Part shown: piece by piece, positions 1-64,000 of the stretch
Layout: every line of letters begins with the position of its first letter
How positions within the stretch are numbered: the first letter of the stretch is position 1
Assembly: GCF_009914755.1 (NCBI RefSeq)
Contig: NC_060939.1
Strand: one strand, 5' to 3'
Length of the DNA: 64,000 nt
Source of the DNA: the human T2T-CHM13v2.0 reference genome, Homo sapiens
Translations under genes and position numbers: made by a program
Notes under the pieces: model-generated
Databases searched by the model: none
Told to the model about the DNA's origin: nothing
What the model saw: the letters and a program-made list of their open reading frames with translations, nothing else

Positions 1-40
1 TGGAAGTTCTGTACCCCTCTCGACATACCTTGCCCTGTGT

Positions 41-377
41 GTTTTTTTTTTTTTTTTTTTGAGACAGAGTCTGGCTCTGTCTCCCAGCCTAGAGTGCCAT
101 GGCACAATTGTGGCTCACTGCGAACTATGCCTCCCTATCTCAAGCCCCATCCTCTCATCCTCTCACCTCAGCCTCCTGAGTAGCTAGAATTATAGGCACT
201 GAGTAGCTAGAACTATAGATAACTGTGCCTGGCTAATTTTTAGAAAAAAATCTTTTTGTAGAGATGCATTTTCACCTTGTTACCCAGGCTGGTCTTAATC
301 TCCTGAGCACTTAAGCGATGCTCCCGCCTCAGTCTCCCAAAGTGCTGAAATTACAGGCATGAGCCACTGCGCCCAGC
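41..377 (-). mobile_element. Alu SINE (old, AluJ-like)
   Basis: Poly-T followed by gagacagagtct...ggctcactg...ctcccaaagtgctgaaattacaggcatgagccactgcgcccagc, the reverse-complement Alu consensus; highly diverged. Confidence 0.9.
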
Positions 378-446
378 ATGTACATCTCTTTCACTGGCTG
401 TTTCTGAGATTTAGCCTTTAAAATGAACCAGTAAAAGAAAGTAAAT

Positions 447-748
<302 letters not shown>

Positions 749-749
749 A

Positions 750-1000
750 ATCTGTTTTTCTGAGTTCTGCAAGCTGTCCGAGCAAATGATTCCACCCACC
801 AATGGGGGTCATGAAACCCTGTTTTCTAACTGGTTGGTCAAAACTACATGTAACAACCCAAGACTTGCAATTGGCATGTGGAGTGAGGGTAGACTCCTGG
901 GACTGAGCTCCCATCCTGCGGGGTCTGCACTAACTCCAGGGAGTGTCAGGATGGAATTGTGGGATACTCAGTTGGGATCCAGATTGTCTGAAAATCAGTG
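750..1000. mobile_element. MER21-like LTR fragment (other pieces at 1-40 and 378-440, split by the two Alus)
   Basis: ctgagttctg...agcaaatgat...gggggtcatg...ggttggtca...gacttgcaattggcat...gggactgagc...tctgcactaactccagg resembles MER21-family LTRs (recognised from memory). Confidence 0.6.
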
Positions 1001-1011
1001 TAGAAACTCCA

Positions 1012-1931
<920 letters not shown>

Positions 1932-2043
1932 TCAACACAGCAAAGAGTTGCCAAGCTCCCTTTCTCCCCTGTACAACCCGACACAGAAGAGTTGGTGCAG
2001 TGGAATGAGGCTGGATGTAGAGAAGTTCCTCTTCTTTCTTTCC

Positions 2044-2353
2044 TTTTTTTTTTTTTTTTGAGATGGACTCTCGCTCTGTCACACAGGCTGGGGTGCCGTG
2101 GTGCAATCTCGGTCACTGTAACCTCTGCCTTATGGGTTTAATCAATTCTCTGCCTCAGCCTTCCGAATACCTGGGATTAGAGGCACCCCCCACCACACCC
2201 AGCTAATTTTTTTTTTTTTTTTTTTTTTTTTTTAGTGGAGACTGGGTTTCACTATGTTGGCCAGGCTGGTCTTGAACTCCTGACTTTAGGTGATCTACCC
2301 ACCTCGGCCTCCAAAAGTGCTAGGATTACAGGCATGAGCTGCTGTGCCCAGCC
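2044..2353 (-). mobile_element. Alu SINE (AluS-like) with expanded middle poly-T
   Basis: T-tract, gagatggactctcgctctgtc...ccaggctggtcttgaactcctgac...gattacaggcatgagc. Confidence 0.92.
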
Positions 2354-2499
2354 AAGAAGTTCCTCTTCTTACTTAGAAAACAGATCACAGGGCATCAAGT
2401 AACACGTAAAATCCTTTATAATAAGCAGTATTATTTTTGGAAAACCTTTCCTAATATTTTGGTATCAGCAAAAAGCCTCAGATTAATTTCAAACACTAT

Positions 2500-2856
2500 A
2501 AAAATACAATACATAAACAAAATATTAACTGTCAGCAATGCTATAGAGAAATTGGAAGCTGTATGCATTGCTTTTTGGAATGTAAAATGGTACAGCCCAC
2601 TGTGGAAAATGGTTTAGCAGCTCCTTAAAAATATGAAGCATAGAATTATATGATCCATCCACACCCTTTAAGCATATATACCCAAAAGAACTGAGAGCAG
2701 GGACTCAAACAGGTATTTGTACACCCGATTAACAGCAGCATTATTCACAGTGGCCAAAAGGTAGCCCAAACCTAATGCCCATCAGTAGGTGAATAGATAA
2801 AGAAAATGTAATATATACATACACAGAGTATTATTCAGCCATAAAAAGAAAAATAT
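2500..2856 (+). mobile_element. Old L1 (L1M) 3' ORF2/3'UTR fragment
   Basis: gtaaaatggtacagcccactgtggaaaatgg...tatatacccaaaagaactga...cagcagcattattcacagtggccaaaagg...tattattcagccataaaaag. Confidence 0.85.
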
Positions 2857-2857
2857 C

Positions 2858-2962
2858 TGGCCAGATTCAGCGGCTTACACCTGTAATCCCAGTATTTTGG
2901 GAGGCCAAGGTGGGCAGGTCTCTTGAGCCCCATATTTTGAGACCAGACTGGACAACATGGCA
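2858..2962 (+). mobile_element. Alu left-monomer/FLAM fragment
   Basis: ggccagattcagcggcttacacctgtaatcccagtattttgggaggccaaggtgggcagg...gagaccagactggacaacatgg; truncated by the duplication copy. Confidence 0.8.
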
Positions 2963-3510
2963 CATTTGGTTAGAAGTGTTTGACCATAACTACTATTCCA
3001 GAAAAAGATCTACTCATTAGAACTACAAATCATAAAATTATAAGTTCTACAAAAACAAATCAACCTTATCTACCACCCAGTTCTACCCAATTATATCATG
3101 TTAGAACAGAAGGTCTCACCGTGGACTCGGGAGCTGATATGAGAAATGTCACCACCATCCTGCTCTCCACGGAATCATCTTCAACAGACTCCTCATCTTC
3201 AATGGACTCCTCATCTTCCATGGACTCCTCATCTTCCATGGGCAGGGTGGAAACTGCAACTTGTGCCATGATCCCTGTGCAAAAAAGTAGTAAGACATTG
3301 AATGGTAGAAATGCAGTGTCCTAAACTCACATCCAGAGCTGTGAGAGTTTCTCACCGGCTGCCAAATTGTTTTTTGGGTCAGAGAAAAAAATAAAACTTG
3401 GTAACCTGGTACTCTACTTGCCCCAAACTCTCATCAGATAGAGAATTTATCCGCTAACTTTCTATCTAGTATTATTTCCATGAAGTTACATCAATATCAC
3501 TCCCAAAATA
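2960..3510. repeat. Copy 2 of the ~520-bp duplication, with an internal 18-bp tandem repeat (gactcctcatcttc[a/c]atg) expanded
   Basis: Paralogous to 1012-1530; extra copies of the 18-mer at ~3175-3240. Confidence 0.9.
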
Positions 3511-5930
3511 AATCCAGGTGGAAGACTAAATCCAAAGCTAGCAGAAGGAAAGAAATAATAAAGAGCATAATTAGAGCATAAATCAATAAAATAGAAGGTT
3601 GGAGAGCAGTAGAATGAAAAAATGTAGATTCTTTGAAAGATCAAGCCTTTCACTATATTGACTGAGCAAAAGATGGGAGACTAATTATTAAAATAATAAA
3701 TGAAAGCAGAGCCATTACTACTAACTTTACAGAAATACAAAAGGATTACAGGAGTATACTGTGAACAACTGTCTAGCAACAAATTAGGTGTCCTGGATGA
3801 AATGGATGAATCGCTAGAAAGACACAAACTACCAAAGTGGCTCAAGAAGAAAGAGAAAATCTGAATAGACCTATAACCTAGGAGATTGAATTAGTAATCG
3901 AAAGTGATTAACAAAGAAGCATTTATGACCAAATAGCTGCATTAACTGGTGAGTCAACCTAACATTTAAAGAAGAATTAATACCATTTCTTCTCAAACTC
4001 TTCTGACAAAATATATGAAGAAGGAATACTTGCTAATTCATTTTTTGATAACAGCATTATTCTTATACCAAAGACAAAGAGAGCACAAAAGAGAGAAATA
4101 CACCACTATATCCCTTATGAATATATAAGCAAAAATCTCAGCAAAATACTAGCAATACTAGCAAAATACTAGCAGCAATATTGTATAATCAAAGGATTGT
4201 AAACTATCACCCTTTGAGATTTATCCCCAAAATGCAAGGGTGGTTCAACATATAAAAAATCAATCAGTGTAATATGCTGTAACAGTAAAATGAATAAGCA
4301 CGTGATTATTTCAATTGATGCAGAGAAAACATTGATGAAATACAACACCCTTCTATAATAAAAATACTCAATAAACTAGGCATAGAAGGGATCTTCTGCA
4401 ACATGACAATGGGATGTACAAAAACCCAACAGTTAATATCATGATCAATGATGAAACACTGAAAGCTGTTTTCCTAACATCTAGAAGAAAAGGATGGTGC
4501 ATTTGCCACTTGTATTCAACGTAGCACTGGCAGTTCTAGCCAGAGCAATTAGGCAAGACAAAGAAATAAAAGGCATCTAAATCAGAAATAAAAAATAGGT
4601 GTAAAATTATATCTACACATGATCTTATGGGTATAAAGCTCCAAACAAAACACAAAACCGATTATAACTAATAAAAGAGGCAGGATGCAAACAAACATAG
4701 GCAAATGAGCTATATTTCTATATAGTTGTAAAGAACTATGAAAACATTTTAAAAATTCCATTTATAATGACATCAAAGAATACGTTATTCAGGCATAAAT
4801 CTAACCATGGTGGTATACACAAAACATTGCTGCAAAAAACTAAAGAGAGTGGAAATAAGTGGAAAGACATTCTGTGTTCACGGGTTGTAAGACAATATTG
4901 TTAAGATGACAATACCATCTAAAGTAATCTACAGATTCAATGCAATACCATCAAAATCCCAAAGGCATTTTTGCAGAAACAAAGAAACTCATTCTAAAAT
5001 CATACAAAAATTCAAAGGATCTGACAGACAAAACAGTCTTGAAAAAGAACATTGGAAAACTCACATTTTTCAGTTTCAGAGCCTACTACAAATCTACAGT
5101 AATCAAGAGAGTGTGGTACTGGAATAAGACCAATAGACTTTCAGACCAATACAACAGAACAGATTTGAGATCCTACAAGTTAGTCCTCACATATATGGTC
5201 AATGACTGTTCAACAAGGTGGCCAAGTCTAGTCAAGGGAGGAAAGAACAGTCTCTTCAACAGCTGGATGTCAGTGCACAAGAGAGAAGTTAGACCCCTAC
5301 CTTGCAGTATATACAAAAATTAATTCTAAATTATAAAAGACTTAAATGTAAGAACTAAAAATATGTAACTCTTAGAAGAAAACACACGGTAAACCTTTAT
5401 GACCTTTGAGTTTTAAGTGTATTTTGAAATGTGACAGAAAAGCACAGATAACAAAAGAAAATACAGGAAAATTAGATTGAATCAAAATAAAAAACCCTTT
5501 ATGCATCAAAGGATACTATCAAGGGAGTGAAAAGACAACCCATAATATGTGAGAAAATATGTATCTGATAAAATCAAAATGTGTATCTGATAAAAGCTTA
5601 ATATCCCACAACTCAACAACAGAATTTCTAAGATCCCAATTAAAAAATAGGCAAAGGACTTGAACAGACATTTCTCCAAAGAAGATACACAAATGTCTAA
5701 GAAGGAAAAGAAAAGATGCTAAACACCATTATTCATTAATAAAATGCAAGGCAAAACCCAAATGAGATGCCACTTTGCATCCACTAGTAAGGCTTTCATA
5801 ACAACGACACAGAAAATCAATGTTGCTAAGGAGGTGGAGAAACTAGAGCCCTCATGAACTGGCTGCTAGGAATAGAAAATGATGCACTTGCTGTGGAAAA
5901 GAGTTTGGTGGTTCCTCAAAGAATCACACA
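3510..5930 (+). mobile_element. Old degenerate LINE-1 ORF2 region (L1M-type)
   Basis: A-rich; short ORFs with L1 ORF2 remnants (IYRFNAIP, YYKSTVIKRVWYW); many stops and frameshifts. Confidence 0.9.
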
Positions 5931-5931
5931 G

Positions 5932-7035
5932 AGAAACAGGCGCCGCTGGCTTGCGGGTTCTCCTGGGCTGGCGCGGGACATCCCGGAATCGCAGGCGCGC
6001 GCATTCCTTCCCGCCTGAGGGCCCGCCTGGCCGTGACTCCCGCCCCTCTCCTCCTCCGAAGAGAGATCGGGGCCGCCCCAGGGGCCGTCTGCAGCCACCG
6101 GGGATGGGGCTGAGGGTCGGTTCCTGCCCCGGTGCAGCCGCCCCTGGGTAGACCGCCTGGCTTGGTCGCAGCCACGGCGACATCTAGCCCCGGTTCTGCG
6201 AGGCTGGGCGCGCCAGCCAGCTTGGGAGTCGCCCGGCGCCTGTAGCTGGGCGCCCAGGTGGTGGAGCATGTCCTGGGCAGCCTCTGGATCGCGGGTGCCC
6301 CTGGCCTGAGAGCCTGCCAGACCCTGTCCCGGCCCGGCTCCTCCTCTGTCAGAGCTCCACATCTCTATTCAGGGGCCCTCTGCAGCCACAGGGGATGGGG
6401 CTGAGGGCCGGTTCCCGCCCCTGTGCAGCTGCTGCGGGACAGACCGCCTGGCTTGGCCACAGCCACAGGGACATTTGGCCCTGCTTCCGAGATGTGGGGA
6501 GTGTGGGCGGGCTCGGGAGTTGCCTGGAGGCTGCTGCCTGCACGCAGAAGGCGGCTGCAGCTCGGGTGCCCAGGCGGGCTGGAGGTACATGGCCTGGTCG
6601 GTCTTGGGATCGCCAGCGCACCCAGCCTGAGGGCCCCCAGGCCGTGCCTCCCGACCACTCCTCCACCTGAGGGAGATCGGAGCCGTTTGTATGGGCAGTC
6701 GGCAGTCACCTCGTGTGGGGTTGAGCGGTGGGTTCTCAGTTCTCGCTCCTGTGCAGCTGCTGCCGCAGGGCAGAATGCCTGGCTTGGCTGCAGCCACTGG
6801 GACACGTGGCCCTGCTTCTATGATGCTAGGAGCGCGAGCGGGCTCGGGGGTTGCCAGGCAGCTGCTGCCTGCACACAGAGGGCGACGGCAGCTTGGGCGC
6901 CCAGATGGCAGAGCATGGTTTGGGTGGCCTCTGGAATGCATGCGCGCCAGGCCTGAGGTTCACCCTGGTGGGGCCACATACCCCGGTCTTCCTCTGCTGG
7001 AGCCTGGAGCAGCTGGAATGGCCACTATTCCGTCA
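5932..7035. repeat. GC/CpG-rich block of ~3 diverged ~290-320-bp tandem units (possibly REP522-like)
   Basis: ggggatggggctgaggg...gtgcagc...gaccgcctggcttgg[tc]c[ag]cagccac recurs at ~6100, ~6390 and ~6720-6800; family name is tentative. Confidence 0.55.
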
Positions 7036-7126
7036 CAGGGGATAGAGTTAAGTTTTCTTATCCCACCCATGCACGCAAAAAGGTGACTATTCTGTGAGGT
7101 AATAAACGTGTTAATTGACTTCATTC

Positions 7127-7284
7127 ATGCCACTCTGCATCCACAAGTAAGGCTTTCATAACAATGACACAGAAAATAAATGTTGCTAAGGAGGTGGAGA
7201 AGTTGGAGTCCTCATGATCTGGCTGCTAGGAATAGAAAATGATGCCCTTGCTGCGGAAAACAATTTGGTTGTTCCTCACAGAAT
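7127..7284 (+). repeat. Duplicate of the L1M segment at 5768-5925
   Basis: tgccact[tc]tgcatccac[ta]agtaaggctttcataaca...ggctgctaggaatagaaaatgatgc...gttcctca[ac]agaat occurs on both sides of the GC-rich block. Confidence 0.85.
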
Positions 7285-7289
7285 GAGCA

Positions 7290-9830
<2,541 letters not shown>

Positions 9831-10136
9831 CCCCTGAACCTGACCCTGACCCCTGACCCTGATCCCTAACCCCTGATCCTGACCCCTAACCCCTGACCCT
9901 AACCCTAACCCCTAACCCTAACCCTTAACCGTAAACCCTAAGCCTAACCCCTAACCACAACCCTCACCCTCACACTAATCCAACCCTAACCCCTTATCCC
10001 TAACCCCTAAACTCTCCTAACCTCTAACTCTAAACGTTGACTCTTAACTCTTAACTCTGACCCCAACCCCTATCTCCAACCCCTAACCCTAAACTTAACC
10101 CCTAACCCCTAACCCTAACACCAACCTTAACCCTAG
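9831..10136 (+). repeat. Degenerate interstitial telomeric repeat (CCCTAA)n with CCCTGA/CCCTCA variants
   Basis: ccctgaccctgacccctgacc...ccctaaccctaacccctaacccta directly visible. Confidence 0.95.
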
Positions 10137-10933
10137 GTTCGTTACTACGTTTGTACTATGCCAATGTTGATTATTATGATCTCTGTCTTAGGACTGCATG
10201 GCAGCAAGGGGATTGCGGATCTTATATTAATATTTTTGTATTGAGGCAGTGCATTAGCATTACAGGTGCTTGTTACATGAGCAATGGGGGTGTCATATTT
10301 TGGGTGTCATGTCTGCATTAGGAATGCTGCATTTGTCTTCCGAGGCTGCGGTGTGGATCTCGCACTGCAGCCGCTTCGGCTTGGCTGGGGAGAACCTCGG
10401 TGGGCGGGATTCAGAGGGGCTTTTGGTTTCCCTTTTCCACACTGAGCCCTTCTAACTGGTCTCTGACCCTGATTATTCAGGGCTGCAAAAGGGAAGGATT
10501 TTATTCACCGTCTATGCGGTCCCGAGTTGTCCCAAAGCGAGGCAGTGCCCCAAAGGTCTGTGCTGAGGAGAACGCTGCTCTGCCTTAGCGGTGTCCCCCG
10601 GGTCTGTGCTGAGCAGAACGCAGCTCCGCCCTCGCGGTGCCCCCGGCCCGCCTGGGTCTGTGCTGAGGAGAACACTGCTCCGCCTTCGCTGTATCTCTGA
10701 AGTCTGTGCAGAGGAGAACTCACCTCCGCCCTGGCGATGCTCTCCTTGTCTGTGCTGGGAAGAACGCAGCTCTGCCCTCGCAAAGGCGCACAGCGCCGGC
10801 GCAGGCGCAGAGAGGCCTACAGCGCTGGCGAAAGGCGCAGAGAGGCCCACAGCGCCGGCGCAGGCGCAGAGAGGCCCACAGCGCCGGCGCAGGCGCAGAG
10901 AGGCCCACAGCGCCGGCGCAGGCGCAGAGAGGC
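10137..10933. repeat. TAR1 telomere-associated repeat including 61-bp and 29-bp tandem repeats
   Basis: gcattagcattacaggtgcttgttacatgagcaatggggg...; 61-bp-type units tctgtgctgaggagaacgc[a/t]gctccgccct at ~10550-10780; about 5 copies of the 29-mer ggcgcaggcgcagagaggcccacagcgcc at ~10785-10933. Confidence 0.9.
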
Positions 10934-12466
10934 AGAAGGCCCATGAGGGGAAGGTGAGACACCTGGGGCAAAGAAGAAAAAAAAATGCGCCGCGAAGCGG
11001 TGTCTGGGTCATCCAGGGACGAAAGTTTTTTCCCATCAGCCCTTGCGCTGGGCCCCAGGGACCCTGGCATCCCTGGTTCACGCCCGGGTGTGCCTCAGGC
11101 GACTAGGCGTACCCCAACTTGGACAGAAGGCCCATGAGTGGAAGTTGAAGTTTGTGGGAGGAGAGGTGAGGCACCAGGGGCAGAATAAAAAAAAAAAAGA
11201 GGACCGTGTCTCAGAGAAGCGGGACCTGGGTCCCCCACGGATGAAAGTGCCTTCCCATCAGGCCCTATGCTGGGCCTGGTAGACCCTGGCGACCCTGGTT
11301 CGAGCCCAGGGTGAGCCTCGGGTCAGCTTGGGGTACCACAAAGCGAACAAAAGGTCCATGAGGGGAAGGTGAGGCACCTGAGGCAGAGAAAAAAAAACGC
11401 TCAGCCGAGAAGCAGTGCCTGGGCCCCCCACGGATGAAAGTGCCATCCCATCAGCCCCTTCGCTGGGCCCTGGGGACCCTGGCATCCCTGGTTTGACCCT
11501 GGGATACGCCTCGGGACAGTAGGGGTACCCCAAGGTGGGCAGAAAGCCCCTAAGGGGAAGGTGAGGCACCTGGGGCAGAGAATAAAAAGAAAAACTTCGC
11601 CGCGGAGAAGCACGGCCTGGGTGCCCCACAGACGAAAGTGTCTTCCCATCAGTCCCTGCACTGGGACCCAGGGACCCTGGTGTCCCTCGTTCGAGCTCAG
11701 GGTGTGCCTCGGCCGCCAAGTGCACCCCAAGGGGGACTTTGGGGACACAAAGCCCGTGAGGGGAAGGTGAGTTTTGAGGAAGGAGAGGTGAGGCACCTGT
11801 CACAGAAAAAGAAAAAAAAAACCCCGCCGCAGAGAGGTGTGGCCTGGGTACCCCACGGATGAAAGTGCCTTCCCATCAGCCCCTGCACTGGGCCCCGTGG
11901 AACCTAGAGTCCCTGGTTCGAGCTCAGGGAGAGCCTCGGGCCACTAGGGGTACCCCAAGGCGGTGGAAAGCCCATGAGAGGAAGGTGAGCTGTGAGGGAG
12001 GAGAGGTGAGACACTTGTGGCAGAAAAGAAAAAGAAACCGCGCCACGGAGAAGTGGGGCCTGGGTCTCCCATGGAAAGAAAGTGCCTTCCCATCAGTCCC
12101 TGAGCTGGGCCCCATGGGCCCAGGCGACCCTGGTTCTAGGCCTGGGTGCACCTCGGGGCCACTAGGTGTACCCCAAAGCGGGCAGAAGGCCCATGAGGGG
12201 AAGGTGAGGTTTGAGGGAAGAGAGGTGAGGCACCTGCGGCAGAAAAAAAAAAAAACATGCGGAAAAGAAGCGGGGGCTGGGTCTCCCACGGACGAAAGTG
12301 CCTTCTCATCAGCCCCTGCGCTGGGCCCCCTGGACTCTGGCGACCCTAGTTCAAGGACCAGAAGAGACTCCGGCATCCTAGGGTACCCTAAGAAAGCCAG
12401 AAAGCCCATGAGGGGAAGGCGAGATTTAAGGGAGGAGAGGTGAGTCACCTGTGGCAGAAAAAAAAG

Positions 12467-12536
<70 letters not shown>

Positions 12537-14226
12537 GCACCTCGGAGAAGCCGGGCCTGGGTCCCCACTGATGAAAGTGCCTTCCCATCAGCCCCTGCGC
12601 TAGCCCCGAGAACCTGGCGACCCTGATTGGAGACCCAGGAGCGCCTCGGGCCTGCTCGTGGTACCCCAAATCAGGCAGAAGGCCAGTGAGGGGAAGGTGA
12701 GGCACCAGGGGTGGAGAAAAAAAACCACAGCTTTGAGAAGCGGGGGCTGGGTACCCACGGATGAAGGTAACTTCCCATCAGACCCTGCGCTAGGCCCCGG
12801 CGACCCTGGCATCCATGGTTCGAGTCCAGGGAGCGCCTTGGGCCGCTAGGGGTACCCCAAGTTGAGCAGAAAGCCCATGATGGGAAGTTGACGTTTGAGG
12901 GAGGAGAGGTGAGGAACCTGTGGCAGAAAAAAAAAGAAAACAAGCCGCGCCGAGGAGAAGCTGGGCCTGGGTCCCCCAAGGATGAAAATGCCTTCCCATC
13001 AGTCCCTGCGCTGGGCCCTGTGGACCCTGGAGACCCCGGTTCGAGCCCCTGGTGCGCCTCGGGCCCGCTAGGGGTACCACAAGGCGGGCAGAAATCCCAT
13101 GAGGGGCAGTTGAGGTTTGAGGAAGGAGAGGTGAGGCACCTGTGACAGAAAAAAACAACTGCACCACGAAGAAGCGGAGCCTGGGTCCCCAACGGATGAA
13201 AGTGTCTTCCCATCAGCCCTTGCGCTGGGCCCAGGGGACCCTGGCATTCCTGGTTCGAGACCAGGGTGAGCTTCAGGCCGCTAGGGGTACCCAAAAGCGG
13301 GCAGAAGGCCCATGAGGGGAAGGTGACACACCTGGGGCAGAGAGAAAAAAAAACAACAACCGTGCCGCGGATAAGCGGGGCCTGGGTCCCCCACAGAAGA
13401 AACTGTCTTCCCATCAGCACTTGCACTGTGCCCCGGGGACACTGGTATCCCTGGCTCGAGCCCAGCATGCGCCTCGGCCTGCTAGGGGTAACCCAAGACA
13501 GACAGAAGGCCCATGAGGGAAAGGTGAGACACCTGGGGCAGAGAAGAAAATAAAAAACTGCGCCGCCCAGAAGTGGGGCCTGGGTCCCCCATGGACGAAC
13601 GTCCCTACCCATAAGCCCTGCACTGGGCCCCGGATACCCTAGCATCCCTGGCTCAAAACAAGGGTGCGCCTCGGGCCGGCTAGGGGTACATCAAGGCGAG
13701 CAGAAAGCACATGACGGGAAAGAGAGGCACCTGGGGAAAAGAAAAAAAAAAAAAAAACGCCACAGAGAAGCAGAGCCTTGGTCCCCGAGGAAGAACGTGT
13801 CTCCCATCAGCCACTGTGCTTGGCCCAGCAGAACCTGGCTTCCATGGTTGGAGCCTAGGGTGTGCCTCGGGCCGCTAGGGGTACAACAAAGCGTGCAGAA
13901 GGCACAACAGGGGAAGGAGAGGCACATGGGGCAGAGAAAAAAAAATCCCTGCCGCGGAGAAGCGGGGACTGCGTCCTAAACACGGACGAAAGTGTCTTCC
14001 CATCAGACCTTGCGCTGGGCCTCAGGGACCCTGGAGTCTCTGGTTCGAGCCCACAGTGCACCTCGGACCGCTAGGTGTAACCCAAGGCAGACAGAAGGCC
14101 CATGAGGGGAAGGTGAGATTTGAGGAAGGAGAGGTGAGGCAACTATAGCAGGAAAAAAAAAAACCGCGCCACGGAGAAGCAGGGCATGAGTCCCCCACAG
14201 ACGAAAGTGCCTTCCCATCAGGCCCT
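10930..14226. repeat. GC-rich gamma-satellite array (GSATII-like), about 16 monomers of ~190-220 bp
   Basis: Recurring gcagaaggcccatgaggggaaggtgaggcacctggggcaga(A)n...gcctgggtcccccacggatgaaagtgccttcccatcagcccctgcgctgggccc; the cccatcag anchor recurs about every 200 bp from 11032 to 14214. Confidence 0.8.
12481..12534. repeat. (AT)n microsatellite grown from a satellite poly-A tract
   Basis: Poly-A followed by about 27 AT dinucleotides. Confidence 0.95.
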
Positions 14227-14602
14227 GAGGGTTTGAGACAGAATGAGGAGTGACTAATGTCTACAGGGTTTTTCTCTGGTCGGGGGTGATAAGACGTTCT
14301 ACAATGGATTGCGAATTAAAATTGAATGTGCACAACCACAGGTATACTAAAAGCCACTCAATTCATGACTGTTAATGGGGGAATCTTATGTGGCGCAGTC
14401 TCATGGAGACCACGGCAGACATAGTGAGAGAGAAAAAGGTGAGTAAATATCTGAAACGGAGGCAGAAACAGAGAGAATGAAAAGCCCTGTGAATGGAAGG
14501 GAGAGCGAAAAGGGAAAATGGTCCCATTTACAAATGACAGATGTGAAACTGGGGTTCACATCAACAGTGTCACTGCCAGGAAGGAGGGTCATGCTAGCCA
14601 TG

Positions 14603-17440
14603 TCACCGGTGGTGTGGCCCGCAGGGACGCCGACCTGCTGGAGCGTCGTGCCAGCATGGGCTGTGGCATCCACGTGGGCCAGCAGGAGGTTCCCGCTGCA
14701 CAGCTGTGGGGTGAGGATAGACTGGTTGGTGATATCGGCCATTACAAGGGCCTCTTCTGCTGGCAAGAGTGTGACAGTAGCAAGTAGATGGACAGGCCTG
14801 CGTGTGAGGACGGAATGCAGGAGGGGTTCTTGTGCGGCTGTGTGTGGGGCCCTCACGGGAACCGTGGAGAAATGGCCAGGTAACTGCGTCATGTGGGCTA
14901 GTAGATTGGCCAGGGCTTCGAACTGAAGAACGATAACGGGGAGTAGCTGTCAGGCCCTGGGAGTGCCTGCGTGTAAGTGGAGATGGGTTTGGGGTCACTG
15001 AGGGATGCGTGGGAGCCATCTCTGTATAGGTACAGGTCATAGGGAGATAGTCTCGTGAGGCCTGTGAGTGTCTAGGGTTGTCCTGGGTGCCTGGGGCTGA
15101 CTGTGGCAGAAATCTGGGGAAGGCTGGAGAGAAGCTGGGAGACCCAGGAGAGTCCCTGAAGGCAGGGGGTGAAGAGGTGAAAGAAATGGGGGAGGGTTGC
15201 AGTAAGGTCCGTGAGTTTGTAGGTGATTCCTGGGTGCGGGAAGCTGACTCCAGGTGAAATCTGGAGATGGTTGGAGAGTAGCTGAGAGAGACAGAAGAGT
15301 CCCTGAGGGCTGGGGGTGAGAACATGAGGGAGACGGGGGAGTAAGTCAGTGAAATTCGTGAGTTCGGTGGTGTATCGTGGGTGCCTGGAACTGACTCCAG
15401 CTGGAATCTAGAGAAGTTTTGAGAGTAGCTGAAGGAGACACAAGAGTCCCTGTGGGCTGAGGGCAAAGACCTGAGAGAGACCAGGGAGGACCTCAGTGAA
15501 GTCTGTGAGTCTGTAGGTGATTCCGGAGTGTGGGAGGCTGACTCCCGCTGAAATCTGGGCGTGGTGGGAGAGTAGCTGGGACAGACAGGAGAGTCCCAGG
15601 GGGCTGGGGGTGAAGACATGAGAGAGACTGGGGAGTAACTCAGTGAAATTGCTGAGTTGGTTGGTGATACCTGGGTGCCTGGAACTGACCCCCGCTGAAA
15701 TCTGGGCATGGTTGGAGAGTAGCTGGGACACACAGGAGAGTCCCTGAGGGCTGTGGGTGAAGACATGAGAGAGACCGGGGAGTAACTGAGTGAAACTGGT
15801 GAGTTTCGTGGTGACTCCGGGGTGCCTGGAACCGACTCCCGCTGAAGTGTGGGCGTGGTTGGAGAGTAGCTGGGACACACAGGAGAGTCCCTGAGGGTTG
15901 GAGATAAAGACGTGCTAGAGACTGAGGAGTAACTGAGTGAAATTGGTGAGTTTGGTGGTGATTCCGGGGTGCCTGGAACGGACTCCAGCTTAAATGTGGG
16001 CGTAGTTGGAGAGTAGCTGGGACAGACAGGCGAGTCCCTGAGGGATGGTGAAGACATGAGAGAGACTGGGGAGTAACGCAGTGAAATTGGTGAGTTTGGT
16101 GGTGATTTCTGGGTGCCTGCAACGGACTCCCGCTGAAGTGTGGGCGTGTTTGGAGAGTAGCTGGGACAGACAGGCGAGTCCCTGAGAGTTAGAGATAAAG
16201 ACGTGCTGGAGACTGGGGAGTAACTCAGTGAAATTGGTGGGCTTGGCGGTGATCCCAGCGTTCCTAGAACAGACCCGCGCTGAAATGTGGGCGTGGTTGG
16301 AGAGTAGCTGGGACAGACTGGAGGGTCCGTAAGGGCTGGGGGTGAAGACGTGAGAGAGACTGGCGAGGATCTCACTGAGGTCTGTGAGTTTGTAGGTGTT
16401 TCTGGGGTGTGGGGTACAGACTCCCGCTGAAATCTGGGCGTAGTTGGAGAGTAGCTGGGACAGACAGGAGAGTCATGGGTGGCTGGGGGTGAGCTGCTGG
16501 ATGATGGCAGTAAGAACATATGGTACATTATTGATGAATGAGGTGACTGTGAAGAATCTCCAGAGGAGGACACGGGAGAACACAATGACATGAGTGACTG
16601 TCCTGCTTGGTTAGGAAAGGGAAACGTAAAGTTGTGGAATTCTGTTGATGATGGATGTGAGAGTGGTGAAGCCATGCGGGATGATGTAGAGGACTTCCAC
16701 ATCCCTGGTGAGGAGCTGCCCCTTGGGTCTGAGTTTCTGGGAGGGGAGAGGGAGACGCTGGGTGAGGCAGGCATGAATCTTGAGGAGTCAAGGCTGGGGG
16801 ACGGCTCATATTCTCCCGAGACCTGTGAGTCTCTGGGGGACTCCTGGGTGCATGGGACTGACTCCCGCAGGAACCTGGGGATGGCTGGAGGGTAACTGGG
16901 AGCCACAGGAGGGTCCCTGAGGCCTGGGGGTGAAGAGATGCAAGACACAGGGGTGGAGCAGCGTGAGGCTCGTGAGTTTGTAGGTGATTCCTGGGTGTGG
17001 GGGGCTGACTCCAGGTGAAATCTGAGGTTGTTTGGAGAGTAACTGGGAGACACAGGAGACCCCCCGAGAGCTGGGGGTGATCTGCTGGGTGATGGCATTA
17101 AGAACATGTGGTATATTATTGATGAACGTGGGGACTCTGAGGAATCCTCAGAGGAGGACACGGGAGAGCCCAATGGCTTCATTGATTGCCCATCACGGTG
17201 AGGACAGGGAAATGGGAGCTTGTGGGATTCTGGTGATGACAGAGGTGAGTGTGGTGAAGCCCTAGGGGCTGGTGAATGGCAGCTCCAGATCCCTGGTGAG
17301 GAGCTTCCCCTTAAGCCTGAGTTTCTGAGAGGGGAGAGGGAGAAGCTGGTTGAGGCTCGCATGGACCTTGGGGTGTCCGTGCTGGGGGACCGTTCATAAG
17401 AAGAGCCAGACAAGACCCTACTGTTCTTAGGTGCAGACAT
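14603..17440 (-). CDS. Putative 945-aa Ser/Pro/Thr-rich disordered protein with Pol II CTD-like heptads (copy 1, most diverged)
   Basis: Uninterrupted ATG-to-stop ORF; A at -3 (taatcATG); upstream TATA/Inr; 49-aa repeats. Confidence 0.5.
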   Translation of the reverse strand: MSAPKNSRVLSGSSYERSPSTDTPRSMRASTSFSLSPLRNSGLRGSSSPGIWSCHSPAPRASPHSPLSSPESHKLPFPCPHRDGQSMKPLGSPVSSSEDSSESPRSSIIYHMFLMPSPSRSPPALGGSPVSPSYSPNNLRFHLESAPHTQESPTNSRASRCSTPVSCISSPPGLRDPPVAPSYPPAIPRFLRESVPCTQESPRDSQVSGEYEPSPSLDSSRFMPASPSVSLSPPRNSDPRGSSSPGMWKSSTSSRMASPLSHPSSTEFHNFTFPFPNQAGQSLMSLCSPVSSSGDSSQSPHSSIMYHMFLLPSSSSSPPATHDSPVCPSYSPTTPRFQRESVPHTPETPTNSQTSVRSSPVSLTSSPPALTDPPVCPSYSPTTPTFQRGSVLGTLGSPPSPPISLSYSPVSSTSLSLTLRDSPVCPSYSPNTPTLQRESVAGTQKSPPNSPISLRYSPVSLMSSPSLRDSPVCPSYSPTTPTFKLESVPGTPESPPNSPISLSYSSVSSTSLSPTLRDSPVCPSYSPTTPTLQRESVPGTPESPRNSPVSLSYSPVSLMSSPTALRDSPVCPSYSPTMPRFQRGSVPGTQVSPTNSAISLSYSPVSLMSSPPAPWDSPVCPSYSPTTPRFQRESASHTPESPTDSQTSLRSSLVSLRSLPSAHRDSCVSFSYSQNFSRFQLESVPGTHDTPPNSRISLTYSPVSLMFSPPALRDSSVSLSYSPTISRFHLESASRTQESPTNSRTLLQPSPISFTSSPPAFRDSPGSPSFSPAFPRFLPQSAPGTQDNPRHSQASRDYLPMTCTYTEMAPTHPSVTPNPSPLTRRHSQGLTATPRYRSSVRSPGQSTSPHDAVTWPFLHGSREGPTHSRTRTPPAFRPHTQACPSTCYCHTLASRRGPCNGRYHQPVYPHPTAVQREPPAGPRGCHSPCWHDAPAGRRPCGPHHR
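15050..17400. repeat. 147/144-bp satellite (ACRO1-like) in unit 1; equivalent arrays lie within every unit's ORF
   Basis: ggagagtagctgggacagacaggagagtccctgaggg...gtgaagacatgagagagactggggagtaact recurs every 144-147 bp; 147 bp is the known ACRO1 monomer length. Confidence 0.8.
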
Positions 17441-17501
17441 GATTAGGAAACCTGCAGCTCCCAGGGGCCCCCACTAATGTTCTAACTTGCAGAAGGAAGG
17501 A

Positions 17502-17515
17502 GTGTGTGTGCGTGT

Positions 17516-17550
<35 letters not shown>

Positions 17551-17626
17551 CGGTGTGAGGTATGGGCCCCTTAAGGAAATGGAAATCAACCAACCAATGG
17601 GACAGACAGACAGACAGACAGACAGA
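17502..17626. repeat. (GT/GC)n dinucleotide and (GACA)n tetranucleotide repeats in the putative 5' leader (every unit, variable length)
   Basis: gtgtgtgtgcgtgtgtgcg... at ~17502-17550 and gacagacaga... at ~17601-17626. Confidence 0.9.
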
Positions 17627-17747
17627 GATTCACTTGCCCAAGTGTTCTGTCCTGTCCTCTGAATCCGCTTTCAAGTCGCAAGACGCTGTGAGCTCCAAGT
17701 CCACGCAGAGTCCGCCAAACGCTCCGGCCGCTGATCCGCTCCGCGAA

Positions 17748-17820
17748 GATCTGAGTACAGGCCAGCCAGGGTGGGTTTAAATAGCCTGGGGCGCAGCCTA
17801 GAAGCGGAAAGGGCGGAGCT
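17748..17820 (-). promoter_or_regulatory. Candidate Pol II core promoter: GC box, TATA (TATTTAAA) and Inr (TCAGATC)
   Basis: Plus strand gggcggag 17811-17818, tttaaata 17776-17783, gatctga 17748-17754; TATA start lies 31 nt upstream of the Inr A (17752); repeated in each unit. Confidence 0.6.
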
Positions 17821-18280
17821 TCACTCCTCCTTTCCATCATTCACCCCCAACTTTCCCAGGCTACACCTCGTAGGAAACTGTTCTCCTGCTTTGATTTCAT
17901 GCGCCACCTTTGGGACAATCTAAGAACTTACAGGTTTTCTTGGCCAGATTTATTAGGAATTGTATGCACTGAAACACTGAAAACCAACTAGTGGTTCTGT
18001 GCTTCCCACGTTGTGGTTTTGACACCAGCAGCATCCTTGCCACAATCAAACCCCGGAGATCCGCAGATCTGTGTTGTAACAAGACCTCCCCCTGACCCTG
18101 ATGCATGGCAGTTGAAGAAGTCTTTCCGTGTAAGCGAAAAGACTTTGAAGAAAAGGTGGAGATATGCGTTGTATAAACATTCTTTGGCTCTGGAACCACG
18201 TAGAGACTTGGGAGCCAGTTGGGTGGAGCATTCGTTGGATGAGGGTGCTCGGGTTAGGAATATCAAGGTGTTTCTCCAGA

Positions 18281-18291
18281 TAATCCAATCA
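18281..18291 (+). promoter_or_regulatory. DUX4/double-homeobox consensus site TAATCCAATCA
   Basis: Exact match to TAAYYYAATCA ~530 bp upstream of the predicted TSS; also at 24579, 31210, 37539, 44164, 50496, 57045 and 63641. Confidence 0.55.
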
Positions 18292-18384
18292 TCTAATTAA
18301 GATTCCAGTTATGCTCATCTGTTTTAAAATTCCGTTTGGGTAAATTCTTTTAGTCAGACTGAGAATGGCAAAGCCTCAACCCCA

Positions 18385-18830
18385 ATTTCCAGGGAGGGTG
18401 GAGAGCCTCAGGTGGAGTTGATCACCAATAGCCTAGGGTTTAACCCATCATGCCTATAGAATGAGGTCTCCATCAAAACCCAAAAGGACTGGGTTGAGAG
18501 AGCTTCTGGATAACACTTCCTGGAAGGTAGTGCACCCCTCCCCGCATGCCGGGCCCCACATTTATTTCTGAACCTTGTGCAATGTCCGCTAAAATACAAC
18601 GGCAAATGTAAGTGTTTCCCTGCGTGCTGTGAGCTCTTCCAGCAAATGAATGCAACTAAATCTGGGAGTGGTGGCAACCTGATTTATAGCCAGTTGCTGA
18701 GAAGCACAGGTAAAACAACGTAGGGCTTCCCATTGTTATTGGTGTGGGAGGCCTGTCTGGCGGGACTCGGCCCTTTGGAATCTAATGCTATGTCCCGGTA
18801 GATAGCGTCACCATTGAATTAGAAGACACA
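18385..18830. mobile_element. MER21-like LTR within the unit (repeated in each unit)
   Basis: ggtggagttgatcaccaatagcc...atcatgcctatagaatgaggtctccatcaaaacccaaaaggactgggtt[cg]agagagcttctggata. Confidence 0.7.
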
Positions 18831-18999
18831 CATATGTGGAGAATAATCTTTCTGGTCATTTACTGCATGTCATATTTACAATATGTAATCAAATTCTTTA
18901 TCCTGACCTTATGGCACCTGGGTTTAGGACCATGATTTGAACCAAACGTTGGTCTGTCACTTTCTGAGTTTGAAACTTTATTTTGCCTTTAGCGTTTTG

Positions 19000-19305
19000 C
19001 TATTGCTTTTTCGTTTTCTTTTGTTTCGTTTCGTTTCTAAGTTCTGGGGTATATGTGCAGGATGTGCAGATTTGTTACTAAGGTAAACGTGTGCCATGGT
19101 GGTTTGCTGCACCTGTCAACCCGTCACCTAGGTATTAAGCCCAGCATGCAGTAGCTGTTTTTCTTAACGCTCTGCCTCCCGAAAGGCCCCAGTGTGTGTT
19201 GTTCCCCTTCCTGTGTCCATGGGATCTCACTTTTCAGCTCCCATTATAAGTGAGAAGGTGGCGTTTGGTTTTCTTTCCCTGGATTAGTTTGCTGACGATA
19301 ATGAC
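19000..19305 (-). mobile_element. L1PA 3'-end fragment within the unit
   Basis: T-rich tail then aagttctggggtatatgtgcaggatgtgcag...ggtaaacgtgtgccatggtggtttgctgcacc...cctaggtattaagcccagcatgca. Confidence 0.88.
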
Positions 19306-19693
19306 CACACATCACCACTGTTTTTGTTTTTTAGTATAAAGAGTAGTATTTTATTGAATAAGATTTGCTCACAGAAAAATAAGCTTAAATCTACAATGAA
19401 TGCCAGACCCTACAGCAGAAAGCAATTTTCTCACTTTTCCACACACAATGGTTCCTACTAAGTGAAAAAAAAGCCATAAAATTTCATTCACAAATGTACT
19501 ACTCTGTCTCAAAACATCTCACGTAATCATGCACTGTACTAAAGCCATCAGATCAGTTCTTCAGTCAGGTTAAAGAAGTATCCCTCTAATAACTGACTTT
19601 TATAATGTTATCAATATCCACTCCCAATCAGTCTGCCATTGTTAGTGGTGTACAGCATTACTGAATACAACGGAATTGATGACGCCCATATCC

Positions 19694-19829
19694 ACAGACA
19701 AACCGTGACTTATGATGGTTTGATTTATGATTTTTCAACGTTATGATGGGTTTATTGGAATATTAGATTCGTTTCTGAGTTACACTGGGTTTATGAGTAT
19801 GCGACCCTACACTCCAGAAACAGCTGTAT
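19694..19829. mobile_element. Tigger5/MER47-like DNA transposon remnant within the unit
   Basis: cagac...gacttatgatggtttgatttatgatttttcaacgttatgatgggtttat...cagctgta resembles the CpG-decayed MER47 terminal motif gacttacgatggttcgacttacgatttttcgac. Confidence 0.55.
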
Positions 19830-20049
19830 AAGGAAAAACAGGAGTACCTAATAAAAATATGCTTAGTGACTTGGGATAAAGCAATAGATGTTCACAAGTG
19901 ATGGAGAGCCGTGAAAGAGAGATAGCGGTAAATAGTTACAATAACACAATTTTCCTGCACCTGTCGAGGATTTCCCCCAAAAAACGCAGAATGTGGGATG
20001 CACCTAAGGCATATGAAAGAGAGAGGGCAGAAGGAGTAAGAGAGAAATA

Positions 20050-20152
20050 GGAGGAAGGAAGGAAGGAAGCAAGGAAGACAGGAAGGAAGGAAAGAAGGAA
20101 GGTAGGACGGAAGGAAGGAAGGAAGGAAGGAAAGAAGGATGAAAGGAAGGAG
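20050..20152. repeat. (GGAA)n purine microsatellite (each unit, variable length)
   Basis: ggaaggaagg... also at ~26350-26490, 32980-33118, 39308-39447, 45933-46072, 52248-52332 and 58814-58928. Confidence 0.95.
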
Positions 20153-20209
20153 AAAACACCGGTGTTACTAAAACCCCCCAAAAAATGGTTTCCCCCTGTG
20201 GGTAAGCCT

Positions 20210-20545
20210 ACAATGTGGATGAATCTTGAAAATATTGTGCTACGTGTTATGTCAGTCATAGCAGCTCACCTATTGTGCAATTCCGTTTATAGGAAATGTC
20301 CACAATATGGAAATCTATGCATATGGGATTGATCGCACTAGGTAGTTGCTACCTAGGGCTGAGGGTCAGGGAGAGGGTTTGAGACAGAATGAGGAGTGAC
20401 TAATGTCTACAGGGTCTTTCTCTGGTCGGGGGTGATAAGACGTTTTACAATGGATTGCGAATTAAAATTGAATGTGCACAACCACAGGTATACTAAAAGC
20501 CACTCAATTCATGACCTTTAATGGGGGAATCTTACGTGGCGTAGT
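20210..20545 (+). mobile_element. Old L1M 3'UTR fragment within the unit
   Basis: tggatgaatcttgaaaatattgtgcta...tattgtgcaattccgtttataggaaatgtcca...gttgctacctagggctgaggg...tgcacaac...atactaaaagccact. Confidence 0.75.
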
Positions 20546-20748
20546 CTCATGGAGACCACGGCAGACATAGTGAGAGAGAAAAAGGTGAGTAAATATCTGA
20601 AACGGAGGCAGAAACAGAGAGAATGAAAAGCCCTGTGAATGGAAGGGAGAGCGAAAAGGGAAAATGGTCCTATTTACAAATGACAGATGTGAAACTGGGG
20701 TTCACATCAACAGTGTCACTGCCAGGAAGGAGGGTCATGCTAGCCATG

Positions 20749-23730
20749 TCACCGGTAGTGTGGCCCGCAGGGACGCCGACCTGCTGGAGCGTCGTGCCAG
20801 CATGGGCTGTGGCAACCACGTGGGCCAGCAGGAGGTTCCCGCTGCACAGCTGTGGGGTGAGGATAGACTGGGTGGTGATATCGGCCATTACAGGGGCCTC
20901 TTCTGCTGGCAAGAGTGTGACAGTAGCAAGTAGATGGACAGGCCTGCGTGTGAGGACGGAATGCAGGAGGGGTTCTTGTGCGCCTGGGTGTGGGGCCCTC
21001 ACGGGAACCGTGGAGAAATGGCCAGGTAACTGCGTCATGTGGGCTAGTAGATTGGCCAGGGCTTCGAACTGAAGGACGATAATGGGGAGTAGCTGTCAGG
21101 CCCTGGGAGTGCCTGAGTGTAAGTGGAGATGGGTTTGGGGTCACTGAGGGATGCGTGGGAGCCATCCCTGTATAGGTACAGGTCATAGGGAGATAGTCTC
21201 GTGAGGCCTGTGAGTGTCTAGGGTTGTCCTGGGTGCCTGGGGCTGACTGTGGCAGAAATCTGGGGAAGGCTGGAGAGAAGCTGGGAGACCCAGGAGAGTC
21301 CCTGAAGGCAGGGGGTGAAGAGGTGAAAGAAATGGGGGAGGGTTGCAGTAAGGTCCGTGAGTTTGTAGGTGATTCCTGGGTGCGGGAAGCTGACTCCAGG
21401 TGAAATCTGGAGATGGTTGGAGAGTAGCTGAGAGAGACAGAAGAGTCCCTGAGGGCTGGGGGTGAGAACATGAGGGAGACGGGGGAGTAAGTCAGTGAAA
21501 TTCGTGAGTTCGGTGGTGTATCGTGGGTGCCTGGAACTGACTCCAGCTGGAATCTAGAGAAGTTTTGAGAGTAGCTGAAGGAGACACAAGAGTCCCTGTG
21601 GGCTGAGGGCAAAGACCTGAGAGAGACCAGGGAGGACCTCAGTGAAGTCTGTGAGTCTGTAGGTGATTCCGGAGTGTGGGAGGCTGACTCCCGCTGAAAT
21701 CTGGGCGTGGTGGGAGAGTAGCTGGGACAGACAGGAGAGTCCCAGGGGGCTGGGGGTGAAGACATGAGAGAGACTGGGGAGTAACTCAGTGAAATTGCTG
21801 AGTTGGTTGGTGATACCTGGGTGCCTGGAACTGACCCCCGCTGAAATCTGGGCATAGTTGGAGAGTAGCTGGGACACACAGGAGAGTCCCTGAGGGCTGG
21901 GGGTGAAGACATGAGCGAGACCGGGGAGTAACTGAGTGAAACGGGTGAGTTTGGTGGTGACTCCGGGGTGCCTGGAACTGACTCCAGCTGAAATGTGGGC
22001 GTGGTTGGAGAGTAGCTGGGACAGACAGGAGAGTCCCTGAGGACTGGTGAAGACATGAGAGAGAGTGGAGAGTAATTGAGTGAAATTGGTGAGTTTAGTG
22101 GTGATTCCTGGGTGCCTGGAACTGACTCCCGCTGAAGTGTGGGCGTGGTTGGAGAGTAGCTGGGACACACAGGAGAGTCCCTGAGGGTTGGAGATAAAGA
22201 CGTGCTAGAGACTGAGGAGTAACTGAGTGAAATTGGTGAGTTTGGTGGTGATTCCGGGGTGCCTGGAACGGACTCCAGCTGAAATGTGGGCGTGGTTGGA
22301 GAGTAGCTGGGACAGACGGGAGAGTCCCTGAGGGATGGTGAAGACATGAGAGAGACTGGGGAGTAACGCAGTGAAATTGGTGAGTTTGGTGGTGATTTCT
22401 GGGTGCCTGCAACGGACTCCCGCTGAAGTGTGGGCGTGCTTGGAGAGTAGCTGGGACAGACAGGCGAGTCCCTGAGGGTTGGAGATAAAGACGTGCTGGA
22501 GACTGGGGAGTAACTCAGTGAAAGTGGTGGGCTTGGTGGTGATCCCAGGGTTCCTGGAACTGACCCGCGCTGAAATGTGGGCGTGGTTGGAGAGTAGCTG
22601 GGACAGACTGGAGGGTCCGTAAGGGCTGGGGGTGAAGACGTGAGAGAGACTGGCGAGGATCTCACTGAGGTCTGTGAGTTTGTAGGTGTTTCTGGGGTGT
22701 GGGGTACAGACTCCCGCTGAAATCTGGGCGTAGTTGGAGAGTAGCTGGGACAGACAGGAGAGTCATGGGTGGCTGGGGGTGAGCTGCTGGATGATGGCAG
22801 TAAGAACATATGGTACATTATTGATGAATGAGGTGACTGTGAAGAATCTCCAGAGGAGGACACGGGAGAACACAATGACATGAGTGACTGTCCTGCTTGG
22901 TTAGGAAAGGGAAACGTAAAGTTGTGGAATTCTGTTGATGATGGATGTGAGAGTGGTGAAGCCCTGCGGGATGATGTAGAGGACTTCCACATCCCTGGTG
23001 AGGAGCTGCCCCTTGGGTCTGAGTTTCTGGGAGGGGAGAGGGAGAAGCTGGGTGAGGCAGGCATGAATCTTGAGGAGTCAGGGCTGGGGGACCGCTCATA
23101 TTCTCCCGAGACCTGTGAGTCTCTGGGGGACTCCTGGGTGCATGGGGCTGACTCCCGCAGGAACCTGGGGATGGCTGGAGAGTAACTGGGAGCCACAGGA
23201 GGGTCCCTGAGGCCTGGGGGTGAAGAGATGCAAGACACAGGGGTGGAGCAGCGTGAGGCTCGTGAGTTTGTAGGTGATTCCTGGGTGTGGGGGGCTGACT
23301 CCAGCTGAAATCTGGGGTTGTTTGGAGAGTAGCTGGGAGACACAGGAGACCCCCCGAGAGCTGGGGGTGAGCTGCTGGGTGATGGCAGTAAGAACATGTG
23401 GTATATTATTGATGAACGTGGGGACTCTGAGGAGTCCTCAGAGGAGGACACGGCAGAGCCCAATGGCTTCATTGATTGCCCATCACGGTGAGGACAGGGA
23501 AATGGGAGCTTGTGGGATTCTGGTGATGACAGAGGTGAGTGTGGTGAAGCCCTAGGGGATGGTGAATGGTAGTTCCGGATCCCTGGTGAGGAGCTTCCCC
23601 TTAAGCCTGAGTTTCTGAGAGGGGAGAGGGAGAAGCTGGGTGAGGCTCGCATGGACCTTGGGGTGTCCGTGCTGGGGGACCGTTCATAAGAAGAGCCAGA
23701 CAAGACCCTACTGTTCTTAGTTGCAGACAT
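20749..23730 (-). CDS. Putative 993-aa CTD-like heptad-repeat protein (copy 2)
   Basis: Intact ORF, same architecture; about 17 YSP motifs. Confidence 0.55.
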   Translation of the reverse strand: MSATKNSRVLSGSSYERSPSTDTPRSMRASPSFSLSPLRNSGLRGSSSPGIRNYHSPSPRASPHSPLSSPESHKLPFPCPHRDGQSMKPLGSAVSSSEDSSESPRSSIIYHMFLLPSPSSSPPALGGSPVSPSYSPNNPRFQLESAPHTQESPTNSRASRCSTPVSCISSPPGLRDPPVAPSYSPAIPRFLRESAPCTQESPRDSQVSGEYERSPSPDSSRFMPASPSFSLSPPRNSDPRGSSSPGMWKSSTSSRRASPLSHPSSTEFHNFTFPFPNQAGQSLMSLCSPVSSSGDSSQSPHSSIMYHMFLLPSSSSSPPATHDSPVCPSYSPTTPRFQRESVPHTPETPTNSQTSVRSSPVSLTSSPPALTDPPVCPSYSPTTPTFQRGSVPGTLGSPPSPPLSLSYSPVSSTSLSPTLRDSPVCPSYSPSTPTLQRESVAGTQKSPPNSPISLRYSPVSLMSSPSLRDSPVCPSYSPTTPTFQLESVPGTPESPPNSPISLSYSSVSSTSLSPTLRDSPVCPSYSPTTPTLQRESVPGTQESPLNSPISLNYSPLSLMSSPVLRDSPVCPSYSPTTPTFQLESVPGTPESPPNSPVSLSYSPVSLMSSPPALRDSPVCPSYSPTMPRFQRGSVPGTQVSPTNSAISLSYSPVSLMSSPPAPWDSPVCPSYSPTTPRFQRESASHTPESPTDSQTSLRSSLVSLRSLPSAHRDSCVSFSYSQNFSRFQLESVPGTHDTPPNSRISLTYSPVSLMFSPPALRDSSVSLSYSPTISRFHLESASRTQESPTNSRTLLQPSPISFTSSPPAFRDSPGSPSFSPAFPRFLPQSAPGTQDNPRHSQASRDYLPMTCTYTGMAPTHPSVTPNPSPLTLRHSQGLTATPHYRPSVRSPGQSTSPHDAVTWPFLHGSREGPTPRRTRTPPAFRPHTQACPSTCYCHTLASRRGPCNGRYHHPVYPHPTAVQREPPAGPRGCHSPCWHDAPAGRRPCGPHYR

Positions 23731-23805
23731 GATTAGGAAACCTGCAGCTCCCAGGGGCCCCCACTAATGTTCTAACTCGAAGAAGGAAGGAGTGTGTGTG
23801 CGTGT

Positions 23806-23837
<32 letters not shown>

Positions 23838-26800
23838 TTGTGTGTGTGCGGTGTGAGGTATGGGCCCCTTAAGGAAATGGAAATCAACCAACCAATGGGA
23901 CAGACAGACAGACAGACAGACAGAGATTCACTTGCCCAAGTGTTCTGTCCTGTCCTCTGAATCCGCTTCCAAGTCGCAAGACGCTGTGAGCTCCAAGTCC
24001 ACGCAGAGTCCGCCAAACGCTGCGGCCGCTGATCCGCTCCGCCAAGATCTGAGTACAGGCCAGCCAGGGTGGGTTTAAATAGCCTCGGGCGCAGCCTAGC
24101 AGCGGAAAGGGCGGAGCTTCACTCCTCCTTTCCATCAGTCACCCCCAACTTTCCCAGGCTACACCTCGTAGGAAACTGTTCTCCTGCTTTGATTTCATGC
24201 GCCACCTTTGGGACAATCTAAGAACTTACAGGTTTTCTTGGCCAGATTTATTAGGAATTGTATGCACTGAAACACTGAAAACCAACTAGTGGTTCTGTGC
24301 TTCCCACGTTGTGGTTTTGACACCAGCAGCATCCTTGCCACAATCAAACCCCGGAGATCCGCAGATCTGTGTTGTAACAAGACCTCCCCCTGACCCTGAA
24401 GCGTGGCAGTTGAAGAAGTCTTTCCGTGTACGCGAAAAGACTTTGAAGAAAAGGTGGAGATATGCGTTGTATAAACATTCTTTTGCTCTGGAACCACGTA
24501 GAGACTTGGGAGCCAGTTGGGTGGAGCATTCGTTGGATGAGGGTGCTCGGGTTAGGAATATCAAGGTGTTTCTCCAGATAATCCAATCATCTAATTAAGA
24601 TTCCAGTTATGCTCATCTGTTTTAAAATTCCGTTTGGGTAAATTCTTTTAGTCAGACTGAGAATGGCAAAGCCTCAACCCCAATTTCCAGGGAGGGTGGA
24701 GAGCCTCAGGTGGAGTTGATCACCAATAGCCTATGGTTTAACCCATCATGCCTATAGAATGAGGTCTCCATCAAAACCCAAAAGGACTGGGTTCAGAGAG
24801 CTTCTGGATAACACTTCCTGGAAGGTAGTGCGCCCCTCCCCGCATGGCGGGCCCCACATTTATTTCTGAACTTTGTGCAATGTCCGCTAAAATACAACGG
24901 CAAATGTAAGTGTTTCCCTGCGTGCTGTGAGCTCTTCCAGCAAATGAATGCAACTAAATCTGGGAGTGGTGGCAACCTGATTTATAGCCAGTTGCTGAGA
25001 AGCACAGGTAAAACAACGTAGGGCTTCCCATTGTTATTGGTGTGGGAGGCCTGTCTGGCGGGACTCGGCCCTTTGGAATCTAATGCTATGTCCCGGTAGA
25101 TAGCGTCACCATTGAATTAGAAGACACACATATGTGGAGAATAATCTTTCTGGTCATTTAGTGCATGTCATATTTACAATATGTAATCAAATTCTTTATC
25201 CTGACCTCATGGCACCTGGGTTTAGGACCATGATTTGAACCAAACGTTGGTCTGTCACTTTCTGAGTTTGAAACTTTATTTTGCCTTTAGCGTTTTGCTA
25301 TTGCTTTTTCGTTTTCTTTTGTTTCGTTTCGTTTCTAAGTTCTGGGGTATATGTGCAGGATGTGCAGATTTGTTACTAAGGTAAACGTGTGCCATTTTTG
25401 TTTGCTGCACCTGTCAACCCGTCACCTAGGTATTAAGCCCAGCATGCAGTAGCTGTTTTTCTTAACGCTCTGCCTCCCGAAAGGCCCCAGTGTGTGTTGT
25501 TCCCCTTCCTGTGTCCATGGGATCTCACTTTTCAGCTCCCATTATAAGTGAGAAGGTGGCGTTTGGTTTTCTTTCCCTGGATTAGTTTGCTGACGATAAT
25601 GACCACACATCACCACTGTTTTTGTTTTTTAGTATAAAGAGTAGTATTTTATTGAATAAGATTTGCTCACAGAAAAATAAGTTTAAATCTACAATGAATG
25701 CCAGACCCTACAGCAGAAAGCAATTTTCTCACTTTTCCACACACAATGGTTCCTACTAAGTGAAAAAAAAGCCATAAAATTTCATTCACAAATGTACTAC
25801 TCTGTCTCAAAACATCTCACGTAATCATGCACTGTACTAAAGCCATCAGATCAGTTCTTCAGTCAGGTTAAAGAAGTATCCCTCTAATAACTGACTCTTA
25901 TAATGCTATCAATATGCACTCCCAATCAGTCTGCCATTGTTAATGGTGTACAGCATTACTGAATACAACGGAATTGATGACGCCCATATCCACAGACAAA
26001 CCGTGACTTATGATGGTTTGATTTATGATTTTTCAACGTTATGATGGGTTTATTGGAATATTAGATTCGTTTCTGAGTTACACTGGGTTTATGAGTATGC
26101 GACCCTACACTCCAGAAACAGCTGTATAAGGAAAAACAGGTGTACCTAATAAAAATATGCTTAGTGACTTGGGATAAACCAATAGATGTTCACAAGTGAT
26201 GGAGAGCCGTGAAAGAGAGATAGCGGTAAATAGTTACAATAACACAATTTTCCTGCACCTGTCGAGGATTTCCCCCAAAAAACGCAGAATGTGGGATGCA
26301 CCTAAGGCATATGAAAGACAGAGGGCAGAAGGAGTAAGAGAGAAATAGGAGGAAGGAAGGAAGGAAGCAAGGAAGAAAGGAAGGAAGGAAAGAAGGAAGG
26401 TAGGACGGACGGAAGGAAGGAAGGAAGGAAGGAAGGAAGGAAGGAAAGAAGGAAGGAAGGAAGGAAGGAAAGAAGGATGAAAGGAAGGAGAAAACACCGG
26501 TGTTACTAAAACCCCCCAAAAAATGGTTTCCCCCTGTGGGTAAGCCTACAATGTGGATGAATCTTGAAAATATTGTGCTACGTGTTATGTCAGTCATAGC
26601 AGCTCACCTATTGTGCAATTCCGTTTATAGGAAATGTCCACAATATGGAAATCTATGCATATGGGATTGATCGCACTAGGTAGTTGCTACCTAGGGCTGA
26701 GGGTCAGGGAGAGGGTTTGAGACAGAATGAGGAGTGACTAATGTCTACAGGGTCTTTCTCTGGTCGGGGGTGATAAGACGTTTTACAATGGATTGCGAAT

Positions 26801-27086
26801 TAAAATTGAATGTGCACAACCACAGGTATACTAAAAGCCACTCAATTCATGACCTTTAATGGGGGAATCTTACGTGGCGTAGTCTCATGGAGACCACGGC
26901 AGACATAGTGAGAGAGAAAAAGGTGAGTAAATATCTGAAACGGAGGCAGAAACAGAGAGAATGAAAAGCCCTGTGAATGGAAGGGAGAGCGAAAAGGGAA
27001 AATGGTCCTATTTACAAATGACAGATGTGAAACTGGGGTTCACATCAACAGTGTCACTGCCAGGAAGGAGGGTCATGCTAGCCATG

Positions 27087-30000
27087 TCACCGGTAGTGTG
27101 GCCCGCAGGGACGCCGACCTGCTGGAGCGTCGTGCCAGCATGGGCTGTGGCAACCACGTGGGCCAGCAGGAGGTTCCCGCTGCACAGCTGTGGGGTGAGG
27201 ATAGACTGGGTGGTGATATCGGCCATTACAGGGGCCTCTTCTGCTGGCAAGAGTGTGACAGTAGCAAGTAGATGGACAGGCCTGCGTGTGAGGACGGAAT
27301 GCAGGAGGGGTTCTTGTGCGCCTGGGTGTGGGGCCCTCACGGGAACCGTGGAGAAATGGCCAGGTAACTGCGTCATGTGGGCTAGTAGATTGGCCAGGGC
27401 TTCGAACTGAAGGACGATAATGGGGAGTAGCTGTCAGGCCCTGGGAGTGCCTGAGTGTAAGTGGAGATGGGTTTGGGGTCACTGAGGGATGCGTGGGAGC
27501 CATCCCTGTATAGGTACAGGTCATAGGGAGATAGTCTCGTGAGGCCTGTGAGTGTCTAGGGTTGTCCTGGGTGCCTGGGGCTGACTGTGGCAGAAATCTG
27601 GGGAAGGCTGGAGAGAAGCTGGGAGACCCAGGAGAGTCCCTGAAGGCAGGGGGTGAAGAGGTGAAAGAAATGGGGGAGGGTTGCAGTAAGGTCCGTGAGT
27701 TTGTAGGTGATTCCTGGGTGCGGGAAGCTGACTCCAGGTGAAATCTGGAGATGGTTGGAGAGTAGCTGAGAGAGACAGAAGAGTCCCTGAGGGCTGGGGG
27801 TGAGAACATGAGGGAGACGGGGGAGTAAGTCAGTGAAATTCGTGAGTTCGGTGGTGTATCGTGGGTGCCTGGAACTGACTCCAGCTGGAATCTAGAGAAG
27901 TTTTGAGAGTAGCTGAAGGAGACACAAGAGTCCCTGTGGGCTGAGGGCAAAGACCTGAGAGAGACCAGGGAGGACCTCAGTGAAGTCTGTGAGTCTGTAG
28001 GTGATTCCGGAGTGTGGGAGGCTGACTCCCGCTGAAATCTGGGCGTGGTGGGAGAGTAGCTGGGACAGACAGGAGAGTCCCAGGGGGCTGGGGGTGAAGA
28101 CATGAGAGAGACTGGGGAGTAACTCAGTGAAATTGCTGAGTTGGTTGGTGATACCTGGGTGCCTGGAACTGACCCCCGCTGAAATCTGGGCATAGTTGGA
28201 GAGTAGCTGGGACACACAGGAGAGTCCCTGAGGGCTGGGGGTGAAGACATGAGCGAGACCGGGGAGTAACTGAGTGAAACTGGTGAGTTTGGTGGTGACT
28301 CCGGGGTGCCTGGAACTGACTCCAGCTGAAATGTGGGCGTGGTTGGAGAGTAGCTGGGACAGACAGGAGAGTCCCTGAGGACTGGTGAAGACATGAGAGA
28401 GAGTGGAGAGTAATTGAGTGAAATTGGTGAGTTTAGTGGTGATTCCTGGGTGCCTGGAACTGACTCCCGCTGAAGTGTGGGCGTGGTTGGAGAGTAGCTG
28501 GGACACACAGGAGAGTCCCTGAGGGTTGGAGATAAAGACGTGCTAGAGACTGAGGAGTAACTGAGTGAAATTGGTGAGTTTGGTGGTGATTCCGGGGTGC
28601 CTGGAACGGACTCCAGCTGAAATGTGGGCGTGGTTGGAGAGTAGCTGGGACAGACGGGAGAGTCCCTGAGGGATGGTGAAGACATGAGAGAGACTGGGGA
28701 GTAACGCAGTGAAATTGGTGAGTTTGGTGGTGATTTCTGGGTGCCTGCAACGGACTCCCGCTGAAGTGTGGGCGTGCTTGGAGAGTAGCTGGGACAGACA
28801 GGCGAGTCCCTGAGGGTTGGAGATAAAGACGTGCTAGAGACTGAGGAGTAACTGAGTGAAATTGGTGAGTTTGGTGGTGATTCCGGGGTGCCTGGAACGG
28901 ACTCCAGCTGAAATGTGGGCGTGGTTGGAGAGTAGCTGGGACAGACGGGAGAGTCCCTGAGGGATGGTGAAGACATGAGAGAGACTGGGGAGTAACGCAG
29001 TGAAATTGGTGAGTTTGGTGGTGATTTCTGGGTGCCTGCAACGGACTCCCGCTGAAGTGTGGGCGTGCTTGGAGAGTAGCTGGGACAGACAGGCGAGTCC
29101 CTGAGGGTTGGAGATAAATACGTGCTGGAGACTGGGGAGTAACTCAGTGAAAGTGGTGGGCTTGGTGGTGATCCCAGGGTTCCTGGAACTGACCCGCGCT
29201 GAAATGTGGGCGTGGTTGGAGAGTAGCTGGGACAGACTGGAGGGTCCGTAAGGGCTGGGGGTGAAGACGTGAGAGAGACTGGCGAGGATCTCACTGAGGT
29301 CTGTGAGTTTGTAGGTGTTTCTGGGGTGTGGGGTACAGACTCCCGCTGAAATCTGGGCGTAGTTGGAGAGTAGCTGGGACAGACAGGAGAGTCATGGGTG
29401 GCTGGGGGTGAGCTGCTGGATGATGGCAGTAAGAACATATGGTACATTATTGATGAATGAGGTGACTGTGAAGAATCTCCAGATGAGGACACGGGAGAAC
29501 ACAATGACATGAGTGACTGTCCTGCTTGGTTAGGAAAGGGAAACGTAAAGTTGTGGAATTCTGTTGATGATGGATGTGAGAGTGGTGAAGCCCTGCGGGA
29601 TGATGTAGAGGACTTCCACATCCCTGGTGAGGAGCTGCCCCTTGGGTCTGAGTTTCTGGGAGGGGAGAGGGAGAAGCTGGGTGAGGCAGGCATGAATCTT
29701 GAGGAGTCAGGGCTGGGGGACCGCTCATATTCTCCCGAGACCTGTGAGTCTCTGGTGGACTCCTGGGTGCATGGGGCTGGCTCCCGCAGGAACCTGGGGA
29801 TGGCTGGAGAGTAACTGGGAGCCACAGGAGGGTCCCTGAGGCCTGGGGGTGAAGAGATGCAAGACACAGGGGTGGAGCAGCGTGAGGCTCGTGAGTTTGT
29901 AGGTGATTCCTGGGTGTGGGGGGCTGACTCCAGCTGAAATCTGGGGTTGTTTGGAGAGTAGCTGGGAGACACAGGAGACCCCCCGAGAGCTGGGGGTGAG

Positions 30001-30359
30001 CTGCTGGGTGATGGCAGTAAGAACATGTGGTATATTATTGATGAACGTGGGGACTCTGAGGAGTCCTCAGAGGAGGACACGGCAGAGCCCAATGGCTTCA
30101 TTGATTGCCCATCACGGTGAGGACAGGGAAATGGGAGCTTGTGGGATTCTGGTGATGACAGAGGTGAGTGTGGTGAAGCCCTAGGGGATGGTGAATGGTA
30201 GTTCCGGATCCCTGGTGAGGAGCTTCCCCTTAAGCCTGAGTTTCTGAGAGGGGAGAGGGAGAAGCTGGGTGAGGCTCGCATGGACCTTGGGGTGTCCGTG
30301 CTGGGGGACCGTTCATAAGAAGAGCCAGACAAGACCCTACTGTTCTTAGGTGCAGACAT
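27087..30359 (-). CDS. Putative 1090-aa CTD-like heptad-repeat protein (copy 3)
   Basis: Intact ORF; in-frame +291 bp (two monomers) relative to copy 2. Confidence 0.55.
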   Translation of the reverse strand: MSAPKNSRVLSGSSYERSPSTDTPRSMRASPSFSLSPLRNSGLRGSSSPGIRNYHSPSPRASPHSPLSSPESHKLPFPCPHRDGQSMKPLGSAVSSSEDSSESPRSSIIYHMFLLPSPSSSPPALGGSPVSPSYSPNNPRFQLESAPHTQESPTNSRASRCSTPVSCISSPPGLRDPPVAPSYSPAIPRFLREPAPCTQESTRDSQVSGEYERSPSPDSSRFMPASPSFSLSPPRNSDPRGSSSPGMWKSSTSSRRASPLSHPSSTEFHNFTFPFPNQAGQSLMSLCSPVSSSGDSSQSPHSSIMYHMFLLPSSSSSPPATHDSPVCPSYSPTTPRFQRESVPHTPETPTNSQTSVRSSPVSLTSSPPALTDPPVCPSYSPTTPTFQRGSVPGTLGSPPSPPLSLSYSPVSSTYLSPTLRDSPVCPSYSPSTPTLQRESVAGTQKSPPNSPISLRYSPVSLMSSPSLRDSPVCPSYSPTTPTFQLESVPGTPESPPNSPISLSYSSVSSTSLSPTLRDSPVCPSYSPSTPTLQRESVAGTQKSPPNSPISLRYSPVSLMSSPSLRDSPVCPSYSPTTPTFQLESVPGTPESPPNSPISLSYSSVSSTSLSPTLRDSPVCPSYSPTTPTLQRESVPGTQESPLNSPISLNYSPLSLMSSPVLRDSPVCPSYSPTTPTFQLESVPGTPESPPNSPVSLSYSPVSLMSSPPALRDSPVCPSYSPTMPRFQRGSVPGTQVSPTNSAISLSYSPVSLMSSPPAPWDSPVCPSYSPTTPRFQRESASHTPESPTDSQTSLRSSLVSLRSLPSAHRDSCVSFSYSQNFSRFQLESVPGTHDTPPNSRISLTYSPVSLMFSPPALRDSSVSLSYSPTISRFHLESASRTQESPTNSRTLLQPSPISFTSSPPAFRDSPGSPSFSPAFPRFLPQSAPGTQDNPRHSQASRDYLPMTCTYTGMAPTHPSVTPNPSPLTLRHSQGLTATPHYRPSVRSPGQSTSPHDAVTWPFLHGSREGPTPRRTRTPPAFRPHTQACPSTCYCHTLASRRGPCNGRYHHPVYPHPTAVQREPPAGPRGCHSPCWHDAPAGRRPCGPHYR

Positions 30360-30434
30360 GATTAGGAAACCTGCAGCTCCCAGGGGCCCCTACTAATGTT
30401 CTAACTCGCAGAAGGAAGGAGTGTGTGTGCGTGT

Positions 30435-30467
<33 letters not shown>

Positions 30468-33400
30468 CTTGTGTGTGTGCGGTGTGAGGTATGTGCCCCT
30501 TAAGAAAATGGAAATCAAACAACCAATGGGACAGAGAGACAGACAGACAGACAGAGATTCACTTGCCCAAGTGTTCTGTCCTGTCCTCTGAATCCGCTTC
30601 CAAGACGCAAGACGCTGTGAGCTCCAAGTCCACGCAGAGTCCGCCAAACGCTGCGGCCGCTGATCCGCTCCGCGAAGATCTGAGTACAGGCCAGCCAGGG
30701 TGGGTTTAAATAGCCTCGGGCGCAGCCTAGCAGCGGAAAGGGCGGAGCTTCACTCCTCCTTTCCATCAGTCACCCCCAACTTTCCCAGGCTACACCTCGT
30801 AGGAAACTGTTCTCCTGCTTTGATTTCATGCGCCACCTTTGGGACAATCTAAGAACTTACAGGTTTTCTTGGCCAGATTTATTAGGAATTGTATGCACTG
30901 AAACACTGAAAACCAACTAGTGGTTCTGTGCTTCCCACGTTGTGGTTTTGACACCAGCAGCATCCTTGCCACAATCAAACCCCGGAGATCCGCAGATCTG
31001 TGTTGTAACAAGACCTCCCCCTGACCCTGAAGCATGGCAGTTGAAGAAGTCTTTCCGTGTAAGCGAAAAGACTTTGAAGAAAAGGTGGAGATATGCGTTG
31101 TATAAACATTCTTTTGCTCTGGAACCACGTAGAGACTTGGGAGCCAGTTGGGTGGAGCATTCGTTGGATGAGGGTGCTCGGGTTAGGAATATCAAGGTGT
31201 TTCTCCAGATAATCCAATCATCTAATTAAGATTCCAGTTATGCTCATCTGTTTTAAAATTCCGTTTGGGTAAATTCTTTTAGTCAGACTGAGAATGGCAA
31301 AGCCTCAACCCCAATTTCCAGGGATGGTGGAGAGCCTCAGGTGGAGTTGATCACCAATAGCCTATGGTTTAACCCATCATGCCTATAGAATGAGGTCTCC
31401 ATCAAAACCCAAAAGGACTGGGTTCAGAGAGCTTCTGGATAACACTTCCTGGAAGGTAGTGCGCCCCTCCCCGCATGGCGGGCCCCACATTTATTTCTGA
31501 ACTTTGTGCAATGTCCGCTAAAATACAACGGCAAATGTAAGTGTTTCCCTGCGTGCTGTGAGCTCTTCCAGCAAATGAATGCAACTAAATCTGGGAGTGG
31601 TGGCAACCTGATTTATAGCCAGTTGCTGAGAAGTACAGGTAAAACAACTTAGGGCTTCCCATTGTTATTGGTGTGGGAGGCCTGTCTGGCGGGACTCGGC
31701 CCTTTGGAATCTAATGCTATGTCCCGGTAGATAGCGTCACCATTGAATTAGAAGACACACATATGTGGAGAATAATCTTTCTGGTCATTTGCTGCATGTC
31801 TTATTTACAATATGTAATCAAATTCTTTATCCTGACCTTATGGCCCCTGGGTTTAGGACCATGATTTGAACCAAACGTTGGTCTGTCACTTTCTGAGTTT
31901 GAAACTTTATTTTGCCTTTAGCGTTTTGCTATTGCTTTTTCGTTTTCTTTTGTTTCGTTTCGTTTCTAAGTTCTGGGGTATATGTGCAGGATGTGCAGAT
32001 TTGTTACTAAGGTAAACGTGTGCCATGGTGGTTTGCTGCACCTGTCAACCCGTCACCTAGGTATTAAGCCCAGCGTGCAGTAGCTGTTTTTCTTAACGCT
32101 CTGCCTCCCGAAAGGCCCCAGTGTGTGTTGTTCCCCTTCCTGTGTCCATGGGATCTCACTTTTCAGCTCCCATTATAAGTGAGAAGGTGGCGTTTGGTTT
32201 TCTTTCCCTGGATTAGTTTGCTGACGATAATGACCACACATCACCACTGGTTTTGTTTTTTAGTATAAAGAGTAGTATTTTATTGAATAAGATTTGCTCA
32301 CAGAAAAATAAGCTTAAATTTACAATGAATGCCAGACCCTACAGCAGAAAGCAATTTTCTCACTTTTCCACACACAATGGTTCCTACTAAGTGAAAAAAA
32401 AGCCATAAAATTTCATTCACCAATGTACTACTCTGTCTCAAAACATCTCACATAATCATGCACTGTACTAAACCCATTAGATCAGTTCTTCAGTCAGGTT
32501 AAAGAAGTATCCCTCTAATAACTGACTTTTATAATGCTATCAATATCCACTCCCAATCAGTCTGCCATTGTTAATGGTGTACAGCATTAATGAATACAAG
32601 GGAATTGATGACGCCCATATCCACGGACAAACCGTGACTTATGATGGTTTGATTTATGATTTTTCAACGTTATTATGGGTTTATTGGAATATTAGATGCT
32701 TTTCTGAGTTACACTGGGTTTATGAGTATGCGACCCTATAGTCCAGAAACAGCTGTATAAGGAAAAACAGGTGTACCTCATAAAAATATGCTTAGTGACT
32801 TGGGGTAAACCAATAGATGTTCACAAGTGATGGAGAGCCGTGAAAGAGAGATAGCGGTAAATAGTTACAATAACACAATTTTCCTGCACCTGTCGAGGAT
32901 TTCCCCCAAAAAACGCAGAATGTGGGATGCACCTAAGGCATATGAAAGAGAGAGGGCAGAAGGAGTAAGAGAGAAATAGGAGGAAGGAAGGAAGGAAGCA
33001 AGGAAGAAAGGAAGGAAGGAAAGAAGGAAGGTAGGACGGACGGAAGGAAGGAAGGAAGGAAGGAAGGAAGGAAAGAAGGAAGGAAGGAAGGAAGGAAAGA
33101 AGGATGAAAGGAAGGAGAAAACACCGGTGTTACTAAAACCCCCCAAAAAATGGTTTCCCCCTGTGGGTAAGCCTACAATGTGGATGAATCTTGAAAATAT
33201 TGTGCTACGTGTTATGTCAGTCATAGCAGCTCACCTATTGTGCAATTCCGTTTATAGGAAATGTCCACAATATGGAAATCTATGCATATGGGATTGATCG
33301 CACTAGGTAGTTGCTACCTAGGGCTGAGGGTCAGGGAGAGGGTTTGAGACAGAATGAGGAGTGACTAATGTCTACAGGGTCTTTCTCTGGTCGGGGGTGA

Positions 33401-33713
33401 TAAGACGTTTTACAATGGATTGCGAATTAAAATTGAATGTGCACAACCACAGGTATACTAAAAGCCACTCAATTCATGACCTTTAATGGGGGAATCTTAC
33501 GTGGCGTAGTCTCATGGAGACCACGGCAGACATAGTGAGAGAGAAAAAGGTGAGTAAATATCTGAAACGGAGGCAGAAACAGAGAGAATGAAAAGCCCTG
33601 TGAATGGAAGGGAGAGCGAAAAGGGAAAATGGTCCTATTTACAAATGACAGATGTGAAACTGGGGTTCACATCAACAGTGTCACTGCCAGGAAGGAAGGT
33701 CATGCTAGCCATG

Positions 33714-36695
33714 TCACCGGTAGTGTGGCCCGCAGGGACGCCGACCTGCTGGAGCGTCGTGCCAGCATGGGCTGTGGCAAGCACGTGGGCCAGCAGGAGG
33801 TTCCCGCTGCACAGCTGTGGGGTGAGGATAGACTGGGTGGTGATATCGGCCATTACAGGGGCCTCTTCTGCTGGCAAGAGTGTGACAGTAGCAAGTAGAT
33901 GGACAGGCCTGCGTGTGAGGACGGAATGCAGGAGGGGTTCTTGTGCGCCTGGGTGTGGGGCCCTCACGGGAACCGTGGAGAAATGGCCAGGTAACTGCGT
34001 CATGTGGGCTAGTAGATTGGCCAGGGCTTCGAACTGAAGGACGATAATGGGGAGTAGCTGTCAGGCCCTGGGAGTGCCTGAGTGTAAGTGGAGATGGGTT
34101 TGGGGTCACTGAGGGATGCGTGGGAGCCATCCCTGTATAGGTACAGGTCATAGGGAGATAGTCTCGTGAGGCCTGTGAGTGTCTAGGGTTGTCCTGGGTG
34201 CCTGGGGCTGACTGTGGCAGAAATCTGGGGAAGGCTGGAGAGAAGCTGGGAGACCCAGGAGAGTCCCTGAAGGCAGGGGGTGAAGAGGTGAAAGAAATGG
34301 GGGAGGGTTGCAGTAAGGTCCGTGAGTTTGTAGGTGATTCCTGGGTGCGGGAAGCTGACTCCAGGTGAAATCTGGAGATGGTTGGAGAGTAGCTGAGAGA
34401 GACAGAAGAGTCCCTGAGGGCTGGGGGTGAGAACATGAGGGAGACGGGGGAGTAAGTCAGTGAAATTCGTGAGTTCGGTGGTGTATCGTGGGTGCCTGGA
34501 ACTGACTCCAGCTGGAATCTAGAGAAGTTTTGAGAGTAGCTGAAGGAGACACAAGAGTCCCTGTGGGCTGAGGGCAAAGACCTGAGAGAGACCAGGGAGG
34601 ACCTCAGTGAAGTCTGTGAGTCTGTAGGTGATTCCGGAGTGTGGGAGGCTGACTCCCGCTGAAATCTGGGCGTGGTGGGAGAGTAGCTGGGACAGACAGG
34701 AGAGTCCCAGGGGGCTGGGGGTGAAGACATGAGAGAGACTGGGGAGTAACTCAGTGAAATTGCTGAGTTGGTTGGTGATACCTGGGTGCCTGGAACTGAC
34801 CCCCGCTGAAATCTGGGCATAGTTGGAGAGTAGCTGGGACACACAGGAGAGTCCCTGAGGGCTGGGGGTGAAGACATGAGCGAGACCGGGGAGTAACTGA
34901 GTGAAACTGGTGAGTTTGGTGGTGACTCCGGGGTGCCTGGAACTGACTCCAGCTGAAATGTGGGCGTGGTTGGAGAGTAGCTGGGACAGACAGGAGAGTC
35001 CCTGAGGACTGGTGAAGACATGAGAGAGAGTGGAGAGTAATTGAGTGAAATTGGTGAGTTTAGTGGTGATTCCTGGGTGCCTGGAACTGACTCCCGCTGA
35101 AGTGTGGGCGTGGTTGGAGAGTAGCTGGGACACACAGGAGAGTCCCTGAGGGTTGGAGATAAAGACGTGCTAGAGACTGAGGAGTAACTGAGTGAAATTG
35201 GTGAGTTTGGTGGTGATTCCGGGGTGCCTGGAACGGACTCCAGCTGAAATGTGGGCGTGGTTGGAGAGTAGCTGGGACAGACGGGAGAGTCCCTGAGGGA
35301 TGGTGAAGACATGAGAGAGACTGGGGAGTAACGCAGTGAAATTGGTGAGTTTGGTGGTGATTTCTGGGTGCCTGCAACGGACTCCCGCTGAAGTGTGGGC
35401 GTGCTTGGAGAGTAGCTGGGACAGACAGGCGAGTCCCTGAGGGTTGGAGATAAAGACGTGCTGGAGACTGGGGAGTAACTCAGTGAAAGTGGTGGGCTTG
35501 GTGGTGATCCCAGGGTTCCTGGAACTGACCCGCGCTGAAATGTGGGCGTGGTTGGAGAGTAGCTGGGACAGACTGGAGGGTCCGTAAAGGCTGGGGGTGA
35601 AGACGTGAGAGAGACTGGCGAGGATCTCACTGAGGTCTGTGAGTTTGTAGGTGTTTCTGGGGTGTGGGGTACAGACTCCCGCTGAAATCTGGGCGTAGTT
35701 GGAGAGTAGCTGGGACAGACAGGAGAGTCATGGGTGGCTGGGGGTGAGCTGCTGGATGATGGCAGTAAGAACATATGGTACATTATTGATGAATGAGGTG
35801 ACTGTGAAGAATCTCCAGAGGAGGACACGGGAGAACACAATGACATGAGTGACTGTCCTGCTTGGTTAGGAAAGGGAAACGTAAAGTTGTGGAATTCTGT
35901 TGATGATGGATGTGAGAGTGGTGAAGCCCTGCGGGATGATGTAGAGGACTTCCACATCCCTGGTGAGGAGCTGCCCCTTGGGTCTGAGTTTCTGGGAGGG
36001 GAGAGGGAGAAGCTGGGTGAGGCAGGCATGAATCTTGAGGAGTCAGGGCTGGGGGACCGCTCATATTCTCCCGAGACCTGTGAGTCTCTGGGGGACTCCT
36101 GGGTGCATGGGGCTGACTCCCGCAGGAACCTGGGGATGGCTGGAGAGTAACTGGGAGCCACAGGAGGGTCCCTGAGGCCTGGGGGTGAAGAGATGCAAGA
36201 CACAGGGGTGGAGCAGCGTGAGGCTCGTGAGTTTGTAGGTGATTCCTGGGTGTGGGGGGCTGACTCCAGCTGAAATCTGGGGTTGTTTGGAGAGTAGCTG
36301 GGAGACACAGGAGACCCCCCGAGAGCTGGGGGTGAGCTGCTGGGTGATGGCAGTAAGAACATGTGGTATATTATTGATGAACGTGGGGACTCTGAGGAGT
36401 CCTCAGAGGAGGACACGGCAGAGCCCAATGGCTTCATTGATTGCCCATCACGGTGAGGACAGGGAAATGGGAGCTTGGGGGATTCTGGTGATGACAGAGG
36501 TGAGTGTGGTGAAGCCCTAGGGGATGGTGAATGGTAGTTCCGGATCCCTGGTGAGGAGCTTCCCCTTAAGCCTGAGTTTCTGAGAGGGGAGAGGGAGAAG
36601 CTGGGTGAGGCTCGCATGGACCTTGGGGTGTCCGTGCTGGGGGACCGTTCATAAGAAGAGCCAGACAAGACCCTACTGTTCTTAGGTGCAGACAT
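33714..36695 (-). CDS. Putative 993-aa CTD-like heptad-repeat protein (copy 4)
   Basis: Intact ORF; upstream TATA box carries a variant. Confidence 0.5.
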   Translation of the reverse strand: MSAPKNSRVLSGSSYERSPSTDTPRSMRASPSFSLSPLRNSGLRGSSSPGIRNYHSPSPRASPHSPLSSPESPKLPFPCPHRDGQSMKPLGSAVSSSEDSSESPRSSIIYHMFLLPSPSSSPPALGGSPVSPSYSPNNPRFQLESAPHTQESPTNSRASRCSTPVSCISSPPGLRDPPVAPSYSPAIPRFLRESAPCTQESPRDSQVSGEYERSPSPDSSRFMPASPSFSLSPPRNSDPRGSSSPGMWKSSTSSRRASPLSHPSSTEFHNFTFPFPNQAGQSLMSLCSPVSSSGDSSQSPHSSIMYHMFLLPSSSSSPPATHDSPVCPSYSPTTPRFQRESVPHTPETPTNSQTSVRSSPVSLTSSPPAFTDPPVCPSYSPTTPTFQRGSVPGTLGSPPSPPLSLSYSPVSSTSLSPTLRDSPVCPSYSPSTPTLQRESVAGTQKSPPNSPISLRYSPVSLMSSPSLRDSPVCPSYSPTTPTFQLESVPGTPESPPNSPISLSYSSVSSTSLSPTLRDSPVCPSYSPTTPTLQRESVPGTQESPLNSPISLNYSPLSLMSSPVLRDSPVCPSYSPTTPTFQLESVPGTPESPPNSPVSLSYSPVSLMSSPPALRDSPVCPSYSPTMPRFQRGSVPGTQVSPTNSAISLSYSPVSLMSSPPAPWDSPVCPSYSPTTPRFQRESASHTPESPTDSQTSLRSSLVSLRSLPSAHRDSCVSFSYSQNFSRFQLESVPGTHDTPPNSRISLTYSPVSLMFSPPALRDSSVSLSYSPTISRFHLESASRTQESPTNSRTLLQPSPISFTSSPPAFRDSPGSPSFSPAFPRFLPQSAPGTQDNPRHSQASRDYLPMTCTYTGMAPTHPSVTPNPSPLTLRHSQGLTATPHYRPSVRSPGQSTSPHDAVTWPFLHGSREGPTPRRTRTPPAFRPHTQACPSTCYCHTLASRRGPCNGRYHHPVYPHPTAVQREPPAGPRACHSPCWHDAPAGRRPCGPHYR

Positions 36696-39600
36696 GATTA
36701 GGAAACCTGCAGCTCCCAGGGGCCCCTACTAATGTTCTAACTCGAAGAAGGAAGGAGTGTGTGTGCGTGTGTGCGTGTGCGTGTGTGTGTGTGTGTGCTT
36801 GTGTGTGTGCGGTGTGAGGTATGTGCCCCTTAAGAAAATGGAAATCAACCAACCAATGAGACAGAGAGACAGACAGACAGACAGAGATTCACTTGCCCAA
36901 GTGTTCTGTCCTGTCCTCTGAATCCGCTTCCAAGTCGCAAGACGCTGTGAGCTCCAAGTCCACGCAGAGTCCGCCAAACGCTGCGGCCGCTGATCCGCTC
37001 CGCGAAGATCTGAGTACAGGCCAGCCAGGGTGGGTTTAGATAGCCTCGGGCGCAGCCTAGCAGCGGAAAGGGCGGAGCTTCACTCCTCCTTTCCATCAGT
37101 CACCCCCAACTTTCCCAGGCTACACCTCGTAGGAAACTGTTCTCCTGCTTTGATTTCATGCGCCACCTTTGGGACAATCTAAGAACTTACAGGTTTTCTT
37201 GGCCAGATTTATTAGGAATTGTATGCACTGAAACACTGAAAACCAACTAGTGGTTCTGTGCTTCCCACGTTGTGGTTTGACACCAGCAGCATCCTTGCCA
37301 CAATCAAACCCCGGAGATCCGCAGATCTGTGTTGTAACAAGACCTCCCCCTGACCCTGAAGCGTGGCAGTTGAAGAAGTCTTTCCGTGTAAGCGAAAAGA
37401 CTTTGAAGAAAAGGTGGAGATATGCGTTGTATAAACATTCTTTTGCTCTGGAACCACGTAGAGACTTGGGAGCCAGTTGGGTGGAGCATTCGTTGTATGA
37501 GGGTGCTCGGGTTAGGAATATCAAGGTGTGGCTCCAGATAATCCAATCATCTAATTAAGATTCCAGTTATGCTCATCTGTTTTAAAATTCCGTTTGGGTA
37601 AATTCTTTTAGTCAGACTGAGAATGGCAAAGCCTCAACCCCAATTTCCAGGGAGGGTGGAGAGCCTCAGGTGGAGTTGATCACCAATAGCCTATGGTTTA
37701 ACCCATCATGCCTATAGAATGAGGTCTCCATCAAAACCCAAAAGGACTGGGTTCAGAGAGCTTCTGGATAACACTTCCTGGAAGGTAGTGCACCCCTCCC
37801 CGCATGCCGGGCCCCACATTTATTTCTGAACTTTGTGCAATGTCCGCTAAAATACAACGGCAAATGTAAGTGTTTCCCTGCGTGCTGTGAGCTCTTCCAG
37901 CAAATGAATGCAACTAAATCTGGGAGTGGTGGCAACCTGATTTATAGCCAGTTGCTGAGAAGCACAGGTAAAACAACGTAGGGCTTCCCATTGTTATTGG
38001 TGTGGGAGGCCTGTCTGGCGGGACTCGGCCCTTTGGAATCTAATGCTATGTCCCGGTAGATAGCGTCACCATTGAATTAGAAGACACACATATGTGGAGA
38101 ATAATCTTTCTGGTCATTTAGTGCATGTCATATTTACAATATGTAATCAAATTCTTTATCCTGACCTCATGGCACCTGGGTTTAGGACCATGATTTGAAC
38201 CAAACGTTGGTCTGTCACTTTCTGAGTTTGAAACTTTATTTTGCCTTTAGCGTTTTGCTATTGCTTTTTCGTTTTCTTTTGTTTCGTTTCGTTTCTAAGT
38301 TCTGGGGTATATGTGCAGGATGTGCAGATTTGTTACTAAGGTAAACGTGTGCCATTTTTGTTTGCTGCACCTGTCAACCCGTCACCTAGGTATTAAGCCC
38401 AGCATGCAGTAGCTGTTTTTCTTAACGCTCTGCCTCCCGAAAGGCCCCAGTGTGTGTTGTTCCCCTTCCTGTGTCCATGGGATCTCACTTTTCAGCTCCC
38501 ATTATAAGTGAGAAGGTGGCGTTTGGTTTTCTTTCCCTGGATTAGTTTGCTGACGATAATGACCACACATCACCACTGTTTTTGTTTTTTAGTATAAAGA
38601 GTAGTATTTTATTGAATAAGATTTGCTCACAGAAAAATAAGCTTAAATCTACAATGAATGCCAGACCCTACAGCAGAAAGCAATTTTCTCACTTTTCCAC
38701 ACACAATGGTTCCTACTAAGTGAAAAAAAAGCCATAAAATTTCATTCACAAATGTACTACTCTGTCTCAAAACATCTCACGTAATCATGCACTGTACTAA
38801 AGCCATCAGATCAGTTCTTCAGTCAGGTTAAAGAAGTATCCCTCTAATAACTGACTCTTATAATGCTATCAATATGCACTCCCAATCAGTCTGCCATTGT
38901 TAATGGTGTACAGCATTACTGAATACAACGGAATTGATGACGCCCATATCCACAGACAAACCGTGACTTATGATGGTTTGATTTATGATTTTTCAACGTT
39001 ATGATGGGTTTATTGGAATATTAGATTCGTTTCTGAGTTACACTGGGTTTATGAGTATGCGACCCTACACTCCAGAAACAGCTGTATAAGGAAAAACAGG
39101 TGTACCTAATAAAAATATGCTTAGTGACTTGGGATAAACCAATAGATGTTCACAAGTGATGGAGAGCCGTGAAAGAGAGATAGCGGTAAATAGTTACAAT
39201 AACACAATTTTCCTGCACCTGTCGAGGATTTCCCCCAAAAAACGCAGAATGTGGGATGCACCTAAGGCATATGAAAGACAGAGGGCAGAAGGAGTAAGAG
39301 AGAAATAGGAGGAAGGAAGGAAGGAAGCAAGGAAGAAAGGAAGGAAGGAAAGAAGGAAGGTAGGACGGACGGAAGGAAGGAAGGAAGGAAGGAAGGAAGG
39401 AAAGAAGGAAGGAAGGAAGGAAGGAAAGAAGGATGAAAGGAAGGAGAAAACACCGGTGTTACTAAAACCCCCCAAAAAATGGTTTCCCCCTGTGGGTAAG
39501 CCTACAATGTGGATGAATCTTGAAAATATTGTGCTACGTGTTATGTCAGTCATAGCAGCTCACCTATTGTGCAATTCCGTTTATAGGAAATGTCCACAAT

Positions 39601-40042
39601 ATGGAAATCTATGCATATGGGATTGATCGCACTAGGTAGTTGCTACCTAGGGCTGAGGGTCAGGGAGAGGGTTTGAGACAGAATGAGGAGTGACTAATGT
39701 CTACAGGGTCTTTCTCTGGTCGGGGGTGATAAGACGTTTTACAATGGATTGCGAATTAAAATTGAATGTGCACAACCACAGGTATACTAAAAGCCACTCA
39801 ATTCATGACCTTTAATGGGGGAATCTTACGTGGCGTAGTCTCATGGAGACCACGGCAGACATAGTGAGAGAGAAAAAGGTGAGTAAATATCTGAAACGGA
39901 GGCAGAAACAGAGAGAATGAAAAGCCCTGTGAATGGAAGGGAGAGCGAAAAGGGAAAATGGTCCTATTTACAAATGACAGATGTGAAACTGGGGTTCACA
40001 TCAACAGTGTCACTGCCAGGAAGGAGGGTCATGCTAGCCATG

Positions 40043-43000
40043 TCACCGGTAGTGTGGCCCGCAGGGACGCCGACCTGCTGGAGCGTCGTGCCAGCATGGA
40101 CTGTGGCAACCACGTGGGCCAGCAGGAGGTTCCCGCTGCACAGCTGTGGGGTGAGGATAGACTGGGTGGTGATATCGGCCATTACAGGGGCCTCTTCTGC
40201 TGGCAAGAGTGTGACAGTAGCAAGTAGATGGACAGGCCTGCGTGTGAGGACGGAATGCAGGAGGGGTTCTTGTGCGCCTGGGTGTGGGGCCCTCACGGGA
40301 ACCGTGGAGAAATGGCCAGGTAACTGCGTCATGTGGGCTAGTAGATTGGCCAGGGCTTCGAACTGAAGGACGATAATGGGGAGTAGCTGTCAGGCCCTGG
40401 GAGTGCCTGAGTGTAAGTGGAGATGGGTTTGGGGTCACTGAGGGATGCGTGGGAGCCATCCCTGTATAGGTACAGGTCATAGGGAGATAGTCTCGTGAGG
40501 CCTGTGAGTGTCTAGGGTTGTCCTGGGTGCCTGGGGCTGACTGTGGCAGAAATCTGGGGAAGGCTGGAGAGAAGCTGGGAGACCCAGGAGAGTCCCTGAA
40601 GGCAGGGGGTGAAGAGGTGAAAGAAATGGGGGAGGGTTGCAGTAAGGTCCGTGAGTTTGTAGGTGATTCCTGGGTGCGGGAAGCTGACTCCAGGTGAAAT
40701 CTGGAGATGGTTGGAGAGTAGCTGAGAGAGACAGAAGAGTCCCTGAGGGCTGGGGGTGAGAACATGAGGGAGACGGGGGAGTAAGTCAGTGAAATTCGTG
40801 AGTTCGGTGGTGTATCGTGGGTGCCTGGAACTGACTCCAGCTGGAATCTAGAGAAGTTTTGAGAGTAGCTGAAGGAGACACAAGAGTCCCTGTGGGCTGA
40901 GGGCAAAGACCTGAGAGAGACCAGGGAGGACCTCAGTGAAGTCTGTGAGTCTGTAGGTGATTCCGGAGTGTGGGAGGCTGACTCCCGCTGAAATCTGGGC
41001 GTGGTGGGAGAGTAGCTGGGACAGACAGGAGAGTCCCAGGGGGCTGGGGGTGAAGACATGAGAGAGACTGGGGAGTAACTCAGTGAAATTGCTGAGTTGG
41101 TTGGTGATACCTGGGTGCCTGGAACTGACCCCCGCTGAAATCTGGGCATAGTTGGAGAGTAGCTGGGACACACAGGAGAGTCCCTGAGGGCTGGGGGTGA
41201 AGACATGAGCGAGACCGGGGAGTAACTGAGTGAAACTGGTGAGTTTGGTGGTGACTCCGGGGTGCCTGGAACTGACTCCAGCTGAAATGTGGGCGTGGTT
41301 GGAGAGTAGCTGGGACAGACAGGAGAGTCCCTGAGGACTGGTGAAGACATGAGAGAGAGTGGAGAGTAATTGAGTGAAATTGGTGAGTTTAGTGGTGATT
41401 CCTGGGTGCCTGGAACTGACTCCCGCTGAAGTGTGGGCGTGGTTGGAGAGTAGCTGGGACACACAGGAGAGTCCCTGAGGGTTGGAGATAAAGACGTGCT
41501 AGAGACTGAGGAGTAACTGAGTGAAATTGGTGAGTTTGGTGGTGATTCCGGGGTGCCTGGAACGGACTCCAGCTGAAATGTGGGCGTGGTTGGAGAGTAG
41601 CTGGGACAGACGGGAGAGTCCCTGAGGGATGGTGAAGACATGAGAGAGACTGGGGAGTAACGCAGTGAAATTGGTGAGTTTGGTGGTGATTTCTGGGTGC
41701 CTGCAACGGACTCCCGCTGAAGTGTGGGCGTGCTTGGAGAGTAGCTGGGACAGACAGGCGAGTCCCTGAGGGTTGGAGATAAAGACGTGCTAGAGACTGA
41801 GGAGTAACTGAGTGAAATTGGTGAGTTTGGTGGTGATTCCGGGGTGCCTGGAACGGACTCCAGCTGAAATGTGGGCGTGGTTGGAGAGTAGCTGGGACAG
41901 ACGGGAGAGTCCCTGAGGGATGGTGAAGACATGAGAGAGACTGGGGAGTAACGCAGTGAAATTGGTGAGTTTGGTGGTGATTTCTGGGTGCCTGCAACGG
42001 ACTCCCGCTGAAGTGTGGGCGTGCTTGGAGAGTAGCTGGGACAGACAGGCGAGTCCCTGAGGGTTGGAGATAAAGACGTGCTGGAGACTGGGGAGTAACT
42101 CAGTGAAAGTGGTGGGCTTGGTGGTGATCCCAGGGTTCCTGGAACTGACCCGCGCTGAAATGTGGGCGTGGTTGGAGAGTAGCTGGGACAGACTGGAGGG
42201 TCCGTAAAGGCTGGGGGTGAAGACGTGAGAGAGACTGGCGAGGATCTCACTGAGGTCTGTGAGTTTGTAGGTGTTTCTGGGGTGTGGGGTACAGACTCCC
42301 GCTGAAATCTGGGCGTAGTTGGAGAGTAGCTGGGACAGACAGGAGAGTCATGGGTGGCTGGGGGTGAGCTGCTGGATGATGGCAGTAAGAACATATGGTA
42401 CATTATTGATGAATGAGGTGACTGTGAAGAATCTCCAGAGGAGGACACGGGAGAACACAATGACATGAGTGACTGTCCTGCTTGGTTAGGAAAGGGAAAC
42501 GTAAAGTTGTGGAATTCTGTTGATGATGGATGTGAGAGTGGTGAAGCCCTGCGGGATGATGTAGAGGACTTCCACATCCCTGGTGAGGAGCTGCCCCTTG
42601 GGTCTGAGTTTCTGGGAGGGGAGAGGGAGAAGCTGGGTGAGGCAGGCATGAATCTTGAGGAGTCAGGGCTGGGGGACCGCTCATATTCTCCCGAGACCTG
42701 TGAGTCTCTGGGGGACTCCTGGGTGCATGGGGCTGACTCCCGCAGGAACCTGGGGATGGCTGGAGAGTAACTGGGAGCCACAGGAGGGTCCCTGAGGCCT
42801 GGGGGTGAAGAGATGCAAGACACAGGGGTGGAGCAGCGTGAGGCTCGTGAGTTTGTAGGTGATTCCTGGGTGTGGGGGGCTGACTCCAGCTGAAATCTGG
42901 GGTTGTTTGGAGAGTAGCTGGGAGACACAGGAGACCCCCCGAGAGCTGGGGGTGAGCTGCTGGGTGATGGCAGTAAGAACATGTGGTATATTATTGATGA

Positions 43001-43315
43001 ACGTGGGGACTCTGAGGAGTCCTCAGAGGAGGACACGGCAGAGCCCAATGGCTTCATTGATTCCCCATCAAGGTGAGGACAGGGAAATGGGAGCTTGTGG
43101 GATTCTGGTGATGACAGAGGTGAGTGTGGTGAAGCCCTAGGGGATGGTGAATGGTAGTTCCGGATCCCTGGTGAGGAGCTTCCCCTTAAGCCTGAGTTTC
43201 TGAGAGGGGAGAGGGAGAAGCTGGGTGAGGCTCGCATGGACCTTGGGGTGTCCGTGCTGGGGGACCGTTCATAAGAAGAGCCAGACAAGACCCTACTGTT
43301 CTTAGGTGCAGACAT
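40043..43315 (-). CDS. Putative 1090-aa CTD-like heptad-repeat protein (copy 5)
   Basis: Intact ORF. Confidence 0.55.
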   Translation of the reverse strand: MSAPKNSRVLSGSSYERSPSTDTPRSMRASPSFSLSPLRNSGLRGSSSPGIRNYHSPSPRASPHSPLSSPESHKLPFPCPHLDGESMKPLGSAVSSSEDSSESPRSSIIYHMFLLPSPSSSPPALGGSPVSPSYSPNNPRFQLESAPHTQESPTNSRASRCSTPVSCISSPPGLRDPPVAPSYSPAIPRFLRESAPCTQESPRDSQVSGEYERSPSPDSSRFMPASPSFSLSPPRNSDPRGSSSPGMWKSSTSSRRASPLSHPSSTEFHNFTFPFPNQAGQSLMSLCSPVSSSGDSSQSPHSSIMYHMFLLPSSSSSPPATHDSPVCPSYSPTTPRFQRESVPHTPETPTNSQTSVRSSPVSLTSSPPAFTDPPVCPSYSPTTPTFQRGSVPGTLGSPPSPPLSLSYSPVSSTSLSPTLRDSPVCPSYSPSTPTLQRESVAGTQKSPPNSPISLRYSPVSLMSSPSLRDSPVCPSYSPTTPTFQLESVPGTPESPPNSPISLSYSSVSSTSLSPTLRDSPVCPSYSPSTPTLQRESVAGTQKSPPNSPISLRYSPVSLMSSPSLRDSPVCPSYSPTTPTFQLESVPGTPESPPNSPISLSYSSVSSTSLSPTLRDSPVCPSYSPTTPTLQRESVPGTQESPLNSPISLNYSPLSLMSSPVLRDSPVCPSYSPTTPTFQLESVPGTPESPPNSPVSLSYSPVSLMSSPPALRDSPVCPSYSPTMPRFQRGSVPGTQVSPTNSAISLSYSPVSLMSSPPAPWDSPVCPSYSPTTPRFQRESASHTPESPTDSQTSLRSSLVSLRSLPSAHRDSCVSFSYSQNFSRFQLESVPGTHDTPPNSRISLTYSPVSLMFSPPALRDSSVSLSYSPTISRFHLESASRTQESPTNSRTLLQPSPISFTSSPPAFRDSPGSPSFSPAFPRFLPQSAPGTQDNPRHSQASRDYLPMTCTYTGMAPTHPSVTPNPSPLTLRHSQGLTATPHYRPSVRSPGQSTSPHDAVTWPFLHGSREGPTPRRTRTPPAFRPHTQACPSTCYCHTLASRRGPCNGRYHHPVYPHPTAVQREPPAGPRGCHSPCWHDAPAGRRPCGPHYR

Positions 43316-43390
43316 GATTAGGAAACCTGCAGCTCCCAGGGGCCCCCACTAATGTTCTAACTCGAAGAAGGAAGGAGTGTGTGTGCGTGT

Positions 43391-43422
<32 letters not shown>

Positions 43423-46400
43423 TTGTGTGTGTGCGGTGTGAGGTATGGGCCCCTTAAGGAAATGGAAATCAACCAACCAATGGGACAGACAGACAGACAG
43501 ACAGACAGAGATTCACTTGCCCAAGTGTTCTGTCCTGTCCTCTGAATCCGCTTTCAAGTCGCAAGACGCTGTGAGCTCCAAGTCCACGCAGAGTCCGCCA
43601 AACGCTGCGGCCGCTGATCCGCTCCGCGAAGATCTGAGTACAGGCCAGCCAGGGTGGGTTTAAATAGCCTCGGGCGCAGCCTAGCAGCGGAAAGGGCGGA
43701 GCTTCACTCCTCCTTTCCATCAGTCACCCCCAACTTTCCCAGGCTACACCTCGTAGGAAACTGTTCTCCTGCTTTGATTTCATGCGCCACCTTTGGGACA
43801 ATCTAAGAACTTACAGGTTTTCTTGGCCAGATTTATTAGGAATTGTATGCACTGAAACACTGAAAACCAACTAGTGGTTCTGTGCTTCCCACGTTGTGGT
43901 TTTGACACCAGCAGCATCCTTGCCACAATCAAACCCCGGAGATCCGCAGATCTGTGTTGTAACAAGACCTCCCCCTGACCCTGAAGCGTGGCAGTTGAAG
44001 AAGTCTTTCCGTGTAAGCGAAAAGACTTTGAAGAAAAGGTGGAGATATGCGTTGTATAAACATTCTTTTGCTCTGGAACCACGTAGAGACTTGGGAGCCA
44101 GTTGGGTGGAGCATTCGTTGGATGAGGGTGCTCGGGTTAGGAATATCAAGGTGTTTCTCCAGATAATCCAATCATCTAATTAAGATTCCAGTTATGCTCA
44201 TCTGTTTTAAAATTCCGTTTGGGTAAATTCTTTTAGTCAGACTGAGAATGGCAAAGCCTCAACCCCAATTTCCAGGGAGGGTGGAGAGCCTCAGGTGGAG
44301 TTGATCACCAATAGCCTATGGTTTAACCCATCATGCCTATAGAATGAGGTCTCCATCAAAACCCAAAAGGACTGGGTTCAGAGAGCTTCTGGATAACACT
44401 TCCTGGAAGGTAGTGCACCCCTCCCCGCATGCCGGGCCCCACATTTATTTCTGAACTTTGTGCAATGTCCGCTAAAATACAACGGCAAATGTAAGTGTTT
44501 CCCTGCGTGCTGTGAGCTCTTCCAGCAAATGAATGCAACTAAATCTGGGAGTGGTGGCAACCTGATTTATAGCCAGTTGCTGAGAAGCACAGGTAAAACA
44601 ACGTAGGGCTTCCCATTGTTATTGGTGTGGGAGGCCTGTCTGGCGGGACTCGGCCCTTTGGAATCTAATGCTATGTCCCGGTAGATAGCGTCACCATTGA
44701 ATTAGAAGACACACATATGTGGAGAATAATCTTTCTGGTCATTTAGTGCATGTCATATTTACAATATGTAATCAAATTCTTTATCCTGACCTCATGGCAC
44801 CTGGGTTTAGGACCATGATTTGAACCAAACGTTGGTCTGTCACTTTCTGAGTTTGAAACTTTATTTTGCCTTTAGCGTTTTGCTATTGCTTTTTCGTTTT
44901 CTTTTGTTTCGTTTCGTTTCTAAGTTCTGGGGTATATGTGCAGGATGTGCAGATTTGTTACTAAGGTAAACGTGTGCCATTTTTGTTTGTTGCACCTGTC
45001 AACCCGTCACCTAGGTATTAAGCCCAGCATGCAGTAGCTGTTTTTCTTAACGCTCTGCCTCCCGAAAGGCCCCAGTGTGTGTTGTTCCCCTTCCTGTGTC
45101 CATGGGATCTCACTTTTCAGCTCCCATTATAAGTGAGAAGGTGGCGTTTGGTTTTCTTTCCCTGGATTAGTTTGCTGACGATAATGACCACACATCACCA
45201 CTGTTTTTGTTTTTTAGTATAAAGAGTAGTATTTTATTGAATAAGATTTGCTCACAGAAAAATAAGTTTAAATCTACAATGAATGCCAGACCCTATAGCA
45301 GAAAGCAATTTTCTCACTTTTCCACACACAATGGTTCCTACTAAGTGAAAAAAAAGCCATAAAATTTCATTCACAAATGTACTACTCTGTCTCAAAACAT
45401 CTCACGTAATCATGCACTGTACTAAAGCCATCAGATCAGTTCTTCAGTCAGGTTAAAGAAGTATCCCTCTAATAACTGACTCTTATAATGCTATCAATAT
45501 GCACTCCCAATCAGTCTGCCATTGTTAATGGTGTACAGCATTACTGAATACAACGGAATTGATGACGCCCATATCCACAGACAAACCGTGACTTATGATG
45601 GTTTGATTTATGATTTTTCAACGTTATGATGGGTTTATTGGAATATTAGATTCGTTTCTGAGTTACACTGGGTTTATGAGTATGCGACCCTACACTCCAG
45701 AAACAGCTGTATAAGGAAAAACAGGTGTACCTAATAAAAATATGCTTAGTGACTTGGGATAAACCAATAGATGTTCACAAGTGATGGAGAGCCGTGAAAG
45801 AGAGATAGCGGTAAATATTTACAATAACACAATTTTCCTGCACCTGTCGAGGATTTCCCCCAAAAAACGCAGAATGTGGGATGCACCTAAGGCATATGAA
45901 AGAGAGAGGGCAGAAGGAGTAAGAGAGAAATAGGAGGAAGGAAGGAAGGAAGGAAGCAAGGAAGAAAGGAAGGAAGGAAAGAAGGAAGGTAGGACGGACG
46001 GAAGGAAGGAAGGAAGGAAGGAAGGAAAGAAGGAAGGAAGGAAGGAAGGAAAGAAGGATGAAAGGAAGGAGAAAACACCGGTGTTACTAAAACCCCCCAA
46101 AAAATGGTTTCCCCCTGTGGGTAAGCCTACAATGTGGATGAATCTTGAAAATATTGTGCTACGTGTTATGTCAGTCATAGCAGCTCACCTATTGTGCAAT
46201 TCCGTTTATAGGAAATGTCCACAATATGGAAATCTATGCATATGGGATTGATCGCACTAGGTAGTTGCTACCTAGGGCTGAGGGTCAGGGAGAGGGTTTG
46301 AGACAGAATGAGGAGTGACTAATGTCTACAGGGTCTTTCTCTGGTCGGGGGTGATAAGACGTTTTACAATGGATTGCGAATTAAAATTGAATGTGCACAA

Positions 46401-46667
46401 CCACAGGTATACTAAAAGCCACTCAATTCATGACCTTTAATGGGGGAATCTTACGTGGCGTAGTCTCATGGAGACCACGGCAGACATAGTGAGAGAGAAA
46501 AAGGTGAGTAAATATCTGAAACGGAGGCAGAAACAGAGAGAATGAAAAGCCCTGTGAATGGAAGGGAGAGCGAAAAGGGAAAATGGTCCTATTTACAAAT
46601 GACAGATGTGAAACTGGGGTTCACATCAACAGTGTCACTGCCAGGAAGGAGGGTCATGCTAGCCATG

Positions 46668-49649
46668 TCACCGGTAGTGTGGCCCGCAGGGACGCCGACC
46701 TGCTGGAGCGTCGTGCCAGCATGGACTGTGGCAACCACGTGGGCCAGCAGGAGGTTCCCGCTGCACAGCTGTGGGGTGAGGATAGACTGGGTGGTGATAT
46801 CGGCCATTACAGGGGCCTCTTCTGCTGGCAAGAGTGTGACAGTAGCAAGTAGATGGACAGGCCTGCGTGTGAGGACGGAATGCAGGAGGGGTTCTTGTGC
46901 GCCTGGGTGTGGGGCCCTCACGGGAACCGTGGAGAAATGGCCAGGTAACTGCGTCATGTGGGCTAGTAGATTGGCCAGGGCTTCGAACTGAAGGACGATA
47001 ATGGGGAGTAGCTGTCAGGCCCTGGGAGTGCCTGAGTGTAAGTGGAGATGGGTTTGGGGTCACTGAGGGATGCGTGGGAGCCATCCCTGTATAGGTACAG
47101 GTCATAGGGAGATAGTCTCGTGAGGCCTGTGAGTGTCTAGGGTTGTCCTGGGTGCCTGGGGCTGACTGTGGCAGAAATCTGGGGAAGGCTGGAGAGAAGC
47201 TGGGAGACCCAGGAGAGTCCCTGAAGGCAGGGGGTGAAGAGGTGAAAGAAATGGGGGAGGGTTGCAGTAAGGTCCGTGAGTTTGTAGGTGATTCCTGGGT
47301 GCGGGAAGCTGACTCCAGGTGAAATCTGGAGATGGTTGGAGAGTAGCTGAGAGAGACAGAAGAGTCCCTGAGGGCTGGGGGTGAGAACATGAGGGAGACG
47401 GGGGAGTAAGTCAGTGAAATTCGTGAGTTCGGTGGTGTATCGTGGGTGCCTGGAACTGACTCCAGCTGGAATCTAGAGAAGTTTTGAGAGTAGCTGAAGG
47501 AGACACAAGAGTCCCTGTGGGCTGAGGGCAAAGACCTGAGAGAGACCAGGGAGGACCTCAGTGAAGTCTGTGAGTCTGTAGGTGATTCCGGAGTGTGGGA
47601 GGCTGACTCCCGCTGAAATCTGGGCGTGGTGGGAGAGTAGCTGGGACAGACAGGAGAGTCCCAGGGGGCTGGGGGTGAAGACATGAGAGAGACTGGGGAG
47701 TAACTCAGTGAAATTGCTGAGTTGGTTGGTGATACCTGGGTGCCTGGAACTGACCCCCGCTGAAATCTGGGCATAGTTGGAGAGTAGCTGGGACACACAG
47801 GAGAGTCCCTGAGGGCTGGGGGTGAAGACATGAGCGAGACCGGGGAGTAACTGAGTGAAACTGGTGAGTTTGGTGGTGACTCCGGGGTGCCTGGAACGGA
47901 CTCCAGCTGAAATGTGGGCGTGGTTGGAGAGTAGCTGGGACAGACAGGAGAGTCCCTGAGGACTGGTGAAGACATGAGAGAGAGTGGAGAGTAATTGAGT
48001 GAAATTGGTGAGTTTAGTGGTGATTCCTGGGTGCCTGGAACTGACTCCCGCTGAAGTGTGGGCGTGCTTGGAGAGTAGCTGGGACAGACAGGCAAGTCCC
48101 TGAGGGTTGGAGATAAAGACGTGCTAGAGACTGAGGAGTAACTGAGTGAAATTGGTGAGTTTGGTGGTGATTCCGGGGTGCCTGGAACGGACTCCAGCTG
48201 AAATGTGGGCGTGGTTGGAGAGTAGCTGGGACAGACGGGAGAGTCCCTGAGGGATGGTGAAGACATGAGAGAGACTGGGGAGTAACGCAGTGAAATTGGT
48301 GAGTTTGGTGGTGATTTCTGGGTGCCTGCAACGGACTCCCGCTGAAGTGTGGGCGTGCTTGGAGAGTAGCTGGGACAGACAGGCGAGTCCCTGAGGGTTG
48401 GAGATAAAGACGTGCTGGAGACTGGGGAGTAACTCAGTGAAAGTGGTGGGCTTGGTGGTGATCCCAGGGTTCCTGGAACAGACCCGCGCTGAAATGTGGG
48501 CGTGGTTGGAGAGTAGCTGGGACAGACTGGAGGGTCCGTAAGGGCTGGGGGTGAAGACGTGAGAGAGACTGGCGAGGATCTCACTGAGGTCTGTGAGTTT
48601 GTAGGTGTTTCTGGGGTGTGGGGTACAGACTCCCGCTGAAATCTGGGCGTAGTTGGAGAGTAGCTGGGACAGACAGGAGAGTCATGGGTGGCTGGGGGTG
48701 AGCTGCTGGATGATGGCAGTAAGAACATATGGTACATTATTGATGAATGAGGTGACTGTGAAGAATCTCCAGATGAGGACACGGGAGAACACAATGACAT
48801 GAGTGACTGTCCTGCTTGGTTAGGAAAGGGAAACGTAAAGTTGTGGAATTCTGTTGATGATGGATGTGAGAGTGGTGAAGCCCTGCGGGATGATGTAGAG
48901 GACTTCCACATCCCTGGTGAGGAGCTGCCCCTTGGGTCTGAGTTTCTGGGAGGGGAGAGGGAGAAGCTGGGTGAGGCAGGCATGAATCTTGAGGAGTCAG
49001 GGCTGGGGGACCGCTCATATTCTCCCGAGACCTGTGAGTCTCTGGGGGACTCCTGGGTGCATGGGGCTGACTCCCGCAGGAACCTGGGGATGGCTGGAGA
49101 GTAACTGGGAGCCACAGGAGGGTCCCTGAGGCCTGGGGGTGAAGAGATGCAAGACACAGGGGTGGAGCAGCGTGAGGCTCGTGAGTTTGTAGGTGATTCC
49201 TGGGTGTGGGGGGCTGACTCCAGCTGAAATCTGGGGTTGTTTGGAGAGTAGCTGGGAGACACAGGAGACCCCCCGAGAGCTGGGGGTGAGCTGCTGGGTG
49301 ATGGCAGTAAGAACATGTGGTATATTATTGATGAACGTGGGGACTCTGAGGAGTCCTCAGAGGAGGACACGGCAGAGCCCAATGGCTTCATTGATTGCCC
49401 ATCACGGTGAGGACAGGGAAATGGGAGCTTGTGGGATTCTGGTGATGACAGAGGTGAGTGTGGTGAAGCCCTAGGGGATGGTGAATGGTAGTTCCGGATC
49501 CCTGGTGAGGAGCTTCCCCTTAAGCCTGAGTTTCTGAGAGGGGAGAGGGAGAAGTTGGGTGAGGCTCGCATGGACCTTGGGGTGTCCGTGCTGGGGGACC
49601 GTTCATAAGAAGAGCCAGACAAGACCCTACTGTTCTTAGGTGCAGACAT
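46668..49649 (-). CDS. Putative 993-aa CTD-like heptad-repeat protein (copy 6)
   Basis: Intact ORF from the conserved ATG (cat at 49647-49649); the ORF-track extension to 49808 uses a non-ATG start. Confidence 0.5.
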   Translation of the reverse strand: MSAPKNSRVLSGSSYERSPSTDTPRSMRASPNFSLSPLRNSGLRGSSSPGIRNYHSPSPRASPHSPLSSPESHKLPFPCPHRDGQSMKPLGSAVSSSEDSSESPRSSIIYHMFLLPSPSSSPPALGGSPVSPSYSPNNPRFQLESAPHTQESPTNSRASRCSTPVSCISSPPGLRDPPVAPSYSPAIPRFLRESAPCTQESPRDSQVSGEYERSPSPDSSRFMPASPSFSLSPPRNSDPRGSSSPGMWKSSTSSRRASPLSHPSSTEFHNFTFPFPNQAGQSLMSLCSPVSSSGDSSQSPHSSIMYHMFLLPSSSSSPPATHDSPVCPSYSPTTPRFQRESVPHTPETPTNSQTSVRSSPVSLTSSPPALTDPPVCPSYSPTTPTFQRGSVPGTLGSPPSPPLSLSYSPVSSTSLSPTLRDSPVCPSYSPSTPTLQRESVAGTQKSPPNSPISLRYSPVSLMSSPSLRDSPVCPSYSPTTPTFQLESVPGTPESPPNSPISLSYSSVSSTSLSPTLRDLPVCPSYSPSTPTLQRESVPGTQESPLNSPISLNYSPLSLMSSPVLRDSPVCPSYSPTTPTFQLESVPGTPESPPNSPVSLSYSPVSLMSSPPALRDSPVCPSYSPTMPRFQRGSVPGTQVSPTNSAISLSYSPVSLMSSPPAPWDSPVCPSYSPTTPRFQRESASHTPESPTDSQTSLRSSLVSLRSLPSAHRDSCVSFSYSQNFSRFQLESVPGTHDTPPNSRISLTYSPVSLMFSPPALRDSSVSLSYSPTISRFHLESASRTQESPTNSRTLLQPSPISFTSSPPAFRDSPGSPSFSPAFPRFLPQSAPGTQDNPRHSQASRDYLPMTCTYTGMAPTHPSVTPNPSPLTLRHSQGLTATPHYRPSVRSPGQSTSPHDAVTWPFLHGSREGPTPRRTRTPPAFRPHTQACPSTCYCHTLASRRGPCNGRYHHPVYPHPTAVQREPPAGPRGCHSPCWHDAPAGRRPCGPHYR

Positions 49650-52600
49650 GATTAGGAAACCTGCAGCTCCCAGGGGCCCCCAATAATGTTCTAACTCGCA
49701 GAAGGAAGGAGTGTGTGTGCGTGTGTGCGGGTGCGTGTGTGTGTGTGTGTGTGCTTGTGTGTGTGCGGTGTGAGGTATGTGCCCCTTAAGAAAATGGAAA
49801 TCAACCAACCAATGAGACAGAGAGACAGACAGACAGACAGAGATTCACTTGCCCAAGTGTTCTGTCCTGTCCTCTGAATCCGCTTCCAAGTCACAAGACG
49901 CTGTGAGCTCCAAGTCCACGCAGAGTCCGCCAAACGCTGCGGCCGCTGATCCGCTCCGCGAAGATCTGAGTACAGGCCAGCCAGGGTGGGTTTAGATAGC
50001 CTCGGGCGCAGCCTAGCAGCGGAAAGGGCGGAGCTTCACTCCTCCTTTCCATCAGTCACCCCCAACTTTCCCAGGCTACACCTCGTAGGAAACTGTTCTC
50101 CTGCTTTGATTTCATGCGCCACCTTTGGGACAATCTAAGAACTTACAGGTTTTCTTGGCCAGATTTATTAGGAATTGTATGCACTGAAACACTGAAAACC
50201 AACTAGTGGTTCTGTGCTTCCCACGTTGTGGTTTTGACACCAGCAGCATCCTTGCCACAATCAAACCCCGGAGATCCGCAGATCTGTGTTGTAACAAGAC
50301 CTCCCCCTGACCCTGAAGCGTGGCAGTTGAAGAAGTCTTTCCGTGTAAGCGAAAAGACTTTGAAGAAAAGGTGGAGATATGCGTTGTATAAACATTCTTT
50401 GGCTCTGGAACCACGTAGAGACTTGGGAGCCAGTTGGGTGGAGCATTCGTTGGATGAGGGTGCTCGGGTTAGGAATATCAAGGTGTGGCTCCAGATAATC
50501 CAATCATCTAATTAAGATTCCAGTTATGCTCATCTGTTTTAAAATTCCGTTTGGGTAAATTCTTTTAGTCAGACTGAGAATGGCAAAGCCTCAACCCCAA
50601 TTTCCAGGGAGGGTGGAGAGCCTCAGGTGGAGTTGATCACCAATACCCTATGGTTTAACCCATCATGCCTATAGAATGAGGTCTCCATCAAAACCCAAAA
50701 GGACTGGGTTCAGAGAGCTTCTGGATAACACTTCCTGGAAGGTAGTGCGCCCCTCCCCGCATGGCGGGCCCCACATTTATTTCTGAACTTTGTGCAATGT
50801 CCGCTAAAATACAACGGCAAATTTAAGTGTTTCCCTGCGTGCTGTGAGCTCTTCCAGCAAATGAATGCAACTAAATCTGGAAGTGGTGGCAACCTGATTT
50901 ATAGCCAGTTGCTGAGAAGTACAGGTAAAACAACTTAGGGCTTCCCATTGTTATTGGTGTGGGAGGCCTGTCTGGCGGGACTCGGCCCTTTGGAATCTAA
51001 TGCTATGTCCCGGTAGATAGCGTCACCATTGAATTAGAAGACACACATATGTGGAGAATAATCTTTCTGGTCATTTGCTGCATGTCTTATTTACAATATG
51101 TAATCAAATTCTTTATCCTGACCTTATGGCACCTGGGTTTGAACCAAAAGTTGGTCTGTCACTTTCTGAGTTTGAAACTTTATTTTGCCTTTAGCGTTTT
51201 GCTATTGCTTTTTCGTTTTCTTTTGTTTCGTTTCGTTTCTAAGTTCTGGGGTATATGTGCAGGATGTGCAGATTTGTTACTAAGGTAAACGTGTGCCATG
51301 GTGGTTTGCTGCACCTGTCAACCCGTCACCTAGGTATTAAGCCCAGCATGCAGTAGCTGTTTTTCTTAACGCTCTGCCTCCCGAAAGGCCCCAGTGTGTG
51401 TTGTTCCCCTTCCTGTGTCCATGGCATCTCACTTTTCAGCTCCCATTATAAGTGAGAAGGTGGCGTTTGGTTTTCTTTCCCTGGATTAGTTTGCTGACGA
51501 TAATGACCACACATCACCACTGTTTTTGTTTTTTAGTATAAAGAGTAGTATTTTATTGAATAAGATTTGCTCACAGAAAAATAAGCTTAAATCTACAATG
51601 AATGCCAGACCCTACAGCAGAAAGCAATTTTCTCACTTTTCCACACACAATGGTTCCTACTAAGTGAAAAAAAAGCCATAAAATTTCATTCACAAATGTA
51701 CTACTCTGTCTCAAAACATCTCACGTAATCATGCACTGTACTAAAGCCATCAGATCAGTTCTTCAGTCAGGTTAAAGAAGTATCCCTCTAATAACTGACT
51801 TTTATAATGCTATCAATATCCACTCCCAGTCTGCCATTGTTAATGGTGTACAGCATTACTGAATACGACGGAATTGATGACGCCCATATCCACAGACAAA
51901 CCGTGACTTATGATGGTTTGATTTATGATTTTTCAACGTTATGATGGGTTTATTGGAATATTAGATTCGTTTTTGAGTTACACTGGGTTTATGAGTATGC
52001 GACCCTACACTCCAGAAACAGCTGTATAAGGAAAAACAGGTGTACCTAATAAAAATATGCTTAGTGACTTGGGATAAACCAATAGATGTTCACAAGTGAT
52101 GGAGAGCCGTGAAAGAGAGATAGCGGTAAATAGTTACAATAACACAATTTTCCTGCACATGTCGAGGATTTCCCCCAAAAAACGCAGAATGTGGGATGCA
52201 CCTAAGGCATATGAAAGAGAGAGGGCAGAAGGAGTAAGAGAGAAATAGGAGGAAGGAAGGAAAAAGGAAAGAAGGAAGTTAGGACGGAAGGAAGGAAGGA
52301 AGGAAGGGAGGAAAGAAGGACGAAAGGAAGGAGAAAACACCGGTGTTACTAAAACCCCCCAAAAAATGGTTTCCCCCTGTGGGTAAGCCTACAATGTGGA
52401 TGAATCTTGAAAATATTGTGCTACGTGTTATGTCAGTCATAGCAGCTCACCTATTGTGCAATTCCGTTTATAGGAAATGTCCACAATATGGAAATCTATG
52501 CATATGGGATTGATCGCACTAGGTAGTTGCTACCTAGGGCTGAGGGTCAGGGAGAGGGTTTGAGACAGAATGAGGAGTGACTAATGTCTACAGGGTCTTT

Positions 52601-53058
52601 CTCTGGTCGGGGGTGATAAGACGTTTTACAATGGATTGCGAATTAAAATTGAATGTGCACAACCACAGGTATACTAAAAGCCACTCAATTCATGACCTTT
52701 AATGGGGGAATCTTACGTGGCGTAGTCTCATGGAGACCACGGCAGACATAGTGAGAGAGAAAAAGGTGAGTAAATATCTGAAACGGAGGCAGAAACAGAG
52801 AGAATGAAAAGCCCTGTGAATGGAAGGGAGAGCGAAAAGGGAAAATGGTCCTATTTACAAATGACAGATGTGAAACTGGGGTTCACATCAACAGTGTCAC
52901 TGCCAGGAAGGAGGGTCATGCTAGCCATGTCACCGGTAGTGTGGCCCGCAGGGACGCCGACTTGCTGGAGCGTCGTGCCAGCATGGGCTGTGGCAACCAC
53001 GTGGGTCAGCAGGAGGTTCCCGCTGCACAGCTGTGGGGTGAGGATAGACTGGGTGGTG

Positions 53059-56000
53059 CTATCGGCCATTACAGGGGCCTCTTCTGCTGGCAAGAGTGTG
53101 ACAGTAGCAAGTAGATGGACAGGCCTGCGTGTGAGGACGGAATGCAGGAGGGGTTCTTGTGCGCCTGGGTGTGGGGCCCTCACGGGAACCGTGGAGAAAT
53201 GGCCAGGTAACTGCGTCATATGGGCTAGTAGATTGGCCAGGGCTTCGAACTGAAGGACGATAACGGGGAGTAGCTGTCAGGCCCTGGGAGTGCCTGAGTG
53301 TAAGTGGAGATGGGTTTGGGGTCACTGAGGGATGCGTGGGAGCCATCCCTGTATAGGTACAGGTCATAGGGAGATAGTCTCGTGAGGCCTGTGAGTGTCT
53401 AGGGTTGTCCTGGGTGCCTGGGGCTGACTGTGGCAGAAATCTGGGGAAGGCTGGAGAGAAGCTGGGAGACCCAGGAGAGTCCCTGAAGGCAGGGGGTGAA
53501 GAGGTGAAAGAAATGGGGGAGGGTTGCAGTAAGGTCCGTGAGTTTGTAGGTGATTCCTGGGTGCGGGAAGCTGACTCCAGGTGAAATCTGGAGATGGTTG
53601 GAGAGTAGCTGAGAGAGACAGAAGAGTCCCTGAGGGCTGGGGGTGAGAACATGAGGGAGACGGGGGAGTAAGTCAGTGAAATTCGTGAGTTCGGTGGTGT
53701 ATCGTGGGTGCCTGGAACTGACTCCAGCTGGAATCTAGAGAAGTTTTGAGAGTAGCTGAAGGAGACACAAGAGTCCCTGTGGGCTGAGGGCAAAGACCTG
53801 AGACAGACCAGGGAGGACCTCAGTGAAGTCTGTGAGTCTGTAGGTGATTCCGGAGTGTGGGAGGCTGACTCCCGCTGAAATCTGGGCGTGGTGGGAGAGT
53901 AGCTGGGACAGACAGGAGAGTCCCAGGGGGCTGGGGGTGAAGACATGAGAGAGACTGGGGAGTAACTCAGTGAAATTGCTGAGTTGGTTGGTGATACCTG
54001 GGTGCCTGGAACTGACCCCCGCTGAAATCTGGGCATGGTTGGAGAGTAGCTGGGACACACAGGAGAGTCCCTGAGGGCTGGGGGTGAAGACATGAGCGAG
54101 ACCGGGGAGTAACTGAGTGAAACTGGTGAGTTTGGTGGTGACTCCGGGGTGCCTGGAACTGACTCCAGCTGAAATGTGGGCGTGGTTGGAGAGTAGCTGG
54201 GACAGACAGGAGAGTCCCTGAGGACTGGTGAAGACATGAGAGAGACTGGAGAGTAATTGAGTGAAATTGGTGAGTTTGGTGGTGATTCCTGGGTGCCTGG
54301 AACTGACTCCCGCTGAAGTGTGGGCGTGGTTGGAGAGTAGCTGGGACACACAGGAGAGTCCCTGAGGGTTGGAGATAAAGACGTGCTAGAGACTGAGGAG
54401 TAACTGAGTGAAATTGGTGAGTTTGGTGGTGATTCCGGGGTGCCTGGAACGGACTCCAGCTGAAATGTGGGCGTGGTTGGAGAGTAGCTGGGACAGACGG
54501 GAGAGTCCCTGAGGGATGGTGAAGACATGAGAGAGACTGGGGAGTAACGCAGTGAAATTGGTGAGTTTGGTGGTGATTTCTGGGTGCCTGCAACGGACTC
54601 CCGCTGAAGTGTGGGCGTGCTTGGAGAGTAGCTGGGACAGACAGGCGAGTCCCTGAGGGTTGGAGATAAAGACGTGCTAGAGACTGAGGAGTAACTGAGT
54701 GAAATTGGTGAGTTTGGTGGTGATTCCGGGGTGCCTGGAACGGACTCCAGCTGAAATGTGGGCGTGGTTGGAGAGTAGCTGGGACAGACGGGAGAGTCCC
54801 TGAGGGATGGTGAAGACATGAGAGAGACTGGGGAGTAACGCAGTGAAATTGGTGAGTTTGGTGGTGATTTCTGGGTGCCTGCAACGGACTCCCGCTGAAG
54901 TGTGGGCGTGCTTGGAGAGTAGCTGGGACAGACAGGCGAGTCCCTGAGGGTTGGAGATAAAGACGTGCTGGAGACTGGGGAGTAACTCAGTGAAAGTGGG
55001 GGGCTTGGTGGTGATCCCAGGGTTCCTGGAACTGACCCGCGCTGAAATGTGGGCGTGGTTGGAGAGTAGCTGGGACAGACTGGAGGGTCCGTAAGGGCTG
55101 GGGGTGAAGACGTGAGAGAGACTGGCGAGGATCTCACTGAGGTCTGTGAGTTTGTAGGTGTTTCTGGGGTGTGGGGTACAGACTCCCGCTGAAATCTGGG
55201 CGTAGTTGGAGAGTAGCTGGGACAGACAGGAGAGTCATGGGTGGCTGGGGGTGAGCTGCTGGATGATGGCAGTAAGAACATATGGTACATTATTGATGAA
55301 TGAGGTGACTGTGAAGAATCTCCAGAGGAGGACACGGGAGAACACAATGACATGAGTGACTGTCCTGCTTGGTTAGGAAAGGGAAACGTAAAGTTGTGGA
55401 ATTCTGTTGATGATGGATGTGAGAGTGGTGAAGCCCTGCGGGATGATGTAGAGGACTTCCACATCCCTGGTGAGGAGCTGCCCCTTGGGTCTGAGTTTCT
55501 GGGAGGGGAGAGGGAGAAGCTGGGTGAGGCAGGCATGAATCTTGAGGAGTCAGGGCTGGGGGACCGCTCATATTCTCCCGAGACCTGTGAGTCTCTGGGG
55601 GACTCCTGGGTGCATGGGGCTGACTCCCGCAGGAACCTGGGGATGGCTGGAGAGTAACTGGGAGCCACAGGAGGGTCCCTGAGGCCTGGGGGTGAAGAGA
55701 TGCAAGACACAGGGGTGGAGCAGCGTGAGGCTCGTGAGTTTGTAGGTGATTCCTGGGTGTGGGGGGCTGACTCCAGCTGAAATCTGGGGTTGTTTGGAGA
55801 GTAGCTGGGAGACACAGGAGACCCCCCGAGAGCTGGGGGTGAGCTGCTGGGTGATGGCAGTAAGAACATGTGGTATATTATTGATGAACGTGGGGACTCT
55901 GAGGAGTCCTCAGAGGAGGACACGGCAGAGCCCAATGGCTTCATTGATTGCCCATCACGGTGAGGACAGGGAAATGGGAGCTTGTGGGATTCTGGTGATG

Positions 56001-56202
56001 ACAGAGGTGAGTGTGGTGAAGCCCTAGGGGATGGTGAATGGTAGTTCCGGATCCCTGGTGAGGAGCTTCCCCTTAAGCCTGAGTTTCTGAGAGGGGAGAG
56101 GGAGAAGCTGGGTGAGGCTCGCATGGACCTTGGGGTGTCCGTGATGGGGGACCGTTCATAAGAAGAGCCAGACAAGACCCTACTGTTCTTAGGTGCAGAC
56201 AT
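53059..56202 (-). CDS. Putative 1047-aa copy 7 with premature stop (lacks the last 43 aa)
   Basis: TAT>TAG at 53059-53061 (plus strand cta vs ata in other copies). Confidence 0.45.
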   Translation of the reverse strand: MSAPKNSRVLSGSSYERSPITDTPRSMRASPSFSLSPLRNSGLRGSSSPGIRNYHSPSPRASPHSPLSSPESHKLPFPCPHRDGQSMKPLGSAVSSSEDSSESPRSSIIYHMFLLPSPSSSPPALGGSPVSPSYSPNNPRFQLESAPHTQESPTNSRASRCSTPVSCISSPPGLRDPPVAPSYSPAIPRFLRESAPCTQESPRDSQVSGEYERSPSPDSSRFMPASPSFSLSPPRNSDPRGSSSPGMWKSSTSSRRASPLSHPSSTEFHNFTFPFPNQAGQSLMSLCSPVSSSGDSSQSPHSSIMYHMFLLPSSSSSPPATHDSPVCPSYSPTTPRFQRESVPHTPETPTNSQTSVRSSPVSLTSSPPALTDPPVCPSYSPTTPTFQRGSVPGTLGSPPSPPLSLSYSPVSSTSLSPTLRDSPVCPSYSPSTPTLQRESVAGTQKSPPNSPISLRYSPVSLMSSPSLRDSPVCPSYSPTTPTFQLESVPGTPESPPNSPISLSYSSVSSTSLSPTLRDSPVCPSYSPSTPTLQRESVAGTQKSPPNSPISLRYSPVSLMSSPSLRDSPVCPSYSPTTPTFQLESVPGTPESPPNSPISLSYSSVSSTSLSPTLRDSPVCPSYSPTTPTLQRESVPGTQESPPNSPISLNYSPVSLMSSPVLRDSPVCPSYSPTTPTFQLESVPGTPESPPNSPVSLSYSPVSLMSSPPALRDSPVCPSYSPTMPRFQRGSVPGTQVSPTNSAISLSYSPVSLMSSPPAPWDSPVCPSYSPTTPRFQRESASHTPESPTDSQTSLRSSLVCLRSLPSAHRDSCVSFSYSQNFSRFQLESVPGTHDTPPNSRISLTYSPVSLMFSPPALRDSSVSLSYSPTISRFHLESASRTQESPTNSRTLLQPSPISFTSSPPAFRDSPGSPSFSPAFPRFLPQSAPGTQDNPRHSQASRDYLPMTCTYTGMAPTHPSVTPNPSPLTLRHSQGLTATPRYRPSVRSPGQSTSPYDAVTWPFLHGSREGPTPRRTRTPPAFRPHTQACPSTCYCHTLASRRGPCNGR

Positions 56203-59200
56203 GATTAGGAAACCTGCAGCTCCCAGGGGCCCCCACTAATGTTCTAACTCGCAGAAGGAAGGAGTGTGTGTGCGTGTGTGCGTGTGCGTGTGCGTGTGTG
56301 TGTTTGTGTGTGTGCGGTGTGAGGTATGGGCCCCTTAAAGAAATGGAAATCAACCAACCAATGGGACAGACAGACAGACAGACAGACAGAGATTCACTTG
56401 CCCAAGTGTTCTGTCCTGTCCTCTGAATCCGCTTTCAAGTCGCAAGACGCTGTGAGCTCCAAGTCCACGCAGAGTCCGCCAAACGCTCCGGCCGCTGATC
56501 CGCTCCGCGAAGATCTGAGTACAGGCCAGCCAGGGTGGGTTTAAATAGCCTCGGGCGCAGCCTAGCAGCGGAAAGGGCGGAGCCTCACTCCTCCTTTCCA
56601 TCAGTCACCCCCAACTTTCCCAGGCTACACCTCGTAGGAAACTGTTCTCCTGCTTTGATTTCATGCGCCACCTTTGGGACAATCTAAGAACTTACAGGTT
56701 TTCTTGGCCAGATTTATTAGGAATTGTATGCACTGAAACACTGAAAACCAACTAGTGGTTCTGTGCTTCCCACGTTGTGGTTTTGACACCAGCAGCATCC
56801 TTGCCACAATCAAACCCCGGAGATCCGCAGATCTGTGTTGTAACAAGACCTCCCCCTGACCCTGAAGCATGGCAGTTGAAGAAGTCTTTCCGTGTAAGCG
56901 AAAAGACTTTGAAGAAAAGGTGGAGATATGCGTTGTATAAACATTCTTTTGCTCTGGAACCACGTAGAGACTTGGGAGCCAGTTGGGTGGAGCATTCGTT
57001 GGATGAGGGTGCTCGGGTTAGGAATATCAAGGTGTTTCTCCAGATAATCCAATCATCTAATTAAGATTCCAGTTATGCTCATCTGTTTTAAAATTCCGTT
57101 TGGGTAAATTCTTTTAGTCAGACTGAGAATGGCAAAGCCTCAACCCCAATTTCCAGGGAGGGTGGAGAGCCTCAGGTGGAGTTGATCACCAATAGCCTAT
57201 GGTTTAACCCATCATGCCTATAGAATGAGGTCTCCATCAAAACCCAAAAGGACTGGGTTCAGAGAGCTTCTGGATAACACTTCCTGGAAGGTAGTGCACC
57301 CCTCCCCGCATGCCGGGCCCCACATTTATTTCTGAACTTTGTGCAATGTCCGCTAAAATACAACGGCAAATGTAAGTGTTTCCCTGCGTGCTGTGAGCTC
57401 TTCCAGCAAATGAATGCAACTAAATCTGGGAGTGGTGGCAACCTGATTTATAGCCAGTTGCTGAGAAGCACAGGTAAAACAACGTAGGGCTTCCCATTGT
57501 TGTTGGTGTGGGAGGCCTGTCTGGCGGGACTCGGCCCTTTGGAATCTAATGCTATGTCCCGGTAGATAGCGTCACCATTGAATTAGAAGACACACATATG
57601 TGGAGAATAATCTTTCTGGTCATTTACTGCATGTCATATTTACAACATGTAATCAAATTCTTTATCCTGACCTTATGGCACCTGGGTTTAGGACCATGAT
57701 TTGAACCAAACGTTGGTCTGTCACTTTCTGAGTTTGAAACTTTATTTTGCCTTTAGCGTTTTGCTATTGCTTTTTCGTTTTCTTTTGTTTCGTTTCGTTT
57801 CTAAGTTCTGGGGTATATGTGCAGGATGTGCAGATTTGTTACTAAGGTAAACGTGTGCCATGGTGGTTTGCTGCACCTGTCAACCCGTCACCTAGGTATT
57901 AAGCCCAGCATGCAGTAGCTGTTTTTCTTAACGCTCTGCCTCCCGAAAGGCCCCAGTGTGTGTTGTTCCCCTTCCTGTGTCCATGGGATCTCACTTTTCA
58001 GCTCCCATTATAAGTGAGAAGGTGGCGTTTGGTTTTCTTTCCCTGGATTAGTTTGCTGACGATAATGACCACACATCACCACTGTTTTTGTTTTTTAGTA
58101 TAAAGAGTAGTATTTTATTGAATAAGATTTGCTCACAGAAAAATAAGCTTAAATCTACAATGAATGCCAGACCCTACAGCAGAAAGCAATTTTCTCACTT
58201 TTCCACACACAATGGTTCCTACTAAGTGAAAAAAAAGCCATAAAATTTCATTCACAAATGTACTACTCTGTCTCAAAACATCTCACGTAATCATGCACTG
58301 TACTAAAGCCAACAGATCAGTTCTTCAGTCAGGTTAAAGAAGTATCCCTCTAATAACTGACTTTTATAATGCTATCAATATCCACTCCCAATCAGTCTGC
58401 CATTGTTAGTGGTGTACAGCATTACTGAATACAACGGAATTGATGACGCCCATATCCACAGACAAACCGTGACTTATGATGGTTTGATTTATGATTTTTC
58501 AACGTTATGATGGGTTTATTGGAATATTAGATTCGTTTCTGAGTTACACTGGGTTTATGAGTATGCGACCCTACACTCCAGAAACAGCTGTACAAGGAAA
58601 AACAGGTGTACCTAATAAAAATATGCTTAGTGACTTGGGATAAACCAATAGAAGTTCACAAGTGATGGAGAGCCGTGAAAGAGAGATAGCGGTAAATAGT
58701 TACAATAACACAATTTTCCTGCACCTGTCGAGGATTTCCCCCAAAAAACGCAGAATGTGGGATGCACCTAAGGCATATGAAAGAGAGAGGGCAGAAGGAG
58801 TAAGAGAGAAATAGGAGGAAGGAAGGAAGGAAGCAAGGAAGAAAGGAAGGTAGGAAAGAAGGAAGGTAGGACGGAAGGAAGGAAGGAAGGAAGGAAGGAA
58901 GGAAGGAAAGAAGGATGAAAGGAAGGAGAAAACACCGGTGTTACTAAAACCCCCCAAAAAAATGGTTTCCCCCTGTGGGTAAGCCTACAATGTGGATGAA
59001 TCTTGAAAATATTGTGCTACGTGTTATGTCAGTCATAGCAGCTCACCTATTGTGCAATTCCGTTTATAGGAAATGTCCACAATATGGAAATCTATGCATA
59101 TGGGATTGATCGCACTAGGTAGTTGCTACCTAGGGCTGAGGGTCAGGGAGAGGGTTTGAGACAGAATGAGGAGTGACTAATGTCTACAGGGTCTTTCTCT

Positions 59201-59525
59201 GGTCGGGGGTGATAAGACGTTTTACAATGGATTGCGAATTAAAATTGAATGTGCAAAACCACAGGTATACTAAAAGCCACTCAATTCATGACCTTTAATG
59301 GGGGAATCTTACGTGGCGTAGTCTCATGGAGACCACGGCAGACATAGTGAGAGAGAAAAAGGTGAGTAAATATCTGAAACGGAGGCAGAAACAGAGAGAA
59401 TGTAAAGCCCTGTGAATGGAAGGGAGAGCGAAAAGGGAAAATGGTCCTATTTACAAATGACAGATGTGAAACTGGGGTTCACATCAACAGTGTCACTGCC
59501 AGGAAGGAGGGTCATGCTAGCCATG

Positions 59526-62500
59526 TCACCGGTAGTGTGGCCCGCAGGGAGGCCGACCTGCTGGAGCGTCGTGCCAGCATGGGCTGTGGCAACCACGTGG
59601 GCCAGCAGGAGGTTCCCGCTGCACAGCTGTGGGGTGAGGATAGACTGGGTGGTGATATCGGCCATTACAGGGGCCTCTTCTGCTGGCAAGAGTGTGACAG
59701 TAGCAAGTAGATGGACAGGCCTGCGTGTGAGGACGGAATGCAGGAGGGGTTCTTGTGCGCCTGGGTGTGGGGCCCTCACGGGAACCATGGAGAAATGGCC
59801 AGGTAACTGCGTCATGTGGGCTAGTAGATTGGCCAGGGCTTCGAACTGAAGGACGATAACGGGGAGTAGCTGTCAGGCCCTGGGAGTGTCTGAGTGTAAG
59901 TGGAGATGGGTTTGGGGTCACTGAGGGATGCGTGGGAGCCATCCCTGTATAGGTACAGGTCATAGGGAGATAGTCTCGTGAGGCCTGTGAGTGTCTAGGG
60001 TTGTCCTGGGTGCCTGGGGCTGACTGTGGCAGAAATCTGGGGAAGGCTGGAGAGAAGCTGGGAGACCCAGGAGAGTCCCTGAAGGCAGGGGGTGAAGAGG
60101 TGAAAGAAATGGGGGAGGGTTGCAGTAAGGTCCGTGAGTTTGTAGGTGATTCCTGGGTGCGGGAAGCTGACTCCAGGTGAAATCTGGAGATGGTTGGAGA
60201 GTAGCTGAGAGAGACAGAAGAGTCCCTGAGGGCTGGGGGTGAGAACATGAGGGAGACGGGGGAGTAAGTCAGTGAAATTCGTGAGTTCGGTGGTGTATCG
60301 TGGGTGCCTGGAACTGACTCCAGCTGGAATCTAGAGAAGTTTTGAGAGTAGCTGAAGGAGACACAAGAGTCCCTGTGGGCTGAGGGCAAAGACCTGAGAC
60401 AGACCAGGGAGGACCTCAGTGAAGTCTGTGAGTCTGTAGGTGATTCCGGAGTGTGGGAGGCTGACTCCCGCTGAAATCTGGGCGTGGTGGGAGAGTAGCT
60501 GGGACAGACAGGAGAGTCCCAGGGGGCTGGGGGTGAAGACGTGAGAGAGACTGGGGAGTAACTCAGTGAAATTGCTGAGTTGGTTGGTGATACCTGGGTG
60601 CCTGGAACTGACCCCCGCTGAAATCTGGGCATGGTTGGAGAGTAGCTGGGACACACAGGAGAGTCCCTGAGGGCTGGGGGTGAAGACATGAGCGAGACCG
60701 GGGAGTAACTGAGTGAAACTGGTGAGTTTGGTGGTGACTCCGGGGTGCCTGGAACTGACTCCAGCTGAAATGTGGGCGTGGTTGGAGAGTAGCTGGGACA
60801 GACAGGAGAGTCCCTGAGGACTGGTGAAGACATGAGAGAGACTGGAGAGTAATTGAGTGAAATTGGTGAGTTTGGTGGTGATTCCTGGGTGCCTGGAACT
60901 GACTCCCGCTGAAGTGTGGGCGTGGTTGGAGAGTAGCTGGGACACACAGGAGAGTCCCTGAGGGTTGGAGATAAAGACGTGCTAGAGACTGAGGAGTAAC
61001 TGAGTGAAATTGGTGAGTTTGGTGGTGATTCCGGGGTGCCTGGAACGGACTCCAGCTGAAATGTGGGCGTGGTTGGAGAGTAGCTGGGACAGACGGGAGA
61101 GTCCCTGAGGGATGGTGAAGACATGAGAGAGACTGGGGAGTAACGCAGTGAAATTGGTGAGTTTGGTGGTGATTTCTGGGTGCCTGCAACGGACTGCCGC
61201 TGAAGTGTGGGCGTGCTTGGAGAGTAGCTGGGACAGACAGGCGAGTCCCTGAGGGTTGGAGATAAAGACGTGCTAGAGACTGAGGAGTAACTGAGTGAAA
61301 TTGGTGAGTTTGGTGGTGATTCCGGGGTGCCTGGAACGGACTCCAGCTGAAATGTGGGCGTGGTTGGAGAGTAGCTGGGACAGACGGGAGAGTCCCTGAG
61401 GGATGGTGAAGACATGAGAGAGACTGGGGAGTAACGCAGTGAAATTGGTGAGTTTGGTGGTGATTTCTGGGTGCCTGCAACGGACTCCCGCTGAAGTGTG
61501 GGCGTGCTTGGAGAGTAGCTGGGACAGACAGGCGAGTCCCTGAGGGTTGGAGATAAAGACGTGCTGGAGACTGGGGAGTAACTCAGTGAAAGTGGGGGGC
61601 TTGGTGGTGATCCCAGGGTTCCTGGAACTGACCCGCGCTGAAATGTGGGCGTGGTTGGAGAGTAGCTGGGACAGACTGGAGGGTCCGTAAGGGCTGGGGG
61701 TGAAGACGTGAGAGAGACTGGCGAGGATCTCACTGAGGTCTGTGAGTTTGTAGGTGTTTCTGGGGTGTGGGGTACAGACTCCCGCTGAAATCTGGGCGTA
61801 GTTGGAGAGTAGCTGGGACAGACAGGAGAGTCATGGGTGGCTGGGGGTGAGCTGCTGGATGATGGCAGTAAGAACATATGGTACATTATTGATGAATGAG
61901 GTGACTGTGAAGAATCTCCAGAGGAGGACACGGGAGAACACAATGACATGAGTGACTGTCCTGCTTGGTTAGGAAAGGGAAACGTAAAGTTGTGGAATTC
62001 TGTTGATGATGGATGTGAGAGTGGTGAAGCCCTGCGGGATGATGTAGAGGACTTCCACATCCCTGGTGAGGAGCTGCCCCTTGGGTCTGAGTTTCTGGGA
62101 GGGGAGAGGGAGAAGCTGGGTGAGGCAGGCATGAATCTTGAGGAGTCAGGGCTGGGGGACCGCTCATATTCTCCCGAGACCTGTGAGTCTCTGGGGGACT
62201 CCTGGGTGCATGGGGCTGACTCCCGCAGGAACCTGGGGATGGCTGGAGAGTAACTGGGAGCCACAGGAGGGTCCCTGAGGCCTGGGGGTGAAGAGATGCA
62301 AGACACAGGGGTGGAGCAGCGTGAGGCTCGTGAGTTTGTAGGTGATTCCTGGGTGTGGGGGGCTGACTCCAGCTGAAATCTGGGGTTGTTTGGAGAGTAG
62401 CTGGGAGACACAGGAGACCCCCCGAGAGCTGGGGGTGAGCTGCTGGGTGATGGCAGTAAGAACATGTGGTATATTATTGATGAACGTGGGGACTCTGAGG

Positions 62501-62798
62501 AGTCCTCAGAGGAGGACACGGCAGAGCCCAATGGCTTCATTGATTGCCCATCACGGTGAGGACAGGGAAATGGGAGCTTGTGGGATTCTGGTGATGACAG
62601 AGGTGAGTGTGGTGAAGCCCTAGGGGATGGTGAATGGTAGTTCCGGATCCCTGGTGAGGAGCTTCCCCTTAAGCCTGAGTTTCTGAGAGGGGAGAGGGAG
62701 AAGCTGGGTGAGGCTCGCATGGACCTTGGGGTGTCCGTGATGGGGGACCGTTCATAAGAAGAGCCAGACAAGACCCTACTGTTCTTAGGTGCAGACAT
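59526..62798 (-). CDS. Putative 1090-aa CTD-like heptad-repeat protein (copy 8)
   Basis: Intact ORF. Confidence 0.55.
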   Translation of the reverse strand: MSAPKNSRVLSGSSYERSPITDTPRSMRASPSFSLSPLRNSGLRGSSSPGIRNYHSPSPRASPHSPLSSPESHKLPFPCPHRDGQSMKPLGSAVSSSEDSSESPRSSIIYHMFLLPSPSSSPPALGGSPVSPSYSPNNPRFQLESAPHTQESPTNSRASRCSTPVSCISSPPGLRDPPVAPSYSPAIPRFLRESAPCTQESPRDSQVSGEYERSPSPDSSRFMPASPSFSLSPPRNSDPRGSSSPGMWKSSTSSRRASPLSHPSSTEFHNFTFPFPNQAGQSLMSLCSPVSSSGDSSQSPHSSIMYHMFLLPSSSSSPPATHDSPVCPSYSPTTPRFQRESVPHTPETPTNSQTSVRSSPVSLTSSPPALTDPPVCPSYSPTTPTFQRGSVPGTLGSPPSPPLSLSYSPVSSTSLSPTLRDSPVCPSYSPSTPTLQRESVAGTQKSPPNSPISLRYSPVSLMSSPSLRDSPVCPSYSPTTPTFQLESVPGTPESPPNSPISLSYSSVSSTSLSPTLRDSPVCPSYSPSTPTLQRQSVAGTQKSPPNSPISLRYSPVSLMSSPSLRDSPVCPSYSPTTPTFQLESVPGTPESPPNSPISLSYSSVSSTSLSPTLRDSPVCPSYSPTTPTLQRESVPGTQESPPNSPISLNYSPVSLMSSPVLRDSPVCPSYSPTTPTFQLESVPGTPESPPNSPVSLSYSPVSLMSSPPALRDSPVCPSYSPTMPRFQRGSVPGTQVSPTNSAISLSYSPVSLTSSPPAPWDSPVCPSYSPTTPRFQRESASHTPESPTDSQTSLRSSLVCLRSLPSAHRDSCVSFSYSQNFSRFQLESVPGTHDTPPNSRISLTYSPVSLMFSPPALRDSSVSLSYSPTISRFHLESASRTQESPTNSRTLLQPSPISFTSSPPAFRDSPGSPSFSPAFPRFLPQSAPGTQDNPRHSQASRDYLPMTCTYTGMAPTHPSVTPNPSPLTLRHSQGLTATPRYRPSVRSPGQSTSPHDAVTWPFLHGSREGPTPRRTRTPPAFRPHTQACPSTCYCHTLASRRGPCNGRYHHPVYPHPTAVQREPPAGPRGCHSPCWHDAPAGRPPCGPHYR

Positions 62799-64000
62799 GA
62801 TTAGGAAACCTGCAGCTCCCAGGGGCCCCCACTAATGTTCTAACTCGCAGAAGGAAGGAGTGTGTGTGCGTGTGTGCGTGTGCGTGTGCGTGTGTGTGTT
62901 TGTGTGTGTGCGGTGTGAGGTATGGGCCCCTTAAAGAAATGGAAATCAACCAACCAATGGGACAGACAGACAGACAGACAGACAGAGATTCACTTGCCCA
63001 AGTGTTCTGTCCTGTCCTCTGAATCCGCTTTCAAGTCGCAAGACGCTGTGAGCTCCAAGTCCACGCAGAGTCCGCCAAACGCTCCGGCCGCTGATCCGCT
63101 CCGCGAAGATCTGAGTACAGGCCAGCCAGGGTGGGTTTAAATAGCCTCGGGCGCAGCCTAGCAGCGGAAAGGGCGGAGCCTCACTCCTCCTTTCCATCAG
63201 TCACCCCCAACTTTCCCAGGCTACACCTCGTAGGAAACTGTTCTCCTGCTTTGATTTCATGCGCCACCTTTGGGACAATCTAAGAACTTACAGGTTTTCT
63301 TGGCCAGATTTATTAGGAATTGTATGCACTGAAACACTGAAAACCAACTAGTGGTTCTGTGCTTCCCACGTTGTGGTTTTGACACCAGCAGCATCCTTGC
63401 CACAATCAAACCCCGGAGATCCGCAGATCTGTGTTGTAACAAGACCTCCCCCTGACCCTGAAGCATGGCAGTTGAAGAAGTCTTTCCGTGTAAGCGAAAA
63501 GACTTTGAAGAAAAGGTGGAGATATGCGTTGTATAAACATTCTTTTGCTCTGGAACCACGTAGAGACTTGGGAGCCAGTTGGGTGGAGCATTCGTTGGAT
63601 GAGGGTGCTCGGGTTAGGAATATCAAGGTGTTTCTCCAGATAATCCAATCATCTAATTAAGATTCCAGTTATGCTCATCTGTTTTAAAATTCCGTTTGGG
63701 TAAATTCTTTTAGTCAGACTGAGAATGGCAAAGCCTCAACCCCAATTTCCAGGGAGGGTGGAGAGCCTCAGGTGGAGTTGATCACCAATAGCCTATGGTT
63801 TAACCCATCATGCCTATAGAATGAGGTCTCCATCAAAACCCAAAAGGACTGGGTTCAGAGAGCTTCTGGATAACACTTCCTGGAAGGTAGTGCACCCCTC
63901 CCCGCATGCCGGGCCCCACATTTATTTCTGAACTTTGTGCAATGTCCGCTAAAATACAACGGCAAATGTAAGTGTTTCCCTGCGTGCTGTGAGCTCTTCC

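What the first reader, a model, noticed from the sequence alone, without database searches (positions are those of the whole stretch)
17441..17820. Canonically spaced GC box-TATA-Inr promoter and ATG-free leader pointing into the ORF
Seen on the minus strand: GC box (17811-17818), TATTTAAA (17783-17776), and Inr consensus TCAGATC with its A 31 nt downstream of the TATA start (17752). The region is locally CpG-rich. The ~310-nt leader has no ATG before the ORF start, which has A at -3. The same arrangement occurs in the other units (TATA at 24074, 30705, 43659, 56540, 63136). Inference: each unit is an autonomous transcription unit, independent evidence that the ORF is a gene.
Basis: partly seen in the sequence, partly recalled or inferred. 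Interest (0 to 1): 0.8.

Follow-up and report, generated by a model that had tools for sequence, protein, structure and literature searches.

The report
Promoter inside each ACRO satellite unit
Every copy of a known 6.5-kb repeat on the short arm of human chromosome 15 carries a textbook-looking gene start signal aimed at a long open reading frame, which probably explains where this repeat's known early-embryo RNA begins, though no transcription data could be checked here.

Summary
On the minus strand, CCGCCC (17816-17811), TATTTAAA (17783-17776) and TCAGATC (A at 17752, 31 nt from the TATA start) precede a 312-nt ATG-free leader and an ATG with A at -3. All 8 of 8 units have the block; 2 of 8 read TATCTAAA. 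Shuffles never reproduce it (0 of 20,000).

The unit is the known ACRO composite repeat (ACRO_Comp/ACRE: ACRO1 satellite plus TE fragments). [quoted passage not shown] One perfect DUX4-type motif lies 539 bp upstream of the predicted start in 8 of 8 units. I read this as the unit's core promoter, confidence 0.6; the start site itself is untested.

As evidence that the ORF is a gene it is weak, because eight copies are one observation. The ORF has separate mixed support: it is frame-specifically open, and a collinear marmoset protein model starts at the same methionine. However, substitutions among human copies look neutral, and 10 of 18 units sampled elsewhere are truncated.

No held paper that I found describes this promoter.

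The parts
18281..18291 (+). Perfect DUX4-type double-homeobox motif TAATCCAATCA, 539 bp upstream of the predicted start, next to a TAATTA
   Evidence: 8 matches in the window, one per unit, against 0.38 expected by chance for the whole window. Searches give the position as -539. The consensus TAAYBBAATCA is recalled, not taken from a call.
17811..17818 (-). GC box CTCCGCCC (CCGCCC at -64)
   Evidence: It is the only GGGCGG/CCGCCC in -700..+60.
17776..17783 (-). TATA-like box TATTTAAA, from -31 to -24
   Evidence: Equivalent boxes start at 24081, 30712, 43666, 56547 and 63143. The variant TATCTAAA starts at 37042 and 49998.
17748..17754 (-). Initiator TCAGATC; predicted +1 is the A at 17752
   Evidence: It is identical in 8 of 8 units. 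No DPE or BREu match was found.
17552..17852 (.). Small CpG-rich patch around the predicted start (-100..+200)
   Evidence: 14 CpG, GC 0.56, o/e 0.61, against unit o/e 0.43; the peak window of the unit.
17441..17752 (-). 312-nt ATG-free leader holding a (CTGT)n run (about 17601-17626) and a (CA)n run (about 17502-17556)
   Evidence: Its length varies from 312 to 322 nt among window units because of the microsatellites.
14603..17440 (-). 945-aa Ser/Pro-rich ORF made largely of 49-aa (147-bp ACRO1) repeats; the ATG has A at -3
   Evidence: The other units carry ORFs of 993, 1090, 993, 1090, 993, 1047 and 1090 aa.
26855..26860 (-). ATTAAA candidate poly(A) signal 227 nt after the stop of the ORF 27087-30359
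   Evidence: present in 7 of 8 window units. The first unit reads ATTAAC.
25285..26340 (-). L1-type 3' end in sense orientation, ending in AATAAA and an A-rich tail; taken to be the L1PA10 piece of the composite
   Evidence: One search shows the sequence; the resemblance to an L1PA 3' end is recalled. First-look candidates were 2820 and 3058 for queries covering it, against 233 for the promoter query.
24600..25270 (-). Segment at -550..-1220 that behaves as an interspersed repeat; possibly the MER21B piece, with TATAAAT at -937 and AATAAA at -814
   Evidence: 1274 first-look candidates, against 233 for -550..+310. Searches show the sequence. The family name comes from print and was not tested here.

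Best explanation
The block is the core promoter of the ACRO composite repeat unit (ACRO_Comp, also called ACRE or 6kbHsap+ACRO1).

Proposed mechanism:
- TBP/TFIID would bind TATTTAAA and the initiator, and Pol II would start at or within a few bases of the A at 17752 and its equivalents.
- A proximal Sp/KLF-type GC box and a small CpG-rich patch assist.
- The promoter is silent in ordinary cells. It is switched on in cleavage-stage embryos and in DUX4-expressing cells, most simply through the perfect DUX4-type site 539 bp upstream.
- The transcript runs in the sense direction through a 312-322-nt ATG-free leader into the ACRO1 array. It probably ends at ATTAAA about 230 nt past the stop codon.

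What is shown: the motifs, their spacing, their presence in every unit and in 226 places in the genome, and the rarity of the combination by chance.

What is taken from print: ACRO1 RNA peaks at the 4-cell stage and rises after DUX4 expression.

What is inferred: that this promoter is the source of that RNA, and that DUX4 acts through the -539 site.

Whether the RNA is translated is open; I put it at about 40%.
For: Motifs and spacing. They are present in 8 of 8 units.

Specificity: these are the only TATA+Inr pairs inside the units on either strand.

Chance: TATA+Inr+GC box occurred in 0 of 20,000 shuffles.

Leader and CpG:
- The ATG-free stretch runs from -82 to the start codon in 8 of 8 units.
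- The CpG maximum of the unit is centred on the predicted start.

DUX4-type motif: one per unit, 8 of 8, against 0.38 expected per window. It is kept in 16 of 18 units fetched from other arrays, and one of the two misses is an array edge.

Genome-wide: the 39-nt TATA-to-Inr core occurs 226 times with up to 3 mismatches and 167 times exactly, on chromosomes 1, 3, 4, 13, 14, 15 and 21 in the rows listed. The 126 and 67 unlisted rows may add others; the DNA search also found units on chromosome 22.

Print (passages read):
- ACRO1 peaks at the 4-cell stage (PMC6545021).
- DUX4 raises ACRO1 transcripts (PMC8990217; PMC11467316; 10.64898/2025.12.22.696056).
- ACRO1 has among the lowest methylation of the satellites in FSHD-model cells.

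Transcript ends: a candidate poly(A) signal follows the ORF, and an L1 poly(A) signal lies ahead of the next promoter.
Against: - No 5'-end, nascent-RNA, ChIP or methylation data could be examined here.
- Boots et al. found no stable ACRO1 transcripts in HeLa cells. The T2T repeat preprint reports low PRO-seq signal on satellites in general.
- The TATA is not the canonical TATAAA, and 2 of 8 units carry TATCTAAA.
- There is no BREu or DPE.
- No extra conservation could be shown. Segments flanking the core differ among arrays by about 3.4-4.3%, like the rest of the region (my sums). The exact-match rate of the core (167 of 226) lies inside the range of other 39-mers in my sample of 23 units (0.09-0.80 by window). 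That sample was chosen on a perfect core, so the comparison is rough.
- A single DUX4-type motif in a 6.5-kb unit has a chance expectation of about 0.04, which is suggestive only.
- According to Boots et al., ACRO1 sense RNA blocks Pol II elongation in cis. Even an active promoter might therefore give little full-length RNA.
Confidence: 0.6

Rival explanations
1. The promoter-like block is inert. The ACRO1 RNA seen in embryos and DUX4-expressing cells starts elsewhere. Candidate starts are near the DUX4-type site, the LTR-like TATAAAT at -937 inside the interspersed-repeat segment, or read-through from neighbouring units or flanks.
For: - DUX4 is reported to create start sites at the repeats it binds (introduction passage).
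- The segment at -550..-1220 behaves as an interspersed repeat (1274 against 233 candidates). It has a TATAAAT followed 123 nt later by AATAAA, an LTR-like layout.
- No start-site data support 17752.
Against: - A start upstream of -85 would put several ATGs ahead of the ORF, whereas the stretch from -82 onwards has none.
- The TATAAAT at -937 has no initiator at the right distance.
- The CpG peak sits on the TATA/Inr block, not upstream.
- The AATAAA at -814 and the L1 poly(A) signal further upstream would tend to end transcripts before the ORF.
Confidence: 0.2
2. It is a fossil. The promoter and ORF of a once-active primate gene were captured in the repeat unit and are now carried along by array homogenisation with no present function.
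For: - Substitutions among human copies fit neutrality. In the N-terminal 400 codons there are 150 synonymous, 360 non-synonymous and 20 stop changes, against 144, 364 and 22 expected.
- Among intact copies only, the counts are 27 synonymous and 73 non-synonymous, with changes spread evenly over codon positions.
- 10 of 18 units from other arrays have ORFs cut to 27-716 aa.
- The promoter's flanks are no better conserved than the rest.
Against: - ACRO1 RNA is reported in embryos and after DUX4 expression.
- The frame has 0 stops in 1090 codons, against 13 and 18 in the other sense frames and 28 +/- 5 in shuffles.
- A marmoset protein model of 832 aa is collinear from the same Met to the same C-terminal region. 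This is hard to keep for about 40 million years (recalled) without selection against stops.
- dN/dS between the two internal 196-aa blocks is 0.57, against 1.47 and 0.95 in the other frames.
Confidence: 0.12
3. Chance: an AT-rich octamer, a loose initiator match and a GC hexamer happen to lie upstream of a composition-driven open frame.
For: - The motifs are short and degenerate.
- The patterns were defined after the site was seen.
- The eight copies are not independent.
- The other frames of the ACRO1 repeats are also fairly open (6 and 3 stops in 600 codons).
Against: - 0 of 20,000 shuffles give the trio, and 13 of 20,000 give TATA plus Inr.
- Only these sites in the units pair a TATA-like box with an initiator.
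- The block coincides with the CpG peak, the ATG-free stretch and the first ATG of the longest ORF.
Confidence: 0.05

Closest known systems
ACRO composite repeat (ACRO_Comp; 'ACRE' of Boots et al. 2020; 6kbHsap + ACRO1)
   Same: This is that repeat. It has a roughly 6.3-6.6-kb unit, 147-bp ACRO1 arrays and L1 and LTR pieces, and it is arrayed on acrocentric short arms and a few other chromosomes. The resemblance of the in-silico translation to the Pol II CTD is reproduced: 12 of 12 PDB sequence hits are RPB1.
   Different: In the passages I read, the unit's own promoter, leader, start codon, full-length ORF and DUX4-type site are not described. 'Open reading frame' occurs 0 times in Boots et al., and 'promoter' there refers to reporter promoters or general background. 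One preprint calls it 'a putative protein coding gene' in passing.
D4Z4 macrosatellite with the DUX4 gene (recalled)
   Same: It is a primate tandem repeat of a few kb in which every unit holds an intronless ORF with its own promoter. It is silent in somatic cells, active at the cleavage stage, and related copies lie on acrocentric short arms.
   Different: The unit is 3.3 kb and its product is a folded double-homeodomain factor under clear constraint. Here the product, if any, is a low-complexity Ser/Pro repeat whose substitutions among human copies look neutral. ACRO would lie downstream of DUX4, not be its source.
DUX4-responsive cleavage-stage promoters (ZSCAN4, TRIM43, LEUTX; ERVL-MaLR LTR promoters; HSATII) (recalled)
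   Same: There is a consensus DUX4 motif within a few hundred bp upstream, and the reported induction of the family's RNA by DUX4 peaks at the 4-8-cell stage.
   Different: Binding and dependence on the motif are untested. The promoter segment itself has no dispersed copies (233 candidates, all of the 40 scored being ACRO units), so it does not look like a typical LTR promoter.
RNA polymerase II RPB1 C-terminal domain
   Same: The 49-aa repeat reads as seven degenerate YSPTSPS-like heptads. RPB1 CTDs are the only PDB sequence matches. NCBI models in marmoset, baboon and red colobus are named 'RPB1' or 'RPB1-like'.
   Different: There is no polymerase body. The match is low-complexity and has a high composition bias. 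Common descent from POLR2A is not shown.

Membership tests
TATA + Inr Pol II core promoter | TATA-like box about 31 to 24 nt upstream of the start | tested here: met
   TATTTAAA runs from -31 to -24 in 6 of 8 units and TATCTAAA in 2 of 8. It is a non-canonical variant of TATAWAWR (consensus recalled).
TATA + Inr Pol II core promoter | Initiator YYANWYY at the start site, with correct spacing to the TATA | tested here: met
   TCAGATC has its A 31 nt from the first T of the TATA in 8 of 8 units.
TATA + Inr Pol II core promoter | Transcripts actually start there | not testable with these tools
CpG-island promoter | At least 200 bp with GC at least 0.5 and CpG o/e at least 0.6 (criteria recalled) | tested here: inconclusive
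   Over -100..+200: GC 0.56-0.57 and o/e 0.59-0.65 in the 8 units. One 200-nt window reaches 0.83. This is borderline and very short.
DUX4 target | Consensus DUX4 motif near the promoter | tested here: met
   TAATCCAATCA lies at -539 in 8 of 8 units and in 16 of 18 other loci. The consensus is recalled.
DUX4 target | DUX4 occupancy and DUX4-dependent RNA from this unit | not testable with these tools
   Print reports induction of 'ACRO1' as a repeat class. No locus, strand or start site is given in the passages read.
LTR-derived promoter (MER21B) | The promoter lies inside the LTR annotation | tested here: inconclusive
   No repeat library was available. The -550..+310 query has 233 first-look candidates, while -550..-1220 has 1274. 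This suggests the interspersed repeat lies upstream of the promoter. Old LTR copies may escape the first look.
Protein-coding gene | Open frame kept across copies and species | tested here: inconclusive
   8 of 8 window units have ORFs of 945-1090 aa. Of 18 units from other arrays, 7 have at least 896 aa, 10 have 27-716 aa and 1 was not scored. A marmoset model of 832 aa is collinear, and baboon and colobus models of 282 and 291 aa start at the same Met.
Protein-coding gene | Fewer amino-acid-changing than silent substitutions | tested here: inconclusive
   The internal blocks give dN/dS 0.57, against 1.47 and 0.95 in the other frames. Among human copies the counts match neutrality.
Protein-coding gene | Evidence of translation | not testable with these tools
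   No ribosome-profiling or peptide data are available. Pfam gave 0 families.

The most novel reading that the evidence does not exclude
The roughly 230 ACRO units form a primate-specific, multi-copy, DUX4-driven gene family on the acrocentric short arms. Each unit would be an autonomous TATA/Inr gene that, for a short time at human embryonic genome activation, makes a 950-1090-aa protein. That protein is built of 49-aa blocks of seven Pol II CTD-like heptads. It could act as a CTD mimic, for example a decoy or scaffold for CTD kinases, phosphatases and condensates near the nucleolus. Its own sense RNA would meanwhile throttle elongation. Selection would act on keeping the frame open and on composition, not on individual residues.
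Probability: 0.2. Interest if true: 0.85.

Novelty: new member of a known kind. Interest (0 to 1): 0.55.

Why it matters
ACRO is reported as the repeat most specific to ape acrocentric short arms, and its RNA is one of the satellite transcripts that mark human cleavage stages and DUX4 activity. Until complete assemblies appeared, reads could not be placed on it.

A defined start site, leader, ORF and upstream DUX4-type motif turn a vague repeat-class signal into a gene-like model with exact coordinates. That model can be tested on existing 5'-end, ChIP, ribosome-profiling and methylation data.

If the ORF is translated, humans carry a few hundred copies of a Pol II CTD-like gene that no annotation of this window lists. 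If it is not, the promoter still explains how a satellite is switched on at genome activation and in FSHD-model cells.

Tried and rejected
- Pfam on the ORF found nothing.
- Pfam on 31 six-frame pieces of the spacer gave only sub-threshold hits. One was a homeodomain-like stretch at E 0.052. With 31 queries that is expected by chance, so I did not build on it.
- I tried to place MER21B. No repeat library is held, so I used first-look candidate counts of own-genome searches as a proxy. This separates young or abundant repeats from unit-specific DNA but cannot name families.
- My first idea, that the promoter is the MER21B LTR's own promoter, lost support. The promoter segment shows no dispersed copies.
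I did not ask again, so ORF and promoter integrity rest on 18 units. These were picked at sites with a perfect core, which makes them a biased sample.
- The test for extra conservation of the core against other 39-mers was left rough.
- The supplement of Boots et al., which has a map of the unit's TE pieces, was listed but not opened. bioRxiv supplements are closed. Both may bear on where MER21B lies and on the gene model mentioned in PMC12746033.
- Searches for a printed description of the promoter found none. The terms were 6kbHsap; ACRO1+acrocentric; ACRO1+DUX4; acrocomp; ACRO1+8-cell; ACRO1+open reading frame; acrocentric+DUX4+T2T-CHM13+embryo+satellite; ACRO1+TATA. Subscription papers such as Hendrickson et al. 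2017 are outside that library.

Full report
**1. What is in the sequence**

- CTCCGCCC lies at 17818-17811.
- TATTTAAA lies at 17783-17776.
- TCAGATC lies at 17754-17748. Its A at 17752 is 31 nt from the first T of the TATA.
- A 312-nt leader without any ATG follows.
- ATG lies at 17440 in the context CTAATCATGT, so A is at -3.

The ATG opens a 945-aa ORF, 14603-17440.

The window holds eight tandem units, not six. All eight have the block.
- TATA starts are 17783, 24081, 30712, 37042, 43666, 49998, 56547 and 63143.

Leaders are 312-322 nt and ATG-free in 8 of 8 units. The ATG-free stretch starts at -82, because the last upstream ATG is at -85 in 8 of 8 units.

**2. Is it more than chance?**

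- With a relaxed TATA definition there are 102 TATA-like 7-mers on both strands of the 64-kb window. Only nine have an initiator 27-34 nt downstream: the eight unit promoters and one site at 8230.
- In 20,000 dinucleotide-preserving shuffles of the 700 nt before the ATG, a TATA-like box appeared 258 times. TATA plus initiator appeared 13 times, and TATA plus initiator plus GC box never appeared.
- Only 48 of 2000 shuffles of the leader lack ATG.
- The CpG maximum of the whole unit sits on the predicted start. The -100..+100 window has o/e 0.83. Over -100..+200 there are 14-15 CpG with o/e 0.59-0.65, against 0.40-0.43 for whole units. That is a real but small enrichment.
- Two caveats apply. 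The patterns were defined after the site was seen, and eight homogenised copies count as one observation.

**3. What the unit is**

- Tandem Repeats Finder shows 147-bp repeats filling most of each ORF.
- The literature identifies the 147-bp ACRO1 satellite inside a roughly 6-kb higher-order unit. It is named ACRE by Boots et al. 2020 (PMC7714431, passages) and ACRO_Comp by the T2T repeat preprint (10.1101/2021.07.12.451456, passages).
- A 2025-26 preprint describes it as 'ACRO1, L1PA10, MER21B and L1MB8' and as the repeat class most specific to ape acrocentrics (10.64898/2025.12.22.696095, passages).
- In the window's own genome, the 860 bases spanning -550..+310 have 233 first-look candidates. 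The 40 that were scored are all ACRO units, on chromosomes 15, 22, 21, 13 and 3.
- The 39-nt TATA-to-initiator core occurs 226 times with up to 3 mismatches and 167 times exactly. The rows listed lie on chromosomes 1, 3, 4, 13, 14, 15 and 21, and further rows were not listed.

**4. Anatomy of a unit in transcript orientation**

The order is as follows.
- Predicted start.
- Leader, containing (CTGT)n and (CA)n microsatellites.
- ORF of 2.8-3.3 kb.
- ATTAAA 227 nt after the stop, present in 7 of 8 window units.
- An antisense L1 fragment. It is recognised by a peptide resembling the end of L1 ORF2; this recognition is recalled.
- A (TCCT)n run.
- A sense-oriented L1-type 3' end closing with AATAAA and an A-rich tail at about 25285. 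This resemblance is also recalled. Queries that include it draw 2820 and 3058 candidates.
- A segment at -1220..-550 that draws 1274 candidates.
- The promoter-proximal 550 bp, which draws only the 233 ACRO copies.

The interspersed repeat that the literature calls MER21B therefore most likely lies upstream of the promoter rather than around it. That segment has a TATAAAT followed 123 nt later by AATAAA, an LTR-like layout, but no initiator at the right distance. I could not name families because no repeat library is held here.

**5. Link to known expression**

From print (passages read):
- ACRO1 expression peaks at the 4-cell stage (PMC6545021) or rises after cleavage (PMC12287470).
- DUX4 expression raises ACRO1 and HSATII transcripts (PMC8990217; PMC11467316).

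From the sequence: the recalled DUX4 consensus TAAYBBAATCA matches exactly once per unit, as TAATCCAATCA at -539. That is 8 of 8 units, against 0.38 matches expected by chance in the whole window. It lies next to a TAATTA. It is kept in 16 of 18 units fetched from other arrays, and one of the two misses is an array edge whose upstream DNA is unrelated.

For a single 6.5-kb unit the chance expectation is about 0.04, so the motif is suggestive rather than proof.

Taken together, the simplest reading is that this block is where the DUX4-induced, cleavage-stage ACRO1 RNA starts.

**6. Evidence against, or missing**

- I could examine no start-site, ChIP or methylation data.
- Boots et al. saw no stable ACRO1 RNA in HeLa cells. 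They also showed that ACRO1 sense RNA inserted in a reporter blocks Pol II elongation in cis. A promoter here may therefore give mostly short or scarce RNA.
- The TATA is non-canonical, and there is no BREu or DPE.
- I found no sign of extra conservation. Among eleven more diverged units, segments from -800 to +700 differ from the reference by about 3.2-5.5%, and the promoter flanks differ by 3.4-3.7% (my sums).
- The core's exact-match rate is 167 of 226. That lies within the range of other 39-mers in my sample. The sample was picked on a perfect core, so it is biased.
- Concerted evolution makes such tests weak in any case.

**7. Is the ORF a gene?**

The promoter does not settle this. The ORF has its own record.

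In favour:
- The frame has 0 stops in 1090 codons. The other sense frames have 13 and 18, the antisense frames 50-101, and shuffles 28 +/- 5. The contrast also holds in the non-tandem N- and C-terminal parts.
- Two internal 196-aa blocks align over 588 nt without any indel, at 75.7% identity. They give dN/dS 0.57 in the ORF frame, against 1.47 and 0.95 in the other frames.
- A marmoset protein model of 832 aa, named 'RPB1' by its source, is collinear from the same MSA.KN start to the same C-terminal region. It is 69% identical over residues 1-420.
- Baboon and red colobus models of 282 and 291 aa, named 'RPB1-like', start at the same methionine.

Against:
- Variants among human copies match neutral expectation. 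In the N-terminal 400 codons there are 150 synonymous, 360 non-synonymous and 20 stop changes, against 144, 364 and 22 expected.
- In the C-terminal 166 codons the counts are 36, 95 and 3, against 34, 94 and 5 expected.
- The same holds among intact copies only: 27 synonymous against 73 non-synonymous, with changes evenly spread over codon positions.
- Of 18 units from other arrays, 7 keep at least 896 aa, 10 are cut to 27-716 aa and 1 could not be scored.
- The other frames of the ACRO1 repeats are themselves fairly open. Frame-shifted versions stay open for long stretches, as seen in P0002 and in part of the marmoset model.
- Pfam finds nothing.

The pattern fits either a rapidly evolving, disordered, composition-constrained protein or a decaying relic.

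**8. Nature of the putative product**

- The 49-aa repeat reads as seven degenerate heptads of the YSPTSPS type.
- All 12 of 12 PDB sequence matches are RPB1 C-terminal domains, with high composition bias.
- This reproduces the in-silico observation of Boots et al..

**9. Novelty**

- Already in print: the repeat, its embryonic and DUX4-linked RNA, and the CTD-like translation. One preprint also mentions in passing 'a putative protein coding gene' in the ACRO1 array (PMC12746033).
- Not found: in eight literature searches and the passages read, I found no description of the unit's own TATA/Inr promoter, its leader, the DUX4-type motif at -539 or the full ORF model.
- In Boots et al. 'open reading frame' occurs 0 times. 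'Promoter' there refers to reporter promoters or to general background, not to a promoter of the unit.
- Subscription papers and supplements that I could not read may hold more.
- I therefore file it as a new member of a known kind: a macrosatellite unit with its own cleavage-stage promoter, closest in layout to D4Z4/DUX4.

**10. Verdict**

- The best explanation is a real, developmentally restricted core promoter of the ACRO unit, with confidence 0.6.
- Coding status is open, at about 0.4.
- Interest is 0.55.

Noticed in passing
window 20749-62798: The array has a higher-order pattern. ORF lengths run 945, 993, 1090, 993, 1090, 993, 1047, 1090 aa, so 993- and 1090-aa units alternate with a period of about 13 kb. 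The TATCTAAA variant sits in two of the three 993-aa units.
   Followed up: partly
window 24347-24586, minus strand (-300..-540 of the unit promoter): An 80-aa open piece gives a sub-threshold Pfam Homeodomain match (E 0.052, helix-3-like ...QVSTWFQSKR...). It starts at the DUX4-type motif. With 31 pieces tested this is within chance, but the segment has no dispersed copies in the genome.
   Followed up: partly
window 24860-24990, minus strand: TATAAAT at -937 and AATAAA at -814 lie inside a segment with about 1000 more genome-wide candidates than the ACRO copy number. This looks like a sense-oriented solo LTR (possibly the MER21B piece) upstream of the promoter.
   Followed up: partly
ORF of the unit 27087-30359, residues 14-209 and 210-405: The N-terminal third of the ORF is an old tandem duplication of a 196-aa block (4 x 49 aa). 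The two blocks are 75.7% identical in DNA with no indel.
   Followed up: yes
P0009 and P0014: Proteins 99% and 91% identical to the human ORF are filed under Plasmodium ovale wallikeri, as a hypothetical protein, as 'PIR Superfamily Protein' and as 'RPB1, partial'. Most likely this is human DNA in that assembly. It is in line with PMC6581058, which counts ACRO1 among the human repeat families matched in contaminated bacterial and archaeal assemblies.
   Followed up: no
L009 (G000:C14:900-7900): This is the first unit at the distal end of chromosome 14. It is an array edge, because its sequence upstream of -200 is unrelated. It has an extra ATG in the (CA)n part of the leader and a 1475-aa ORF from the usual ATG.
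   Followed up: no
window 10555-14227: Just outside the ACRO array lie other tandem repeats: periods of 100, 29 and 59 bp at 10.5-10.9 kb, and 193-227 bp at 11.2-14.2 kb. ORFs of 160-320 aa lie on both strands there. They were not examined.
   Followed up: no
window 8230, minus strand: This is the only other TATA-like box with an initiator match in the window (TATAAAA, then TTATTTT 28 nt on). It lies in AT-rich DNA outside the array.
   Followed up: no
P0004 and P0020: Short forms of the ORF exist (652 and 361 aa). They join the N-terminal part directly to the C-terminal part, lack most or all of the ACRO1 array, and end at the usual C-terminus.
   Followed up: no

What the first reader, a model, noticed from the sequence alone, without database searches (positions are those of the whole stretch)
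21550..22790. The 147-bp monomer encodes exactly seven RNA Pol II CTD-like heptads (7 x 21 bp)
Seen: the 49-aa repeat parses as GTPESPP | NSPISLS | YSPVSLM | SSPPALR | DSPVCPS | YSPTTPT | FQLESVP. Six of seven heptads have [S/T]P at positions 2-3, two start with Y, and YSPTTPT differs from the CTD consensus YSPTSPS only by S>T at positions 5 and 7. The DNA reads CCC AGC TAC TCT CCA ACC ACG CCC. Established: the RPB1 (POLR2A) CTD is built of YSPTSPS heptads phosphorylated by CDK7, CDK9 and CDK12/13, bound by PIN1, CID-domain proteins and CTD phosphatases, and it partitions into condensates. Inference: the satellite may derive from, or converge on, CTD-coding DNA, and the protein could act as a free CTD mimic or decoy that modulates transcription.
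Basis: partly seen in the sequence, partly recalled or inferred. Interest (0 to 1): 0.92.

Follow-up and report, generated by a model that had tools for sequence, protein, structure and literature searches.

The report
ACRO1 satellite with CTD-like heptads
The 147-base repeat is the known human ACRO1 satellite, whose resemblance to the tail of RNA polymerase II is real but already published, and it sits inside a long, oddly well-kept open reading frame that also exists in marmoset and whales.

Summary
The 147-bp unit is the ACRO1 satellite, the core of the 6.1-6.6 kb ACRO/ACRE macrosatellite of acrocentric short arms. Its 7x21-bp substructure is real: lag 21 is the top circular autocorrelation (0 of 5000 shuffles). 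Its minus-strand translation matches (YSPTSPS)x7 at 22-23 of 49 (0 of 20000 shuffles), and 13 of 14 PDB hits are RPB1 tails. Boots et al. 2020 (PMC7714431) printed the same 23/49, proposed descent from CTD mRNA, and showed that the RNA binds Pol II and blocks elongation in cis.

The decoy-protein reading is unsupported:
- No Pfam CTD hit.
- At least seven other human loci resemble a CTD more.
- DNA-level likeness to POLR2A is marginal (p about 0.03).
- pN/pS is about 1.

New here: ACRO1 is the repeat core of one ATG-to-TGA frame of 896-1237 codons per unit. Its unique ends are homologous to predicted proteins of marmoset and baleen whales. The whale proteins lack heptad periodicity; marmoset keeps a weaker one. 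ORF blocks carry 0 indels against 23 in adjacent spacer (p=6e-8), yet 5 of 16 units are broken. CTD-likeness looks late and convergent. Coding status stays open.

The parts
21227..22782 (-). ACRO1 147-bp array of unit 1 (10.6 monomers; 147- and 144-bp variants in 291/438-bp higher-order periods). It contains the finding's interval 21550-22790.
   Evidence: TRF; monomer dissection of the sister unit; translation
20749..23730 (-). Open reading frame of unit 1: ATG at 23730-23728, TGA at 20751-20749, 993 codons. An in-frame TAG lies 11 codons upstream of the ATG. The layout is an N-terminal part with two copies of a ...FPFP..GQS..SSI(I/M)YHMF... block, then the ACRO1 array, then older diverged monomers, then a unique C-terminal part with CPSTCYCH.
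23112..23379 (-). Short two-monomer ACRO1-like block inside the N-terminal part (approximate ends). It corresponds to the '256 bp array' of Boots et al.
   Evidence: 49-aa spacing of anchors at residues 141 and 190; paper passage
24579..24589 (+). TAATCCAATCA, a match to the DUX4 site consensus TAAYBBAATCA (consensus recalled, not from a call). It occurs once per unit, about 850 bp 5' of the ATG on the ORF strand.
   Evidence: 8 matches, one in each of 8 units, 0.38 expected in the whole window. The copies are not independent.
20052..20151 (+). (AGGA)n microsatellite about 600 bp 3' of the ORF stop; its length varies between units
   Evidence: indels in this tract
23792..23848 (+). (GT)n/(GTGTGTGC)n tract just 5' of the ORF
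14603..17440 (-). ORF of unit 0 (945 codons, intact), the most diverged unit of the window (98.4% identical to unit 1)
27087..30359 (-). ORF of unit 2 (1090 codons, intact; 12.6-monomer array)
33714..36695 (-). ORF of unit 3 (993 codons, intact)
40043..43315 (-). ORF of unit 4 (1090 codons, intact)
46668..49649 (-). ORF of unit 5 (993 codons, intact)
52930..56202 (-). ORF of unit 6 (1090 codons, with one premature stop at codon 1048)
59526..62798 (-). ORF of unit 7 (1090 codons, intact)
14600..64000 (.). ACRO/ACRE macrosatellite array: 8 units spaced 6118-6627 bp. 10.6- and 12.6-monomer units mostly alternate (the first unit has 9.4 monomers and the last two both have 12.6). The array runs off the window's end.
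   Evidence: array starts 15109, 21227, 27565, 34192, 40521, 47146, 53408, 60004

Best explanation
The 147-bp monomer is the human ACRO1 satellite. It was built from seven diverged copies of an ancestral 21-bp unit, whose consensus TACTCACCAGTCTCACTCACA reads YSPVSLT. It forms the central tandem-repeat core of the 6.1-6.6 kb ACRO ('ACRE') macrosatellite of acrocentric short arms.

The Pol II CTD likeness of its C-rich strand is real, moderate (22-24 of 49) and already published. It most likely arose by convergence. A Ser-Pro-rich heptad-periodic repeat expanded and homogenised, in the primate lineage, inside an older mammalian S/P-rich open reading frame. Descent from POLR2A is the less likely route.

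What the element is shown to do is at the DNA/RNA level, and this comes from papers, not from my calls. It is transcribed under DUX4 and at the 4-cell stage. RNA of the ACRO1 sense strand binds Pol II and aborts elongation in cis. I infer that this is the ORF strand, because that is the strand whose translation the authors compare with the CTD.

Each unit also keeps one ATG-to-TGA frame of about 900-1240 codons. The frame, but not the residues, is conserved. Whether it is translated is open. A free CTD decoy is the least supported step.
For: Identity as ACRO1/ACRE:
- 147-bp monomer, arrays of 1.38-1.85 kb plus a two-monomer block, in 6.1-6.6 kb units. This matches the description in PMC7714431 and PMC12767296.
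- Copies lie on chr13, 14, 15, 21 and 22, plus chr2, 3 and 4.

Sub-period and CTD likeness:
- See for the autocorrelation and shuffle tests.
- phmmer against the PDB gives 13 of 14 hits as RPB1 tails, E 5e-9 to 4e-4.
- Among 1.84 billion representative proteins there are 50 hits. One of these, scanned with Pfam, is an RPB1; the 20 or so whose sequences I read are ACRO-like frames.

The frame is older than the CTD-like repeat:
- Marmoset P0054 (832 aa) shares the MSA.. start and the CPSTCYCH end.
- Rice's whale P0055, gray whale P0057, and unnamed records P0058 and P0024 share the N- and/or C-terminal unique parts.
- Local alignment z-scores are 13.0, 6.3, 6.9 and 13.0, with 0 of 1000 shuffles each.
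- Only the human frame hits the human CTD (E 1.3e-12). [S/T]P pairs fall at multiples of 7 in 0.364 of cases in human (shuffles 0.144), 0.294 in marmoset, 0.13 in whales, and 0.19-0.25 in P0058/P0024. The gray whale protein has no PDB hit at E<=1.

Likeness is not unique to this locus: loci on chr16, 10, 7, 11, 15 (20.44 Mb), 14 and 17 (77.6 Mb) score better against a canonical CTD than ACRO does (E 7e-27 to 9e-19 against 6e-12, 26 of 23400 candidates scored).

RNA-level activity and expression: PMC7714431 (passages), PMC6545021, PMC8990217 and PMC12776069.
Against: - The DNA-level match to POLR2A CTD exons is slightly above controls: 83 of 147, against 76.7 +/- 3.0 with the ORF's own codon usage (30 of 1000 reach it), and 0 of 1000 with uniform codons. 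Old descent from CTD-coding DNA is therefore not excluded.
- YSP/SYSP motifs also occur in the whale proteins (7-8 each), so part of the motif may be ancestral.
- The strand of the embryonic and DUX4-induced transcripts was not stated in the passages I read.
- I could not match the monomer to the Dfam/Repbase ACRO1 model, because no such library is held. Identity rests on the published description.
- The frame-preservation signal (0 indels in ORF blocks against 23 in spacer) argues that more than a satellite RNA is at stake.
Confidence: 0.72

Rival explanations
1. The ACRO unit is a protein-coding macrosatellite. The about 1000-codon frame is translated, most plausibly when DUX4 opens it at the cleavage stage or in the germ line. 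The product would be a disordered Ser/Pro-rich protein with about 100 [S/T]P sites. Selection would keep the frame and composition at the level of the gene family, not of single residues or single copies. Its function need not involve the Pol II tail.
For: - In an unbiased sample of 17 units (8 from the window, 9 contiguous on chr4), the non-array ORF blocks have 209 unique substitutions and 0 indels. Adjacent spacer blocks have 185 substitutions and 23 indels (Fisher p = 6e-8). Homopolymer content is alike.
- 15 of 16 complete units have an ATG-to-TGA length divisible by 3, and 11 of 16 have no internal stop.
- The same ATG and the same TGA are used on chr3, 4, 13, 15, 21 and 22.
- Frame 0 has more single-step routes to a stop than the other two frames (377 against 252 and 271), yet has 0 stops against 14 and 17.
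- Homologous long frames with the same start occur in marmoset and whales.
- One DUX4-like site lies 5' of each ORF.
- DUX4-induced and 4-cell-stage RNA is reported in print.
Against: - pN/pS is 0.77-1.12 in the ORF frame, the same as in off-frames.
- Synonymous changes are not enriched: 45 seen against 54.5 expected.
- Nonsense variants are only mildly depleted: 5 against 10.4 expected.
- 5 of 16 units are broken, and the solitary copies on chr2 and at chr21:5.61 Mb are decayed.
- No RefSeq gene is annotated here (hub table).
- Boots et al. found no stable ACRO1 transcript in HeLa, and found that 1.1-1.4 kb of ACRO1 nearly abolishes a reporter RNA.
- The whale and marmoset proteins are automatic models whose exon structure I could not see.
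- Indel paucity could instead reflect a DNA-length constraint or low indel mutability.
Confidence: 0.3
2. One reading: the translated repeat acts as a free CTD mimic or decoy. It would be phosphorylated by CDK7/9/12 and would titrate PIN1, CID proteins, SSU72 and condensates.
For: - CTD likeness is above shuffles, and RPB1 gives the only significant PDB matches.
- There are 17 YSP motifs and 100 [S/T]P sites per 1004-aa frame.
- The frame is preserved.
- The RNA of the same strand is a Pol II binder in print, so a link to Pol II exists at some level.
Against: - This reading needs the previous rival to be true first.
- There is no Pfam PF05001 match at E<=10, while a true RPB1 scores 146.6 bits.
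- Only one heptad per monomer reaches 5 of 7. Ser5 is Cys or Thr, and Ser7 is Thr, in the best pair (DSPVCPS YSPTTPT).
- Other human loci are more CTD-like.
- CTD likeness is undetectable by phmmer in every non-human homologue, so it is not the conserved feature of the family.
- There is no residue-level constraint on the heptads: pN/pS is 0.83 among monomers, and second codon positions change most (54/78/66).
Confidence: 0.06
3. There is no function in the frame at all. An open frame is a by-product of a stop-free 21-bp founder amplified in multiples of three. The arrays are young copies of one lucky open founder. Homologous 'proteins' elsewhere are annotation artefacts of the same kind of repeat.
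For: - All three ORF-strand frames of the consensus monomer are nearly stop-free (0, 1, 0 stops).
- Within the array the lack of frame-0 stops is only mildly unexpected (0 against 3.06, P = 0.029).
- Units within an array are near identical, so their openness is not independent.
- ACRO1 frames are annotated as 'proteins' in a Plasmodium ovale assembly (P0064, P0009). Such spurious proteins from human repeats are documented (PMC6581058).
- pN/pS is about 1.
Against: - The frame also runs through about 500 codons of non-array sequence that has 8 and 15 off-frame stops.
- The indel contrast with the spacer is p = 6e-8.
- The chr4 and chr15 families differ by about 2.7% yet share start, stop and frame.
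- Uninterrupted frames of 540-633 aa with homologous unique ends occur in distant mammals.
Confidence: 0.25

Closest known systems
ACRO1 satellite / ACRE (ACRO composite) as described by Boots et al. 2020 (PMC7714431) and in PMC12767296
   Same: 147-bp monomer; 1.3-2.4 kb arrays plus a short array in a unit of about 6 kb; acrocentric short arms plus chr4 and others; in-silico translation 23 of 49 identical to the CTD with heptad periodicity; derivation from CTD mRNA already proposed.
   Different: None of the 38 ACRO1-holding papers in the held library has a title or abstract opening about these points, and the passages I read in ten of them do not mention them:
- the unit-long ATG-to-TGA frame;
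- its lack of indels;
- its homologues outside primates. Both papers call ACRO primate-specific.
C-terminal domain of RPB1 (POLR2A), Pfam PF05001
   Same: Ser-Pro-rich heptad periodicity; YSP at heptad positions 1-3 in two of seven heptads; significant phmmer similarity.
   Different: No Pfam match. 22-24 of 49 identity only. Ser5/Ser7 are replaced. A 49-aa super-period contains non-CTD heptads (FQRESVP, GTQESPP). It is not attached to a polymerase. The unique N- and C-termini are unrelated to RPB1.
Protein-coding macrosatellites such as D4Z4 with DUX4 (comparison from general knowledge)
   Same: One long frame per kilobase-scale tandem unit; location on or near acrocentric and subtelomeric heterochromatin; expression tied to the cleavage-stage DUX4 programme (papers). 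A gray whale gene model joins the ACRO-like frame to a DUX-family C-terminal domain.
   Different: DUX4 has folded domains under clear constraint and a proven protein. Here the product would be fully disordered, pN/pS is about 1, and no protein is known.
Pol II-binding RNA aptamers (RAPs) of Boots et al.
   Same: Same element; C/A-rich strand (ORF strand: C 39.6%, A 20.8%).
   Different: That mechanism needs no translation. It was shown with yeast Pol II and reporters, not at the native locus.

Membership tests
ACRO1 satellite / ACRO (ACRE) composite | 147-bp monomer in tandem arrays of 1.3-2.4 kb, plus a short array, inside a higher-order unit of about 6 kb | tested here: met
   eight arrays of 1.38-1.85 kb with period 147, and unit spacing of 6118-6627 bp; a separate two-monomer block.
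ACRO1 satellite / ACRO (ACRE) composite | Location on acrocentric short arms, with further copies on chr4 and a few other chromosomes | tested here: met
   The hub table places the window at chr15:1.86 Mb. Searches find copies on chr13, 14, 15, 21, 22, 3, 4 and 2.
ACRO1 satellite / ACRO (ACRE) composite | Translation of the consensus is 23 of 49 identical to the CTD heptad array | tested here: met
ACRO1 satellite / ACRO (ACRE) composite | Sequence match to the Dfam/Repbase ACRO1 model and to GenBank KF726396 | not testable with these tools
   No repeat library or GenBank record is held. Identity rests on the published description.
ACRO1 satellite / ACRO (ACRE) composite | The spacer is made of L1PA10, MER21B and L1MB8 fragments | tested here: inconclusive
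   A Pfam scan of 47 spacer frames of 40 aa or more found no reverse-transcriptase or other retroelement domain. No repeat masker is available.
RPB1 C-terminal repeat (Pfam PF05001) | Match to the Pfam model above its cut-off (20.3 bits) | tested here: not met
   no PF05001 match at E<=10 for the 1004-aa frame. The control RPB1 P0049 scores 146.6 bits.
RPB1 C-terminal repeat (Pfam PF05001) | Tandem heptads close to YSPTSPS | tested here: inconclusive
   22-24 of 49 identical; one heptad per monomer reaches 5 of 7; significant against shuffles and by phmmer; weaker than several other human S/P-rich loci.
RPB1 C-terminal repeat (Pfam PF05001) | Descent from POLR2A CTD-coding DNA | tested here: inconclusive
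   83 of 147 nt identical in frame; 30 of 1000 codon-usage-matched controls reach this; third positions match at 20 of 49.
RPB1 C-terminal repeat (Pfam PF05001) | Phosphorylation by CDK7/9/12 and binding by CTD readers | not testable with these tools
   Needs bench assays.
Protein-coding macrosatellite | One complete frame per unit, kept between array families | tested here: met
   11 of 16 complete units are intact, and 15 of 16 are in phase; the same ATG and TGA are used on six chromosomes; 0 indels against 23.
Protein-coding macrosatellite | Purifying selection on residues | tested here: not met
   pN/pS is 0.77, 0.83, 1.12 and 0.96 in the frame, against 0.65-1.54 off-frame. Synonymous changes: 45 against 54.5 expected.
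Protein-coding macrosatellite | Transcript of the ORF strand and a detected protein | not testable with these tools
   Papers report ACRO1 RNA, without strand in the passages read. No protein report was found.

The most novel reading that the evidence does not exclude
The ACRO macrosatellite is the amplified primate copy of an old, fast-evolving mammalian gene. The gene has an MSA... start, a ...SIMYHMF... block, an S/P-rich repeat core and a CPSxCYC tail. Its frame is kept by selection, and it is switched on by DUX4 at genome activation. In apes its repeat core was remodelled into a heptad-periodic, CTD-like array, so hundreds of copies could deliver a burst of a proline-directed-kinase substrate, or Pol II-tail look-alike, in the 4-cell embryo. 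The whale gene model that runs from this frame into a DUX C-terminal exon hints that the gene and DUXC were neighbours in the ancestral macrosatellite.
Probability: 0.2. Interest if true: 0.85.

Novelty: already known. Interest (0 to 1): 0.45.

Why it matters
As given, the finding rediscovers a published curiosity of the ACRO1 satellite, so by itself it adds little.

What could matter is the layer underneath. ACRO is the repeat most tightly tied to great-ape acrocentric short arms, apart from rDNA. It is transcribed at human genome activation and has been called primate-specific and non-coding. Three results question both labels:
- it carries one frame-preserved open reading frame of about 1000 codons per unit;
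- the frame has homologues in marmoset, whales and two further unnamed records;
- one whale gene model links the frame to a DUX-family exon.

These results give a concrete, testable candidate for a second protein-coding macrosatellite in the DUX4 programme. They also explain why automatic pipelines label such frames 'RPB1', including in a contaminated Plasmodium assembly.

Tried and rejected
1. Homeobox relic. One spacer frame (window 24347-24586, minus strand) gave a weak Homeodomain match (E 0.052, 13.8 bits, cut-off 22.9), and 20 of 20 PDB hits were homeodomains at E 0.17-1.5. Reading through its upstream TGA as X did not improve the match. BLASTP against a human DUX4-like frame found nothing (E 0.92). 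After 47 frames tested this is chance level, so I rejected it.

2. DUX C-terminal remnant in the human unit. tblastn with the whale C-terminal parts hit only low-complexity ORF sequence. Rejected.

3. First indel and stop tests on 18 loci. I picked these loci from protein-level hit lists, which favour unbroken frames. I therefore treat their p-values (stops P 0.001; indels 3e-6) as biased, and rely on the contiguous window-plus-chr4 sample.

4. The protein-atlas search on P0058: no usable hit.

5. Pfam on marmoset, whale, P0058, P0024, P0002, P0021 and P0035: no family.

6. Literature search with five mixed terms was badly framed and returned nothing on ACRO1.

9. No structure or complex prediction was run. 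The frame is predicted by composition to be disordered, and a fold would not bear on the question.


Full report
**What is there**

Tandem Repeats Finder shows eight arrays of a 147-bp unit in the window. Each has 9.4-12.6 copies at 79-81% matches, with extra periods of 291 and 438-441 bp. Their starts are spaced 6118-6627 bp apart. The finding lies in the second array, 21227-22782. On the minus strand every unit has a stop-to-stop frame of 956-1101 codons.

It differs at 3 of 49 positions from the consensus I built from 11 distinct monomers of one unit: GTQESPP NSPISLS YSPVSLT SSPPALR DSPVCPS YSPTTPT FQRESVP. Three of 12 monomers are 144 bp.

**Is it more than chance?**

Yes.
- On the consensus monomer, circular lag 21 gives the most matches of all 73 lags (66 of 147; mean 41.8, sd 8.3).
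- The sum over lags 21, 42 and 63 is 186, against 125.6 +/- 8.8 for base shuffles and 127.5 +/- 8.7 for codon shuffles (0 of 5000 each). No other period from 15 to 27 exceeds 144.
- The seven 21-mers give the consensus TACTCACCAGTCTCACTCACA, which reads YSPVSLT.
- Identity to (YSPTSPS)x7 is 22-23 of 49. Residue shuffles give 12.8 +/- 1.4 (0 of 20000). The other five frames give 2-11.
- If heptad columns are permuted while periodicity is kept, 84 of 5040 orders reach the observed value.
- phmmer of the array translation against all PDB chains returns 14 sequences at E<=10. Thirteen are RPB1, matched through their tails (E 5e-9 to 4.3e-4). The fourteenth has E 0.73.
- Pfam gives no RPB1-repeat match at E<=10, whereas a true RPB1 scores 146.6 bits on that model.

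**It is already known**

Boots et al. 2020 (PMC7714431; abstract and passages read) describe ACRO1 as follows.
- It has a 147-bp unit in 1.3-2.4 kb and 256-bp arrays within a 6-kb 'ACRE'.
- Its in-silico translation is identical to the CTD at 23 of 49 residues and reflects the heptad repeat.
- It may derive from Pol II CTD mRNA.
- ACRO1 RNA was among the most enriched binders of yeast Pol II in genomic SELEX (1029 sense against 1 antisense mappings).
- 1.1-1.4 kb of ACRO1, but not its reverse complement, nearly abolishes a reporter RNA co-transcriptionally.
- No stable transcript was seen in HeLa.

A 2025 preprint (PMC12767296; passages) calls ACRO a 6-kb composite of ACRO1, L1PA10, MER21B and L1MB8. 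It describes ACRO as primate-specific, H1.0-enriched and expressed at the 4-cell stage, and it mentions no ORF in it. Other papers report a 4-cell peak (PMC6545021) and DUX4-induced ACRO1 transcripts (PMC8990217, PMC12776069).

The window fits this description feature by feature. I could not match it to the Dfam model, because none is held.

**Does the likeness mean descent from POLR2A?**

I located POLR2A in the window's own genome with an RPB1 found and fetched its CTD region.
- The best in-frame ungapped match of the ACRO1 consensus is 83 of 147 bases (35/28/20 by codon position). It includes 22 identical residues, 12 of them with identical codons.
- Synonymous randomisation with uniform codons gives 72.3 +/- 2.9 (0 of 1000 reach 83).
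- With the ORF's own codon usage it gives 76.7 +/- 3.0 (30 of 1000 reach 83). That is marginal.
- In the genome search, loci on chr16, 10, 7, 11, 15 (20.44 Mb), 14 and 17 (77.6 Mb) matched the canonical tail better (E 7e-27 to 9e-19) than an ACRO unit on chr21 did (6e-12). Only 26 of 23400 candidates were scored.

CTD-likeness at this level is therefore common among natural Ser/Pro-rich repeats.

**The frame around the repeat**

Each unit has an ATG (unit 1: 23730-23728) 11 codons after an in-frame TAG, and a TGA at 20751-20749. The frame runs through the array and also through about 330 N-terminal and 170 C-terminal codons that are not part of the TRF array.

In unit 1 the frame has 0 stops, while the other two frames of that strand have 14 and 17. 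It has more single-step routes to a stop than they do (377 against 252 and 271).

**Relatives of the frame**

A scan of 1.84 billion representative proteins gave 50 hits. Those I inspected are ACRO-like frames, apart from one RPB1.

Word-indexed searches with source names added:
- a marmoset protein of 832 aa (P0054, named 'RPB1' by its source);
- a Rice's whale protein of 633 aa (P0055, also named 'RPB1');
- a gray whale hypothetical protein of 598 aa (P0057);
- two unnamed records (P0058 of 540 aa; P0024 of 575 aa).

Human, marmoset and whales share the start MSA... They also share a block ...FPFP..GQS..SS(L)SP(GF)SI(M)YHMF..PALRDSP..SYSP. Human, marmoset, P0058 and P0024 share a tail ...CPS(T/S)CYCH..RR....

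BLASTP gives 3e-40 (human against P0024) and 3e-20 (human against whale). Local alignments of the unique ends alone score z = 13.0, 6.3, 6.9 and 13.0 above composition-preserving shuffles, with 0 of 1000 each.

So the frame is not primate-specific, although the 147-bp satellite may be.

CTD-likeness fades with distance.
- Only the human frame hits the human CTD by phmmer (E 1.3e-12).
- The share of [S/T]P pairs spaced at multiples of 7 is 0.364 in human (shuffles 0.144 +/- 0.037), 0.294 in marmoset, 0.13 in both whales, 0.19 in P0058 and 0.25 in P0024.
- The gray whale protein has no PDB hit at E<=1.

The simplest reading is that an older S/P-rich frame acquired its heptad-periodic, CTD-like core late, by expansion of a 21-bp-based monomer.

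**Is the frame under selection?**

Residues are not.
- pN/pS is 0.77 between units 0 and 1 (off-frames 1.54 and 0.65; differences 13/15/19 by codon position).
- It is 0.83 among monomers (off-frames 1.14 and 0.79; 54/78/66).
- It is 1.12 and 0.96 in the N- and C-terminal blocks of copies from eight chromosomes.

For stops and indels, my first sample of 18 loci was drawn from protein-hit lists and is biased towards intact frames. I therefore used two contiguous stretches: the window (8 units) and chr4:49.24-49.29 Mb (9 units).
- The ORF blocks (990 + 870 bp) carry 209 unique substitutions and 0 indels.
- The adjacent spacer blocks (899 + 801 bp) carry 185 substitutions and 23 indels (Fisher p = 6e-8).
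- In the earlier 18-locus alignment of the same blocks, 6 of 17 flank indels lay in a (TCCT)n tract, and homopolymer content was similar in ORF and flank blocks.
- Nonsense variants are about half of expectation: 2 against 6.2 and 3 against 4.2, with P 0.039 and 0.38. Off-frames show 12 against 12.7.
- Synonymous changes are not enriched: 45 against 54.5.
- Of 16 complete units, 15 have an ATG-to-TGA length divisible by 3, and 11 have no internal stop. The window has 7 of 8 intact and chr4 has 4 of 8. One chr4 unit has a frameshift inside the array.
- Solitary copies on chr2 (4 TGA) and at chr21:5.61 Mb (7 stops, five indels) are decayed.

In short, the frame is kept between array families, residues drift freely, and single units decay. 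I cannot separate three explanations:
- family-level selection for a translated disordered protein;
- a DNA-length or phase constraint (147 bp is the nucleosome core length);
- lower indel mutability of this sequence.

**Surroundings**

- Each unit has one TAATCCAATCA about 850 bp 5' of the ATG (8 of 8 units; 0.38 expected in the window). It fits the DUX4 site consensus as I recall it. The copies are not independent.
- The first AATAAA on the ORF strand after the stop lies about 1 kb downstream, at 19756-19751.
- The RefSeq lncRNA that spans the window is on the other strand and has no exon here (hub table).
- The gray whale model ends in a stretch that matches 148 places in the human genome, on acrocentric arms, chr1, chr10 and elsewhere. 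At one of these places the neighbouring frame has two homeodomains (sequence). The whale model therefore joins the ACRO-like frame to a DUX-family C-terminal exon. Whether that reflects true adjacency or a chimeric model cannot be settled without whale DNA.

**Verdict**

The element is ACRO1.

The CTD resemblance is best explained as convergence within a late-expanded repeat core. Descent from POLR2A is not excluded.

The decoy-protein idea needs translation, for which there is no evidence, and the published cis-silencing by the same RNA strand argues against efficient expression.

The unplanned result is that ACRO carries a unit-long, frame-preserved ORF with non-primate homologues. It is worth a direct test.

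Noticed in passing
window 9830-10135, 10555-10933, 11214-14227: Just before the first ACRO unit lie an interstitial telomere-like (CCCTAA)n tract, GC-rich 29/46/59-bp tandem repeats, and 193-227-bp tandem repeats with a 339-codon open minus-strand frame (12674-13690). This looks like a subtelomere-type junction at the array's edge.
   Followed up: no
window 24579-24589 and the same place in all 8 units: There is one exact TAATCCAATCA per unit, 5' of the ORF. It fits the DUX4 site consensus as I recall it, and fits the published DUX4 induction of ACRO1 RNA.
   Followed up: partly
P0057 (gray whale), residues about 515-598; L064 (chr13:9.63 Mb): The gray whale gene model joins the ACRO-like S/P-rich frame to a DUX-family C-terminal domain. 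That end matches 148 D4Z4-like places in the human genome. The frame next to one of them has two homeodomains.
   Followed up: partly
P0064, P0009: Two 'proteins' of a Plasmodium ovale wallikeri assembly are 79-88% identical to the human ACRO frame. One is named PIR superfamily or hypothetical, the other 'RPB1, partial'. Almost certainly they are human DNA in the assembly.
   Followed up: no
G000 chr16:95.73 Mb, chr7:107.95 Mb, chr15:20.44 Mb, chr10:132.69 Mb, chr11:65.83 Mb, chr14:99.92 Mb, chr17:77.60 Mb: Other human loci with long open frames (225-983 aa) resemble a canonical Pol II tail more than ACRO does. I did not identify them.
   Followed up: no
G000 chr4:49.237-49.292 Mb (L043-L047, L061-L063): The chr4 ACRO array is an inverted pair of blocks: four units on the minus strand, then five on the plus strand. 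The junction lies near 49,260,354-49,262,061, where a truncated 3' flank meets a 5' flank. Half of its complete units carry a stop or frameshift.
   Followed up: partly
G000 chr3:95,379,288; chr13:4,987,095; chr15:1,547,831; chr21:1,967,017; chr22:3,516,609: Identical-scoring DUX-like C-terminal matches, each with a 385-aa open frame, lie 0.31-0.38 Mb before the ACRO arrays on five chromosomes. This suggests one shared duplicated block.
   Followed up: no
window 24347-24586 (-): A frame reads ...LEKHLDIPNPSTLIQRMLHPTGSQVSTWFQSKRM..., weakly homeodomain-like (13.8 bits, below the cut-off). I judged it to be chance after multiple testing, and it shows no similarity to DUX4-like sequence.
   Followed up: yes
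window 20052-20151 and sister sites: The (AGGA)n tract 3' of each ORF varies from 21 to 35 repeats between units and is the main source of indels in the spacer.
   Followed up: partly
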